Assembly: GCA_963575745.1 (NCBI GenBank)
Contig: CAUYUJ010000004.1
Location: 1 to 64,000, forward strand
Direction: 5' to 3'
Length of the DNA: 64,000 bases
From: Prorocentrum cordatum
Lineage: Eukaryota
How positions within the stretch are numbered: the stretch's first letter is position 1; each line of letters opens with the position of its first letter. Shown piece by piece: positions 1-64,000 of the stretch. The position numbers and the translations under genes are program-made. The notes under the pieces were generated by a model, which saw only the letters and a program-made list of their open reading frames with translations, made no database searches and had not been told where the DNA came from.

Positions 1-1945
1 GCTGGTTCCCGCCGGTGAGCGCTTCGACTCCGATGGCTGGAGCGGGGGTTGAGATAGCACGAGAGGCAGGGCAGGCCTCCTTGGTACTGGGACCGCTCGA
101 GCGCCTCGCTGACGATCGGTCCACCGCCGACCCAGTCGCGGCGTCGGCAGGCGCCCATGCCGTCGCCGCCGCGGGCCCGGCGCTCCTGGAGCGTGCGGGT
201 GGCAGCCTGTCCGCGCCAGACGAGGATGACTTGGGGCTTGCACCGAGGGCGAGTGTGTGGCGGCGTCGGCGGCGGCCGCGTTGGCTGTGGCTGCGGTCGC
301 GGCTGCGGCGGTGGCGGAAGTGTCTGCCGCAGCGGAGGCGGCGGCGGTGATTTCGAGGGGGAGATCGACTGTATAATTGATTTACCCCAGAATGGTTTGT
401 CTCGCCGAATCTGCGCACACATACGTCGAATGTTCGTAGATCTACGACCATTCGTCTTTTGGTATATTCTACGGGAAGGAAAGCACTTTTTGGGAATGCT
501 ATGGCCGATTTCCTTTTCGATGACAGCAACGGGGGCGGCAGTGCCAGCGGTAATTGTCGTGACGCTGGCGTTGGCGGTGGCAGTGGCGGAGGGTCGGGGG
601 ATGCGGCTCTGTGGGGCAGGCCGTCACTGCGCGGCGGCGGCGAGATGGTGGGCTGTGGACGGGTCGTTGCATTCGCAGCAGCCCCACTACCTCGTCCTGC
701 TCGGCTCCTCCTCCTCCTCCTCCTCCTCCTCCTCCTCCTCCTCCTGCGAAAAGGACGAAGCCAGGAGTTAGTTAAGAAATCACTACTTAGTTAGCTGTTT
801 CCGTATTGGATTTCGTGCGAACCGCGGATTGTTCTGGAGCTAGTATATTCCAGAAAGGGGCTCTTCGGGCGGGATTCCTCTTCCGAGCTCTGGAGCAACT
901 TTGTGGTAAGGTTGGCGCCAGTTCTGCCTGGCTTATACATTACCTCCGACATGAATCTGCGGCGCGCCGGGGAGCACCCCGCCTCCTCCGCAGCCCGGGA
1001 GTTCCTTCAGGAACCTCTCGGAGGTGGCATCTACGCATCTGACGCGGCTTCTCAGAGGTTTCTCGAGCCACCCGTGTCCGTGCCTTATTTCAGGAGCAGA
1101 TTCGATCCGCCGTGGACGCTGGGGAGGCGACGCGCACAGATGTCTCCGTCGCAGCACGGCAAAGGCAATCCGTACGGGCGCTCGCAGCAGTCTGGGACAC
1201 ATGCGACAATTCAATTGTTGTCCGGATGCAAGAGAGTGGGCGCGGGGAGGCATGGCGGCCACGAAGGGAGCAGAAGGGGGGAAGGGCACTCACAGGTGAA
1301 ATTCACGGCGAGCGCGCCAGTGCGGCCAGCCGGGTTTGCTGCACCAGGGCAGTAGGTGCGGGACGGCATCACGGCCACATCCAAGGATTTTAACCATTGT
1401 TGCAGGCGTTGAAAGCGTGGGGAGCAAGGTGCTATCAGTGTGCCAACACAGAGCCCATGGGAAACTGCCAGGAACGAGTGGTACATCCGGTTGTTCGTCA
1501 CATGGCCTCACTGCGTCAGGCTTTGCTGCGCCAGGCCGTCGTCCGCTGGATGTGGAGCCAGGACAGGGTCGCAGCGGAAGAAGCGCGCGGTGTCCGCGAG
1601 GGGCTGCGCCGAGGCGCAGGGCGGAGGAAAGAGGGGAGAAAGAGCGCCACGCCCGACCGGTGCCACGCATCACAGCAGGGCGGGGGCGGGCAACAAGCCC
1701 GGCCGCAGGGGCGGCGGAGCGGTCTGGCAGGGCCCGTGAAGGGGCGTCATGGCGGGGCGAGGCCGCAGCTGGAAGAGGAAGGGGCGCCCTGGAGCCGAGG
1801 GGCACCATCGCTGGGGAGCGGGCTGCCGTGGGGGGCGGGCCCCGCGGCGCGGAGCGCCCAGTCGGCGCAGACACGTGCGGATTAGGGAGCGCGCCGCCTC
1901 GGAGGGCAGCCGCGCAGGCCAGGGCGCCAGAGTGGTGCAAACACA

Positions 1946-1987
1946 TGTTGTTGTTGTTGCTGTTGCTGTTGCTGTTGCTGTTGTTGT

Positions 1988-2032
<45 letters not shown>

Positions 2033-2099
2033 AGTTGTTGTTGTTGCTGTTGTTGTTGCTGTTGTTGCTGTTGTTGTTGTTGCTGTTGTTGTTGTTGTT
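1946..2099. repeat. (GTT)n/(GTTGCT)n microsatellite
   Basis: Direct reading; similar GTT tracts at about 4020-4105, 4868-5037, 19908-19970, 28030-28114 and 29055-29109. Confidence 0.97.
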
Positions 2100-3256
2100 G
2101 AACATTATTAATTCTAAAGAATAATTATTGTTGGGACCCCTGGTGCACGGCCCCCCTGCGCCGCCTAGGCCGCAGCTGCATTTTCATCATTTTCGTGAGG
2201 AAGCCTCAGGTAATTCGATGTGATCAAGATCCGGTTGTTTTGCTCCCCCCCGCTTTCCCTTGCAAAAAACACTATAAAATGACATTTCTTGTTCTAATAT
2301 AATCAAATTTCAAGAATCCTTTGCAAAAAATAAGGTAAAGTGGACATTCGCGCGCGCAAGACGAAATCCTTCCAAAAGCTTAGTGTTCGGAACGATTTCA
2401 ACATAAAAACATCAAAAACTAATGGTTTTTCAACAAAAAAATGTCAAAATCTCATCCCGCGCGCTCTTGCGGATTCGTAGGAAACCCAACACTTTTTAAA
2501 CATTTCTGTCAAACGGGCTTTTGCGAGCAACTTTTTCGAACTTCTGCGACAACGGTTGCGCACCTGCCAGGGCCATCATCCCTGTCAAATAATACCATGC
2601 GGGACACATTCGTTTTTTCTTCGCGCGCGCACGCCGAAATCTCCAAAAACCATTGGGCTTCTTAAGAATTTTAGCACCGCGCATCATAAAATCACACGAA
2701 TCGCACCGTAGGTCCTCGAAAAACACCTGCACGACTTTTCAAAATTTCCACCCGCGCGCGCTGTCCGAATCGGGACAACCATCGGGACAACCATCGAGAC
2801 AACCATCGGGACAACCATATCCTCTCTCTCTTGTGTATTCCCACATCCCTCAGGAATTTGCCCTAAAGATGTGATCAACTATCTTGTGAGTACGTATCAT
2901 GTGTATCATGTGTATCATGTACCATATGCATCATATGCAACAGATGTTCTGTGGAAGGCTTAACAACTTCTGTGGGTTAACAAGGCTTAACAACTTCTGT
3001 GGGTGTACGAACGTAGGCTTAACAACTTCTGTGGGTGTGTACTCCACGCCAGTGTAGTAGCCACGGTCGTCCGCAGGCCACGAAGTGAAGTGTCCGAACG
3101 TCATAGGGCGGGAAGCTGGGTGTGGGTGGTGGCGAAGAGTCGTGTGGATATTTGGTAGAGCTTGCACTGCCCCCCCACAAAGTGGGGGTATTGGCTGGCG
3201 TCGCATGAAAACCCTGGCACTGGTGAGAACACTGAGCGTGTCGGGTAAAGTGATTG
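2100..3256. mobile_element. Non-coding dispersed element flanked by (GTT)n, copy 1
   Basis: Starts gaacattattaattctaaagaataattattgttggg and ends near aaaaccctggcactggtgag; near-identical blocks recur at 3280, 4106 and 28115. Confidence 0.85.
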
Positions 3257-3279
3257 TATTTGTTCGTTGTGTTGTTGTT

Positions 3280-4020
3280 GAACATTATTAATTCTAAGAA
3301 TAATTATTGTTGGGACCCCTGGTGCACGGCCCCCCTGCGCCGCCTAGGCCGCAGCTACATTTTCATCATTTTCGTGAGGAAGCCTCAGGTAATTCGATGT
3401 GATCAAGATCCGGTTGTTTTGTTTCCCCCCGCTTTCCCTTGCAAAAAACACTATAAAATGACATTTCTTGTTCTAATATAATCAAATTTCAAGAATCCCT
3501 TGCAACAAATAAGGTAAAGTGGACATTCGCGCGAGCAAGACGAAATCCTTCCAAAAGCTTAGTGTTCGGAGCGATTTTAACATAAAAACATAAAAAACCA
3601 ATGGTTTTTCAACAAAAAAATGTCAAAATCTCATCCCGCGCGCTCTTGCGGATTCGTAGGAAACCCAACACTTTTTAAACATTTCTGTAAAACGGGCTTT
3701 TGCGAGCAACTTTTTCGAACTTCTGCGACAACGGTTGCGCACCTGCCAGGGCCATCATCCCTGTCAAATAATACCATGCGGGACACATGTCAAATAAGTC
3801 ATTGAAACCATGCGCCAGTGTAGTAGCCACGGTCGTCCGCATGCCACGAAGTGAAGTGTCCGAACGTCATAGGGCGGGAAGCTGGGTGGGGGTGGTGGCG
3901 AAGAGTCGTTTGGAAATGTGGTAGAGCTTGAACCGGCCCCCCCACAAAGTGGGGGTATTGGCGGGCGTCGTATGAAAACCCTGGCACTGGTGAGGGCACT
4001 GAGCGTTCGGGTAAAATGAT
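3280..4020. mobile_element. (GTT)n-flanked element, copy 2 (internally shorter)
   Basis: Same two end blocks as copy 1; middle segment missing. Confidence 0.85.
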
Positions 4021-4105
4021 TGTTGTTGTTGTTGTTGTTGTTGTTGTGGGTGGTGGTGGTGGTGGTGGTGGTGGTGGTGCTGTTGCTGTTGCTACTGTTG
4101 CTGTT

Positions 4106-4993
<888 letters not shown>

Positions 4994-5039
4994 GTGGTTA
5001 TTGTGGTTGTTGTTGTGGTTGTTGTTGTTGTGGTGGTTG

Positions 5040-6221
5040 AACTTTGATTTTTGAAGAGTGATCGTTGTTGATTCCCCCACCGGTGCAGATTGTTTTTCTG
5101 AATCAAAGTGTGCTCCTCGACGCTCGCACCCTGTTTTTTACCAAGGAAAATCTTGAGGCTCAAACTGGGCCCCTGGCCCCAGGGTTACAACAACAACGGC
5201 TCCCGCTTGAGACGTCCTCACAATTTAGCCAGGACCCCCGCTCCCGCCCGAGACTTCCTCGCCTTGTATTGGAGAGGCCTGACGGCCGGTGCCGCCGACC
5301 CTGATCGAAAGGGCTAGGAGTGGGGGGAGGAAGCGGAGGATGAGGAGGAGGAGGAGGAGGAGGAGGAGGAGGAGGAGGAGGAGGAGGAGGAGGAGGAGGA
5401 GGAGGAGCAGGAGGAGGAGGAGGAGGAGGAGGAGGAGTAGGAGGAGGAGGAGGAGGAGGTAGGAGGAGGAGGAGGAGGAGGAGGAGGAGAGAGGAGGAGG
5501 AGGAGGAGGAGGAGGAGGAGCAGGAGGAGGAGGGAGGAGGAGGAGGAGGAGGAGGAGGAAGTGCATCCTTTGTGTGCCCGCTCGAAGAAAATGCGCCCCG
5601 GGAGTGTGATATTCTGACTTGGGACGTGCTCCCGGAAGAGGAAGAAGTGCATCTCGGGCGTGCCCGCTCGAGGAAAATGCGCCCTAGGGGGGGTGGTATT
5701 TTGACTCGGGGCCCGCTCCCGGGACGCCTTTGCGGGAGGAGGAGGAGGAGGAGGAGGAGGAGGAGGAGGAGGAGGGGAGGAGGAGGAGGAGGAGGAGGGA
5801 GGAGGAGGAGGAGAGGAGGAGGAGGAGGAGGAGGAAGGAGGAGAGGAGCAGGAGGAGGAGGAGGAGGAGGAGGAGGAGGAGGAGGAGGAGGAGGAGGAGG
5901 AGGAGGGGGAGGAGGAGGAGGAGGAGGAGGAGGAGGGAGGAGGAGGACCAGGAGGAGGAGGAAGTGCATCCCGTGCGTGCCCGCTCGAGGAAAGTGCGCC
6001 CCGGCGGGCGTCGTACCTGCCCCGGGCCCCCCCCTCCCCCTTCCCCCCCCCCCTGCGGGGAAGGGATCAAAGGGAAGGGGCTTCCCTTCGACTCCACTAC
6101 GACGTCGTTTAATTTCGTAGCGCGCTTGAGGAGGAGAGCCCTGGGAGGGGGAGAACGGAGACGACGGAGACGACGAGTCGAACGGAGAAGCCCCTCACAC
6201 ACGCCGACAGGGTCGGCGGAT
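5040..6221 (+). repeat. (GGA)n-rich composite repeat with a recurring gaagtgcatc...gtgcccgctcga motif and a terminal hairpin
   Basis: Motif at about 5558, 5644 and 5961; hairpin cgccgac-agg-gtcggcg at 6202-6218. Confidence 0.55.
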
Positions 6222-6427
6222 TTAGGAATCGCGCCCTCGCTTGGGACTTCCTTACAATTTCTTCAATAATCGCTCTCTCGGTGCTCTGGAGTCGCGCTTG
6301 CGCCCTCGCGCCCTTGCGTTGGAACTTCTGGCAATTTGCTCAAGCGCCGCGCTCCCGACACCCAGGCACCCAGGAGTCGCGCTCACGCTTAGGACTCCCT
6401 CACGCGTTACCTAGGAATCGGGAGCTT

Positions 6428-6630
6428 GCTGCCCTTCGTGGCCCCGTTGCAGCCCTTCGTGGCCCCCTCGTTTTGTTTCGTGGCCCCGTTGCAGCCCTTC
6501 GTGGCCTCCTCGCTGCCCTTCGTGGCCCCGCTGCCGCCCCTCGTGGCCTCCTCGCTGCCCTTCGTGGCCCCGATGCAGCCCTTCGTGGCCCCCTCGCTTT
6601 GTTTCGTGGCCCCGTTGCAGCCCTTCGTGT
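6428..6630. repeat. 21-bp-period minisatellite (gcccttcgtggcccc core)
   Basis: Tandem variants of gcagcccttcgtggccccc; translates as repeated ALRGP. Confidence 0.9.
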
Positions 6631-6649
6631 CCCCTCTCTGGGATCATTA

Positions 6650-9215
6650 CTTCCGGGCTCCCAGGGCCCCCTGTTGAGCCCCAGGGCAGCCTCAGCGAGG
6701 CCCCAGAGGGCCCGAGATGGCTTGAAGATGGCCGAAGAGGGCCCCAAGAGGGCCTTCAAAAGGCAAACATCTGCCCATTTCCTTCGTAAAACGTGCGTTT
6801 TCGGTATACTCGCTGGCTTCGTCTTCGCAGTGCCCCAGACGCCCCCGCGGAGCCCCAACACACCCAAGAGAGACCCAAGAGGGCCCCAGAAGACGGCCCA
6901 AGAGGCCCCGAAGCCTGCCCAGGAGGCCCCCAAGATGGCCTCAGGAAGGCCCGAGAGGGCCCCGTTCGAAATCATGTTCCCGGAAGCCTCTCCGGGAACA
7001 TGACCTCCGGGCTCCCAGGGCCCCCTACTGAGCCCCAAGACAGCCTCAGCGAGGCCCAGGAGAGCCCGAGACGGCTTGAAGATGGCCGAAGAGGGCCCCA
7101 AGAGGGCCTTCAAGAGGCGAAAATCTGCCCATTTCCTTAGTAAAGCGTGCATTTTCAGCATGCTCGCTGGCTTCGTTTTCACAGTGCCCCAGACGATCCC
7201 GCGGAGCCCCAAGACAGCCAAGAGAGACCCAAGAGGGCCCAAGACGGCCCAAAAGGGTCGTCCTGTGGGGCTGACGGACCCCCCCAAGACAGCCCAAGAG
7301 GCCCCAAAGCCGGCCCAGGAGGCCCCCAAGACGGCCTCAGGGAGGCCCAAGAGGGCCTCGTTCGAAGTCATGTTCCCAGAGGCCTCTCCGGGAACATGAT
7401 TTCCGGGTTCCCAGGACGCCCAAAGACAGCCCACAGAGGCCCGGACACGCCGAAGATGGCCTCAGGACGGCCGACGACTCCGCCAAAACGCCCCGAAGCC
7501 GAAAATTATAAATTTTCCAATTGTTTTTGAAGCATTTTTGCGCTCTCCCATGGTCCACCTCCCCACGGTCGCGGACCGCGTCAGAGGCCCTTCATATCGC
7601 TCCAAGACGGCCGAATAGGTTCTCAGGAAAGCCCAGAGACGGCCCAGGAGGCTCCCCAGATAAGTCAAGAGGGCCTCGAGAGCTCCCCAAGAGAGCCCCA
7701 AGAGCGACCCAAGAGGGCCCGAAGAGCGCGACATTTCAAGGTCTCCGGCCTGAGAGGCTCCTAGGACGTCCCTGGAGGCCATCAAGAGGCTCCCAAGAAG
7801 CCCCGTGAGGCTCACAAGAGGCCCCCCAGAAGCCCCAATAGGCCCCCAAAGGGGCCCACAGGGAAGCCCCCTGCGGGCTCCCAAGACACTTCGGTAAATC
7901 GTATTTCCCAGATAGCTTTCCGGGAACATGATTCTTCCGCCCACCGCCCCAACCATGTTTCCAATAGGTTTGCCGACAAGGCCACAAGGCGCCCCTCGGT
8001 AAGCCCCCAGAGGCCCCCCTCTTAAGAGAGCCGAATCAATATTACGCTCCCGGAGAGCTTCCCGGGAACATGATTCTCTATCTCGGAGTAGGCCCAGGGG
8101 GGGTGGGCGGGCCGCTGCCTGTTCCCCCCATCGGTGCCCACCGGGGGTTGCGGGGGGGGGTCCAGAGCTCCCGAGGCGGCCCGAGCCCGCCCTGAAGCAG
8201 GCCACGACAGGCTAAGGGGGTCCCGAGAGGGCCCAAGACGGTCCCTCGAGGCCCCGAAGACGCCCAAGATGCCCTCAAGACAGCCGACGAGGACTCCCAG
8301 CCGACGAAGACGCCCAAGACTCCCAAGATGCCCTCAAGACAGCCGGTAATATTAACTCAATTTCCTAGTGTTTTGGATTTTGGCGTTCTCGCTTTTCCCG
8401 CTTTCCAGCGCTCCCTCACGGCCTCGGAGGCCCTTCAGATCGCTCCAAGAAGGCCCACGAGGCCCCGACGAGGGCCCCAAGACGGCCCAGGATGCTCCCC
8501 AGACAACCCAAGTGTGCCCCAAAAGCGCGCCAAGAGAAGGCCCAGAGGGGTCCCGAGGCGGCCCGAGCCCGCCCCGAAGCAGGCCACGACAGGCTAATGG
8601 AGGTCCCGAGAGGGCCCTAGACGGTCCCAAGAGGCCCCGAAGACGCCCAAGCTGCCCTAGACGGCCGACGAGGACTCCCAACACGCTCCAGGACGGACTC
8701 AAGAGGCTCCCCAAGAGGGCCCTGGGAGGCAAGATTCAGTAATTTTCCGATGGTTTTTGAAGGATTTGGGCGTTCTCGCTTTCCCCGCTTCCCAGCGCTC
8801 CCTCACGGCCTCGCTCGGAGGCCCTTCACATCGCTCCAAGACGGGCCACGAGGCCCCGACGAGGGCCCCAAGACGGCCCAGGAGGCTCCCAAGACAACCC
8901 AACTGTGCCCCAAGAGCTCCCCAAGAGAGGGCCCAGAGGGGGACCGCCAACCGATATTTCGAGGTCTCTGGCCCTAGGCCGCCTGTAGGCCCCCGGAGGC
9001 CACCAACAGACTCCCACGAAGCCCCGTGAGGCGCCCAAGAGGCCCCCAGGAAGCCCCAAGAGATTCCCAAGGGGCTCCCAGGGAACGCCCAAGAGGCCCT
9101 CCAACACACCCCAAGAAATCATGTCCTCAGAAGACCTTCCGGGGACACGGCCCGAGAGTTCCCTGAGGCCCCCAAGGGGCCCCCAGGGAACGCACAAGAA
9201 ACCCCCCAACACACC
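6650..9215 (+). repeat. Degenerate ggcccaaga/gggccc-rich dispersed repeat family
   Basis: Direct duplication of about 350 bp (6652-7003 vs 7007-7399). Related tracts at about 10905-11010, 11330-11460, 12810-12890, 13090-13760, 14590-14930, and in inverted orientation at 37470-37790 and 40990-41170. Confidence 0.8.
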
Positions 9216-9289
9216 CTAACAAATTAGCCTGACGAAAGACCCAACCATACGTAGTTGTGAATACCGCAATTGTGGATATATTCTTCGGT

Positions 9290-10774
9290 GGCGCCCCCGG
9301 GCCACGAAACGAGTGAGGGGTGTGCCGAAATGGGGGGGTGGAACCGCATGCGAGCGCAGCCACTGGGGCGCTCGGTGGAGCTCCCTATGGAGCCACGAAA
9401 CGTGTGAGGGGTGTGCCAGAATGGGGGGTGGAACCGCATGCGGGCGCAGCCACTGGGGCCTTCGGTGGAGCTCCCTATGGGGCCACGAAACGTGTGAGGG
9501 GTATGCCAGAATGGGGGGTGGAACCGCATGCGGGCGCAGCCACTGGGGCCAATGGGGGGTGGAACCGCATGCGGGCGCAGCCACTGGGGCCTTCGGTGGA
9601 GCTCCCTATGGGGCCACGAAGCGTGCGAAGGGGTGTGCCGAACCGCATGCGGGCGCAGCCACTGGGGCCTTCGGTGGAGCTCCCTATGGGGCCACGCGTG
9701 TGAGGGGTGTGCCAGAATGGGCCGCATGCGGGCGCAGCCACTGGGGCCTTCGGTGGAGCTCCCTATGGGTGTGAGGGGTGTGCCAGAATGGGGTGTGGAA
9801 CCGCATGCGGGCGCAGCCACTGGGGCCTTCGGTGGAGCTCCCTATGGGGCCACGAAACGTGTGAGGGGTGTGCCAGAATGGGGGGTGGAACCGCATGCGG
9901 GCGCAGCCACTGGGGCCTTCGGTGGAGCTCCCTATGGGGCCACGAAACGTGTGAGGGGTGTGCCAGAATGGGGGGTGGAACCGCATGCGGGCGCAGCCAC
10001 TGGGGCCTTCGGTGGAGCTCCCTATGGGGCCACGAAACGTGTGAGGGGTGTGCCAGAATGGGGGTGGAACCGCATGCGGGCGCAGCCACTGGGGCCTTCG
10101 GTGGAGCTCCCTATGGGGCCACGAAACGTGTGAGGGGTGTGCCAGAATGGGGGGTGGAACCGCATGCGGGCGCAGCCACTGGGGCCTTCGGTGGAGCTCC
10201 CTATGGGGCCACGAAACGTGTGAGGGGTGTGCCAGAATGGGGGGTGGAACCGCATGCGGGCGCAGCCACTGGGGCCTTCGGTGGAGCTCCCTATGGGGCC
10301 ACGAAACGTGTGAGGGGTGTGCCAGAATGGGGGGTGGAACCGCATGCGGCGCAGCCACTGGGGCCTTCGGTGGAGCTCCCTATGGGGCCACGAAACGTGT
10401 GAGGGGTGTGCCAGAATGGGGGTGGAACCGCATGCGGGCGCAGCCACTGGGGCCTTCGGTGGAGCTCCCTATGGGGCCACGAAACGTGTGAGGGGTGTGC
10501 CAGAATGGGGGGTGGAACCGCATGCGGGCGCAGCCACTGGGGCCTTCGGTGGAGCTCCCTATGGGGCCACGAAACGTGTGTGGGGTGTGCCAGAATGGGG
10601 GGTGGAACCGCATGCGGGCGCAGCCACTGGGGCCTTCGGTGGAGCTCCCTATGGGGCCACGAAACGTGTGAGGGGTGTGCCAGAATGGGGGGTGGAACCG
10701 CATGCGGGCGCAGCCACTGGGGCCTTCGGTGGAGCTCCCTATGGGGCCACGAAACGTGTGAGGGGTGTGCCAGA
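9290..10774. repeat. 90-bp tandem satellite, about 16 units
   Basis: Unit cctatggggccacgaaacgtgtgaggggtgtgccagaatggggggtggaaccgcatgcgggcgcagccactggggccttcggtggagctc starts at 9841, 9931 and 10021; no variable spacers. Confidence 0.97.
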
Positions 10775-11078
10775 AGGGAGGGGGAGGAGGGAGGAGGAAG
10801 GAGAGAAGGAGGAAGGAGGAAGGAGGAAGGAGGAAGGAGGAAGGAACGCGGGGACCGTCTCTTCAAAACGAGGACCCAACAACACAGGTTGGTTGGGAAA
10901 AAGGTCCCCAGAAGGCCTTCCCGGGACATGATTCATCATGGGCCCGCCGGAGGCTTCGAAGGACCATCATGCTCCAGGAGAGCTGTCTGGGAAGTTGATT
11001 GGGAACATGACTGATCGCCTTCTCGCGGCCCTCCGCAGATCGTTTCGCACAAAGTTGCCCCAAGTGCCTTCTTGAACC

Positions 11079-11332
<254 letters not shown>

Positions 11333-11574
11333 CACGCCCCAACAGGCTCCCCAAGACGCCCCCCAAACCCATGCTCCCAGAAGGCATTCTGGGAACCGGA
11401 TTCATACGGCCTCCGCCCCCTTACACAACCATTTTCTTCGAAGGCCTTCCGGAATGCAGATTGGCATGCGTGGATTGTGGTCCACTACTTCAGTGGAGCA
11501 ATGAATTCGTCAAGGCCTGGGGCCTGCTAGAACATGAACGCGCGCGAAGCGCGCGCGATGGATTTAGTTCATAC

Positions 11575-12487
11575 ACATAAGCATATTTATATGCATGTAT
11601 GTGTGTATGTATGTATGCATTCACACAAGCTGTATGTATGTATGCTTGCATGCATGCGTGTATGTATGCATGTCCCTGCATGCATGCATGTTTGTATACA
11701 TGTATGCATGCACGTATGTACGTATGTATGTATGCATGCGTGCATGCATGTTTGTCTGTATGTGCATCTATGCATTCATGAATGCATGCATGTATGTATG
11801 CACATATGTATGTGTGTCTGTATGCATGCATGTATGTATGTATGCATGCATGCATGTATATATGTACGTATGTGTGTATGTAAGTATGTGTATATACATG
11901 TGTGTATGTATGTATGTATGCATGCATGCATGTATGTGTGTATGCATGTACGCATGTATATATGTCAGTCAGTCTGTCTGTCTGTCTGTCTGCATGCATG
12001 CATGCATGTACGTACGTACGTACGTATGTATGTATGTATGTATGTATGTATGTATATATGTAGGCATGTGTGTATACATGTGTGTCCGTATTTATGTATG
12101 TATGCATGTATATATGTATGTATGTAGGCTTGTTTGTATATAGCTAAGTATGTAGGTATGTGTTTATCTGTATGTATGTATGCATGTGTATGTGTATGTG
12201 TATGTGACTGTACATGTATGTGTGTGTAAATGTATAGGTAGGTGTATCTGCATATGAATATGCATAACTATAAGTACAAGTATATGTATATGGATATGTG
12301 TATGTGTATGTATATGTGTATGTATATGCATATGCAGATGTATATGTACATGTATATGTCGATGTATGTGTATATGTATAGGTATTTGTATATATATATA
12401 GGTAGATGTATTTGTATACATTCATATGCATATGTATATGTATGTGTATATGTATGTGTATACGTCTACGTATACGTATATGTATAG

Positions 12488-12524
<37 letters not shown>

Positions 12525-12735
12525 CATAGCTATATGTACATGTATATGTACAGGTGTAGGCATACGTATAGGTATATGTATACATAGATGTCTATGCATA
12601 TGTAAATGTATGTATATATATGTATGTGTATATGTTTATGCATATGCATATGCATATGCATATGCTTATGTTTATGTTTATGCTTATGTTTATGTACATG
12701 TCTATGTATAGGTATGTGTATACATATGATGTAAA
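11575..12735. repeat. Compound (ATGT/ATGC/ATATGT)n alternating purine-pyrimidine tract
   Basis: About 1.15 kb AT-rich low-complexity sequence. Confidence 0.95.
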
Positions 12736-15426
12736 TATTTAAAACAAACGCCCTCCCTGGCCGCGCCCAGGGACCGCGGCGGCGCATGGGAGGACTGGTG
12801 CTCCCGAAGGTCTTCACGAGGCGTCCAAGAGGCTGGCCTCCGGCCGTCCCCAAGACGCCTCCAAGACGCCTCCACAGGCTCCCGGACCATGCAAGACCCC
12901 TTCCGTCAAGGGCAAAACAAAAACGCCCCTACCCTGGTTTACGAGGCGCTGTGCGCTGAAACTCCGGTGGGCTGACAGGGCAAACCCTGCGTGATGTGCC
13001 GCGTCCTGGCGACTCTCTAGGCTTTGGGGGTTCCCAGGAAGTTTACAGACCACGCAATTGTAACCCTGGGTAGGGCCGTTTTTTCATCCCTCCAGGATGC
13101 CCACGGGGCCCCCAAAACGTCCCAAGAGAGCTCCAAGATGGCCCCTCAAAAAGGCGCAGGGAGGCTGTAATCGTCCCATTCCTTTTTGGCAAACACGTGC
13201 ATGTTCAGTATCTGCACGTGGCGGGCTGCCCCAGCGTGCACCACGACCCCAGACTCTGCCCAGACCGCCCCAAAAAAGCAGCCCAATAAGTCCCCAAGAA
13301 AGCCCGAAGACTGCCCTAGACGGCTCCAAGAAGGCCCAAGACGGCCCAGGAAGGCCCCTGCAAGCCCCCAGGGAAGCGCAGGGGAGGCCCCCAGACACTC
13401 CAGACGCCGTCACAACCGCCCCAAAACAATGACAGCCCAAGAAGCCCCCAAGGGAGCCCGAAGACGGCCCAAGAGGGCCCCAAGAAGGCCCCAGACGGCG
13501 CAGGAAGGCTCCTGCAGGCCCTTGGGGGACCCAAAGGAGGCCCCCAGACACTCCCAACAGAGCCCACGGACGTCCACAGCGGCCTCAGGGGGCTTCTCAC
13601 ATCGCTCAAAGATGCCCCGGGATGCTGCCCCAAGAGAGCCCCAACGGGGCTCCAAGACGCCCCCAAACGGCTAGAGAGCCCTCCCAACGGCTTCGGGTCT
13701 CGTGCCCCAGTGTGGCCCCAACCCTCTCCCAGGTGCCCCAGAGGCGCCCTTCAGAGGACCGAAGACGCCCCCCACTTGGACGACGAGCCCGACATCGTCG
13801 ATCCTCGAACCTCGACTGTTCGACGACGACGTCGACGATTGAGAGCTCTACGCCAAGCTGAGCCACGAGCATCTACGCTGAGCTGTCGTACTTCTTCCGG
13901 ATCCTGTCTGCTTCATTTAGCAGTTGATACTGCGACTCGTCAGGATGCGAGTATATGTTCTCGCTCCTGATGCTTCCTATTGTTTCCTTCTGCTTCCTCC
14001 CATCTTCTCCTCTTCCGCCTGGCGGGGCGCAGAAGGCGGCGGGGCGATTGGGCTGTCTCCAAAACCGACGTGGGGCCTGTCGGAAGCCCTCCCGCCTCCT
14101 GGCGGGCCCTCCCAGACACCCATGAGACTTGCCAAGACTTCCTTTCCTTCGGTAGCAGATCATGGGGTCCTTGTGTGCCCTCGTCACTCCATCTTTAGAG
14201 TGTATATTCGCGTCGGTTAGCGTTGGGCAGTCGATGGGATAGCGCCAAATTAGCGTCGATGAGCGTCGAGTCGCAAGAGCCAACAAGATGGCATGGGAGG
14301 TACCCGTGCGTTACCGCCGAACTCCCCCCTGCCTTCTGGGAAGGTCACCCCGCCTCGCCCCACTCCCTGCGGGCCGCCAGCCTCCCCCCTCCCCCTCCCC
14401 ACCACCCCAGGGCGCATTTCGATCCGATCGATCCGATTCGATATCGGCGATCCGATTCGAATTCGATATTCGGCCGATCCGATGCTGCCCGATGCCCGCA
14501 TGGCGTCGTTGCGTATCCCGCCAGGAATTCACTTCTGGGTGCCCGTGGTTGTCTCCAGATGGCCCACCCCTATCCCGAGGTGCTCCATGAAGCGCCCCAG
14601 ACGGCTCAAAGCGCCCTCCGTACGCTCCAAGACGCCCCCGAAAGCGCTCCGAAAGGCGAACGTAAACCACTGGTTCCCCTTGCGTTTTGGATATTTTTTT
14701 TGGATCCGCCTTTCCAGCTTGCCGATGCTCCAATCCAGCCCCAGAGGCACCTCCGCCCGCTTCAGGATTTTTTCGGAGGCCCCCCCTCCCCCAGGGGCGC
14801 CCGGAGCATCCAAGAGGCCCCAGAGCCGTTCCCACGCGCGCCCGCGATGGGCTCCACGAAGGTTTCGAGACGGCCCAAACCGCCCCCCCAGACACTCCAG
14901 GAGGGGTTCCAAACGGCCGTCAAGAGAGACCATAGCTGCCGGCGCCGGTTTTCGTTCGCTGGCTTTCTTGGGCCGACTCTGCAGGGGGAGGAACAGCTTC
15001 TTCTCGCTTTCGCTTGCGATTGCGAGCGTCCTTCGTGTCGCGAAAAGGTCCGAGCCCAGAGAACCCAGACCGGCCGCGAAGCGTGGCGCCAGCTCGCCGC
15101 GGCCAGTGGCACAATCGTCCTGTGGTTGGCAGTCGGTATGCTTGAAATGGTGAAAGTCCCCGCTGCGGCCAGTGGCGCGTGGGACGCACCGCGAGCGGTG
15201 TAGGGAAGGCAGCACGGGCGACGGCGGACGGCATGGCCCGAGACCGCTGGAGAGAACAACAGCTGGCCTGAAAGAGGTAAGAGAGCACGGACTGGCTTGA
15301 GGAGGGTAGGTTTCCAGCCTCTTTGCGCACCCTGCGCGCCACGCCGTCTCGTCTGTGCAGCGGGCCATCGTCGACGAGAGCACCTCGCTGTTCCGTGACA
15401 AGCTCGTTTAATTTGGTGTATGCCAC

Positions 15427-18400
15427 GTGTGTGGTTTTTGCATGATCCACGTGCTCCACCTCCTCCTCCTCCTCCTCCTCCTCCTCTTCCTCCTCCTCCT
15501 CCTCCTCCTCCTCCTGGATCGTCGTCACCGTTACGAGCTTGGGGTGAGCATTGCACATATTTCGTGGCTCAATACGGCGCACTCCAGGGAGCGGCTCTTG
15601 GTGCACTTGACGAGATCTTGGGCCAACGACGTGCTTCGGCAACGGGCTATTGAGCACCGCGGGCATGAACATGTTCATCTTCGGCAGTGGTACCCTCGGC
15701 AAAGAGTCCTGGATATTTCCTCCTGGGAACGATTGGACATGGCTTCTCCTTCGCCCTGGCGCGCGTCGATTATGACCGTTGGACCTGAGCATTCTCAACG
15801 TGGTGGGCCTCCGACACTCCCTGCTAGTCGCTTTCAAGCCCATGCGATGTATCGTGCATTGGTAGATCGTGTCGCGGCATGGGCAAGGCAATGGGTTCCC
15901 TCCATCGTCGTCGTCTCGACGGGCAGCGATTTTCAACAGTGGATGGACTGGTGTGTGGAGTATGTTTCCGATGTCTTGAGGTATTACGGATTTCGAGATC
16001 TGCTGCGCTGCCCTGTGGAAGCTGCCTCGGATCAAGCCGTTCGCTGGGAAGTTGCCACTGAGATCTGTCTTCGGGGATGGTACGACAGCGCCCAGCCCAG
16101 GGAGGCTTTGCGTACTTCCCTTTTCTGAACAATGGCTTGCACGCGACGACTTGAGGATCAGTCAGTTACGTCGGCGAGGCGTGCAGCACCTTCGTCAATT
16201 GGGCTGGCTGGCCAATGTCACCCGCATGCCGCCAGAGGAGCGCCACCTCTTTGAGCAGGCTCGGGCAGCCCGGCCTCGCGGTGAGCTGCCTGCTCTGCTT
16301 CCACATCTCCACCCTCAGCGTTATCTACAACATGGTGCAGTGGTGGGTGCTTTTGCGTCTGGCGAGCCCTTTCCAAACGACTCCAACAACAGCGTGGATG
16401 GCGATGGCTTCCCGAAGCCTACGGACGTGGACTTAGAGATCATGGCAGAAACTGGACACAATGCGAGCTTGGGTGATGCGGAACCTCCTCCTCCAGGTTG
16501 TCACGACGGTGCCGAGATGACCGCGGCTGAATATGCTCATCATTTTGGTCCCGTTCTCACTGACGAAGAATTTGTGCGCCAAGTTCAAGAAGCGGTTCGG
16601 CGATCTCGCGAAGAGCATCCTCTTGCTGATCGGGATCCTACGGCTGTGTCGTCAACAACGCCATGTCCTGTGCATGACGAGGCCCTGTCGCCAGTGGAAC
16701 CACCCACGCCGCATGCGCAAGATGAAGTGCCTGACTCCAGCTCGTCCGATGGGGACTTCGACCGTCTGATGGCTGAGCACGGTTTTGGGGTTATTTACCC
16801 CAATGGGACTGTGGGAGGTGCCTTAGCGTCTGCCAGTGGTGAGGCTTCAGGTGCGGAAGGGCACCCAACACATGCATCGTCGCCCCCACTTACTGTGGCA
16901 ACGCCTCCTGACCTGCCTGCTGATGATGTTGTGCCGACTCCTGGTCTTGTGGACGATGCTGGTCGGCTTCCTGCTTTGCGCTCGGTCAGCTCTTTCGTCT
17001 ACGCTGTGCTGGCTGCGTCTGGCACGCAAGGTGTTCTTGGACGTAGAGGTGAGGAGTCTCTCTCGCCTGACCAACTCCCACGGGCGATTGACCATCTGGA
17101 TGCGAACTACGCGATGTCAGCGGAGCACAGGGAGCTGGTTATTTGGATGCTCAACCATCCGTCCGCGCTCTTGGAGGGTACTGATGAAGAGCCTGGTTTT
17201 CCTCCCTTCGGCCTGGATGTGGTCTTCGACGATGGCTCTCCCACAGACTTCGACGAGTTGATGCTTGCTGTAGCTGCCGCCGCACCTCACGACATGATTG
17301 AGGTTCTGCCGCAGGACGCCATGCTCTCGCTGTTGAGCCCCGACTCGGAGTCGGATCAGGAGGATGTGCACGCGGAGATCTTGGCCCAGGCGGTGGCTCC
17401 AGAACGCTTTCCTGGATTGCACGACCACATCGATAATCGCACACGGTCTGACGATGTTCCTGGTGTTCCTCATGTGGCCCACGACACTGCCACTGCGTTG
17501 TCGGTGCACTTTGTCCCCGCTCAGGATGCCCCTTCAACTTCGTCCTGAGCCAGCTCTCCCATGTTCTTCGAGCTCTTCTTCTCACGGACCTGGCCAATCT
17601 GGGCAAGCTGACGATGTTCTGCATGAGGCACTGCCTGCGGAAGCGCCTGCTGGACATGCAATACCTTGTCAAGTTGAGGAGACAGACCCCGTGCAATCTG
17701 GCGAAACTGAAGGGCACGCTGCACTCGGTCACTCTGTCCTGGGACCTCGCGGTCACGAACCGATGGACCAAGCTGAACTCATGCAGCAGCTTCTCACTGT
17801 TCAACACGCGCTTGCAGCGGGGGGTGCCGCGTCTTTGCTTGGTGAGCACGGTGGGCGCGTTCCTGTGGACTTTGGCGAAGTGGATTGGGACTTGTTAGAA
17901 CCCAACACGATTCATGCGGTCAGTATTTTGGTTCCTGCGATCCTGCCCGAAACCCCGAACATGCCGAATGGATCTGCGACAACCTTGTGCTGGTCTTCGT
18001 CTGCGCTAGCACTTCAGCCTGAGCGACCGCCTGGTCATTGGCAGCACCATCTTGCGACATTTGCAGAACTGTCGGGACCCCAAATTGAGCAAGCTCTGCG
18101 ACTACTTCTCCATTTATTTCCTAAGTTGACGATGGACGAGTTCTTTGAGATTGGCTGGGTGCTTCGTCACCCTGCTGCTTTTCTTCTCCCTGTTGTCGAA
18201 GGTGAAGGCCCTTATGATCTGTATGCTGGAACAGTGGAAACTGAGGCTGGTGTGGACACCCTTAGCTCTGGCTGTGGTGGCAGCCCTCCATTGATTGCGA
18301 CAGTCGTACCGCATGTGTCTGATGATGTTCCTGCTGAAGGTGGAGCTGATGATCTCCCTGGAGGTGGCTGCCTTGGTCACGGAGAGTCTGGACCTGCCGC

Positions 18401-19064
18401 TGAAACTCCTGCGCGTCTTCCTGGCGGTGGTGAGCATTCTCCTCGTGATTGTGTGGGCCATGGGCGTTCAGGTCGTGTCCAAGTACCTCTAGCGGAAGAC
18501 GCTGCACCTCAAGGGGGAGATTCTGGCCACCAAGGGGCGAGTGAGTTGGGGCCCACGGATGCTAGCACTGGTCCCGTGGGGGGCCCATCGCTGAGTCTCG
18601 CGGCGGTCTCGCCAGAGGTCGAGCTGACGGACGCGGCGCAATATGCACTGGGACAAGCTCTTCACACGCTTGCTCAGCTCTCGTCTACTCCTTCGACGGC
18701 GCTCACAACGGCTGCTACGACAATGGCAACTACACCATCGGCGGCGGCCTCTACCCTTGGTGCTTCAACCTCGATTCCTGTTGCACTCCCTGGGCCACAA
18801 GTTCACGCGGTGCTTCTGACAATGGAAGGCATGGGGCTCCGCCCAGACGAAGTTCAAGAGGCTCTGAATCTGATGTTGGACGGTGCGCTTCCTGGAGTTC
18901 ACGGAGCGCCTCCGCCTCTGCCAGGTGACTTGATGGGCGCGGACGGCGACGCGATCGCGGCCTTTCTCGACAGCGACTTCAACCAGGAGCCCTCCTCCGA
19001 GGCGGACCTGAGGACAGGCCCCGCGGGGGCCGACGGCGGCGGCGGCGCGGCCAGCGCGGCCTAG
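15427..19064 (+). pseudogene. Unidentified long coding region in three consecutive frames (15427-16128, 16052-17548, 17364-19064); possibly transposon-derived
   Basis: Long stop-free, protein-like acidic/Pro-rich stretches. Third codon positions look T-rich relative to the flanks. An internal motif (LS..Q...A...L...W.L.HP.A.L) is repeated. No family recognised. Confidence 0.45.
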
Positions 19065-19907
19065 ACAAAGACGCGCGCCTCTCAGTGGCGTGGGATCCTC
19101 CTCCGACCTATTCCACGACTGTCTGCCTGTTCGCCCCTCCCCCCTCTCCCCCACGGCGGGGGCGCCAACTGTCCGCCTGCGCGGGTGCTGGCCAGGTCGA
19201 CCCTGGGCCCAGCATCGGTGTGCGTGCCTGTCTGGCCGGGCTGGGAGGCGACCATCCAGTGACCTCCCAGCCTGGACTGGGCTGGGCAGGCTAGGTGCAG
19301 CCCGGGCCCGTGATTTGGGCACGTGCACCCCTGGCCAGGCCGGGATTTGGCATCCATCAGCTCAACGGCGTGGACCGAGCCACGACGCGGTCGGTGCCGG
19401 CGGGGACGGCGGTCGCCGCTCCTGCACCCACCTGCCGCTCCAGACCCAGTCGCTGATCTTCCGCATCTCACCTAGCGGTTCTCCATTCGTGATGGCGGCG
19501 GCTGACAGCGGACGGTGGACGACGACGACGACGAATTACGGATGACGGCAGCCGCGGCGGCAGCCGCGGCGGCAGCGGTGGCGGCGACGGACGACGGACG
19601 ACGGACGATGGCGACGACCAAAAGGTTGACCGACGGTGTTCCCCCCCCAGTGTGGTCAGCTGGCGTCCATCCCGCCAGATGCCGCTTCGTGCTTCCCGGG
19701 TCCTCGCCCCCCCTCTTCTCCGTGCGCGGCGAGAGGACGCGGATGCCGGCCAGGGGCGCAACCAGAAGCGGCAACGCTGGGACATTAGGGGGGAGGCCCG
19801 CCTTCCGCGAAGAGGGTGCGCCAGCACCCCCCCCTTTTGGCGGCGGGGACGGAGGATGAGGAGGAGGGTCGAACACGAGGCCTCCACATGCCGCATTCTG
19901 GGCCTTT

Positions 19908-19971
<64 letters not shown>

Positions 19972-19974
19972 GTG

Positions 19975-20490
19975 TAAAACAGCATCCCAACCAAAGCCTG
20001 GAGCCGTGAAGATGTTGCAGACTTTGAATACGACTTTGCACGGCGCGAAGGCGACAGCCACATGTTGAAAAGGAACCGCCCGCAATCCGTGAAGCTTTTG
20101 TATACTGTCAAGACGAATTTGCCCGGCGCGAAGGCGAAACCCATGTTGTACAAAGAAACCGCCCTCCATCCGTGAAGCTGTTGCCGAATTTCCATACGAA
20201 TGCGCGTTGCGCGAAAGCGAGAGCCACATTTTGAAAACGGACCGCCTTTTATCCGCGGAGTTCTTGCAAACGCTTAAGACGAATGTGCGCGGCGCTAAGG
20301 CGAGAACCACATGTTGAAAACGGCCCGCCCTTCATCCGTGGAACTCCTGCATAACTCTAGAAACCAATGTACGCGGCGCTAAGTCAACTACCACATTTTG
20401 AAAATGGCCCGCCCTTCATCCGTGAAATTCTTGGAAATCCTCAGCGTCAGGATCATAAGTGGAGAGGAAATCTCAGGCGAAACGCCCGGA
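19975..20490 (+). repeat. About 83-bp tandem repeat array with a fixed end motif, copy 1
   Basis: Units gcgc(g/t)aaggcgagagccacatgttgaaaa...atccgtgaa; ends tctcaggcgaaacgcccgg, as does the array at 52225-52782. Confidence 0.85.
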
Positions 20491-20549
20491 CTGCCCTACC
20501 GATCCGTTTCGGGGTGCGACACTGAGGAGTTATGTATAAGGAAGAGGGA

Positions 20550-22390
<1,841 letters not shown>

Positions 22391-22421
22391 GGAGTCAGCA
22401 GGCCTCGCCCGGGCAACTTGG

Positions 22422-22560
22422 TGTCAGGACTAGCGCGCGTTCCCACCCAGCCACTGGGTTCGCTCGGGCGTGGTCCTGCCTCGGACGACTCGGTGACGGG
22501 AAACGCACGGGCCCCGGACGGGCGGGGAGCGGACCTTTCAGAAATCCTGGCGTGGCGTTG

Positions 22561-22600
<40 letters not shown>

Positions 22601-23067
22601 AGAGAGAGAGAGAGAGAGACCACTGTCTGGCCTTCCCGCGCGGGCAGACTCTTTCCGACGAGGGTGGCGAAGGCAAAGCATTCGCCGTGCCTAGGCAGCG
22701 CCGGCACCGTCGCGCGAAGTCTGCGCGTAGGCGAGAGCAGCGTTTCGCCCCTCTGCGCGCGGCCCCGCTGCTGCCCTCTGGCGATTCGACGCCGTGCCCC
22801 AGCGGGAGCGCCACTCACATACGAAGTCTGCACAGAGAACCCGTCCGCTCGCGCGTGGCCCCGCGAATGCGCGTCGCGCCCAAGCGGGAGCTCAACCCTC
22901 AAGCCGAATGGGCGTGGCGCCTTGGCGCGAGAGAAATTCCGCCCTTTCGTATGCGATGTGTGCCGCGTCCCACTCCTGTGTGTGAATTCCCTCTCTCTCT
23001 CTCCTGCTCTCATTCTTCTCCGCCGCCACCCCTCTCGGTTCAGATACTGGAGATACACAGCCTGACA
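22422..23067 (+). mobile_element. Candidate 5' LTR of the copia-like relic
   Basis: TGTCAGG...CCTGACA 7-bp terminal inverted repeat, immediately followed by TGG (PBS-like, 23068), upstream of gag. No second LTR seen. Confidence 0.45.
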
Positions 23068-23248
23068 TGGCTGGACAGCATCGAGGGCTAAAACCCTTCA
23101 TCGCTGTCATCCTTCCTCTACCTACGGGCTTCCATCGGACGGACGGTTCGGCCCTTCGACTCCTTACTTCCGTTCACATGTTATCAGCGTTTCTTGTTTC
23201 GCTCTTCTGCTGGCGATCCTTGCGTCGTCGACTTCGGTTGCTGCTCTG

Positions 23249-26200
23249 ATGGCCGACATTTCGGGCGCGGCCAACGAAGTTCAGCATGCGAGCTCCCCGA
23301 CGTCGCGCAGGCTCGCCGGCGACTTTGAGATGGCAGTAGGAATCGATGTGGCACCCCAGACCCCCCTGACTGGAGGTGATTCAGAGGCACGCCCCAGGCT
23401 GCGCTGCTGCGCGCGGCAGAAGAACGCTCTCGGCCCACGTCGGGAGCAATCCCCACCCTTCGCGCGCCAGGTTTTGGGGGGGGCTTCAGCCTCTTCGGGC
23501 CCTCGCTCCTCGAACTCCTGCTTCTGCTGCTGCGTCCGATGTCGGCGATAACGCCTGCGGCGTCGTGAGCAAACCCCGCGGAGTGCCGGGGGCAATCCCC
23601 GCGCGCGGGCTGCCTGGCTTTACTCCCAGCGCTTCCGCGCGCGCCCGCCGTTTGGACACGAGAGATCACCTGCACCCCGCGTTTGATCCCGTCTCCGAAC
23701 ACGTTCGTGCCGTCGAGGGCCACCGTAGCACGGCTGAACAGCCGGCGTCCGCGGCACCCCGTTCAGGTCCGCAGAACAGCATGGCATCCCTTGATCGGCA
23801 TCGCATCAGGTTTCAGCGTCGCGACACTAGCCGCAGTCCCTCCCAGAGGCGCTCGCGGCAGGCCTTTCCGAGGCGCGGCACCACCCGCGCCATTCATCGC
23901 GCCACGCCCTCCGACAATGCAATGGCAGGGTTCAGGGGCCAGTTTGCAACTTTCACGATTTTGCAGTTCTCAGGTTTTTTCAGTCTGTCGCGGATGCGTC
24001 GCCACAGACGGCCATCCTGCGTGCAGAGCTCCACCAGGCCCTTAGTGCGATCGATCTTCGGATCGTTGAGGATCGCCGATTTCTCTGCGAAGTTTGGCAC
24101 CAAGTCGATCGTGCTGAGTCATGCCGAGGTCAGGGCGCCCAGCCCATCCCGACGCTCCGCGAATACCTCCCTAGCGTGGAGGCGCAACTCGCGGGCGTCC
24201 GTGACTGGGGCGCTGCTGCTGCGCGGATCTTGCGCGATGAGATCCGCGAGGCGGCTTTGCGCCCTGCGTCAGAGGCATCTGGAGTGCCGGAAGAAGCTCG
24301 TCGAGATGAACTCCTCGACGATTTGTTAGAGGCGACGTCTGAGCGCCTCCGCGCCGAGACCGCCAGCGTCGAACAATATCTATATGGGGCAATATCTATA
24401 TGGAAGATTGTGTACTGTCGAGAATGCCATCGTTCGGCGTCTTCATGCATCGGAAGCCATTTTGCCAGCGCTTGCTGACCGGATCGCCGCGATCGAGCAG
24501 AAGGTCAGCACAGCAGGCCGCTATGGCTGAACTGCAAGTTGCATGCGTGGGCCAAGACTGATCAGCTGGCCACCCCGACTTCGGTTTGCGATTTCGCCCC
24601 CGTCGCTGGCGAGTTGCAGGATTTGAGGAAGGCGGCGGACCACTTGCAGTCTATGCTGGCCCAAGTCTCAGTTTGATCGGCTCATCACTTGTCTGGGCGC
24701 GCAGCGAGGAGCATGTGGCCGGCCATTCCGAGCTCAAGAGCAACGTCTGGATCGATTTTCGCAGCGCGCCCGCCAACGACGATGTTGCTAATCTTCGTCA
24801 GTGCGTGACGCAAGTGCAGCGAGACCTCGCGACCGCTGGCTACCTTGTCACGAAGCATGTGAACGACTGTGCCCTTCGCGAGCTACCGCCGCCTACAATG
24901 CCCGTTGTGAGTGCAGCCCCACGCGCTGCGGCTGCTATCGCCGACGCAACGCCCGCGCGGACCCGCCGCGACGTGCTTCGCCCAGCGCCGCCTCTGCGGC
25001 TGCCTCTGCCACTCGCGGCGATCACGACGGCGCTATCTATCGTGCGACCTCGCCGCCAGCTGCAGGTCCGTCGTAGAACTTTTCGCAGGATTCTAGCGGT
25101 GGCATGATCCCCGTCAAAGAGTCTGGCGCTGTTCGCGTTCCACTCCTGCCGAAGTTCACGCAGGTGGATGAATGGCAGCAACATGTCCAGGAAGGCTTTG
25201 GCAGTGCCTCTGGACGTCCGTCCATGGCTCGCGCCTTCCTCTGCGTCGCCGGAAAACCAGACACCAAGTTTGAAGGTCTTGCAGACAGTGGGGACTGCGA
25301 GAGCATAAATTGCAAGCTTGCGAATGCACTCGCGGCCATTTTGATTGCTGGTCTGCACGGCCAGGTCAAATGCCTGAAGCGCGCGGGACATGCAGCAGGG
25401 CGCGCGAAGGGCCGCCAGATCTATTGGCTCATCCTGAGGTCCTGCGAAGTCACTGTCGCTGAAGTGGACGACGCTGCGCGCGATTTCGAGCGACTCCAGA
25501 GCTTTCCTGCGCGAGAAGATTATCTTCAGCGTTTCGTTGTGGACCTGGGGCAACTCTTTGCCCGACTGTCGGGGGCTTCCTGGCCCCGGAATCTCCCAGT
25601 CACACAGGGCGCAGATTCGACGACGTCCATGGATGAAGCAAGATGTGTACGAATGCAACAAGATGAAGCCTAACGGGCACAACGAGACTCACGGCTGGCC
25701 CCCAGCCCGACACGTAGAGAACATCGAGCTGCATCGACGCGAACGAAGGGGCAACAATTTGACATGCGCGTCGCAGCGCGAGGGCGGCGCGGCCCTATGT
25801 GCTGCGGGGGAAAAAAAGGGCATCTGCAGGAGTGGCGATCGTTGCAAAGCTTTGCGCGCGGGGCCCGGGGTCCCGCGGGGCGCCCCTTCTACGCGCAATC
25901 GCCGACATCGGGCTGGCAGCGATGCCCGCGGAGGGCGACCCGCCAGTGACTGACCGAGAATGGCGCCACAGTCAGGTGGTGGCAATCAGTTTTGCTTTGC
26001 GTTTGCCAGTGCCAGCTCCTGCCCGACAGGTGGCGGGCGTCGCTGTCCCCGCGCGGCAAGGATCAGCTTCTGCGCGAGCGACCGCTGCGAGGCCGGCAAC
26101 GGCTGCAAGCGCGCCCGCCTTGCAGTTGTCGCTGAGGCCCCACCGCGCAGCCCTGGTCGCGCCGTCGGGGGGCTCTCCTCAATGCGGGGGGCGCCGAGGA

Positions 26201-27230
26201 TCACGGAGTCCGGGGGGCTCTCGACGGTCGCGGCGGGGCCTCCGCCCCCCTCGACGCGATGGCCGCCGCGGCTCTTGCAGTCTGGGGGGCGCGCGCTGGT
26301 CGCGGCGTGGCTCTCGCTCTCCATCCCGCGATTCACGGTGGGGCAGCGACCGAGGGCGCTCCTCCCAGCGGGGCAGCGATCGCGTGCGCCAGTGCACCAC
26401 GACTCCATGAGGAGCACGTCCCCGCGCTGCTGCAGCCCGTCGCCCGCTGCCCGCCGACGACCGCCTCGGCGACTACGCGGCGGCAGCTGCGTCATCCGCG
26501 AGAAGGCCCTCGCGGCGGCTCCTGCCAGTCGCAAGGCGTCTCTACCGCGTGTGTACCCCGATCATGACAGCGCGGGCATCTTTGCCCGCGCGGCATGCGG
26601 CCATGTGGACAAGTGGCAGGGCGGCCCCCGCGACGGTGACCGAGTGGACGTTCCTGACCCTTTTCCCGACTGGCGGCGCGACGGCGCGCGGGCCTCGCGT
26701 GCGGCTCAGGGCGAGGCCCGCGCTTGGCATGGTGACGTCTTCCCACCTGCAACGACTATTGCTGCGCCTGCTATTTCAGCGAACGACGGCCGCGAGCCGA
26801 TGGCAACATCCGCTGCATCTTCCCCCGCTCCTGTTGGAACGACGGCTGCGTTGTCGCGAAGTTGGGTGCTTGGTAGCGATTCAGCGCGCCGCGTCCAAGA
26901 TGGGGCCGTCTTGACCTGCGACGAATCCGACAACGCGCGCAGGGGGCGTGGGCAGATCTTGGCATCTGCCAGCGGCGATCATGAAGTTGACGAGCGCATC
27001 CAGTTGCATATCCCCGAGGTCGGTTTGTCCAGCAGCGCGCTGGCTATGATCAACTGCCCCCCCCCCCCCCCATCATCTCACTCGGCGAATTGCTCGAAGA
27101 GGGCGGTTTCCGACAGATATGGGATTTCAAACTTGGCTTGTTGTTGCAGGGTCCACGGAGTCAGTGGCATTGCGTGCCGGCCTGCAACCGCACTCCCGAA
27201 CTCGACCTCAACGAGCTCGAGCGCATGGCC
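23249..27230 (+). pseudogene. Ty1/copia-like gag - Cys zinc fingers - aspartic protease relic (frameshifted; no integrase or RT)
   Basis: Gag-like KE..VRVP.LP...W...SASGRP...KLANAL...GRQIYWLI (25104-25673). Cys clusters at about 25790-26120. Decayed protease WVLGSDSA (about 26863) followed by ASASG...SLGELL...G...W. Confidence 0.65.
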
Positions 27231-27376
27231 CGGGGTGTGCCGGCGCTGCGGCGACGGATGGCCTGGAGCAGGGCGAGGTGCAGACGCTCGCTGTCGGCGC
27301 AGGGCAGGGGGCCGTGGAAGTCGAGGGGGCCAAATAGGGCCCCGAGAAGCCCGAGGCGCCCGCGTGGCTCGCGCGA

Positions 27377-29052
27377 GTGGCGTTCGCGCTGCTCGCCGCG
27401 CAGCAAAGCAGCGCTGCGCTGATCATGCGGCGCGCGTGGGCGACGGAGACGGATGGCCAGTTCCTGCCGCGGACGGCGGTCATTATGCACGAGCTGCTGA
27501 AGTTGCTCAGTTCCATGGCGCTGGCCTTGAACGCGGCGCCCTGTCGACGACGTTCCAGAGCAGGGGCGAGCTGCTGAAGTCTGACATCTCCGCTTTCCTG
27601 TACCTGTTGCAAAACGACCTGCAGTGCCTGGGGTTGTTTTATCTCCAGGCGGCGATCTTCCAGGTCACCTACCAAGTACACATTTTCTCGACGGCAGTCT
27701 TCGCGGTCGTTATGTTAGGCAAGTCGCTCAGAGGGCAGCAGTGGGCCGCGCTGGTCGTCTTGACGATTGGAGTGGTCGCCGTTCAGCTTTCGGAAATGTT
27801 TCAGATCCAGGGGCAAAAGGGGTCTTCGAAATTAGCCCCCGGTTTGACCTTCACCCTCAGGTCGACGCTCTCTTCGGGGCTGGCAGGAGCGTGCGCCGAG
27901 AAGCTCTCCAAGAGGGGATCCAAACTTGACCTGTGGAAGAGGAATGGTCAGCTCGGTTTGTATTCAGCCGTATTTGGATGTGGTGGGTTAGTAACAACTA
28001 GGCAGTCGGCAGCCGTGCTGTAGTTTTTTTTTGTTTGTTGTTGTTGTTGTTGTTGTTGTTGCTGCTGCTGCTGCTGCTGTTGTTGTTGTTGTTGTTGTTG
28101 TCGTTGTTGTTGTTGAACATTATTAATTCTAAAGAATAATTATTGTTGGGGCCCCTGGTGCACGGCCCCCCTGCGCCGCCTAGGCCGCAGCTACATTTTC
28201 ATCATTTTCGTGAGGAAGCCTCAGGTAATTCGATGTGATCAAGATCCGGTTGTTTTGTTCCCCCCCGCTTTCCCTTGCAAAAAACACTATAAAATGACAT
28301 TTCTTGTTCTAATATAATCAAATTTCAAGAATCCCTTGCAAAAAATAAGGTAAAGTGGACATTCGCGCGCGCAAGACGAAATCCTTCCAAAAGCTTAGTG
28401 TTCGGAGCGATTTTAACATAAAAACATCAAAAAACCAATGGTTTTTCAACAAAAAAATGTCAAAATCTCATCCCGCGCGCTCTTGCGGATTCGTAGGAAA
28501 CCCAACACTTTTTAAACATTTCTGTCAAACGGGCTTTTGCGAGCAACTTTTTCGAACTTCTGCGACAACGGTTGCGCACCTGCCAGGGCCATCATCCCTG
28601 TCAAATAATACCATGCGGGACACATTCGTTTTTTCTTCGCGCGCGCACGCCGAAATCTCCAAAAACCATTGGGTTCTTAAGAATTTTAGCACCGCGCATC
28701 ATAAAATCACACGAATCGCACCGTAGGTCCTCGAAAAACACCTGCACGACTTTTCAAAATTTCTACCCGCGCGCGCTGTCCTAACAACTTCTGTGGGTGT
28801 GTACTCCACGCCAGTGTAGTAGCCACGGTCGTCCGCAGGCCACGAAGTGAAGAATAGTAGCCACGGTCGTCCGCATGCCACGAAGTGAAGTGTCCGAACG
28901 TCATAGGGCGGGAAGCTGGGTGTGGGTGGTGGCGAAGAGTCGTTTGGAAATTTGGTAGAGCTTGAACCGGCCCCCCCACAAAGTGGGGGTATTGCCCGCC
29001 TCCTATGAAAACCCTGGCACTGGTGAGAACGGAGTGTCCCCAGTCTTAAATG

Positions 29053-29110
<58 letters not shown>

Positions 29111-29337
29111 TCATTCCCCCCACTTTCCACGGCTATGCCATTGTGACCTTCGCCAGTATCGCACTGCAAGGCTTGGGCGGTATGCTGATCGCCATCGTCA
29201 TCAAGTGCACGGACAACCCAAAAACAACAGAAATCGCGACGTCCTTCTCGATAGTCCTGGCCGCAGCAGCCTCCGTCTTTGTGATTGATACCCAGCTGGC
29301 CGTATTTTTCTGGGGAGGGGCAACTGCTGACACGTGA
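27377..29337 (+). pseudogene. SLC35A-type nucleotide-sugar (UDP-galactose/CMP-sialic acid) transporter; intronless, frameshifted, split by an insertion
   Basis: FLPRTAVIMHELLKL; FLYLLQNDLQ...AAIFQVTYQ...STAVFAVVMLGKSL..QQW; SSGLAGACAEK...LWKRNGQLG. Resumes at about 29124 as FHGY...LQGLGGMLIAIVIKCTDN...ATSFSIVL. Confidence 0.88.
28115..29054. mobile_element. (GTT)n-flanked element, copy 4, inside the transporter pseudogene
   Basis: Near-identical to copy 1 over its first about 660 bp, with the same far-end block; GTT tracts on both sides. Confidence 0.9.
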
Positions 29338-30323
29338 GATTTGGTTCGGGATGACAATAGTTCCCTTGCGCCGCCAAGGAGCGCTGTGCACCTCTCCGCC
29401 CCCCCCCCCCCTCTGCTCTGGGACGGGGTTAGGACGAGGGTGAATCCGTTCCAGAGCGTTCCAGGACATCCAGAGCGTTCCAGGACGTTCCTAGAAGGCC
29501 GCGGCGCCCGAGACATCTTCCAGAACCGCTGGATTTTAGAGGCTCTCGATTAATCCTTACCTGATTTGATTGATCCTCATCCTGGCTCGTCTTACCCTGT
29601 GGGCCGCCCTGGCATGGCCGTCACCACCCACTTGACAACCCCAAACCACACCCGAAGTCTTCAGTTTATCCTCCATTTCCAGTGGGGGGTGGGGTCGGGG
29701 AGCAGTGAGAAAACACATGTGGAACCCGTGCCCCCCCCAACCTGAAGTTCGGGTCCTCGGGTTGGGTTGGATTGAGGTTCCCCCGAGGACCCCTTTGTGC
29801 CGGGCTGGCCCACAGAAGGCGAGCCGGGGGGACAGCGCCTCGGCGGCTCCTTGGGAAGTCCTTCTCTGGAGCTCCCCACGGGCCGTCCGCGCGCTTTCAC
29901 TGAGCGCTCCGTCTTGGCAGGCAGGCAGCCTGGCCGGCGGCCGCTGGCAGCGGCCGGCGGCCCCCGCGAGCGCAGTGCATGCCGCCACCGCCGCTGGCTC
30001 GCGCCGTGCGCGCGCGCCCGCGGTGCGCACCGCGCCGGCCGGCTGCCGCGCGTGCTGACCGATGGCCCCCGGGGCCTCGCGGAGCCCGCGGCCCTGCCGC
30101 GGCGCGGAGGTGCCAGGCGATGTCCGACGAGGAGGACGACGAGGGCGGCGTCGATCGAGGAGGAGGAGGAGGAGGAGGAGGAGGAGGAGGAGGAGGAGGA
30201 GGAGGAGGAGGAGGAGGAGGAGGAGGAGGAGGAGGAGGAGGAGGAGGAGGGGCTCAGGCTGCTCCAGAACCCCTTCTCCGCCTCCCCTCTCCGACCCGGT
30301 GGAGAACGCAGAGCGCTAGGCTA

Positions 30324-30599
30324 GCTGCTGGGACCTCCACCGCCGTCGTCGCCGTTGTCGCCACAGTCGTCGCGGTCGTCGCCGTCGCCGCCGCCGGCTG
30401 CGTCAGGGGCGGCGCCGGAGGCGACCCTGGGGGCGGGCCAGCGCAGATCCCCAAAGTTTCTGTTTATGCAGTTTGTTCGTCTTCAAGTCGACGACGCAGC
30501 CGACGGCGGCGACGGCGCCGGCAGCGACGGCGACGGCGACGGCGACGGCCGCGACGACTGCGGCGACGACGGCGACGACGGCTGTGGAGGTCCAGCAGC
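30324..30599. mobile_element. MITE with about 80-bp imperfect TIRs and flanking TA (Tc1/mariner-like)
   Basis: Left gctgctgggacctccaccgccgtcgtcgccg... is the reverse complement of right ...cggcgacgacggctgtggaggtccagcagc; TA at 30322-30323 and 30600-30601. Confidence 0.75.
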
Positions 30600-30899
30600 T
30601 ATCTTTGCGCTGTACATTCTCCACTGTGGAGGTTTCCGACCCTCCAGGCAGTTATGACAGGAGGGAGGGGGAGAGACAATGACCTTTTTCCCCTCTGCCT
30701 CCATTTACCCCTCTGTCCTCTAGCTCCAGCATTCGCTTCGTTCGCTTCGTGCTATCCTGCAGCTCCTCAACTCATTCACCTCCCCTTTCCCATCTTCCCC
30801 CCTCCTCTCCTCCCCCCTGTCCTCCCCCTTCTTCCCCTCATTCCCTTCCTTCCTCTGCCTTCGCTCTCTTCTCCGTTTGGTATGGCCAGAGCGTGAATC

Positions 30900-31215
<316 letters not shown>

Positions 31216-31468
31216 CTTAGCGCCAACATGGGCCTGTTTTGTGTGGGCAGTCCCCGCAGCGTCAGGTAGAAATCAAAACTTGAGGCCGACGTAAGAATTG
31301 CCAAACAGAAATATGCAGTCATGTCTAGCAAAGAGTTGCTTAAGCAATACATGAAAATAACTGCTTTGCATTGCACTCGTTGCGTTGCATCGTATTGCGT
31401 TCGTTGCATTGTATTATATTGCGCTCGCTGCCTCGTATTGTTTTGCATGCGTTATCGTTGTATTGGAA

Positions 31469-32558
31469 AGAGCGTGTTCTACCGCTGCTGGCGGAAAACC
31501 GGGGGGGGTCACTACCGGTTCGAACCCCTCCCCCCCCCCCCCCTCCGGAAAACCAGGGGGGGTCACTACCGGTTCGAACCCCTCCCCCCCCCCCAGCTCA
31601 TCATGAAAAGGGGGGGGGGGTCACTACCGGTTCGAACCCCCCCCCCCCCCCCTCGAAAACCGAGTGGGGGTGCGGACAGTGGTGGGGACGGTGTTGGTGG
31701 GGACAGTGGTGAGGGGACAGCGGGACAGTGGTGGGGACAGTGGGACAGTGGGACAGTGGTGGGGACAGTAGTGGTGGGGACAGTGGTGGGGACGGGGACA
31801 GTGGTGTGGGGACAGTGGGAATGAGGTGGAAACAGTGGGACAGTGGAGGGTACAATGGTGGTGGGGACAGTGGTAAAGGCGGTGGCGAGGACGGCGGCGG
31901 GACAATGGGACAGAGATACAGTGGGGACAGTGGTGGGGACAGTGGGGACAGTGGTGAAACAGTGGGACAGCTCAGTGGGACAGCGGAGGAGTCAGTGGGA
32001 CAGTGGGGATAGGCAGTGGTTGGGTCCGTGGAGACAGTGGGGAGAGTGGAACCGTGGTGGGAACAGTGGTGGGAACAGTGGGGACAGTGCGACAGTGGTG
32101 GGGGCACTGGTGGGGACAATAGGGACGGTGGTGGAACCAGTGGGGACAGTGGTGGTGAGGACAGTGGTGCTGGGAACAACAGTGGGGGATGTGATGCGAG
32201 CGGTGGTAGGGACCGGGAGTCGTTTGCTGGCGGTGCGTGGGGGGGGGGTCGAACCGGTAGTGACCCCCTCCGGTTTTCGAGGGGGGGGGGGGGGGTCCAA
32301 CCGGTAGTGACCCCCCCTTGGTTTTCCGGATCCGGAGAGGGGGGGGGGGAGGGCCCCCCCCCCCCCCGGTTTTCGAGGGGGAGGGGCGGGGGGGGGAGGG
32401 GAGGGGAGGGGGGGGTTTTGCCGGGGGGGGAGGGGGGGAGGGGGGGGGAGGGGTTCCAGGGGGGGGGGGGATTTTCGGAGGGGGGGGGGGGAGACCCCCG
32501 GGCTCCGGAGGAAAAGGTCAGCAATTTTCCACAGTAAAGCGGCGGTGGATCACGCTCT
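31469..32558. mobile_element. Foldback-like non-autonomous element
   Basis: Imperfect TIRs agagcgtgttctaccgctgct / agcggcggtggatcacgctct. Subterminal ggtcactaccggttcgaa occurs x3 on the left and inverted x2 on the right. Core of (gggacagtg)n. Confidence 0.75.
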
Positions 32559-32740
32559 CTCTTGTATTGCGATCGTTGCGTTGTGTTGTATTGCTCTCGT
32601 GAGAGGAACCGCAATCTGCCCAGTACTCGTGGCAGTGATGATGTGTGGCTATATAGATATGCGCTGAGGAAGAGATATGTTGCACCCCTGAGCCTAATGT
32701 GTGCTTCCCTCCCTCTGTCTTGCCGTGTTCTCCTGCTGCT

Positions 32741-32763
32741 TGCGCAGCCGTTTTGGCTCACAG
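32741..32763 (+). promoter_or_regulatory. DinoSL-like (relict spliced leader) motif
   Basis: tgcgcagccgttttggctcacag vs DCCGTAGCCATTTTGGCTCAAG: first 20 nt match 17/20, then a 1-nt insertion before AG; lies 44 nt before the ATG at 32808. Confidence 0.6.
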
Positions 32764-32807
32764 CTTTCCCTTTCAATGAACCCTGTTGGTGTCCCCAACA
32801 CTACCGT

Positions 32808-35800
32808 ATGGACGATGACATCGTCGCCCTCGTGATGGCGATCCCCAAAGGGGACCTTCGCCAGCAACCGACTGGGAGGGAGAAGCGCCTCGACGCGTTC
32901 GAGCGAGGCCGCAGGGCCCGCATCGACGATTTCAGGCGTCGCCGAGAACCTCTGGGCGACAACGACGTGCAGCAGCTGGCAGTCAGGTCCATGACGACTC
33001 CAGGCTGCACTGCTCCCGAAGTTGTTGCGAGGGTGGCGGTCCTGCCCGAAACGAAGCTCATGGCCGTGATGCAGTTGGCGTGTTCGGCGAAGGTCCGAGG
33101 TTCAGGCGCGCCCGTTGAGAAGGTGCGTCGGTTGCGGAAGAAGTCAGTGGCCATCGTGGGCAAACCGTTTCTAGACAGGCAGTTGCGCGGGTGGCAACGG
33201 TGGCTAACCAGGGAGACGCCAGCAGCTGCGGGCGGGCGCCTCTTTTCGATTCGTGGAATCTCAAGCACGTGGGACGAGGCTTCCCAGATGTCACGGGCCC
33301 TCCTGGTGAAAGAGGAGGGTTTGAGCGACCTCGACAAGGGCCAGCAGGTCTTCAACGTGATGGTCATCCTTGGCGCAGCCTCTCAAGCTGCTGCGCAGCG
33401 GGGCCCGCCTGTTTTGATCGCGGACCTCCAGCCCATGGAGATCGAGCGGCAGCCCTGGATTGCAGTGCCCTATTTGCTTGGAAAGCGCTGCTGCCAAACT
33501 TCTGTTCGACGGGTTACGCAGATCATTGCCCGTCGACTTGCCAGCATCAGGAGTCTCGAGATGCTCATGACAAACGTTGACATGCTTATATTTTCTCTCG
33601 CATTGGACTCGGCCTCTTCGAACCTGACCGCGTGCAGCTTCTTGCTCAGGTACATTGAACGAGCGAGTCTGCGCGGTCTGTCGTTGCACTTCCAGCGGTG
33701 CCTTTCGCACCAAATCAACATATGCAGGCCTTCAATTGTTGCAATGGCGGGCGTGGCTGGCATGCTGTGCAGATTGAGCAAGGTGATTGGGATTGGCAAG
33801 AACGCTGCAGCACTCGCAGCCGCGATCCACGACCACGTCAAGACAAGTTGGTTGCCCGTTAAAGCAAGCCTTCCGATGGGCATGCCAAGGTCTTCCCCAA
33901 TCAGTGCTGGACGTGTTTGGCATCGCCGGTGGCTCCGGGATGGTCTTGCAAGATGGGGCGCCCGCGCGCGCGGGGCATTTGCATTTCGCGACGACCTGCG
34001 CGATTTGTGCGAGAGGAGTTTGTTCGACAATTTTGTTGGGGCATGGGTGTATTACGTTGCAGTGGCGCCCAATTCATCTAGCAGGCTCAGGGTCGACCAT
34101 GGCGAGGTAGCTACGTATATATCGACGCCGCTCGTTAAGTGCCCCAGTGGTCGTCGGTGGGGGGTCGGCGCCCTCTCGCGGTGGACAGGCGTCGCGCGGT
34201 CCAGGAAACAGGTCGTGATAGGGGTCGGTGTTCAACCTTGCTCTGCCATCGTGTCTATCGGCTTTATCTTCAAACATGGGCGCGACAGAGGCAGAGCTGG
34301 AGGCCGAGAAGACATTGCGCGCTGACAAAACTGCAAGCGGCGAGGGGGTCAACAGTTCCACGCCCACGAACGTGATCAGGGTGATGAGAGTTTCGAGATA
34401 CTTCAGGGGCGCAGCGAACCGATGGAACGCGGGGGCGTTGCTCATAGGGCGTTCTCAGGTCGAGAAGCTCCACTGGTTTGTGCTTGGCAGCGCCAGTGAA
34501 GGCGGGCGCAAGGCGAAACTGACCGACCTGGTGGATCCGCGGTTGAGCACCGTTGGGCAGCCGTGGATTCTGCCTTTGCGATTATTCAAGGAATGGACTT
34601 TGCCAGACGACCGTCCGCGGCGGCTGCTCGCATTCCTCGGCTGCAGGATCTTCGTTCCGTGGATGTTCGAGCTTGCGCGAGGCGCTTGGTGCTATCGGCC
34701 AGCTGCTGCCTGTTCCAGCGTCTGGGGGCCCCGCGGGGGCGCGACCGCGGCGCTGGCGCCGAATGCGTGGCCACTGCAACAACATGATTGATGCGTGAGC
34801 TCACCTGGCGCGGCCGCGCCAGGTCGTCCAATGAACCGGCCGCGAGGCATGGTTGCAGCGGCCGCGAATTCGGCGTCGGCCAGTGGCGCGCCCGCGCCAG
34901 GTTCAGCATTCGGCATGGCCATTCAAGCTGCAGTGGCTCATATCCTCGAACGTTTCTGATGGGGGCAAGGATGCCGCACTGCAGGAGTTCCTCGATGCAA
35001 GTGGTTACTGCCTCGGGCCGTTTGGCCGCACGTTCAGGGTTCGCCTCCCCGCGACCGAGGCGCAGCGCAGCCGCGCAGCCGCGTCGGTCATCTTGCTCTG
35101 GCAGAGTTGCCGTTGATCGCGACGGCCCCAGCCGAGTGCGAGCGCGAGGCGATGAGGGAGGAGGTGGCGTCCAGCGGTGCTGGATCTGCGCATTGCCCAG
35201 TTGTCTGACGGGCAGCGCGTCGCCATCTGAGAGAGGCCCAGGAGATTAGGGGCGGGTCGCCGTGCTCGCTGCTGCTCCGACGATCTACTATAGAGTCGCA
35301 GGCCATGCTCGGCCAAGAGAAAGGCGCGCCCATCGGCGCCATCGGTGGCCCGCGCGCGGCTCCTCTCCAGCTGGAAGGCCGCCCTGCAGGCGCGGCGGGC
35401 GGTGGCGAACCGGCGGAGACTGGCGTTGGAGACCAGTTCGACGGCGTCGATTTGGAGGAGCTCGTCATGGGCGACGACCCGAGGATGGTCCACTCGAACC
35501 ACCTACTCCGCTCGAGGAGGGAGTTCCTCGATCGACAAATCGGTCGCGACGAGGTCAAGACGGAGGTGCTGTAGCGCGGCGAGGCACGTGACGAACCCGA
35601 TTATGCGCGCGCGATGGGGGTCGCTATGCGACGCGAGGCAGCGGCAGCGCATGCGTTTGTCCTGGGCCCCATCGGGGGGCCAGTCGTCGGCGACGCCAGA
35701 CGAGACGCCCAGGTAGCCAGTGCGGGCAGAAAGCTTGCAGGATGGCGGTGCCGTCGAGGACGCCCCAGTCGCCTCCGTCGCGCTGGCGAACTGCCGCGCC

Positions 35801-37174
35801 TCTCTCGGCGCAGCGGCCGTCGAGAAGCTGGACACCGACGCGAGCCCGTTCAGTGTGGAACCATGCGGCTTGCAGAAACACCCCCCGTCCGAGGCGTCGT
35901 CGTGGGGGCGCTGCGGCGAGTTGCGCCGCCTTTTCGCCGGGCGCGCGGCTCAGTTCCGCGTGATGCGCAGGTTCGACGTCGCCGGCAGTTCAGTGGCATC
36001 GCTGGTCGATTCCATAGACATGGCCACCATCCAGGGCAAGGACTGCATGTCCCACTTCTCCTCGAAGCGGGTGTCTGGCGACGGCAGGGCTCTGCGCGCG
36101 TGGGCCATTATTGAGAGCCCGATGCACAGCCCCCAGGTACAGTGCTTCAGATAGTGCTGCTCTGTTTCGGTGTCCGAGGCCGACCTCGTGGAGGGTGGGT
36201 TCGCGGTTCGATGGCCCGCCCAATGCCCGTGGGAGTTGAAGATCATGCAGTCCAGGAGCCGCCTGCGTTCGCTGCGCGCGATGGCCTTTCGTCTTTGTGG
36301 ACAGGGGAGCGTCGTCAACGACGAGGCCGCGGTCGACGGCGACCTGATGCGCGTCGTCGTCACGGGCAAGGGGGCGGCGAGAGACTCGGCCCCGCGTCGG
36401 CGCGTGGCATCGGCAGACGCGTTCACCGACGTCCAGCAGGCCCCGACCGGATCGCCGATCAGCCGCGGCACCGTGGCCGCGCGAGAACCTGAGACGCCCG
36501 TGGGGGCGGCGCCCAGCCCGCTCGCCATCTGCGAGTGGGGGGCAGCGCCACTGGCCAGAGCGCCGCGGACGGCTTGGATCAGATGATGGCCGAGATTCTG
36601 GAAGGCCAGTTCCACGAGGGTGCCGTGGGGGCGGCCGAGTTCATTGAGGGGAATTTGGCTGGCTGCATTGCTCCGGAGGCGCCCGATGGCGACGGCGCCG
36701 GCGATTTCGGCACGGGGGGGGGCCCGAGCCCGATGAAGGGGGAGAGCGCCTTCATGCTCGTGGAGAGGCAGCCGGGGCCCAATCGACCCGGGGCGTCGCG
36801 ACGTCTTGATCGTCGCAGCCGCCAATGCTGCCGAGGTGATTGGGGTCGCGCCCTTGCCCGTGGCGCCGCCGGTCACCGAGCGGGGCGGCGCGGGCGCCGC
36901 GACGTACCGCATTGGCGACCCGGGGGTTGTAGCGGGGCTGCTGCGGCCCCGCAATGCAGTGCCAATTGTTGGCCTCGTCGGGTACGGGGGCGACCGCGCC
37001 AACATCTTTGGGAACTGCCACCTCCGCCTGGGGCGCAGCGTCAGCGTTGACATCATGAGGGGCCAAGTGTCGAGGGGGCGCATGGCAGGGTGTTTGGTGC
37101 TCGGCGAAGTCGCAGACAGGAGCGCCCCCATGGAGCAGCGTTGGGCTGCGGGGGCGGCCCGCCGAGCGTATTAG
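32808..37174 (+). pseudogene. Decayed DDE transposase of the CxxH class (hAT/MULE/P-like) with a long degenerate C-terminal extension
   Basis: STWDEAS, ALDSASSN, QRCLSHQ, LSRW and, after frameshifts, AECER (about 35131-35146) in the expected order. The 3' boundary is uncertain. Confidence 0.55.
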
Positions 37175-39697
37175 GTCAGGCCGTGCTAATCCGCTCAGAC
37201 AGTTGAATTGCATAGATTTTATGTACAAGCGTGAGAGAACGTCATCCTTGAAGTCGCGCGCCCCCCTCCCTGCCCTCGCCGCCCCCTTCGGCGCTGCCCT
37301 CGCGGGCGGCGCTGAGTTTGGACATGCTTGCCAGCCGGCGCCAGCCCATCTGGTGAAATGCAGCGGCAAGCAGCGCAACCGCGAGAGTGGCAGCCGCTGC
37401 CCATGGATAAGCCGAGGAGGGCGAAGGGGAACGCGGGGGAAGAGCGCCAACTTTCTCGTCGCCAGGGGCCCCAGGAGGGCCCCATGAGACCCCTTGCCCT
37501 AGGTGTTGCCAGATTGGGGTTCCAGAGGACTCCAGAAGGGGGCCCGAGGGGTGCCCGGAGGGCCTCGGCAGGGGCCCGAGAGGGGGCGCAGTGGCGGACT
37601 GCGAAATCATGAGTTGGTTTTCGCCGTTGGGTTCTTTGCGGGGTCCGTCGGGTGGACGGTGCTTTTCCTGAGCCCTTCGGAGCCGCCAGAAGGCTTCAAG
37701 ATGGCTTCCATGTCGCCCCAGGGGAGATGCCCGACTGGCCCAATATTGCCCGGGGAGGGCCCAAGAGGGCTCCGAGAGGGCCAAGGGGGCCCTGGCCGTC
37801 GAGCGCGCCGCGGTGCATCAATTAGCCAAAGAACGACATCTGGCACCAACCATAGGGTACAATCGCGCCAACCATAAAATCATGAACCGTCGGGCCCCGT
37901 ACAGTGCCGTTTTTAATGCATGCTCCGCGTGCGGATCATGTGTAAAAAATGCAGGGATTTAGTATTACAAGCACCGGTGAGTTCATGCATCAATTTATTC
38001 ATAGGTTAATCATGATTTCAACATTTAATTTTTATATCAAAAACCATGCATTAAAACAACTGCCCTATATGCAGTCGACGCGTTGTCCCAGCCATAGAGC
38101 GCCAACCATAGGCGCCATGAGGTATGCTCGGCGATGGGAATCGTTCTCTGTCGTGTCGTGCCGTGCCCGCCCCCAGCACTATCAACGTCGCCGTGCGGAT
38201 CGGTATGCTGATGACAGCGGTCACCGTCAGCATCGCCGCAATCAGCACTATGACCACGACAACGTAATACACTGCTGCGACACGTGCGATAATGCGGTTG
38301 ATGATGACGAGGATGTGGATGGAGGAGGAAGATGAGTATGTTGCGGGGGGTGGCGATGGCGAGGATGAAGATGGGGATGGGGAGAGGGCGGGAGGAGGGG
38401 CACGGCGATGACGGAGGAGGGCGCTGATGCGAAGGGGGGTGCTGCGGATGATTGGGAAGATGAGAATGATAGAGCTGATGATTATGATGTGTTTGTGTGT
38501 GAGAGAAGGAGAGAGAGAGAGTGTGTGTGTGTGTGTGTGTGTTTGTGTGCGTGGCGGATCTACAAGCGAAGCATCGTGGATGGTCGCAAAATTATCGTAG
38601 ATGCTTCAGCGCGCAGCGCGCGCCCACGGAGCGCTGGGCGCCGCGCGCGCGCGTCGCAGGCGGGCGTGCCGAGCGGGCGGATCAGGCTTGGCGCGCGTGC
38701 AGGGGGGGCGCAGCGGCGCGCGCCCCCGCCGCCGCGTGCGATCGCAGGCGCGCGGGTGAGCGAGCGGCCCAACCCCGCGCGTGCGACCGCGGGCTTGTGT
38801 GCGGCGCAGGTGAATAATGTGCTATTATTCAGGAGCGCCGCGCGTGCCCGCCTGTGGACTTTTTGCTGTCTCTGATCTGCTGGCTGTCCGCGCGGCCTTC
38901 CTGGCTGGCTGTGCCTTGTCGTCGTTTCGTTCTTTCGGGCCTCGGGTTCGCGTCCGCTTTCTCCTTGGGCTCGCTGTCCGTCCTTGCTTCTTCCTGCCCT
39001 GCGTGTTGGCCTGTCCTGTCCTGGGTCCGCTGCCTTCGCCCGGTCTGGTCCTCTGGCTCGCCTCGTGACAGTCGCCTCCCTCGGGTTGTGTCTTCGCGTT
39101 CGCGTGTCCCCGGCCGCCCTCTGGCTGCTTCGTCTGCTGTGTCTGGTCGTCTGGGCCCCTGTCCCGGGTCTCGGGCTCTCTCGTCTGCCTGCTGCCGCCT
39201 TGCCCCCTGCCCCCCCCCCCCGCGTGCGCGGACCAGTCGCCGTCGCGCCGTCGCCCTCTCCTCCCCGCGCAGGTTCCGAGTCCCCCTCTCCTCCGCCGTC
39301 GTCTTTGTTGTGCGGCTCGAGGTCGGGACATTTGGCCCTACTCGCAAGCTCTTGCTTTCTCCTGGAGGCGCATTAGCCAGATGCGGGGGCTCCCCGTGCG
39401 ATTGGCAGCCTCCCTCGCGGCACGGGGTCGCACGTTGTGCAGTGCAGCGCTGCGCGAAGAGTTAATTTGCGCCGGGGTGCGACGCAGCGCGCGAGGGGCG
39501 CGGGGGAAAAGGTTTGCTGGGCTGTCATGCTTGCATTCCTGAAGGAGGACCCGATGGTCGGGGCCGAGTGGGGCGATCTTGCGATCGTGGATCACGCTCT
39601 CTATGATGATGCTGCTGCTGCTGATTATGATGATGGTGATGCTGATGCTGATGATGCTGATGCTGATGTTGGTGCTGATGCTGATGACGATGACGAC

Positions 39698-39764
<67 letters not shown>

Positions 39765-39835
39765 CTGATGCTGATGCTGATGCTGATGCTGATGCCAGCT
39801 GATGTGGACGAGAACGGTGCTTTCACGGGCAACGC

Positions 39836-40270
39836 GTGGGAGTGCTGGGCGTTCCGCCCGCTTTCTCGGCCGCCGCCGCCGCGTCCGCTTCCTCGGTCGC
39901 CGCCGCCGAAGCGGAGGCGGAGGCAGAGGAGGCAGACCCCGACGAGGTCGCAGTCGCGATTTCGCCTGCTTCTTCGCAGTGCGACGTGGGCGCCCTCGCG
40001 GCCGAGTGGGCCGCGGCGGATGCGCAGGCGGTGCGCCTTCGGCTCAAGGCCGAATGGCAGAACCTCCACTTGGAGGGCGCATTGGGGCGGCTGCGCCCGT
40101 ACTGCGACCGCGTCGCTGCCATCGAGGAGGAGATGCGGCCGCTGCGCGCGGCCGCGGCCCTCGCGGCGGAGGCCGCAGACGCGGCCCTGCAGACCGCGGA
40201 CGCTGCGGTGGAGGCGGCCGCGCAATCGCAGCTCCGCGCGATGTCGCTCGCTGCGGCGCGGCGGCCCTGA
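39836..40270 (+). CDS. Possible exon or gene fragment, Ala-rich helical, unknown product
   Basis: Very GC3-rich, protein-like stretch (AEWQNLHLEGALGRLRPYCDRVAAIEEEM); no start or splice context established. Confidence 0.3.
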   Translation: MGVLGVPPAFSAAAAASASSVAAAEAEAEAEEADPDEVAVAISPASSQCDVGALAAEWAAADAQAVRLRLKAEWQNLHLEGALGRLRPYCDRVAAIEEEMRPLRAAAALAAEAADAALQTADAAVEAAAQSQLRAMSLAAARRP

Positions 40271-41322
40271 GAACCCAATGGGCTTCGAACGGGGCGGGGG
40301 AAGCGAGGAGGATGACGAAGAGGGAGGAGGGAGGAGGAGAGAGGATGGAAGAGGGATGGGGGGAGGGAGTAAGAGGATAATGATAGCGATGACGGGCGAT
40401 GGGGGGGAGAGGGCAAAAGAGGGTATCGATGATGATGGCGATGGTGATGTTGGTGGTGAGGATGGTACGGATGATGTTGATGATGGGGATGGTGATGAGG
40501 ATGGCTATGGGGAGGGCGATGAGAGGGAGGAGGTGGAGGAGGGGGCGGATGGGGAAGAGGAGGGGAACAGGGGGAAGAAAACGGCGGAACAGTCCAATTC
40601 CGCCGCGTACGTACGCTATTCTATTGCCCAAGTTACCCCACATACATTGCAAGCTTACCTACCCAACCTAGCTTATTTACTAGGTCGCCTAATCTACATA
40701 ACCTAGCCTACCTCGCCAACCTACCTCGCAAGCTATCTTGCCTCGCAGCCTAACCAAACCTACCTCGCAAACTCCAGGAGTACCCCTCCGAATATCGCTG
40801 AGAGGCCCACAGTGCGCCCGCGGGAGGGCCCCACCTTCCGAGTGATATTTCCTCTAAGGGGTTCCATGTTTATATTATCCAGCCAGGTCTTTGTATTTGG
40901 ACGGACCTGGAGCTCTCCAGGGACCGATTGGGGCAAGTTCGTGGCATTTCCAAACGCCCAAAGGAGTCTTAGAATATGATTCGTGCGCTTTCTGCGGGGC
41001 CTTCGGGCTTGTTTGGGCCCTCGTGGGTTTGCCTTGGGCTCTCAGTGGGCTGTTCTTAGGGCACTGTGGGCTCTTATTGGGGCCCTCGTGGGCTCGTCTC
41101 GAGGCCCTCGAGGGCCCTCGTGTGGCCTTCTTGGGCCCTCGTCGGGCTTTCTCGTGACCTCCTTGGCGCTCTTTCACGCGATGACGCATTGCTGGGTTGG
41201 GCGCTGCATGCGACGTTTGCTGCGGTCGATTTACGGAGGCGTACGTACATGATGACTTCAGGAATGCGACCGATCGTTTGGCCTGCCCAGAAAATCAAAC
41301 GTGGCGTTGGCCTTATGATGAC

Positions 41323-41401
<79 letters not shown>

Positions 41402-41411
41402 GTGCTGCTGT

Positions 41412-41550
<139 letters not shown>

Positions 41551-41606
41551 CATGATGGGCAGTACTGGAACTGTAATCGTAGAGCGTTTGAAGGCCGTGC
41601 AGTGTC

Positions 41607-41628
41607 TCCGAAACTGCTTCGGCTCAAG
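41607..41628 (+). promoter_or_regulatory. Weak DinoSL-like motif in terminal repeat A1
   Basis: tccgaaactgcttcggctcaag, 16/22 ungapped to TCCGTAGCCATTTTGGCTCAAG; 46 nt before the ORF0 ATG. Confidence 0.45.
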
Positions 41629-41674
41629 CCTTTTTCGTAGGAGGCCTCCGAGCACTGCCGCGTCCAGGGCCTGG

Positions 41675-42211
41675 ATGCGTGCGGTGGGCCAGGGCGCGGT
41701 GCTACTGGCCTTCCACGTGGGCTCCGCCTGGGTCGGCCAGCTCTGGGCATCCTCTCGGGCACCGAGCGCCCAACCTCCGGCGCGGGCGCCTGCGGCGCCA
41801 GCGCCCGCCCCGCGAGCGCGGGGCCCACTGGCGGCCGCCGCGCTGCCCACCCCCGCGCTGGCCCAGGCGCTGTGCGCGGAGCTGGAGGCGTGCCTCCCGG
41901 TCTGCCCGCCGGTGCACCTGGCCGCCTGCCCTGACCCTTGCCTGGCGTGCCCCGAGTCGGCCAAGGTGGAGTTCAACTGGGGCGTCGAGGTCTCGTTCGG
42001 CCTCTTCACGCTCCTCGTGTGGGAGCTCTGCCGGCTCGGCGTGCCCTTTCCCTGGCGGTTCTGGCGAGGCTGTGGCCGCGCCGGCACGCGAGCGTACCAG
42101 CCCTCGTGGACGCCCCAGAGGGCGGGCCAGGGCCGCACGCCGGTGATCGGCGGGTGCCAGGCGGACGCGGGCGCATCGCGCCGGCGGTCAGGTAATGAAC
42201 ATTGGCGATGA
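41675..42211 (+). CDS. E1 ORF0: 178-aa putative membrane protein (hydrophobic N-terminus, Pro/Cys-rich linker, TM segment, basic tail)
   Basis: GAVLLAFHVGSAWVGQLW...CLPVCPPVHLAACPDPCLACPES...VSFGLFTLLVWELCRLGV...RR-rich tail; positional counterpart in E2. Confidence 0.65.
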   Translation: MRAVGQGAVLLAFHVGSAWVGQLWASSRAPSAQPPARAPAAPAPAPRARGPLAAAALPTPALAQALCAELEACLPVCPPVHLAACPDPCLACPESAKVEFNWGVEVSFGLFTLLVWELCRLGVPFPWRFWRGCGRAGTRAYQPSWTPQRAGQGRTPVIGGCQADAGASRRRSGNEHWR

Positions 42212-43456
42212 GGTTTTGGTCGAGTATGACTTGGCTGGGGCTCCGCTGCTGCACTCTCGGGTCGTCGCTGGAGTCTCTCAAGTGGACGCTCTTCACGCTG
42301 CTGTGTCTCTCCAGATCACGATGTCATTGTCGAGTTCTTCACTGATGACAATGATGATGTGCGTCACTGGTACCGGAAGCTTTCAGGTGGAGTCCTCTTT
42401 AGGAGCGACGGCGACATGGTCCCTGCTGCGGCGGCAGGGGCCTTCAGGCGCTACGAGTTCGCTGTGCAGCCGACCGCCGCCGAGATGCAGGCCTTCATGC
42501 AGCAGGCTGGGCACATCTTGCTGGGCACGATGCTGCTCTTGGAGCGGTCGCCGCTGTCGTGCCGGCGGGGCCCGTTGCCGCCGCCAGAGCCGCCCCACCC
42601 GCCGCCGCGGGCCCCCCGGGTGGAGGCCTCGCGCTCGCAGGTGGGGCGCAGGGTGGCCTGGCCGGGCTGCTCGCCGGCGCTGGGGGCGCCGCGGGCGCGG
42701 CAGGTGGCGGAGGCGCGCAGGTTCCGCCAGCCGCGGCTGCCGCCGATCCAGCCGCCGCGGGAGGCGGGGGAGCCGCCTTTGCTGCGGCCTTGGCTGGCCC
42801 GGCGCTGGGCCAGGCAGGAGCTGGCGGCGCCGCTGGTGTGGGCGCCGGCGCGGACGACAGCGGGGACCGCCGCGCGCTCGTCGTCGCCTACGACATCAAC
42901 GGGAAGCGGCGCCGCTCCTTCGCCGCGGCGATCGGCCTCCTCCGCGCCGCCACCTGGGCGGACTGGGTGGTCCCCGGACCGCGGACGGTGTGTTGTGTCG
43001 CAGTTTTCATGCTGGAGAACGGCGGCAGCGCCCTCTCACCACGTGCAGTGGAGGTCGGCCCTTCGGCTCGGGCTGGAGGACGCTGTGGTCTCCAACCACC
43101 AGGAGTTCTCCAAGATCTTCGAGACGGCGTTGTGCTGCGACCAACTGGATGTGTCGAATTTGGTCAGCCTCGAGCTCGTCGCTCGTCAACTTCAATTGCG
43201 TGAAGAACTTCGCAAGGATCGGCTGCTGGGCGCGACGCGTGACGGCAGCGGCATCCAGGTCGAGGGGTCCTACTTCGCAGGGGTGGGCGGCGCGCGCGGG
43301 CTCATGGTGGCGCCCGAGTTGTCGACGTGGATCAGCGAGCAGATCCCCCGCGATAATGCCGCGGCCAGGGAGAGGAGGAAAGCCAGAGAGGAGAGGGCGC
43401 TCGCCCGGCCCAAGCAGAAGCCAAAGGGCGGCAAGCACGGTAAGGAGGGGGAGTGA
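42195..43456 (+). pseudogene. E1 gag-like ORF (frameshifted)
   Basis: Shares motifs with the E2 ORF in the same position: G..V.V.Y...R...PD.DV..E; R.L.V..D..G.R..S; GP; DQL....L......R. Confidence 0.7.
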
Positions 43457-43544
43457 TCTCTCGTTCGTCTCCTATGATTTCGGCTGCCTGCCGCTCCTCG
43501 GCCCGGGGCGCGTGAGCCTTCTGAGTTTCGGTCAGGAGGGGGAG

Positions 43545-45600
43545 ATGCGCCAGCGGGGCGTCTTCCCCTTGCCCCCTCTTCCTCTTCCTGAACCTGCTGG
43601 TCATGGTTGCCGCGCTGTCGCTCGCCGTGGCCAGCGCCGTCGACGCTCCCTTGAGTGGGCCAACGACGGCGTCGCTTCCCTGAGCGCCCTCTCTGGGCGC
43701 GGGTCGGAGGCTTTAGGATTGCCCGGCGCGGCCCAGTGCGCCGCCCTCGAGCACGTGGAGCGCACCTACTGCGCCATGGGCGCCTGCCCCGCCGACCTCC
43801 GCCGCCGCGGGGGCCTTCGTGAGCTCTGCGGGAGCGCTGCCGTGCACGGCGAGTGCTCGACTACCATCGCATCCCGCAACAAGGGCGCTGTGTCCTGGCC
43901 GGCCGTGGGGGCCCAGCCTGCGCCGCTCGGCATTGCGTTCCCAGCCGCGCGCCCTTCCTGGTTGAAGGACTCGACGGCCAATGTGCGAAGACCTCCAGCT
44001 GCAGCGGCTGCCCTTCGGTCTGAGCTCGGACGTCTACGTCCTTATCTTGACCCTGCGCTCCGGGGCCAGCGAGTGCGCGGTGATTTCGTGAAAGAGTTGG
44101 TCAGCCGTGGCATGGCCAGATTGATTCCCCACGCCGACCCCGGGGGAGGCGGCGCGACGGTCGGCCTGTTCTTCGCCTGGGAGAAGTCCGGCAAGCAGAG
44201 GGTCATCTTCGACGCGCGCCTCGCCAATTGCGACTTCGAGGCGCCCCCTTCAACCCGTTTGCCACCAGCTGGGCCGTTCGCCAGGGTGGGAGGGTGGGGG
44301 CCCAGGAGTGCGACGCGGCGTGGCGCAGCGCGGGCGACGTCCAGAACGCGTTCTACGCCATCGAGGTGCCCGAGGAGCTCGGCTCGAGTTTCAGGCCCCC
44401 CAGCGCGCGAGGTGGCGCAGCGGGTCTTCGAGGCCCGGCAGGCGCCGCCGTGCGCGCGCCGGTGCTGACCGTGCTGCCCACGGGGTGGAGCTGGGCGCTG
44501 CACCCCTGCCAGCTGGTGACCGAGGAGGGCATCTCCTGGGCGGCCATGGCCCAGGCGTTCTGGTGAAGGACCGCGAGGCCGCGGCGCCGCTGGGGCCTTC
44601 GAGGCCGCTGGCTGCTGCTGGCTACGTGGACAGCTGCATGGGGATGGGGGGGCCTCGAGAGCGAGTCGCGGCTTGCGGGCAGTCGGTCGCCTCCGCGCCG
44701 AGGGCCCAGGGGTTCGTCATCCACGAGGAGACCGGCGGAGCCGTGTGCCACACGGACTTCGTGGGCCTCAGCTTCGACGGCAAGGGGCGCGCGGTCGAGA
44801 TTTCCACGAGACGCACGTGGCGGCTACGGCTCGCCATCGATGAGTTGCTGAGGCGCGGCTCCTGCTCCGGACACGTGCCGGAGATCGTCGCGGAGCGCGC
44901 CGCGTGGATCATGATGGTGCAGAGGTCCACGCTGTCGATCTTCAGCTCCGTTTTACCCCTTCATCAAGATCCTGGGGAGCGAGGCCGGCACTCTGTGGAC
45001 CTCCGTGAAGGAGGAGCTGGAGCACGTCAGGAACCTTTTCCCCATGGTGATCGCGCGCCCCGGCCGCAGCTGGCACGGCAGGGCGACGGCCAGCGACGCC
45101 TCGCACTGGGGCTGCGGGGTTTGCGAGCGGACCGCGCCGGCGGAGGAGGTGGCTCGCTGGGGCCACACTGCCGAGCGGTGGCGGCATCGCCAGGGGGCGA
45201 CCGCTGCCCGCGCGCACGCCTTCAACGGGGAGGCCGAGGGGCTGGGCCACGTGCTGGTCCAGGGCGACCTGCCGGACAGCCTGGGGCAGGCCGAGGAGCA
45301 CGCCAGGGCGTTCGACATGGTGGGCACTGACGAACATTCTTCGGCTTGAGGGGCTCGCTCTGTCTAACTCGCTTCGCCGCCTCCTTCGCGATCGAGGGCC
45401 TTCGGCCATCGTGTGCTGCTTCTGGTCGACAAACTCGGCCTGGCCCTCGCGGCTGAAAAGGGCCGCTCGGCCGCGTTCCAGCTTCGAGATATCCTCGGGG
45501 AGATTTCGGCACTCACCCTCGCTTGTGGCATTAAGGCGTGCGTTCGCTGGGCCCCGTCCGAAAGGCGCCCAGCCGACAACCCCTCAGGAGGACTCTACTT
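43545..45600 (+). pseudogene. E1 reverse transcriptase / RNase H (frameshifted)
   Basis: GLFFAWEKSGKQRVIFDAR; GDVQNAFY; LPTGWSWA; YVDS at 44623-44634. RNase H: ASDASHWG.G, LVDKLG, RWAPSE..PADNPS. Confidence 0.9.
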
Positions 45601-45755
45601 CCTCAAGTCGCAGGGCGAGGCGGACGGGCCCCCTGGTCTGGCTGCTGGCGCTGCTGGGGCTGACCTTCCAGCCGCGCCAGGCTTCCCGCCCCTCGGCAAG
45701 GCTCCGCCCGTGCGAGACGGCCTCGCCGAGGCCGGCGGCGGCGCCCTGGGCGGAG

Positions 45756-46814
45756 ATGCAGGGGGCGGCGCGGTCGTCAGTGGCTGCAGCCGCGCGAAGG
45801 GCCCGATGCCGCCCGCCATCAGCAGATACGGTGCCCCCCCAGGGGGCGTTCCTGCCCAGCTTCCTGGGGTCGCGGTCGGTGGCCAAGGCAACGTTCACCG
45901 ACTACAAGAAGCGGACGTTGATCTTCCTCGCCTGGGCCGTCCAGAGGTCGGCGACGTGGGCGACCGTAGGGGAGCTCGACCAGGCCTTGGTGGGGCACAT
46001 GGACCGCCTCTTCTTCCTGGGCTGCTCGGGCGACGTGGCCAGCAAGACCCTGGCGGCGGTGAAGTTCTCCTACCTGGACGTTGGCCGGTACGGCGCCCGG
46101 GGCCTCCCCCGCGCGGCGCGGGCGCTTGCGGGCTGGAGCGCGGTGGTGCCGCGCGCCGCCAGGATGCCTGTGCCGCGGCTGCTGGCTGCTGCGCTGGCGG
46201 GGCACATGGTCGCGAGTGGTCTGCTGGAGCTCTCCATCGCGCTCCTGCGGGCGTTCCACGGCTACCTCCGGCCGTCGCGAGCTTGCAGCTGCTGATCCCG
46301 CCGGTGACGGGTGCCGGCTTTGGGCAGCAGGCGTGGGCCGTGCTGCTGGGGCCGAGCGAGCTGGGGGCGCCGACGAAGGTGGGCGCCTTCGACGAGAGCG
46401 CGGTGCTCGACGGCATCCCGTACCTGTGCGACTGCCTGGCCGCCCTCGAGGCGAGGTGCAAGTCCCCGAACGATCGGATCTGGAGTTTCCCGCGAAACGA
46501 CCTGTCCAGGCAGGCGCAGGCGTCCGCGGAGGCCCTCGGTCTCGAGGGCCTGGGCCTGATGGTCTACGGCCTGAGGCACGTCGGCGCCTCGCGCGACCTC
46601 CTGCGCCGGCGCCGCTCGGCCTTTGAGGTCAAGTCGAGGGGGCGCTGGAGGAGCGACGCGATGCTCGAGCGGTGCGGCAAGGAGGCCGGGGCATTGGCCG
46701 AGTTGCGCTTTGGCGCTCGAGTTCGGGCAGCGCGTGGCCGTCCGCTTCCGCGAGATCTTCATGGGCCGCGAGGCCCCGCCACCGGCGCCGCCGCGTCGTC
46801 TGAAGGGCGGCTGA
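45756..46814 (+). pseudogene. E1 tyrosine recombinase (two frameshifts; catalytic Tyr position is Cys)
   Basis: YLRP, PTKVGAFD, YGLRHVGAS, RGRWRS...ERCGK (TGC at 46673, where E2 has RYEK). Confidence 0.88.
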
Positions 46815-46837
46815 GCGACGGCCAGGTTCGGATCAGG

Positions 46838-47641
46838 ATGCGCCGAGTTTTGAGGCGGGCTCTTTCTAGCTCCTCGGTTTTCAGAGGGCAGGTTTTCCTT
46901 TCATTATATGCCGGGCAAGCCGGCCTATCCAGGGCCATGCGTGGCCTAGGATTCGGGGTGATTTCCGTAGATATCCTTCGGCAGCCGTGGTTTGATCTAG
47001 ACCGGGCCTGTGTCCAGAAGATCGTGCGGGGCTGGGTCACGGGGGGGGTCGTCGTCGGTCTCTGGATGGGCACGCCCTGCTGTTCCTGGTCTCAAGCGCG
47101 GCACGGACCCCCAGGGTCCAGCTGGTGCCGCCTTCGAAATTCAGCCCACCTTTGGGGTCTCCCAAACCTCGAAGGGCGGTCCCTCGAAGCTTGCCGCCGG
47201 GGAAATTCGCAGCTCAAGTTTTGCCTTTCACTGATCCGTACGTGCTGCCGCCTCCGAATCCCCGTGGCCTTCGAGAGCCCGAGTACGAGTTGGATGTGGC
47301 AGGTTCCTCAGCTTGCGCGCCTCTGCAAGAGGCAGGATTCGCGTGCCTGTGTTGTGGACCACTGTGCCTTCGGTTGTAGGTGGCGCAAGCGTACTCGGAT
47401 TCAGGTCTGAGGATCGGGTTTTAGTATCAAGCTCCCGAGTCTCTGCCGGGGGCGTTCGGGGGTGTGCTGTTCTTCAGAGAAGCGACACATCGTGCTCACC
47501 GGAAGTGACAGAAGCTCGGGCAAACTGTGGACGCGAGTTGCTGGGCCTTACCGTGTTCGGTTTTGTAAGTTGTTTGCCCGAGCTTTCGAGCAGTACATAA
47601 GCAATCTTAAATTCTGCCGTCTCCGGCAGCTTATACATTAA
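46838..47641 (+). pseudogene. E1 C5 cytosine DNA methyltransferase-like ORF (one in-frame TGA at 47408)
   Basis: Motif I-like FLSLYAGQAGLS; catalytic motif IV-like GTPCCSWS; motif VI-like FESP; CAFG..WRKRT. The frame continues past the TGA to TAA at 47639. Confidence 0.8.
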
Positions 47642-47775
47642 ATTTGCAACTAATGCCAGAAGCCCATCCGGGGTGCTTTGGGGATTCTCTTCTTCTCCCT
47701 CGTTCGTTGTTGTTGTGTGTTTGTGTGGTGTGTGTCTTGTGGTGTTGTTCTGTTGCTGTTCGTCCTCCTCCTCCT

Positions 47776-47809
<34 letters not shown>

Positions 47810-48321
47810 CTCCTCCTCCTCCTCCTCTCTGCTGCCGAGCCCTGCCCGAGTGCCGCTCTGTCCTGCCGGACCCGCCTGGACCACGACACACAAAGAATCG
47901 TGTCCTGGCCTGGGGGAGCGTCGCGATGGGCAGTTCTGGAACAGTAATTGTAGAGCGTTTGAAGGCCGTGCAGTGTCTCCGAAACTGCTTCGGCTCAAAC
48001 CTTTTTTCGTACCCGCCCTCTTTCTCCCTGTTTCTCTTCTTCTCTCTCGTTCGTTGTTGTTGTGTGTTGGTGTGGTGTGTGTCTTGTGGTGTTGTTCTAT
48101 TGCTGTTCGTCCTTCTCCTCCTCTCTGCTGCCGAGCCCTGCCCGAGTGCCGCCCTATCCTGCCGGACCCGCCTGGCCCGCGACACACAAAGAATCGTGTC
48201 CTGGCCTGGGGGAGCGTCACGATGATCATGATGATCATGATGATCGTGATGATGATGATTCTGCTGATGATGAGAATGATGATGGTGATGGTGATTGTGA
48301 TGGTGATGCTGGTGATGATGG

Positions 48322-48353
<32 letters not shown>

Positions 48354-48391
48354 GTGATGGCGATGGCGATGGCGATGGCGATCGCGATCGC

Positions 48392-48484
<93 letters not shown>

Positions 48485-48780
48485 GGTGGTGGTGGTGGTG
48501 GTGGTGGTGGTGGTGGTGATGATGATGATGGTGGTGGTGGTGGTGGTGGTTTTGTTGGGGTGATGGTGGTGGTGGTGATGATGCTGATTATGGTGATGAT
48601 GATACTGATGATCAGGATGATCATGATGATGACGATGTTGGTGATGATGGTGATGATGATAATGATGAATCATGATGATGATGACGATGATGATCATGAT
48701 GCTGCTGATGATGATGTGGATGATGATGATGGTGGTGATGATGGTGATGGTGATGGTGATGGTGATGGTGATGGTGATGG

Positions 48781-48816
<36 letters not shown>

Positions 48817-48822
48817 CGACGG

Positions 48823-48896
<74 letters not shown>

Positions 48897-50483
48897 GTGA
48901 TGATGGTGATGATGGTGATGATGATTATGATGATCAATGATGGTCATCATGATGATAATGACGAGGATGAGCAGCAACAGGAGGAGGAAGAGGTGGAGTC
49001 AGGTGGAGGAGGTGCCCGGCTCGAGGTGACCCTGGCGGTGCCGCCGCTGCGGACGCCGCCAGCGCCGCAGGTGGCGGGTGGTCGGCAGTGGGCTGGCGGA
49101 GCGGCGGCGCCTGGGGCGATGGCGCCTGGGGCGAAGGCGGGGACCAGTGGTCCGACTCGGGCTGGCAGGGCGGTTGCGGCGGCGCCTGGGGCGAGGGTGA
49201 GGACCAGTGGTCCAGCTCGAGCTGGCAGGGCGGCGGCGGCGGCCAGGGCGAGGAGCGGCGGCGCGCAGAGGGGCCCAGAGCCTCCTCGCCGCCGAAGGGC
49301 GCAGCCCTCCCATCTTAAGCACGACGGGAGGTGTCTGGTAGAGCTGGGCCGAGGTATAAGATCGAGGTCGCCTCGGGGAGGGTCCCCTAATGTTATTCGT
49401 GCTTGTTGAAGGCTCTTGCGCATCCTGGGAGAGGATGCCCTCGAATGTTCCTCAGTTTGGCCGGCGGAGGGTCTCAGGTTCTTGAAGGATGTTCTTCTGT
49501 CCAGGTTTAAGTCGGGCGTGTCCCCGGAGGAATATGCAAGAATAGTCCAACAATCGTATGGGGACGAGTTGTTCGTGCTCTTCTGACAATTGTTGAGCAT
49601 TTTTTTGCTATTTTTATGTTTCCTCCAAAATCCACCTGTAGGAGGACATGCCCGACCGAACCCCAGGTCCGGCCGTAGTCTCTTCTGCCACCGGGGGGGC
49701 CTTGCGGGGCCACAAGGCCGCGAAGAGACGACTCGGGAGCAAGAGCTCGTCCTGGGGAAGGGGGTCGAGACTTCCAGGGGTCCGCGCTGCGCAAGATCAC
49801 GGCTCACGGAAAGTGTGGGTACGACGTTCAAAAGCAGTCCCTGCTCATTTTGAACATGACTCGCCTATCGCGCCGCCGCGGACGTAATCCTCTGGAGACA
49901 GAAGCCGCCTGCCCCACAGCGGCAAATGTCGGTTTTGGACAGCTTTTGTTGTTGGGCATTGTGCCTGTTTCTTCCGTACACGCCGGTCGTTGAAAGTAAG
50001 TATTGTTGGGATTCCCAGATCCCAATCAGTTTCAAGCGCCTTCCTACTTCAACAGTCGACATGTTTTTGCCTGTGTTTTGTTATTCTCTGGGAGGGCCTG
50101 GGCCCAATCCACTTCGTCCGCCTTCCTACTTCATGCTTCTACCTATTTCTTCCGACCGACGTGTACCCAGTGCAGGCGTCCAAATCGGAGGCCCGCGCCC
50201 AGGGGGGGGCGGCCTCCCGAGAGCGCGGGGTCCACAGCCAAAGCCCTTTTCTGAGCCACGTCCAGCCGTGGCGACGAGCTCCTCCAGCAACGCCCACAGA
50301 CCTCCAAGATGGCGTCGTCGGTCGTGTCGTCGAACTTGTCGTTGACCTCGTCGTCGCCCTCGTCGTTGACCTCGTCGTCGACCTTGATGTCGTCGTCGTC
50401 GTGGTCGTCGTCGTCGTCGACCTTGCCGTCGACCTTGTCGTGGTCGTGGTCGTGGTCGTGGTCGGGGTCGGCGTCGGCGTCGG

Positions 50484-50521
<38 letters not shown>

Positions 50522-52224
50522 TCGTCGACAGGAGGCCGGTGCCGCGGCGGGGCACGAGGAGGGCTGGGAGCCGTGGTACATTGACGCCCACGACCTCGCG
50601 CTGCAGCCGCGTGGCCAGGGCGGGCACCGGTTCCGCGCTGGCCGCGAAGACTCGGCAGGCGGCGAGCGAGGGGGGGAAGCTGGAGGTTCGAACTTCGAGG
50701 CTCGAGGTGTTCGGACGCGTTCGCCAGTTCTCGGCGGTCTTCTAGCTTCGGGATGCTCGCCAGCAGCTGCGCCTCGCCGAGGGCGTTCCGGGGGTGCCCG
50801 GATCGTCCCGAACGGCCACCAGAGACCCGAGCTTGGACCCCAAAACCAAATTCAGCGGTGCGCCCAGGGGGGGGGAAGTGAGAAGGATAACGCCTTCTCA
50901 GAAGGCGGCGGGGCGTCTCAGAAGCCCTCGCGCCTTCGGAGAGGCCAGGGGAATTCCGAGATTTGAGAGAAGGCCTTCTCCTTCTCGCTTCCCCCCCCGG
51001 GCTCGCCGCCGAGTCGGGCTGGTCAGGGGCAGCGTTAGGGGGGGTGTTTTGGTTGGACGCTTCGAGGCGTTAGGTCTTCGGGCGTCTTCGTCGGTGCTCG
51101 GGGGTGTCAGCTTCGGTATGCCTTCCAGCGGCTACACCTCGTCGAGGGCGTTCTGGAGTTCCAGAATCGTCCCCAGCGGCCGCCAAGGAGCCGAATTGTG
51201 GCCTCCAAACCGCTCGGGCCAGGAGAAGGATGAGGAGGAGGAGGAGGAGGAGGAGGAGGAGGAGGAGGAAAAGGGGGAGGAGGAGGAGGAGGAGGAGGAG
51301 GAGGAGGAGGAGGAGGAGGAGGAGGAGGAGGAGGAGGAGGAGAAGAAGGGACCGATATTCTGCTGCTTCTCTTGGAGAGCCCTCGTCGCCACGGCTGGAT
51401 TCTCCTCTAGATTCTGGTCGGAGCGCACCCTGGGAGAGGGCCAGGGAGTAGAGGTACCTTTCTCTTCCGCCAGGGAACGGCTGAAGCGTGCAGAAGAGGG
51501 GACTCGAGCGTGGCTGAGGAGAGGGCCGAGGCGTGGAAGAGGGGGGTGAGGATCAGGGACTTTTGAAACCACGGCTGGGGCCATGAAATCTCCAACATGT
51601 CATGGCCCATTCTTTTCTTGTTCAGTGCATCCCCTGGCTCCCTTGGTCCGTACAGATGCCTCGGGTCATGATTCGCTGACCCTTTTTGAGTGGCTTCCTT
51701 GTCTGCTGGGCCTCCGAGAGCCTCCTCGGCGCGAAGGCTGGACCCCCCTGGGTATTCTTGCCTGAACGCACACCATGGAAAGGTCCTGGGGTCGATACTT
51801 GAGGGGAGGAGGCGGAGGAGGAAAAGGAGGAGGAGCAGGAGCAGGAGCAGGAGCAGGAGGCGGAGGAGGAGGACCAGTGTAAAAACACAAGAGTCACCAA
51901 CGATGTTGGAATAAACCCTCCCCCCAAGCTCCCTCTTCATGGGCCCCATACAACGGGTCTTTTCCACGGAGCGACCTGCCACGTTGGAAGACAACCGTTT
52001 GAAGACCCTGAAGCATGCCAAAGCATTGTTCTTGGGATTCCAACGCCACGGTTCAACTTGACTGTTGCGCCTTGACGACGCTGAATCGTGCCAGAACGCC
52101 ATTCCTGGAATTTCAACACCGCGAATCATCGTAACTGTTGCACCCTCATAGTCGTGAATCCTTCCAAAACGCAATTTCTGGTACGCCGAGCTTGTGAATG
52201 TGTGCAGCTCTTGTGATTTCTTAC

Positions 52225-52782
52225 AGCGAATGTGCGCGGCGCTAAGGCGAGAGCCACATTTTGAAAAGGAGCCGCCCTCAATCCGTGAAACTCTTGCAAA
52301 TGTCCAAAGCGAATGTCCGCGGCGCTAAGGCGAGAGCGCTAAGGCGAGAGCCACATGTTGAAAAGGAACCGGCCTCAATCCGTGAAACTCTTGCAAATGT
52401 TGAAATCCAATGTGTGCGGTGCTGGGGCGAGAGCCACATGTCGAAAAGGAGCCGCCCTCAATCCGTGAAGCTCTTGCAAATGTTTAACACGAGCGTGCGC
52501 GGCGCTAAGGGGAGAGCCGCATGTTGTAAACGACCCGCCCTCTATCCGTGAAGCTTTTGCAAATGTCCAAAACGAATGTCCGCGGCGCTAAGGCGAGAGC
52601 CACATGTTGAAAAGGAACCGCCCTCAATCCGTGGAGCTCTTGCAAATGTTCAAAATGAATATGCGCGGCGCGAAGGCGAGAGCCACATTTTGAAAACGAC
52701 CCGCCCTCCATCTATGAAACAGTTGCCAATTGTTAAGCTTCAGGGTCATAAATGGTGAGGAAGTCTCAGGCGAAACGCCCGG
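52225..52782 (+). repeat. About 83-bp tandem repeat array with a fixed end motif, copy 2
   Basis: Same unit and same terminal tctcaggcgaaacgcccgg as 19975-20490. Confidence 0.85.
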
Positions 52783-53341
52783 CCCGCCCTGACAATTGGC
52801 TTCGGGGTTCGGCAGGGAGAAATTATTCATAAGGAAAAGACTGAAGGAGGAGGAGGAGGAGGAGGAGGAGGAGGAGGAGAAGGCGGACGAAGAGGAGGAG
52901 GAGGAAGACGAGGAGGCGGGGCAAGGAGGAGGAGGAGAGGCACTGGCACTGGCACTGGCCAGGCCCATCCTGGGCCCAGGAGCGGGGGGGTCAGGGCCAG
53001 GGGTGGGTGGACCTCGTGGCGGGGGCCACGAGACCTCCCCGGGTGCACAGACCCCTCGCGCTCTGAAAATATCACGACGGGAGGTTTTTCGCTAGTTTCG
53101 GTCTCCGGGAGGCCCTTCCCAGGACCCAGGACCGTCAAAAAATGACACAGGACGAAACATTGGTGCCGGGGAAGGGGTCCAGAACTCTGGGAGTCAACGT
53201 CATGGGTGTGCGGGGCACGTGAATGAGTGATGGGAGGTCTTGAGTGTCGGTGCCCTTTTGAAGTCCCATTTCGTTCTGCCCCGTAGGTTTGATCCCGTGG
53301 AATGCGCGGTCGAAATGCTGAGAACCAAATTTTTTGACCGA

Positions 53342-53361
53342 TCTGTAGCTTCTGGCTCAAG
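53342..53361 (+). promoter_or_regulatory. DinoSL-like motif before E2 ORF0
   Basis: tctgtagcttctggctcaag: 18 matches to the 22-nt SL with a 2-nt gap; 22 nt before the ATG at 53384. Confidence 0.55.
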
Positions 53362-53383
53362 AATCAGAGCAAGGTCTCTTTTG

Positions 53384-53872
53384 ATGCTGCCATCGCACCT
53401 CTCAGCGACGTTGCTGTCGGTGGGGTTGATCTTGCGGGGGGCATTGCATTGGCATCTGCTCTCCGAGGTTGACCACGTTGTCAACTACGCTGTTGAAGAG
53501 GCCGTGGAGCGCATCGAGAACGTGACGGTCAAGAGCCTAGTGTGCCCGGCGAGTCTGGGACCCTCTGACTTTCCTGACTGTCCGGACTGCGTGTGTCCGG
53601 CCTGCGTGTGCCCAGCTCCCTCGCCCTGCCCGCCGATTGGCTGGGCGGACGTCGCGGACCAGATCGACTTGCACAGCAAGCGTCCAGACGAGAACAACTC
53701 CTTCTTGATCGGCTTCGGGGCGGGCGTAGTCTTCACCACGTTCCTCGTCGCCGGTTACTCCGCTTGCAGGCGGGAAGCACCACTACGTCGTAGCCATGGC
53801 GATGGCGGTCATGGTCGATGTGCGCCGGGACGCTCAGGGACGGTCTCTGAGCCTCGCGGAGTTCTACGATAA
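53384..53872 (+). CDS. E2 ORF0: 162-aa putative membrane protein with CPxC repeats
   Basis: LSATLLSVGLILRGALHW...CPDCVCPACVCPAPSPCPP...FLIGFGAGVVFTTFLVAGYSAC-RR; intact. Confidence 0.7.
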   Translation: MLPSHLSATLLSVGLILRGALHWHLLSEVDHVVNYAVEEAVERIENVTVKSLVCPASLGPSDFPDCPDCVCPACVCPAPSPCPPIGWADVADQIDLHSKRPDENNSFLIGFGAGVVFTTFLVAGYSACRREAPLRRSHGDGGHGRCAPGRSGTVSEPRGVLR

Positions 53873-55251
53873 GATCCGGGTTGGTCAGAGCCTGGCCTTG
53901 CACTACCCGGGCGAGCCGAACTGGATGGAGAGAGTGCTCATCTGCGCGGGACCGGTGTCCGGCGGCCGCCGGACCAGCAGTTGGTTCGGGATGACTCCCG
54001 ACCTAGACGTGTACGAGGAGGACATCACGGGCGAAGGCGACATGTGTGACGGTGTGGTGGTCCTGGACGACGATGGCCGTACGCCGGCTTTCCTGCGGGG
54101 GAAGTTCTACCGCTTCCGGGACGAGGACTATTTGGGGGACGACGAGCTGAAAGCGAAGTGCCGGGACATCGCTGCCTCCCTGCGGGCGCATCAGGAGCCA
54201 GGGGATATGCCTTACTTCTTGAATTACGAGGGGGAGGTCAAGCCCTTGGCTGGCGTCAGCCGGCGCACTCTTGCGAGGGGCGCCCGAGGAGCCGCAGCTG
54301 CGGGCTCTGCGGACGCCCAAGGGGGGGGCTCCAGACCAGCCCGCCATTAGGGCGGGGTGCGTTTGGGTGATGGCGGAGGTCGGCGCCTTCGCCGCCGTCG
54401 GCACGGAGGTCAGCCTCGGCCCCAAGTCGGTGATCATCAGCGATCGCGACGCCCTTGTCGAGGACAACGGGTCCCTCTGGCGGGTCCAGGCGATGCCCGT
54501 CGTCGAGGCCCCGAACTTCGCCGAGAAGGTGCTCGATCGGGTCCGGAAGGTCGTCGAGCCCCTTGCTCCTGCGGGGCCGCCCGCGGGCTCGGGCCAGGCC
54601 CCGCCGATCGCGGAGGACGACTGTCGCACTCTCTGGGTGGACGTCGACGAGCAGGGGTCCCGTTTTAAGAGCTGGCGGAAGTTGTGCACCGAGCTGTACC
54701 AAGAACCCCTGAAGTCAGATGACGTGCTGGGGCCTCCTGGAGCCATCCACCTCTGCAAGCACATGCAGCGGTATGGGGGCTGCCCTCGGAGGTGGGCCTT
54801 GGATTTTCTCTGAGACCGGGGAATCCAGCGCAGCGACCAGGTCTACCATGAACTCGTCGCCTGGTGCGAGGTCCTCAAGCTGCTGGGCGAATATGACCAG
54901 CTGAACCTGGGGGCCCTGGCTGGGGTGCAGAAGCTGACCAGGAGGGTGAACGGCATCATCGAGGCGTACGGCTCCCCGGGGGCCGTGAGCTGGCGGATGG
55001 CAGGGGTGCTGGAAGGAACGGCCAGCCACCTCGACGCCATTAGCCCCGCGCTGCGGCAGTGGGGCGTTCGGCGCATCAAGGACCAGAACGAGCTGGAGGC
55101 GGGCCGCAGCAGAGTGGCTCCGCCGACGCAGGATGGCGAAGGGGCGCTTGAAGGCGCCGGAGACGTCTCTGGGCGCGGCCGAGGCCGCGGCGGCGACCGG
55201 GGGAGAGGGCGCGGACGGTCAGCAGCCCGAGCCCCTGGAGATGGAGGTTGA
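53796..55251 (+). pseudogene. E2 gag-like ORF (frameshift near the G-run at 54321-54328; in-frame TGA at 54811)
   Basis: TPDLDVYEE; RTLWVDVDEQGSRFKSW; YDQLNLGALAG; GR-rich tail. Confidence 0.72.
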
Positions 55252-57568
55252 GAGAGGCCGTCGGGGCGGAGGAGAGGCTCCCGCCTCCGCCCCGTTGCAT
55301 GTTGGGAGTGGCAGGCTGCCCTGGTCTGCCAATTCGCGTCGGCTGTTCCCGCTAGAGTCAGGAGTCGTGGACGAGCCGTTGCCGAGAGAGGCCGGGGGTC
55401 GCACCCTGGGTCGTCAGAGGCGGCCGCGGCACATAGCGGGCCTAGTCAATGACGCAGTGCACTCGCTTAATTGGTTGGCAGGCGATCGATCGGAAAAGTC
55501 ACTTGCCCACTCTGCTGAAGCGGTCCGTCCATTACCCCCTTCGTCGAAGACTTCGTCGTCGGCGTCGGGATGGAGGAGGGCGGGCGCGGGCTTCGGGGTG
55601 ATGGGCGACATGGGCGAGGCGACCGTCGATCACCTCACCGACCTCGCCGGTCTGTTTTGCCCCCCGGGGGGGAATCCAGATTACCGGCCGCCGGAAGCCG
55701 CCTTGCGAGAGCTGCTCCGGGATCGCCCCGGTGGATGCGATGCCACTGGGGCGCCGACAGCGTTGGCCCCCTGTCGACAGGGCCTGGTGTCCCTTCCGGA
55801 TCCCGTGGACAAGATAGCCAGAATCGAGGATCTTGTGGGGGCCCGAGGCAGTTACTTTCTCGAGAGGGACGGTGAGCGAATGTTGGGCAACAGCACGAAC
55901 AATGAGAACTGATGGGGGAATGAACGAGATCGTCGATATGTTGTCCCGCACCTGGTTGGCAACAAGAGGCGTTATGCCCGATTTGTACGTGATCTTCGAA
56001 AACGCGGCCTCGTTAGATTCGGCCTCACTGTCGAGGAAGAGTGCGGGGTTTTCTTTGTCAAGAAGAAAAGCGGGCGCTTGCGCATGATATTGGATCCCCG
56101 GCGCGGCAGCGCGAGGTTTGCTGAGCCGCCCAAGGTGGACCTCGTGACCGCAGAGGGGCTGGGCAGAATTGCGGATGCGAAGGACGCCTTCCGCAGGATG
56201 GCCATGCCCGAGTGGCTCTCGAGATACTTCGGCCTCCCCGCCCTGCCGGCCAGCGCCCTGGGCCTCACTTTCGTCGACGGGGTCCGCGTCGGCCCCGACG
56301 CATTGGTTCGCCCGATGCCGACGTGTCTGCCCATGGGCTTCAGCTGGTCGTTGTTGCTTGCCCAGGATGCCGACGAGGTGTCTGCGTCGTCGGTGCTTCC
56401 CCGGGCCGAGCTTCTCACAGATCGCGGGAGGCCCTTGGCATTGTCGGTGGCCGAGCCCGAGAGAACCCGCCATTACGTTTATGTCGACAACGTCGGTGTC
56501 TTCGGATTCAGCATGTCCGTCGTTTCGGAACGCCTCGACAGTGTGGTGGAGTCTTTCGAGCGCCGGGGGCTCCAAATCCACGAGAAAGACATCAGCGCTG
56601 ACGGCGTCGAGGCCCTCGGGGTGCTCCTGAACGGACGAAGAGCCCGCGCCCGGATCACGACGAAACGGTTCTGGCGGGTTCGCGGGGCGCTCGTGGCACT
56701 TGCTCGGCAGCGTCGTGTGACGGGCAGGGAAGTCGAGGTGGTGATCGGCCACGCTACTTTTTGCGGTCTGCTGCGGGGTGAAACCCTCAGTGCTTTTAGC
56801 ACAGTGTATGCTTTTATACATAAGTACTATAACATTCCCGCTGATCTCTGGCCCTCCGCCCGCGAGGAGTTGCGGGCTTTCGCTGGTTTAATGGTGATGC
56901 TAGTCAGCTCCTGGGCCCTACCCTGGAACACCTATGTCATCTCCTCCGACGCATGCGCTACGGGGTTCGGAGTAACCGCGCGCCGTGCGCGAGCGTCTCT
57001 TGTGCCCTCCGTTGGCCGTGTCCGCGAGCGAGACCGATATTTAACCAAGGGGCACGTGGCGGCCCGCGAAGCGGCCCTCGGTGCTCTCGGCCTCTTGAGC
57101 CCCCCCCCGCCGGGGGCCCTGGAGGGGCTCCCCCGGGGCGATTTGGTCCAGGGCCAGAGTTTTTCGGAAGTGCCCGGGGAGCTCTTGGAGGAAGACAAAT
57201 GGTCCGTCGTCGGAGCTTGGCCGCTTGAATTCCAGGAGGACATAATGGTGTTGGAAGCCAGGGCCGTGCTCAGAGCTGTAGAAAGGATCCTTCATTCCGA
57301 GCCAGGGCGCAACATGCGGCAGCTGACTCTCTGCGACAATTTGGGTCTCACCTCGAGCATTTCCAGGTGGCGTTGTTCATCGTTCCCAGTTCTGGTGGTT
57401 ATCCGCCGCATTGCCGCCATTTGTTTAGCCAGGAACGTGCGCCTCAGCGTCCGATGGATCCCCACAGAAGTGAGCACATCGGATGCGCCGCCCTGGGTTT
57501 TCGAGCCAGGGCCCCCCCCCGAAAGAGGCCCCTCGAGCTTTCGACGGCGGCGCCCCGGTGCGTTTTGA
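55241..57568 (+). pseudogene. E2 reverse transcriptase / RNase H (frameshifts near 55900-56000)
   Basis: GVFFVKKKSGRLRMILDPR; DAKDAF; LPMGFSWS; YVDN at 56480-56491. RNase H: SSDACATGFG, LEARA, CDNLG, RWIPTE..TSDAP. Confidence 0.92.
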
Positions 57569-57836
57569 AGGGCAGGAGGTTTCGAACGAAGTGGGCCAGG
57601 CACCACGGCCCGAATCGCCCCTCAGCACCGCGCCCCATGAGAAGCTGCGCATTTCTCTTTTTGATGCTTTGCGTTTGGATGGGCATGAGAACCGCGAGAG
57701 ACCTCGGCGGCCGCTCGGCCAGCAGTGCCAGAGTGGCCTGACCAAACCGTATGTATGCCTTGGAGTGAGCAGTCGGTCAGGCGCCCCTTCTGAACCCGAG
57801 CTGGAAAACAGCGCACATCGATGTCGCCCCTCCCCT

Positions 57837-57858
57837 TCCGTAGCCGTTGTGGCTCAAG
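57837..57858 (+). promoter_or_regulatory. Near-perfect DinoSL motif upstream of the YR ORF
   Basis: tccgtagccgttgtggctcaag, 20/22 ungapped to TCCGTAGCCATTTTGGCTCAAG; 45 nt before the ATG at 57904. Confidence 0.8.
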
Positions 57859-57903
57859 CGCCGGGCTGCGAGCAAACGTTGGCCAGCTTCCCATTCCTTC
57901 ACG

Positions 57904-59328
57904 ATGTCTTCCCGATGCGGGCGTGCTCCTGGCCCCGCTGGCCCGAGGCCCCTTGCCAGGGTGGCCGAGGCGGGGCCGTCGCGCCGCCGCGTGTTGCCGC
58001 GGAGTCAGGAGGGGGCTGCGGCAGCGAGCGCCCAGGCCGGCCCGGCCGCGAAGCTGACTCGCACCCTCGCTTCGGCGACCGAAGCGGCGGGGGGCCAGGC
58101 CGTGAGGAGCCGGGTGCGGGCAGCCCTGCACCACCGCGGGGTGCAGTCTGTCCTGCAGGCGAGCCGCGGCCTTCGGGGCCCTCCGCAGCCCGTGGACCAG
58201 CTGGTCGAGGAGCTGACCGTGCCTGGGCCGGCTCCGCGCGACGAGATGGCGGACAGTTCGTCGACCGAGGCCGAGTCGGCTGCTCCTGCGGCGGCCCCCC
58301 GAGCGCGGGCCCCCCCGAGGGGAGGGAAGAGGCAGCTGGACAGGTGGCTCGGCGAGGTCTTGGACGCACAGGTTGCCCACCTCACAGCCGGGGAGCTGAA
58401 TTCAGTGAAGGCGCGGACCCGGGAGCACTATGTCAAGGAGCTCCGGGGCTTCGCGGAGTGGGCCGGAGTGAGGCTAGTGACGGACTTGGCCACGCGCGAG
58501 CTCGACTCCAAGCTGGTCCTGTACGTGCAGGACCTCATTGTCCAGGGGGAGCATGCTTCGCGAGGCATGAAGTTGCGGGAAGCTGTCATGTTTGCCTGCC
58601 CAGAGGTGTCGAAGCTGGGGTCGGCTGGGCTGCCGAGGAGCTGGCGCGCCCTGAAGGGCTGGTCGAAAGCGACGCTGGGCCGGTCCAGACTTCCCGAGGC
58701 CCACCCGGTGTGGGCGGGGATCATGCACCAGCTCGTGGGGCAAGGGCAGGCGGATATGGCAGTTTTTCTCTTGATGATGCTTTCGTCGTATGCCCGGCCA
58801 GGGCAGATGATGAGACTGCGGCCTTCTACGCTGCTGCCGCCGTCGCACGTCGCCGGGCACTGGGCCCTCCTCCTGAATCCGGAGTCCGAGGGGGTCCCGT
58901 CGAAGGCCGGCGAGTTCGACGTGGGCGTCGAGCTAGACCAAGAGATCTGGAAGGACCTCGGCCCTCTGCTGGAGGGGCTGCGGCAGCTCCCAGCAGGGCG
59001 ATATCTCTGGCGCTTCACATACCCGAGTTTCGCGAAGGCCTTCAGCCAGGCTGCCCGGGACCTGGGGTTGCAGGTTGTTCCCTACCAGGCTCGGCACAGC
59101 GGAGCGTCGATCGACGCCGCTACCCGGCGCCGCCCGTTGCACGAGAGAAAAAAGCGAGGCGGGTGGCGGTCGGTTAAGTCCGTGGCGAGGTACGAGAAGA
59201 GCGCCCGGCTGACGCAGACGTGGATGGCCCACGCGCCCCAGCACCGGGTGCACCTGGAGCGGTGCAGCGAGACGCTCGTCGACTGCATCCTGCACGGCGT
59301 CGTCACGCCTTGGCACCCTTTGCGTTAG
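57904..59328 (+). CDS. E2 tyrosine recombinase, apparently intact
   Basis: YARPGQ, SKAGEFD, YQARHSGAS, GGWRS...RYEK (Tyr at 59191); no stops. Confidence 0.92.
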   Translation: MSSRCGRAPGPAGPRPLARVAEAGPSRRRVLPRSQEGAAAASAQAGPAAKLTRTLASATEAAGGQAVRSRVRAALHHRGVQSVLQASRGLRGPPQPVDQLVEELTVPGPAPRDEMADSSSTEAESAAPAAAPRARAPPRGGKRQLDRWLGEVLDAQVAHLTAGELNSVKARTREHYVKELRGFAEWAGVRLVTDLATRELDSKLVLYVQDLIVQGEHASRGMKLREAVMFACPEVSKLGSAGLPRSWRALKGWSKATLGRSRLPEAHPVWAGIMHQLVGQGQADMAVFLLMMLSSYARPGQMMRLRPSTLLPPSHVAGHWALLLNPESEGVPSKAGEFDVGVELDQEIWKDLGPLLEGLRQLPAGRYLWRFTYPSFAKAFSQAARDLGLQVVPYQARHSGASIDAATRRRPLHERKKRGGWRSVKSVARYEKSARLTQTWMAHAPQHRVHLERCSETLVDCILHGVVTPWHPLR

Positions 59329-59907
59329 TGCAAGACGGGCATCGGGCCGAGTTCCTCGCTTTTGGACCGAATGCCCAGCGGGTTGCTGCCGCTCTCCGCC
59401 GCCAGGGATTTGAGAGTCGAGGCAACAGCTGGGAATCTGTGTCGCGTCGGTCGGCCGTGCGTTTCATCTCGATGATTCAGCGCTCTCAGGTCCTGGGCGT
59501 GTTTCTAGACCTCACAGCCGGATTCGATGGGTGTATCCCGAGCCGTCTGATTGATGTGTTGTCGGTTGATGGTGCCTTGCCTCTGCGTGTACTATCCTGA
59601 CTCCCTGTCGTCGCTTGCGTCGGTGTCAAAACGACTAACCGATGACAGTTTTCATCATGTGAAGTGCCATTCGTGCGGCTACGGAGGCGTTTCCCGGGAA
59701 GCCTTTTATTTCTGCGCCTTCGGCTTGGCACTTGAAGATCTTGGCCGGCTCACCCGGCAGTGCCGCGGAGCGCACTCATATTGCGGTTTCCGGTGCCCTC
59801 CTCGGCGCCACAGTCGGACCTTCACGAGGCTATTTCCGCTCGCTCTCTGCGACGCGGTCGCTTTTTCCCTCGCTTCTCTGCCTCGGTCCCTCTACCTACA
59901 AGTGTGA
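59316..59907 (+). pseudogene. E2 methyltransferase-like ORF lacking catalytic motifs (one frameshift near 59550)
   Basis: Aligns by eye to the E1 MTase (CCRL.VP, CGYG, L...CRG....C...RH, FP..LC), but the G-loop, PC and ExP motifs are absent. Confidence 0.55.
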
Positions 59908-60176
59908 ACAGTTCCTGACTTGGGGAACCGAATTGGGGGATCGAGGTCGGCCGGACTGCCCCGAGGACCGGTGGTCAGCCGCGGCTTTTGCACATCAGAT
60001 CTTATAATTTATAGTGCTGGCGTCCAGCGCGCTGCGACGTAGGCCACGCCGGACTGCAAAGAAAGTGATCCGCAAAAAGAGTTTCAACATCTATCATGAA
60101 AATATCATGACGTCGGGGGTTTGGGAGGGTGGGTGGACCTCGTGGCGGGGGCCACAAGGCCTCCCCGAGTATTTCT

Positions 60177-60412
60177 AGGCCTCCTAGATGGGGTCGGGGC
60201 AGATGGGGTCGGTGCATCGTGCCGCATCGCCGATGCATCGCCGATGCGGCTCGATGTGGGGCCCGGTTTGCTTCACAACGACGTCGCTGATGTATCGCCG
60301 ACGACGATGCATCGCCAGTGCATCGCCGATGCATCGCCGATACATCGGCGATGCGTTGGCGATGCGACGCGATCCCCCGACCCCATCTACCCAGACCCCA
60401 TCTGGGAGGCCT
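60177..60412. mobile_element. MITE with about 36-bp TIRs and internal gatgcatcgcc repeats
   Basis: aggcctcctagatggggtcggggcagatggggtcgg / ccgaccccatctacccagaccccatctgggaggcct; TSD unresolved. Confidence 0.75.
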
Positions 60413-61834
60413 CTAGGTCACGGCCAGGGCTGGGTGGATCTCGTGGCGGGGCCACGAGACCTCCCCAGACACCGTGGCCCCTCGTCTCCTCTCGGGGCCG
60501 TCCCGCTGGCCACTCCGCCCGTCTCGTCCGCGCGCGTGCCTCCTCGGGCCGTGATGTGCGGGCCCTCCTCTCGGACGCCCCCTCTCGGGGGCGGCAAAGA
60601 GGGGGGTGATGACTAGGCGGGGGGGTGGATATCATGGCGGGGGTCATGATATTTCCTCAGATTTTATAGCGCCTCTTCTTATTTCCTTACGTCCCTGGTC
60701 CCCCCCCGCTGGGTCGCGCACATGCCGCCGGTCATGATTTGCACCCCCCTCTTGGACACCCCCCTCGTGGCCGCTCCCGACCCTCGGACGCCCCCGAGGA
60801 GAGTTGGCGCCCCCCGATCTTCCCCCGTGCCGAGGTTCGGAAGCTGGGCGAGGGCTGGCAAATCCGTGGCTGCCAAAACGGTCTTCCTGGACGGAACAAA
60901 CACTCCCGGAAGCAATTTCAGCGCGATGCATGGTAAGCGGGCCGCGTCCCGGGAGAGAATTATGCTAACGGAGTTCCCCACATAAAGATATTAACGGTTT
61001 CGTGGGACCCATGGGGTACGACAACATCATTACGAAGCAGAAGATCATCGAACGAGTAAGTACGCACGAAAGGGCAGACGAAAGAAAGGAGGAGGGAGGA
61101 CAGGTGCTCAGGAAACGAAGCCTTGTAAATAGTACGGTTTCTTGATACCCTCCTCGCTCTGGCGGGGCCCCGCTGGAATGGGGGAGGGCTACGAAACCTG
61201 GTAAAGAGTAATGCTTTCCGCGACCCTCCTCGTTCAAGCGCGGCCTCTCTGGAGGAGTGGAGGGGGGACACGAAACCGTGTAAACTGCATTGTTTTCCGA
61301 TACCCTCCTGGAGGAGGAGGAGGAGGAGGAGGAGGAGGAGGAGGAGGAAGAGGATAAGATAGATGATGGTGAAGAGCAGCAGCAGGAACCGCAGCAGGAG
61401 CAGCAGCGGGACGATGACCAGGAGTATGAACATGAAAAGGAGGAAGGTCGGGCGGGCGGGTGAGTCGCCCAAGCGTCCAAGGTCCGATTCGTGAGGTTGG
61501 TCTGGGCGGTCTCTTTTTCCTCGTCCTTCCTCCTCCTCCCCCTCCTCCTCCTCCTCCTCCTCCTCCTCCTCCTCCTCTGTCTTCGCCCTCGTCGGTGCCG
61601 TAGTCGTCGTCGGCAGCGTCGGCGTCGCCGTCTTCCTCAGGCGGGCCCTAAAGGCGGGCCCTGAAGTATGGATTACCATCGACTTGGCACGCATGTACCC
61701 CTCCTCCTCCTCCTCCTCCATCTCCCCCTTCTCTTCCTCTGCTTGTTCTTCGTTGTCGTCGTCGTCGTCATCATCAGCATCATCGGCATCATCATAGCCG
61801 TCATCATCACCAGCATCGTCGTCGTCATCATCAG

Positions 61835-61910
<76 letters not shown>

Positions 61911-62065
61911 CCATGAGCATCATCAGCAGCATCATCATCCTCATCATCATCGTAATCATCTGCATCGTCAGCATCATCAGCATCATCGGCATCATCATAA
62001 CCATCATCACCATCCTCATCATCCTCATCATCATCATCGTCGTCGCCATCATCGTCATCATCACC

Positions 62066-62110
<45 letters not shown>

Positions 62111-62551
62111 GTCATCATCATCACCATCACCGTCCTTGGCATCATCATCGTCCGCATCATCGTGGACGTCATCATCATCAGCATCATCGTCGTCATCATC
62201 ATCAACAGCACCAGCAGCGTCAGCATCAGCAGCAGCATCGTCATCATCACCAGCATTTGCATCATCATCCTCGTCGTCGTCGTCGTCGTTGTCATCATCG
62301 TCATCGTCATCATCATCATCATCATCAGCATCATCATCATAATCGCCGTTATCGCCATCGTCATCGTCCATCACCATTATCGCCATCGTCATCGTCATCG
62401 TGAACAGCAGCATAACCATCGTCATCACCATCATCATGATGAAACCTTCCTCATCGCAGAACTGCCCCTCCTCCTCACCCTCCTCAGTGGGAGGAGTAGG
62501 ACGTGAGATGGATAGGTAATGTTCTCCCCTCCTCCTCACCCATGTCAGTGT

Positions 62552-63812
62552 GAGGGGCACGAATCCATTTGAATAGTATGGGTTTCCGACACCCTCCTCG
62601 CTCAGACGGGGCTTCCCTGGAGTGGTGGGAGGGGCACGAAACCATGAAAATAGTATCAGGCGGGCTTCCTTGGAGGGGTGGGAGGGGCACGAAACCATGT
62701 AAATAGTATGGGTGTCTGATGCCCTCCTCGCTCAGGCGGGGCCTCCCTGGAGAGGTGAGAAGGGCACGAAACCATGTAAATAGCATGGGTTTCCGATACC
62801 CTCCTCGCTCAGGCGGGGCCTCCCTGGAGAGGTGGGAAGGGCACGAAACCATGTAAACAATATGAGTTTCCGATGCCCGCCTCGCTCAGGCGGGGCCTCC
62901 TTGGATGGGGTGGGAGGAGCACGAAACCATGTAAACAATATGAGTTTCCGATACCCTCCTCGCTCAGGCGGGCCCCCCCTGGAGGGGTGGGAGGGGCACG
63001 AAACCATTTGAATAGTATGGGTTTCCGATGCCCTCCTCGCTCAGGCGGAGGCTCCATGGAGGGGAGGGAGGGGCACGAAACCATGTAAATAGTATGGGTT
63101 TCCAATACCCTCCTCGCTCAGGCGGGGCCTCCCTGGAGAGGTGGGAGGGGCACGAAACCATATAAATAATATGAGTTTCCGATACCCGCCTCGCTCAGGC
63201 GGGGCCTCCCTGGAGGGGAGGGAGGGGCACGAAACCATGTAAATAGTATGGATTTCCGATACCCTCCTCGCTCAGGCAGGCCTCCCTGGAGAGGTGGGAA
63301 GGGCACGAAACCATGTAAGTAGTATGGGTTTCCGATAACCTCCTCGCTCAGGCGGGGCCTCCCTGGAGGAGTGGGAGGAGCACGAAACCATGTAAATAGT
63401 ATTGGTTTCCGATGCCCTCCTCGCTCAGTCGGGGCCTCCCTGGAGGGGTGGGAGGGGCACGAAACCATTTGAATAGTATGGGTTTCCGATACCTTCCTCG
63501 CTCAGACGGGGCCTCCCTGGAGGGGTGGGAGGGGCACGAAACCATCTAAATAGTATGGGTTTCCGATACCCTCCTCGCTCAGGCGGGGCCTCTCTGGAGG
63601 GGTGGGAGGAGCACGAAACCTAGTAATTAGTATGGGTTTCCAATACCCTCCTCGCTCAGGCGGAGGCTCCCTGGAGGGGAGGGAGGGGCACGAAACCATG
63701 TAGATAGTAATTACGGGCTTCCGACACCCTCCTCGCTCAGGCGGGGCCTCCCTGGAGGGGCGGGAGGGGCACGAAACCTAGTAAATAGTGTGGTACTCCG
63801 ATGCCCTGCTCG
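62552..63812. repeat. 77-bp tandem satellite, about 16 units
   Basis: Unit gggcacgaaaccatgtaaatagtatgggtttccgataccctcctcgctcaggcggggcctccctggaggggtgggagg; diverged units also at about 61110-61310. Confidence 0.95.
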
Positions 63813-63819
63813 CTCTTGC

Positions 63820-64000
63820 GGGTATGGTATGGTAAGGTATGTATGGTATGGTGTTGTATGGGTAGTTCGGTATGGTATTGTATGGTATGTGTGGTATGGT
63901 ATTGTATCGTATGGTAGGTATGCAAGTGTATGGTAGATATGGTATGGCATTGTATGGTAGGTACGGTATGGTATGGTGCGGTATGGTATGGTATGGTACG
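63820..64000. repeat. (GGTAT)n pentanucleotide repeat
   Basis: Direct reading; runs off the window end. Confidence 0.95.

What the first reader, a model, noticed from the sequence alone, without database searches (positions are those of the whole stretch)
41675..53872. Conserved extra ORF0: a small Cys/Pro-rich membrane protein upstream of gag in both YR retrotransposons
Seen: E1 (41675-42211) and E2 (53384-53872) each begin with a 160-180 aa ORF of the same design: N-terminal hydrophobic segment, CPxC-rich linker, second hydrophobic segment, Arg-rich tail. Each overlaps the gag start (17 and 77 nt), follows an SL-like motif and remains open, with little primary-sequence identity between them. 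Known: canonical DIRS/Ngaro elements encode gag, RT/RH, YR and sometimes an MTase or hydrolase; I know of no standard membrane ORF. Inference: an envelope-, viroporin- or fusogen-like accessory protein, raising the possibility of membrane-associated or transmissible YR retroelements.
Basis: partly seen in the sequence, partly recalled or inferred. Interest (0 to 1): 0.85.

Follow-up and report, generated by a model that had tools for sequence, protein, structure and literature searches.

The report
Small membrane-protein gene heading dinoflagellate retrotransposons
A group of dinoflagellate jumping genes that copy themselves through RNA carries, ahead of its usual genes, a conserved gene for a tiny membrane-spanning protein, apparently read from the same messenger RNA as the next gene, which is unexpected for this class of element; what the protein does is unknown.

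Summary
Both elements start with an ORF of the described design, at the stated coordinates, overlapping the gag-position ORF by 17 and 77 nt. Open frames are cheap in this 63-76% GC sequence, so the window alone proves little.

The decisive evidence is external. Six of six related elements from metagenome contigs (about 50% GC, RT 37-41% identical to E2) that reach far enough upstream carry a 105-107 aa ORF0. It has the same design and the same position. The non-overlapping part of these six ORF0s is under protein-level selection.

In eight of eight elements:
- gag lies in the +1 frame relative to ORF0.
- No ATG in any frame lies between the ORF0 ATG and the gag ATG.
- A relic spliced leader sits 10-46 nt upstream of ORF0.

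I read ORF0 as the first cistron of a leader-capped mRNA, with gag reached by leaky scanning.

Limits:
- ORF0 sequences of the three lineages are not detectably homologous.
- E1's copy is weak.
- One more distant element lacks ORF0.
- There is no RNA or protein evidence.
- An envelope, pore or fusion role is untested.

Earlier notes of this scan covered leader-capped LINEs and an intron-rich recombinase element in this genome. None covered ORF0.

The parts
41554..41639 (+). E1 terminal repeat A1 (copy A2 at 47925-48011); its 3' part holds the spliced-leader-like motif
   Evidence: 87 nt, 94% identical direct repeat
41607..41628 (+). E1 relic spliced-leader-like motif, 46 nt upstream of the ORF0 ATG
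   Evidence: 16 of 22 identical to DinoSL without gaps; no ATG between it and ORF0
41675..42211 (+). E1 ORF0, 178 aa: N-terminal hydrophobic segment, Cys cluster (41873-41950), weak hydrophobic segment (41990-42046), Arg-rich tail
   Evidence: GC at codon positions 1/2/3 = 0.76/0.67/0.88; codon score 0.155 bit/codon, barely above a reverse frame at 0.123
42195..43456 (+). E1 gag-position ORF. It starts in the +1 frame relative to ORF0 and continues in other frames
   Evidence: no ATG between 41678 and 42194
47685..48224 (+). E1 3' repeats B1 (47685-47928), A2 (47925-48011), B2 (48032-48224). The whole element is flanked by (GAT)n on both sides
53196..60093 (+). E2, approximate limits of the insertion into a very high-copy repeat
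   Evidence: contigs of runs X1 and X2 join 53191-53199 to 60094-60193 without it; flank depth is 1,292 to 95,559
53342..53361 (+). E2 relic spliced-leader-like motif, 22 nt upstream of the ORF0 ATG
   Evidence: 18 of 22 identical to DinoSL with a 2-nt gap
53384..53872 (+). E2 ORF0, 162 aa: N-terminal hydrophobic helix (53384-53464), Cys cluster (53543-53629), transmembrane segment (53699-53767), basic tail (53768-53869)
   Evidence: codon score 0.278 bit/codon in frame against -0.39 and -0.30 off frame; a 162-aa copy at 93% identity exists elsewhere
53796..54813 (+). E2 gag-position ORF, +1 frame relative to ORF0. In this copy it is split into 53796-54350 and 54271-54813 by a 1-nt frameshift near 54321
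   Evidence: one base left out at 54321 in the X2 contig; 18 synonymous against 9 non-synonymous differences in this frame
56078..57568 (+). E2 reverse transcriptase / RNase H region
   Evidence: RVT_1 only at E 0.27; 9 relatives at E 1e-5 or better; 12 metagenome loci
57837..57858 (+). Second relic spliced leader inside E2, 45 nt upstream of the first ATG of the recombinase ORF
   Evidence: 20 of 22 identical to DinoSL, counted by eye on the sequence printed
57904..59328 (+). E2 tyrosine recombinase ORF
   Evidence: all listed fold matches are tyrosine recombinases

Best explanation
ORF0 is a real, selected protein-coding gene. It is the 5'-proximal cistron of a clade of dinoflagellate DIRS-like (split-repeat, SymbioDIRS-type) tyrosine-recombinase retrotransposons.

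Shown here:
- It is present, with the same design and position, in three lineages: E1, E2, and six metagenome elements.
- In the six metagenome elements the part upstream of gag evolves under protein-level purifying selection.
- The stretch from its ATG to the gag ATG holds no other ATG.

Inferred:
- The element's mRNA is capped by spliced-leader trans-splicing just upstream of ORF0. This makes the ORF0 AUG, which never lies in a favourable context, the first AUG.
- Some ribosomes start there and make a small single-pass membrane protein. It has an N-terminal helix, a Cys cluster on the non-cytosolic side, a transmembrane helix and a basic cytosolic tail.
- The other ribosomes scan on and start at gag (leaky scanning).

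Most speculative step: the protein ties translation or assembly of the element's RNA-protein particle to an internal membrane, for example through co-translational targeting of its own mRNA. I do not think it acts as a true envelope.
For: (1) Of 12 related loci from metagenome contigs, 6 reach 2,350 nt or more upstream of the RT match. All 6 carry a 105-107 aa ORF0 with a conserved N-terminus (MK[VL]E.L.L), a CxCxCxC cluster, a hydrophobic segment (KD 1.53-2.41) and a basic tail.

(2) At about 50% GC the ORF0 frame has 0 stops in all 6. The other five frames have 2-12, apart from one stop-free reverse frame in L005.

(3) Selection in the 48 ungapped codons upstream of gag: pS 0.80, pN 0.42, and pN is below pS in 15 of 15 pairs. 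Nucleotide identity at codon positions 1/2/3 is 0.50/0.60/0.36.

(4) E2 ORF0 has gene-like codon usage: 0.278 bit/codon against 0.20-0.47 for E2's own genes. It also has the same GC3 > GC1 > GC2 pattern.

(5) A second copy, P0001, keeps all 162 codons at 93% identity. It fits the X2 lineage at the two places that could be checked. If it is that lineage (31 nt differences in 412 nt), then 10 aa changes in 124 codons are fewer than neutral expectation: P 0.02 at 22 substitutions, 0.0003 at 28.

(6) Zero ATG in any frame between the ORF0 ATG and the gag ATG (226-517 nt) in 8 of 8 elements. By comparison, the 21 equal-length control segments after the gag ATG (7 elements) hold 2-11 each, and shuffle means for those 7 are 2.4-4.7.

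(7) gag lies in the +1 frame and overlaps ORF0 by 17-95 nt in 8 of 8.

(8) The ORF0 ATG lacks G at +4 in 8 of 8, and 3 of 8 also lack a purine at -3. The gag ATG has both in 5 of 8 (context rules from PMC5902531, passages).

(9) A spliced-leader-like motif ending in CTCAAG lies 10-46 nt upstream of ORF0 in 8 of 8, with no ATG in between.

(10) More K+R follow the hydrophobic segment than precede it in 8 of 8. AlphaFold2 gives two helices, 2-19 and 54-77.
Against: - Sequence homology between the three lineages is not detectable. An HMM of the six L ORF0s does not rank E1 or E2 among the top 15 of 665 window ORFs. hhalign gives probabilities of 1-2%. E1 against E2 is at chance level. Common descent of ORF0 is therefore inferred from position, frame and design only.
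- The basic tail shows no ORF0-frame constraint (pN/pS 1.01, no codon periodicity). Its conserved motif lies in the overlap with gag.
- All 12 aa differences between E2 ORF0 and P0001 are non-conservative, and 3 remove cysteines.
- E1's hydrophobic segment is below the usual threshold (1.42) and its codon score is weak.
- One more distant element, L014 (RT 32% identical to E2), has a gag-like first ORF and no ORF0.
- Nothing shows that ORF0 is transcribed or translated, and no family or fold match exists.
- The N-terminal helix of the L family carries an invariant Glu4 and a basic residue at position 13. It is therefore neither a textbook signal peptide nor a second membrane span.
Confidence: 0.6

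Rival explanations
1. One reading: ORF0 is an envelope-, pore- or fusion-type protein (like the reovirus FAST proteins or influenza M2). It permeabilises or fuses membranes and so gives the element a route between cells.
For: The size, the single membrane span, the basic cluster after it and a hydrophobic N-terminal helix fit such proteins. In avian reovirus the p10 fusion protein is likewise the first cistron after a 24-nt leader. It starts at AUGs with pyrimidines at -3 and +4, and the next ORF is reached by leaky scanning (PMC2978376, passages). E1 and E2 also have T at -3 and C at +4.
Against: No sequence or family match. None of the 8 ORF0s has Gly at position 2 for myristoylation. Feature similarity to an M2 cluster is 0.79, below the tool's lead threshold of 0.9. 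Sequence outside the helices and the Cys cluster turns over fast. Nothing here bears on particles or transfer.
Confidence: 0.1
2. ORF0 is only a long regulatory upstream ORF that throttles gag translation. Its peptide has no function of its own.
For: It overlaps the gag start, and its AUG is in a weak or moderate context. Its sequence diverges beyond recognition between lineages. The tail is unconstrained in the ORF0 frame.
Against: Protein-level selection acts upstream of the overlap: pN is below pS in 15 of 15 pairs and the third codon position is the most variable. There are invariant residues (M1 K2 E4 L8 G18 P24 C40 C44 C46). A hydrophobic span is kept in all 8. The length is kept at 105-107 aa in six elements whose ORF0s are 33-49% identical.
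Confidence: 0.12
3. ORF0 is joined to gag by a +1 ribosomal frameshift, or by a small intron. This would give a membrane-anchored Gag, comparable to the upstream-extended glyco-Gag of murine leukaemia virus (recalled, from no call).
For: gag lies in the +1 frame relative to ORF0 in 8 of 8 elements, with a 17-95 nt overlap.
Against: gag has its own ATG in all 8, in a favourable context in 5 of 8, and it is the next ATG after that of ORF0. This is what separate initiation predicts. I neither looked for nor saw a conserved slippery site.
Confidence: 0.08
4. Artefact: the window's two ORF0s are chance open frames in GC-rich leader sequence and only look alike.
For: There are 82 ORFs of 100 aa or more in 20 kb. 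In the E1 stretch the other frames have only 0-3 stops. E1 and E2 ORF0 have no significant similarity to each other. Both elements are damaged copies.
Against: The design occurs in only 4 of 665 window ORFs. ATG-free stretches of 409 and 517 nt, the +1 frame relation, and a relic leader upstream are shared with six elements at 50% GC, where chance ORFs are rare. E2 has gene-like codon usage.
Confidence: 0.04

Closest known systems
SymbioDIRS / SymbioDIRS-Dnmt3 retrotransposons of Symbiodiniaceae (de Mendoza et al. 2018, PMC5890265; passages read)
   Same: Dinoflagellate elements with the repeat layout A-coding-B-A-B, a divergent RT that Pfam barely sees, a separate tyrosine-recombinase ORF and, in some, a methyltransferase-like module. 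E1 has that repeat layout. E1 also has a C-terminal module shared with the L loci (30% identity over 239 aa).
   Different: In the passages I read, the paper describes the Pol and recombinase ORFs only. The word 'gag' does not occur, and no small membrane ORF is mentioned. [quoted passage not shown] I did not see its supplements.
Avian reovirus S1 mRNA with the p10 FAST protein as first cistron (Racine and Duncan 2010, PMC2978376; passages read)
   Same: A small single-pass membrane protein is encoded by the 5'-proximal, partially overlapping ORF behind a very short leader. It starts at a poor-context AUG, and the next ORF is reached by leaky scanning.
   Different: That is an RNA virus, not a retroelement. 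There is no sequence relation. Fusion activity is known for p10 and unknown here. ORF0 has a CxCxCxC cluster and lacks an acylation motif at its N-terminus.
Leaky scanning through AUG-free ORFs I and II of rice tungro bacilliform virus (as reviewed in PMC5902531; passages read)
   Same: A reverse-transcribing element translates successive ORFs from one RNA, because the upstream ORFs hold no internal AUG in any frame.
   Different: That is a plant pararetrovirus with a 900-nt AUG-free stretch and ribosome shunting. Here the stretch is 226-517 nt and the mechanism is inferred from sequence alone.
env and env-like ORFs of LTR retrotransposons and retroviruses (recalled; PMC4408406 seen as a search listing only)
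   Same: An extra membrane-protein gene in a retroelement.
   Different: Those lie 3' of pol and encode large glycoproteins. ORF0 lies 5' of gag and has 105-178 aa.
Relic DinoSL of dinoflagellate retrogenes (Song et al. 2018, PMC6050394; passages read), and the leader-capped LINEs noted earlier by this scan in the same genome
   Same: A degenerate copy of the 22-nt spliced leader lies just upstream of the first ORF.
   Different: Here it lies inside a tyrosine-recombinase element rather than at the end of the insertion: about 150 nt inside E2, and at the 3' end of repeat A1 in E1. A second one precedes the recombinase gene.

Membership tests
DIRS-order tyrosine-recombinase retrotransposons (split-repeat, PAT/Ngaro/SymbioDIRS type) | Reverse transcriptase | tested here: inconclusive
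   Pfam RVT_1 scores only below its cut-off: E 0.27 for E2 and 0.0047 for L005. A profile against PDB sequences finds nothing. The alignment has a conserved Y-V-D-N box. PMC5890265 says these RTs fit Pfam poorly.
DIRS-order tyrosine-recombinase retrotransposons (split-repeat, PAT/Ngaro/SymbioDIRS type) | Tyrosine recombinase instead of a DDE integrase | tested here: met
   All listed Foldseek matches are tyrosine recombinases (Cre/Tre at 5e-4, XerA, lambda and HP1 integrases). The model is of low confidence (pLDDT 52.6) and TM-scores are about 0.3. Invariant R145, R244-H245, W268 and Y277 in alignment A5. Pfam and PDB sequence searches found nothing.
DIRS-order tyrosine-recombinase retrotransposons (split-repeat, PAT/Ngaro/SymbioDIRS type) | Split direct repeats A1 - ORFs - B1 A2 B2 | tested here: inconclusive
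   E1: met (A1 41554-41639, B1 47685-47928, A2 47925-48011, B2 48032-48224). E2: no terminal repeat found between 53196-53400 and 59329-60100 (best score 23, shuffle maximum 26).
Retroviral / errantiviral env | Large glycoprotein gene 3' of pol | tested here: not met
   ORF0 has 105-178 aa and lies 5' of gag in all 8 elements.
FAST proteins (fusion-associated small transmembrane proteins) | Under 200 aa, one membrane span, polybasic cluster on its C-terminal side (features recalled) | tested here: met
   105-178 aa. One segment of KD 1.42-2.41. K+R after the segment exceed K+R before it in 8 of 8.
FAST proteins (fusion-associated small transmembrane proteins) | N-terminal acylation site or fusion-peptide-like ectodomain (recalled); sequence relation to a known member | tested here: not met
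   0 of 8 have Gly at position 2. No Pfam family. No relative in 1.84 billion representatives other than P0001. A hydrophobic N-terminal helix exists, but its role is unknown.
FAST proteins (fusion-associated small transmembrane proteins) | Cell-cell fusion activity | not testable with these tools
   Needs expression in cells.
Class I viroporins (influenza M2 type) | Homo-oligomeric channel formed by the single span | not tested
   The complex-prediction job (four copies, alignment A3) was never accepted because the queue was full. Feature score to a Flu_M2 cluster is 0.79, below the tool's 0.9 lead threshold.
Relic DinoSL | Similarity to the 22-nt leader DCCGUAGCCAUUUUGGCUCAAG upstream of the first ORF | tested here: met
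   E2 18/22 (2-nt gap), E1 16/22 (no gaps), L loci 14-17/22 with gaps. The site before the E2 recombinase ORF matches 20/22, counted by eye. Leader sequence as printed in PMC6050394.
Leaky-scanning polycistronic mRNA (RTBV type) | No AUG in any frame between successive starts; upstream AUG not in a favourable context | tested here: met
   0 ATG in 8 of 8 elements, against 2-11 in each of 21 control segments taken from 7 of them. 0 of 8 ORF0 ATGs have both a purine at -3 and G at +4.
Leaky-scanning polycistronic mRNA (RTBV type) | Both proteins made from one RNA | not testable with these tools
   No run on record as RNA holds the stretch.

The most novel reading that the evidence does not exclude
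ORF0 is a membrane-active protein (a FAST-like fusogen or a pore former). It would be the functional equivalent of an envelope gene for tyrosine-recombinase retroelements, letting their particles or RNA cross between cells, for instance at gamete fusion or between symbiont and host. These elements would then be a third, independent lineage of retroelements with an infectious-type module.
Probability: 0.08. Interest if true: 0.9.

Novelty: new variant of a known kind. Interest (0 to 1): 0.68.

Why it matters
As far as I know and could search, tyrosine-recombinase retrotransposons are described with gag, RT/RNase H, a recombinase and sometimes a methyltransferase or hydrolase, but no membrane protein. 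A conserved first cistron for a small membrane protein would mean that part of their poorly understood life cycle happens on a membrane.

Three features together give a concrete, testable expression model for retroelements in organisms where every mRNA is trans-spliced:
- the ATG-free stretch;
- the relic spliced leaders before ORF0 and before the recombinase gene;
- the fixed +1 overlap.

The finding also matters for annotation. ORF0 has no family and sits in what is usually called the leader, so it is easily missed.

Tried and rejected
- RNA support: no RNA holder listed. X2 and X3 are only guessed to be RNA and are kept as contigs, so they say nothing on transcription.
- dN/dS for E2 ORF0 from laid contigs: the table of differences was cut (418 rows not shown), and none of the 31 differences of X2 record 9 over 53345-53756 was listed. 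I therefore used P0001 with a simulation, which depends on P0001 being that lineage.
- Pfam on ORF0, gag, RT and recombinase ORFs of the window and of the L loci: nothing except weak RVT_1.
- Representative search with E2 ORF0: besides P0001, only two long bacterial repeat proteins hit, through a short 'GWADVAD'-like repeat. I judged these spurious.
- Word-based search with E2 gagA: none.
- Atlas look-alikes: best scores 0.76 (E2) and 0.81 (L005), at the level of shuffled sequences.
- AlphaFold2 on the six L ORF0s: pLDDT 59.7, two helices only, not worth a fold search.
- PDB sequence searches with the recombinase profile, the RT profile and two methyltransferase-like tails: none.
- Viral-contig scan with E2 RT: none.
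- Alignment A1 was too gappy for the locus search. The smaller alignment A2 worked.
- Terminal repeats of E2: none found.
- Introns in E1: for the first frame switch (about 42290-42314) I found, by hand on the sequence, no GT..AG pair of the right phase.
- Complex prediction of four ORF0 copies: never accepted because the queue was full, so there is no result.
- No whole genome is held for this window.

Full report
**What is in the window**

The stretch holds two distantly related retroelements on the + strand, in GC-rich (55-70%) DNA of a dinoflagellate type. The organism is not known. One RT relative, 49% identical to E2, is named Prorocentrum cordatum by its source, and earlier notes of this scan call the genome Prorocentrum-like.

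E1 runs from 41554 to 48224.
- It has the split direct repeats A1 - ORFs - B1 A2 B2 and is flanked by (GAT)n on both sides.
- Its RT and recombinase homology is spread over several frames.

E2 is an insertion of about 6.9 kb (about 53196-60093) into a very high-copy repeat.
- Contigs of two runs join the flanks without it.
- I found no terminal repeats in it.
- It carries a 1-nt frameshift in gag relative to a related copy.

E1 and E2 share only 29-36% amino-acid identity in RT and recombinase. Pfam sees almost nothing in them, as de Mendoza et al. report for Symbiodinium DIRS elements (PMC5890265, passages). A low-confidence model of the recombinase domain (pLDDT 52.6) matched only tyrosine recombinases among the listed hits (Cre at 5e-4).

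**The observation**

- E2 ORF0 has a clear membrane span: KD 1.88 at aa 106-124.
- E1 has only a marginal one: 1.42, with Glu and Arg inside.
- Both have a moderately hydrophobic N-terminus, 6-7 cysteines in a stretch of 26-29 residues, and more basic residues after the span than before it.
- They are not significantly similar to each other.

Being open is weak evidence at this GC content. The design, however, occurs in only 4 of 665 ORFs of the window, two of which are simple-repeat ORFs.

**Is ORF0 a gene? Evidence from the window and close copies**

E2 ORF0 shows the codon-position GC pattern of the element's own genes: 0.62/0.49/0.77 against 0.68/0.47/0.80 for gag. The 144 nt upstream of its ATG do not.

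Its codon-usage score is 0.278 bit/codon in frame, against -0.39 and -0.30 off frame. E2's genes score 0.20-0.47. E1 is weaker: 0.155, with a reverse frame at 0.123.

Searches of 5.8 billion and 1.84 billion proteins found one real relative, P0001. It has 162 aa, no gaps and 93% identity. All 12 differences are non-conservative and three remove cysteines.

Run X2 holds a copy about 92.5% identical in DNA: 31 differences in 412 nt over 53345-53756, no gaps. In gag, the 27 listed differences upstream of the frameshift are 18 synonymous and 9 not. The other two frames would give 5-6 synonymous. This pair of lineages has therefore diverged under selection.

The ORF0 differences themselves were not listed, because the table was cut. 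P0001 agrees with the X2 copy at the two places that can be checked. If it is that lineage, 10 amino-acid changes in 124 codons are too few for neutrality: P 0.02 at 22 substitutions, 0.0003 at 28. This step is conditional.

**Evidence from distant relatives**

An RT alignment (A2) retrieved 12 loci from metagenome contigs, 37-41% identical to E2 in RT and at about 50% GC. Six reach 2,350 nt or more upstream of the RT match. The other six stop at 1,150 nt or less and cannot be judged.

All six testable loci carry an ORF0 of 105-107 aa immediately upstream of, and overlapping, the gag-position ORF. It consists of:
- a conserved N-terminus (invariant M1 K2 E4 L8 G18);
- a CxCxCxC cluster (invariant C40 C44 C46);
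- a hydrophobic segment (KD 1.53-2.41);
- a basic tail.

The ORF0 frame has no stop in any of the six. The other frames have 2-12, apart from one stop-free reverse frame in L005.

The six are diverged from each other: ORF0 33-49% identical, gag 44-55%, RT 52-72%.

In the 48 ungapped codons upstream of the gag ATG, pN (0.42) is below pS (0.80) in 15 of 15 pairs. Identity is lowest at the third codon position (0.50/0.60/0.36). The first 22 codons, which align without gaps from the ATG, give the same result.

The tail that overlaps gag shows no ORF0-frame constraint (pN/pS 1.01). Its conserved SPRR.G.G motif may be kept for gag's sake.

AlphaFold2 on these six gives only two helices, 2-19 and 54-77, at low confidence.

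**What speaks against one family**

Neither an HMM nor a profile comparison links the L-type ORF0 to E2 or E1. What the three lineages share is position, frame, design and the signals below. At the rate at which ORF0 diverges relative to RT, loss of detectable similarity at 37% RT identity is expected, but common descent is an inference.

One more distant element from a misbinned genome contig, L014 (RT 32% identical to E2), starts with a different gag-like ORF and has no ORF0. ORF0 therefore belongs to a clade, not to all such elements.

**How it is expressed (inferred from sequence)**

In 8 of 8 elements the next ATG after the ORF0 ATG, in any frame, is the gag ATG, 226-517 nt further on. 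For 7 of them:
- shuffles expect 2.4-4.7 ATGs (P 0.006-0.084 each);
- the 21 equal-length control segments after the gag ATG hold 2-11 each.

gag is in the +1 frame in 8 of 8.

No ORF0 ATG has both a purine at -3 and G at +4. Five are moderate and three weak by the rules quoted in PMC5902531. Five of eight gag ATGs have both.

This is the signature of leaky scanning. It is known from rice tungro bacilliform virus, with its AUG-free ORFs I and II (PMC5902531). It is also known from the avian reovirus S1 mRNA, whose first cistron is the small membrane fusion protein p10 (PMC2978376).

Ten to 46 nt upstream of every ORF0 ATG lies a motif ending in CTCAAG that resembles the 22-nt dinoflagellate spliced leader. 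E2 matches 18/22, E1 16/22 without gaps, and the L loci 14-17/22 with gaps. No ATG lies in between. If a new leader is spliced on there, the ORF0 AUG is the first AUG of the mRNA.

A second relic leader (20/22, counted by eye) lies 45 nt before the first ATG of the E2 recombinase ORF. Four L loci have a CTCAAG motif 37-48 nt before theirs. This suggests two trans-spliced mRNAs per element.

**What it does**

This is the weakest part. The charge distribution puts the tail in the cytosol, and the Cys cluster and N-terminal part on the other side. Only the helices and the Cys cluster are conserved.

I favour a membrane-anchoring role that ties the element's translation or particle assembly to an internal membrane. 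None of these was tested directly, and the oligomer prediction could not be run.

**Comparison with what is known, and novelty**

The elements fit the SymbioDIRS type of de Mendoza et al. Its description, in the passages I read, mentions no gag and no small ORF. It does note transcription biased to the 5' region. I did not see the supplements.

Four full-text searches gave no paper that describes a membrane ORF in tyrosine-recombinase retrotransposons:
- dinoflagellate / retrotransposon / tyrosine recombinase / methyltransferase;
- DIRS / transmembrane;
- env-like;
- dinoflagellate / DIRS / ORF1.

A 2026 preprint on DIRS-like elements holds neither 'transmembrane' nor 'membrane'. Subscription journals are not covered.

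I rate this a new variant of a known kind: a known class of element with an undescribed conserved first gene and an unusual expression layout.

Noticed in passing
window 57837-57858; also L003, L004, L010, L011: A near-perfect relic spliced leader (20 of 22) lies inside E2, 45 nt upstream of the first ATG (57904) of the recombinase ORF. Four related loci have a ...GGATACATGCTCAAG motif 37-48 nt upstream of their recombinase ATG. This suggests a separate trans-spliced mRNA for the recombinase.
   Followed up: partly
L005:4181-5569 and L003:4458-5852: The recombinase ORF (463-465 codons) lies wholly inside the long Pol ORF in another frame. Two of the three frames have 0 stops and the third has 27-30, at 54-55% GC. 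This is a dual-coding stretch of about 1.4 kb.
   Followed up: partly
window 41178-41553 and 48225-48940: E1 with its split direct repeats is flanked on both sides by long (GAT)n microsatellite, as if it had inserted into one.
   Followed up: partly
window 52950-53193 and 60026-60250: The flanks of E2 are an extremely abundant repeat (summed contig depth 1,292 to 95,559, against about 1-30 inside E2). Contigs join the two flanks without E2. Short copies of a 44-52 nt piece lie at 52989-53044, 60127-60170 and 60416-60466.
   Followed up: partly
window 54271-54350: In this copy, E2's gag-position ORF is split into two overlapping frames. A related copy in run X2 lacks one base at 54321, which puts the two parts in one frame.
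   Followed up: partly
window 46880-47587: The C-terminal part of E1's last ORF resembles the tails of the L loci (30% identity over 239 aa to L006, E 1e-24). It has motifs that I recall as cytosine-methyltransferase motifs I, IV and VI. Neither Pfam nor PDB sequence searches confirm this. E2 lacks the module.
   Followed up: partly
window 46600-46700: Where E2 and the L loci have the conserved ...VARYEK... with the presumed catalytic tyrosine, E1 reads ...LERCGK.... Seen by eye on the translations. It fits E1 being an inactive copy.
   Followed up: no
L002:1-77 and 6304-6380: The two ends of this contig are identical over 77 nt (period 6,303 nt). The element was therefore assembled as a circle or a tandem.
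   Followed up: no
window 53880-54100; L loci gag starts: The gag-position proteins share an N-terminal domain with the pattern G..LAVWYSDD..WHER..LW....ILTPD.DVY. E1 has a degenerate form. There is no Pfam match.
   Followed up: no
L014:1-1400: A more distant element (RT 32% identical to E2, 64% GC), filed in a bacterial genome bin, begins with a 361-aa gag-like ORF with a Gly/Arg-rich end and has no ORF0.
   Followed up: partly
window 52156-52750 and 60177-60412: A tandem array with an 83-nt period lies upstream of E2. A 70-nt inverted repeat built of an 11-nt GCATCGCCGAT-type unit lies downstream.
   Followed up: no

What the first reader, a model, noticed from the sequence alone, without database searches (positions are those of the whole stretch)
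57837..57858. Spliced-leader-like motifs hard-wired in front of transposon ORFs, including an internal one
Seen: a 20/22 match to DinoSL in the spacer between pol and YR of E2, 45 nt before the YR ATG. Weaker matches lie 22 nt before E2 ORF0 (53342), 46 nt before E1 ORF0 inside terminal repeat A (41607) and 44 nt before the DDE transposase ATG (32741). All four are sense-strand and 22-46 nt upstream of a start codon. Known: dinoflagellate nuclear mRNAs receive the 22-nt SL DCCGTAGCCATTTTGGCTCAAG by trans-splicing, and relict SLs arise by retroposition. Inference: these elements either encode SL mimics to express cistrons of a multi-ORF unit, or were assembled by capture of trans-spliced subgenomic mRNAs.
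Basis: partly seen in the sequence, partly recalled or inferred. Interest (0 to 1): 0.85.

Follow-up and report, generated by a model that had tools for sequence, protein, structure and literature searches.

The report
Worn spliced-leader copies inside transposons
A dinoflagellate jumping gene carries, between two of its genes, a slightly worn copy of the short leader that the host splices onto its messenger RNAs, most likely a fossil of a processed message that was copied back into DNA, which is a known process seen here in an unusual internal place.

Summary
The main observation holds. Window 57837-57858 (+) matches the dinoflagellate spliced leader (DinoSL) at 20 of 22 bases. No shuffle reached this score (0 of 100; 0 of 200). 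It lies 45 nt before the ATG of an intact 474-codon tyrosine-recombinase (YR) ORF and 268 nt after the stop of a reverse-transcriptase/RNase H frame.

Of the three weaker motifs, 32741 is significant on its own and 53342 only jointly with the others. 41607 is at chance level.

My reading is that these are relict DinoSLs, left when trans-spliced mRNAs were reverse-transcribed and re-entered the genome. This is a known and very common dinoflagellate phenomenon. The new detail is the position: inside a YR retrotransposon, at the head of its last cistron. That implies YR was once made as its own leader-capped sub-genomic mRNA whose cDNA recombined into the element.

The copy itself is decayed, with two in-frame stops in gag/pol. 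The distant relative E1 lacks the internal motif. One 92%-identical contig from another sequencing run keeps the pol-motif-YR layout. A functional "SL mimic" is neither shown nor excluded.

This scan had already noted leader-capped LINEs and a leader copy in copia LTRs in this genome. Novelty: new variant of a known kind. Interest is moderate.

The parts
57837..57858 (+). Relict spliced leader (20/22 to DinoSL; changes at positions 10 A>G and 13 T>G), internal to element E2
   Evidence: Score 36 against a shuffle maximum of 32. Its TAG at 57841-57843 is the stop that closes the YR frame upstream (ORF 57844..59328).
57825..57836 (+). C/T-rich tract directly before the relict. With the relict's GTAG it looks like a 3' splice-site context.
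   Evidence: The 30 nt upstream are 63% pyrimidine, about the 90th percentile of the window. The role is an inference only.
57859..57903 (+). 45-nt leader between the relict and the YR start codon
57904..59328 (+). Intact 474-codon tyrosine-recombinase ORF of E2
   Evidence: 7 homologues. The N-termini of several align to this ATG. AlphaFold2 model, pLDDT 64.7. The top Foldseek hits are Cre, XerH, XerA, the integron integrase and lambda/HP1 integrases, best E 6.9e-4.
57569..57836 (+). Non-coding spacer between the pol stop (TGA 57566-57568) and the relict
   Evidence: No stable fold (z = +1.56). No Rfam match.
54989..57568 (+). pol frame of E2 (RT and RNase H-like), broken by an in-frame TGA at 55910-55912
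   Evidence: Relative P0019 carries RVT_1 above Pfam's cut-off. The window ORF itself gives only RVT_1 at E 0.27.
54223..55251 (+). gag-like frame of E2 with an in-frame stop at 54811-54813
   Evidence: A tblastn segment of P0125 (residues 162-424) runs across the stop.
53342..53361 (+). Weaker SL-like motif (TCTGTAGCTTCTGGCTCAAG), 22 nt before ORF0. One contig of run X2 begins to match the window at 53345.
   Evidence: score 26, 0.395 expected; record 9; exact 9-mer TGGCTCAAG
53384..53872 (+). ORF0 of E2, 162 codons, no family found
32741..32763 (+). SL-like motif: 19/22 plus a 1-nt insertion, by my own alignment of the letters
   Evidence: (score 29, 0.03 expected). The 30 nt upstream are 80% pyrimidine.
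32808..37183 (+). Transposase-like gene. The first 505 codons are open; the rest is spread over several frames.
   Evidence: 103 representatives; 0 of 35 scanned relatives have a Pfam family; Hermes, ISCth4 and P-element transposases, E 2.4e-3 to 6e-3; the start M is shared with P0021, P0034 and P0038
41607..41628 (+). Chance-level SL-like stretch inside the 82-nt repeat of E1 (second copy ends at 47998)
   Evidence: score 20, 17 expected per shuffle; repeat family D14
52989..53044 (+). Hairpin-like repeat that recurs at 60127-60170 and 60416-60466. These may be the terminal repeats of E2.
   Evidence: Whether they belong to E2 is not settled.

Best explanation
The motifs at 57837 and 32741, and probably 53342, are relict DinoSLs. 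They are DNA copies of the 22-nt leader that was trans-spliced onto an mRNA before that mRNA was reverse-transcribed and re-entered the genome.

E2 is a decayed gag - RT/RNase H - YR retrotransposon of the tyrosine-recombinase kind. The internal relict marks the former 5' end of a separate, leader-capped YR mRNA, so the element's long transcript was cut by trans-splicing in front of YR.

The cDNA of that sub-genomic mRNA was then joined back to the full-length element. I infer this happened either by template switching between the two RNAs during reverse transcription or by recombination with a genomic copy. Later copies inherited the leader in cis.

Shown: the match, its strand, its exact 3' end at the leader's AG, its place before conserved start codons, the pol-then-YR order in relatives, and the decay of this copy.

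Inferred: trans-splicing at that site, the recombination step, and any present function.
For: 1. The match is beyond chance: 0 of 100 shuffles and 0 of 200.

2. The three hits scoring 26 or more are all on the coding strand. They lie 45, 44 and 22 nt before ATGs opening 474, 505 and 162 codons. Only 0.48% of positions precede an ORF of 450 or more codons in this way.

3. The match stops at the leader's terminal AG and is followed by CGCC, not GT. It is therefore the spliced exon, not an SL RNA gene.

4. The YR start at 57904 is the family's start. Homologues P0006, P0008 and P0010 begin within the same N-terminal region.

5. The order pol then YR is ancestral, so YR is not a stray insertion. 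It is seen in E1 and in P0133, one 953-aa predicted protein with RT/RNase H followed by YR.

6. A 996-nt contig of run X2 is 92% identical and bridges 57437-58454. Its gaps lie only at 57515 and 57698-57707, so a second copy keeps the pol-motif-YR layout.

7. The motif is worn (2 of 22 changed), similar to the 4-8% difference between E2 and the X2 contigs. E2 has in-frame stops at 54811 and 55910 inside homologous segments. Both fit neutral decay.

8. Relict DinoSLs within 500 bp upstream of more than 20% of Symbiodinium genes are documented (PMC5585692, passages seen). They are also used as a marker of retroposition for endogenised viral genes (PMC10235124, passages seen).
Against: - I found no poly(A) remnant or target-site duplication around the YR segment (sequence read).
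- No family copy without the leader could be obtained, so the insertion point cannot be shown by comparison.
- The bases just before the relict do not end in AG. A clean insertion of the leader at an acceptor site is therefore not what is seen.
- I had no RNA 5' ends. No listed run is on record as RNA.
- At least 4 X2 contigs match only 57827-57859/60, with C/T-rich letters before and unrelated letters behind. This could mean the motif with its upstream tract is kept in several contexts. That fits a conserved functional module as well as independent relicts.
- The X2 evidence for a second copy rests on a single bridging contig. I could not see whether the motif letters themselves are the same there: 352 differences were not listed.
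Confidence: 0.7

Rival explanations
1. Functional cis-encoded leader. The element keeps the leader copy as a working part. It could be an internal start site or promoter, so that YR mRNA begins with a ready-made leader. It could also be a strong trans-splice acceptor, using the C/T tract plus the relict's own GTAG.
For: - Song et al. propose that the TTT(T/G) box of recycled DinoSLs acts as a promoter for retrogenes (PMC5585692, passage seen).
- A C/T-rich tract precedes the motifs at 57837 and 32741.
- At least 4 X2 contigs share only the 33 nt around the motif.
- As an analogue found in passing, AT-rich IMG/VR contigs labelled as giant-virus bins carry exact DinoSL copies. 92 of the 133 sites scored are followed by a first-ATG ORF of 100 or more codons, and many are preceded by recurring AT-rich blocks. 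Cis-encoded leaders in parasites of dinoflagellates are therefore plausible.
Against: - None of the three copies is exact.
- 57837 has lost TTTT/TTTG (it reads GTTGTGG).
- E1 has no such motif between pol and YR.
- The carrier copy is decayed.
- An internal copy carries no cap.
- No RNA data were available.
Confidence: 0.17
2. Two separate events side by side. A leader-capped YR retrocopy landed by chance next to the remnant of another element's pol, so the motif is not internal to one element.
For: - gag/pol is broken while YR is intact.
- The spacer of 268 nt has no homology to the RNase H-YR linker of P0133.
- C/T-rich flanks could be a target preference.
Against: - The pol-then-YR order is shared by E1 and P0133.
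- The X2 copy bridges pol end, motif and YR start colinearly.
- The differences from X2 are similar on both sides, 4.4-8.5% against 5.2-7.9%.
- With about 0.8 lesions per kb in gag/pol, an intact 1.4-kb YR is expected by chance about one time in three (my estimate).
Confidence: 0.1
3. Chance similarity or an SL RNA gene.
For: The 41607 motif alone is at chance level.
Against: - For 57837, 0 of 200 shuffles reach its score.
- There is no GT donor after the AG, and the Sm-site core is altered.
- There is no Rfam match.
Confidence: 0.02

Closest known systems
Relict DinoSL of dinoflagellate retrogenes ('recycling of processed cDNAs'; Slamovits and Keeling 2008 as cited in PMC5585692; Song et al. 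2017, PMC5585692; Stephens et al. 2020, PMC7245778; passages seen)
   Same: A sense-strand, slightly worn copy of the 22-nt leader a few tens of nt before a start codon. It ends at the leader's AG and is read as the mark of a reverse-transcribed trans-spliced mRNA.
   Different: Here the gene behind it is a cistron of a retrotransposon, and the relict lies inside the element, downstream of pol. There are no tandem truncated relicts. No intron-bearing parent copy is at hand for comparison.
Tyrosine-recombinase retrotransposons of the DIRS order (Ngaro-, PAT- and VIPER-like; PMC6681497, passages seen)
   Same: A gag-like ORF, then RT/RNase H, then a YR with a Cre/Xer-like fold. Short repeats flank the unit.
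   Different: - RT motif C reads YVDN in 8 of 8 aligned relatives.
- There are no Pfam hits for the window ORFs.
- YR is a separate ORF with a long low-complexity N-terminus.
- A host leader copy sits before YR.
- Neither 'spliced leader' nor 'dinoflagellate' occurs in the text of PMC6681497 (term search).
dinoRNAV transcripts and endogenised RdRp genes with a 5' or nearby dinoSL (PMC10235124, passages seen)
   Same: A genetic parasite of dinoflagellates carrying the host leader. The paper reads it either as a mark of retroposition or, for the transcript, as speculated mimicry.
   Different: That case concerns an RNA virus and its endogenous copies. This one is a retrotransposon with the leader between two of its own genes.
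Sub-genomic mRNAs of retroviruses made by splicing (recalled, not checked in a paper here)
   Same: A downstream gene of a long retroelement transcript is expressed from a processed, shorter mRNA. Processed RNAs can be reverse-transcribed and recombine with genomic RNA.
   Different: Cis-splicing from a shared leader exon, against trans-splicing of a host leader. In retroviruses the leader is the element's own.

Membership tests
Relict DinoSL (retroposition mark) | Sense-strand match to DinoSL well beyond chance. The literature threshold is an exact 9-mer within 500 bp upstream of an ORF. | tested here: met
   57837: 20/22, with 0 of 200 shuffles reaching its score. Exact 9-mers are present at 57850, 53353 and 32751. 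The 41607 motif has no exact 9-mer and its score is at chance level.
Relict DinoSL (retroposition mark) | The match ends at the leader exon's last AG and does not run on into an SL-RNA intron. | tested here: met
   CTCAAG is followed by CGCC (57859), by AATC (53362) and, after a 1-nt insertion, by CTTT (32764).
Relict DinoSL (retroposition mark) | Other marks of a retrocopy: poly(A) remnant, target-site duplication, or a parent copy without the leader. | tested here: not met
   No A-tract directly behind the YR 3' region. No parent copy could be fetched: no whole genome is held, there were 3 unhelpful metagenome loci and none in viral contigs.
Relict DinoSL (retroposition mark) | The host trans-splices DinoSL. 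| not testable with these tools
   No RNA run is on record. The closest named protein relative is from a dinoflagellate. Earlier scan notes report leader-capped LINEs in this genome; I did not check these.
SL RNA gene | Exact leader with an intact Sm site, followed by a GT splice donor. | tested here: not met
   Two mismatches, one of them in ATTTTGG. The next bases are CG. No Rfam hit.
DIRS-order YR retrotransposon | Tyrosine recombinase. | tested here: met
   The Foldseek rows shown are dominated by Cre, Xer and phage or integron integrases, best E 6.9e-4. R, K, RH and Y columns are conserved in alignment A1. Pfam finds nothing for the ORF, and a PDB sequence profile gives nothing relevant.
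DIRS-order YR retrotransposon | Reverse transcriptase with RNase H upstream of, or next to, YR in one unit. | tested here: inconclusive
   The window ORF gives RVT_1 at E 0.27 only. Relative P0019 (E 1.9e-32 to the ORF) has RVT_1 above the cut-off and P0016 below it, so 2 of 12 scanned. Motif C is YVDN, not YxDD, in 8 of 8. The adjacency of pol and YR is met.
DIRS-order YR retrotransposon | Terminal inverted or split direct repeats. | tested here: inconclusive
   E1 has an 82-nt direct repeat pair, 95% identical. E2 has a hairpin-like repeat at 52989, 60127 and 60416. However, one X2 contig stops matching upstream of 53345.
Cis-encoded functional SL mimic | The motif is kept more strictly than its flanks among copies, and transcripts start at it. 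| not testable with these tools
Only one related copy was seen, as contigs without the letters of the motif.

The most novel reading that the evidence does not exclude
A family of dinoflagellate tyrosine-recombinase retrotransposons resolves its multi-gene transcript with the host's spliced-leader machinery. It has fixed a DNA copy of the leader in front of its recombinase gene, and perhaps its first ORF, as a working module. That module would be an internal start site or a dedicated acceptor, first acquired by copy-choice recombination between genomic and sub-genomic RNAs. The element would thus carry the host's mRNA 'passport' in cis, as the AT-rich virus-bin contigs appear to do on a large scale.
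Probability: 0.17. Interest if true: 0.7.

Novelty: new variant of a known kind. Interest (0 to 1): 0.4.

Why it matters
Relict leaders are the standard marker of mRNA recycling in dinoflagellates. Finding one between two cistrons of a retrotransposon gives a concrete, testable hint about two things:
- how multi-gene elements are expressed in a host that trans-splices its mRNAs, namely through a leader-capped sub-genomic mRNA for the recombinase;
- that processed sub-genomic RNAs can be written back into the element.

It also warns annotators. Counting leader relicts upstream of ORFs as 'retrogenes' will sweep in transposon cistrons. Song et al. already saw the category 'RNA-dependent DNA replication' enriched during both retroposition bouts (PMC5585692, passage seen).

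If the copy proved functional, it would be a case of a mobile element building host mRNA identity into its own DNA.

Tried and rejected
- Whole-genome search: no genome is held for this window.
- Metagenome scan with the YR alignment: 3 loci, none with upstream sequence or an SL-like hit of 22 or more. The first alignment was too divergent to search with.
- Viral contigs: no YR relative, no pol relative, and 0 exact hits of the window's variant motif.
- RNA evidence: no RNA holder is listed. Runs X2 and X3 are only guessed to be RNA and are kept as contigs, so they say nothing on starts, ends or expression. X4 laid nothing.
- Rfam, whole window and 57500-58000 at E up to 5: nothing.
- Fold of the spacer: no better than shuffles, z = +1.56.
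- Pfam on the window ORFs: nothing relevant at E up to 0.01. Only RVT_1 at E 0.27 appears at a loose threshold.
- PDB sequence searches for YR and pol: nothing relevant.
- Inverted repeats around the transposase-like gene: no flanking pair, only a palindromic block upstream.
- Aligning the E1 and E2 5' motifs: no extended similarity. I therefore dropped the idea of a shared conserved 5' module.
- Literature. Searches 'DinoSL + retrotransposon + relict', 'spliced leader + retrotransposon + subgenomic' and 'spliced leader / transposable element / dinoflagellate / tyrosine recombinase' listed no paper whose title or abstract start describes a leader copy inside a transposon. I read only passages of five papers, and supplements were not opened.

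Full report
**Observation**

Window 57837-57858 (+) reads TCCGTAGCCGTTGTGGCTCAAG. It is the only place on either strand within 3 mismatches of the DinoSL consensus given in the finding, and none of 100 shuffles gave a match.

I ran a gapped local scan of both strands (match +2, mismatch -2, gap -3). The site scores 36, while the best score in 200 dinucleotide-preserving shuffles was 32.

The three weaker motifs differ in strength:
- 32741-32763 scores 29, with 0.03 such hits expected per shuffled window.
- 53342-53361 scores 26, with 0.395 expected.
- 41607-41628 scores 20, with 17 expected. Its repeat copy ending at 47998 scores 18. This one cannot be told from chance.

All three hits of 26 or more are on the + strand. 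With the exact-9-mer rule used in the literature (PMC5585692, methods passage), the window has 6 sites on + and none on -. Shuffles give 3.5 +/- 1.9 for both strands together.

Those ATGs open 474, 505, 162 and 178 codons. Only 0.48% of all positions lie 15-50 nt before an ATG that opens 450 or more codons, so two motifs doing so is not a product of the GC-rich ORF background.

**What the genes are**

Pfam finds nothing for the window's 'pol', 'YR' or 'DDE' ORFs at E up to 0.01. At a loose threshold only RVT_1 appears, at E 0.27. The labels therefore needed other support.

YR (57904-59328):
- It has 7 relatives in the large protein collection, none with a Pfam domain.
- The alignment keeps the R, K, R-H and Y columns expected of a tyrosine recombinase.
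- An AlphaFold2 model (mean pLDDT 64.7; the first 138 residues are disordered) finds Cre, XerH, XerA, the integron integrase and lambda/HP1 integrases as its top Foldseek hits. The best E is 6.9e-4, with low TM-scores, as expected for two mobile domains.

pol (54989-57568):
- It has 9 relatives.
- Among 12 pol-side relatives scanned, one (P0019) has RVT_1 above Pfam's cut-off and one (P0016) below it.
- One relative is named by its source as a partial protein of Prorocentrum cordatum.
- Motif C reads YVDN in all 8 aligned sequences.

The ORF behind 32741:
- It belongs to a family of 103 cluster representatives, many about 1,400 aa long.
- None of the 35 I scanned has a Pfam family.
- Its model (pLDDT 70.8) hits the Hermes, ISCth4 and P-element transposases and retroviral integrases only weakly, at E 2.4e-3 to 6e-3.
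- The protein atlas points to P-element-like RNase H domains at scores below 0.9, which is a lead only.
- 'DDE-type transposase' is therefore plausible but not proven.
- The gene continues to about 37183 through several frames.
- Its first methionine is the family's start: P0021, P0034 and P0038 align from their residue 1.

**Anatomy of E2**

E2 reads as follows:
- the motif at 53342;
- ORF0 (53384-53872);
- a gag-like frame (54223-55251);
- the pol frame (54989-57568);
- a 268-nt spacer;
- the leader copy;
- 45 nt of leader sequence;
- YR.

The gag-like frame has an in-frame stop at 54811 and pol has an in-frame TGA at 55910. Both lie inside segments that align to relatives, so this copy is decayed. 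YR is intact.

The TAG inside the leader copy is the stop that closes the YR frame upstream. In this copy YR therefore cannot be read on from pol.

A hairpin-like repeat flanks the unit at 52989-53044, 60127-60170 and 60416-60466.

E1 (about 41.5-48.0 kb, with an 82-nt direct repeat pair) is a distant, frameshifted relative. Its YR is 36% identical and its RT N-terminus 35% identical to those of E2. It has no + strand SL-like hit of 18 or more between pol and YR.

**Is the motif really internal to one element?**

The order pol then YR recurs in E1 and in P0133, a 953-aa predicted protein from a 4.1-kb contig. P0133 has RT/RNase H (E 1e-74 to the E2 pol) followed by YR.

Contigs of a coded run (X2, organism B, guessed RNA but possibly DNA) cover E2 from 53345 to 59352, with 4.4-8.5% of letters differing. 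One 996-nt contig bridges 57437-58454, with gaps only at 57515 and 57698-57707. It runs across the pol end, the motif and the YR start.

So the layout is shared by at least one other copy. I could not see the letters of that contig at the motif, because 352 differences were not listed.

One X2 contig stops matching the window just at 53345, with 15 further unmatched letters. This hints that the shared unit may begin at the 5' motif, as in a copy made from a leader-capped RNA. That rests on a single contig.

**Interpretation**

An exact or near-exact host leader in genomic DNA, on the sense strand, ending at the leader's AG and not followed by a GT donor, is what the literature calls a relict DinoSL:
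- More than 20% of gene models in two Symbiodinium genomes have one within 500 bp upstream (PMC5585692, passage seen).
- The same mark is used for endogenised viral RdRp genes (PMC10235124, passage seen).

On this reading the motifs before the transposase-like gene and before ORF0 are ordinary.

The one before YR adds something. It says the YR cistron once existed as its own leader-capped mRNA, meaning the element's long RNA was trans-spliced in front of YR. It also says the cDNA of that mRNA became part of a full-length element. The separate, conserved YR start codon in relatives fits a separately expressed cistron.

How the leader got in is inferred, not shown. It could have been template switching between genomic and sub-genomic RNA, or recombination with a DNA copy. 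The bases before the relict do not end in AG, so a clean insertion at an acceptor site is not what is seen.

**Against, and open**

- There is no poly(A) remnant, no target-site duplication and no leader-less sister copy.
- C/T-rich tracts precede two of the three motifs: 63% and 80% pyrimidine over 30 nt, against a window mean of 48%.
- At least 4 X2 contigs match only 57827-57859/60, with C/T-rich letters before and two kinds of unrelated sequence behind.
- This may reflect independent relicts next to common low-complexity tracts, or a conserved module (acceptor or start site).
- Song et al. propose that the TTT(T/G) box of recycled leaders serves as a promoter (PMC5585692, passage seen). 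The copy at 57837 has lost that box, while the one at 32741 keeps it.
- I rate a present function at about one in six.

**Prior notes of this scan (unchecked leads)**

The same genome was noted to hold LINEs that start with the leader, a leader copy inside copia LTRs, and an intron-rich YR retrotransposon family. The general theme 'leader copies in transposons of this genome' was thus found before on other DNA. The internal position before YR was not among those notes.

**Side observation**

The exact 21-nt leader occurs in 119 stretches of the IMG/VR collection, mostly contigs labelled as giant-virus bins with a median G+C of 0.22.
- I counted 134 distinct sites and scored 133 of them.
- Many are preceded by a few recurring AT-rich blocks.
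- 92 of 133 are followed, at a median of 49 nt, by a first-ATG ORF of 100 or more codons.
- 13 of 40 such ORFs have a Pfam family, among them DUF4116 repeats, CCCH and RING fingers, NADAR and an ABC ATPase.

This looks like large-scale cis-encoding of the host leader by AT-rich viruses or virus-like genomes. A search for 'giant virus + spliced leader + dinoflagellate' listed 16 papers, none of which describes it by title or abstract start. I did not verify that the contigs are viral.

**Verdict**

The best explanation is a relict leader from recycled, trans-spliced transposon mRNAs. The internal copy is a fossil of a sub-genomic YR mRNA.

It is a new variant of a known kind and moderately interesting. 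It is directly testable with the genome's other copies and with full-length cDNA.

Noticed in passing
IMG/VR loci L004-L122 (e.g. L014, L015, L027, L056, L068): The exact 21-nt DinoSL occurs in 119 stretches of AT-rich contigs (median G+C 0.22), mostly labelled giant-virus bins. Many sites are preceded by recurring AT-rich blocks. 92 of the 133 sites scored are followed, at a median of 49 nt, by a first-ATG ORF of 100 or more codons. Some are tandem leader - 29 nt - leader arrays. This looks like cis-encoded host leaders on many genes. No paper describing it appeared in the listing.
   Followed up: partly
window 56470-56500 (pol motif C) and alignment A5: The RT catalytic motif reads YVDN instead of YxDD in all 8 aligned pol relatives. 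Y190, V191, D192 and N193 are invariant columns.
   Followed up: no
window 57725-57763: A 39-nt piece of the pol-YR spacer is matched by 21 contigs of run X2 at a summed depth of about 2,300. All carry T>C at 57739, with unrelated sequence on both sides. It has no Rfam match. What it is remains unexplained.
   Followed up: no
proteins P0125 and P0126 (named by their source as Durusdinium trenchii, partial): These gene models join a gag-like part and the N-terminal part of pol directly to the YR part, without the RT/RNase H core. This could be a deletion derivative or a cis-spliced route to YR expression in another dinoflagellate.
   Followed up: partly
window 32808-37183: A transposase-like gene of an uncharacterised family. 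There are 103 cluster representatives, many about 1,400 aa long, and 0 of 35 scanned have a Pfam family. Invariant D156, E157 and D267 columns are present. The fold resemblance to Hermes and P-element transposases is weak.
   Followed up: partly
window 60178-60415, flanked by 60127-60170 and 60416-60466; also 52989-53044: A palindrome of roughly 240 nt, rich in GCATCGCCGATG units (by eye), sits between two copies of a hairpin-like repeat that also lies 5' of E2. A short GAAAATATCA(C/T)GACG word occurs next to the repeat on both sides of E2.
   Followed up: no
window 31494-32500: A block of about 1 kb made of inverted repeats with long C- and G-runs around GGTCACTACCGGTTCGAACC-like units lies just upstream of the transposase-like gene.
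   Followed up: no
window 24455, 25335 and 53789: Further exact 9- to 10-mers of the leader lie on the + strand. Two are upstream of the ORF with a nucleotide-sugar transporter domain (25954-28023). One (CGTAGCCAT) overlaps an ATG at the head of the 53730-54350 frame of E2. Each is at chance level on its own.
   Followed up: no
window 62552-63828 and 52156-52750 / 20004-20587: There are tandem arrays with 77-nt units (19 copies in family D7, most of them between 62552 and 63828) and 83-nt units. The 83-nt array is shared between two places in the window.
   Followed up: no
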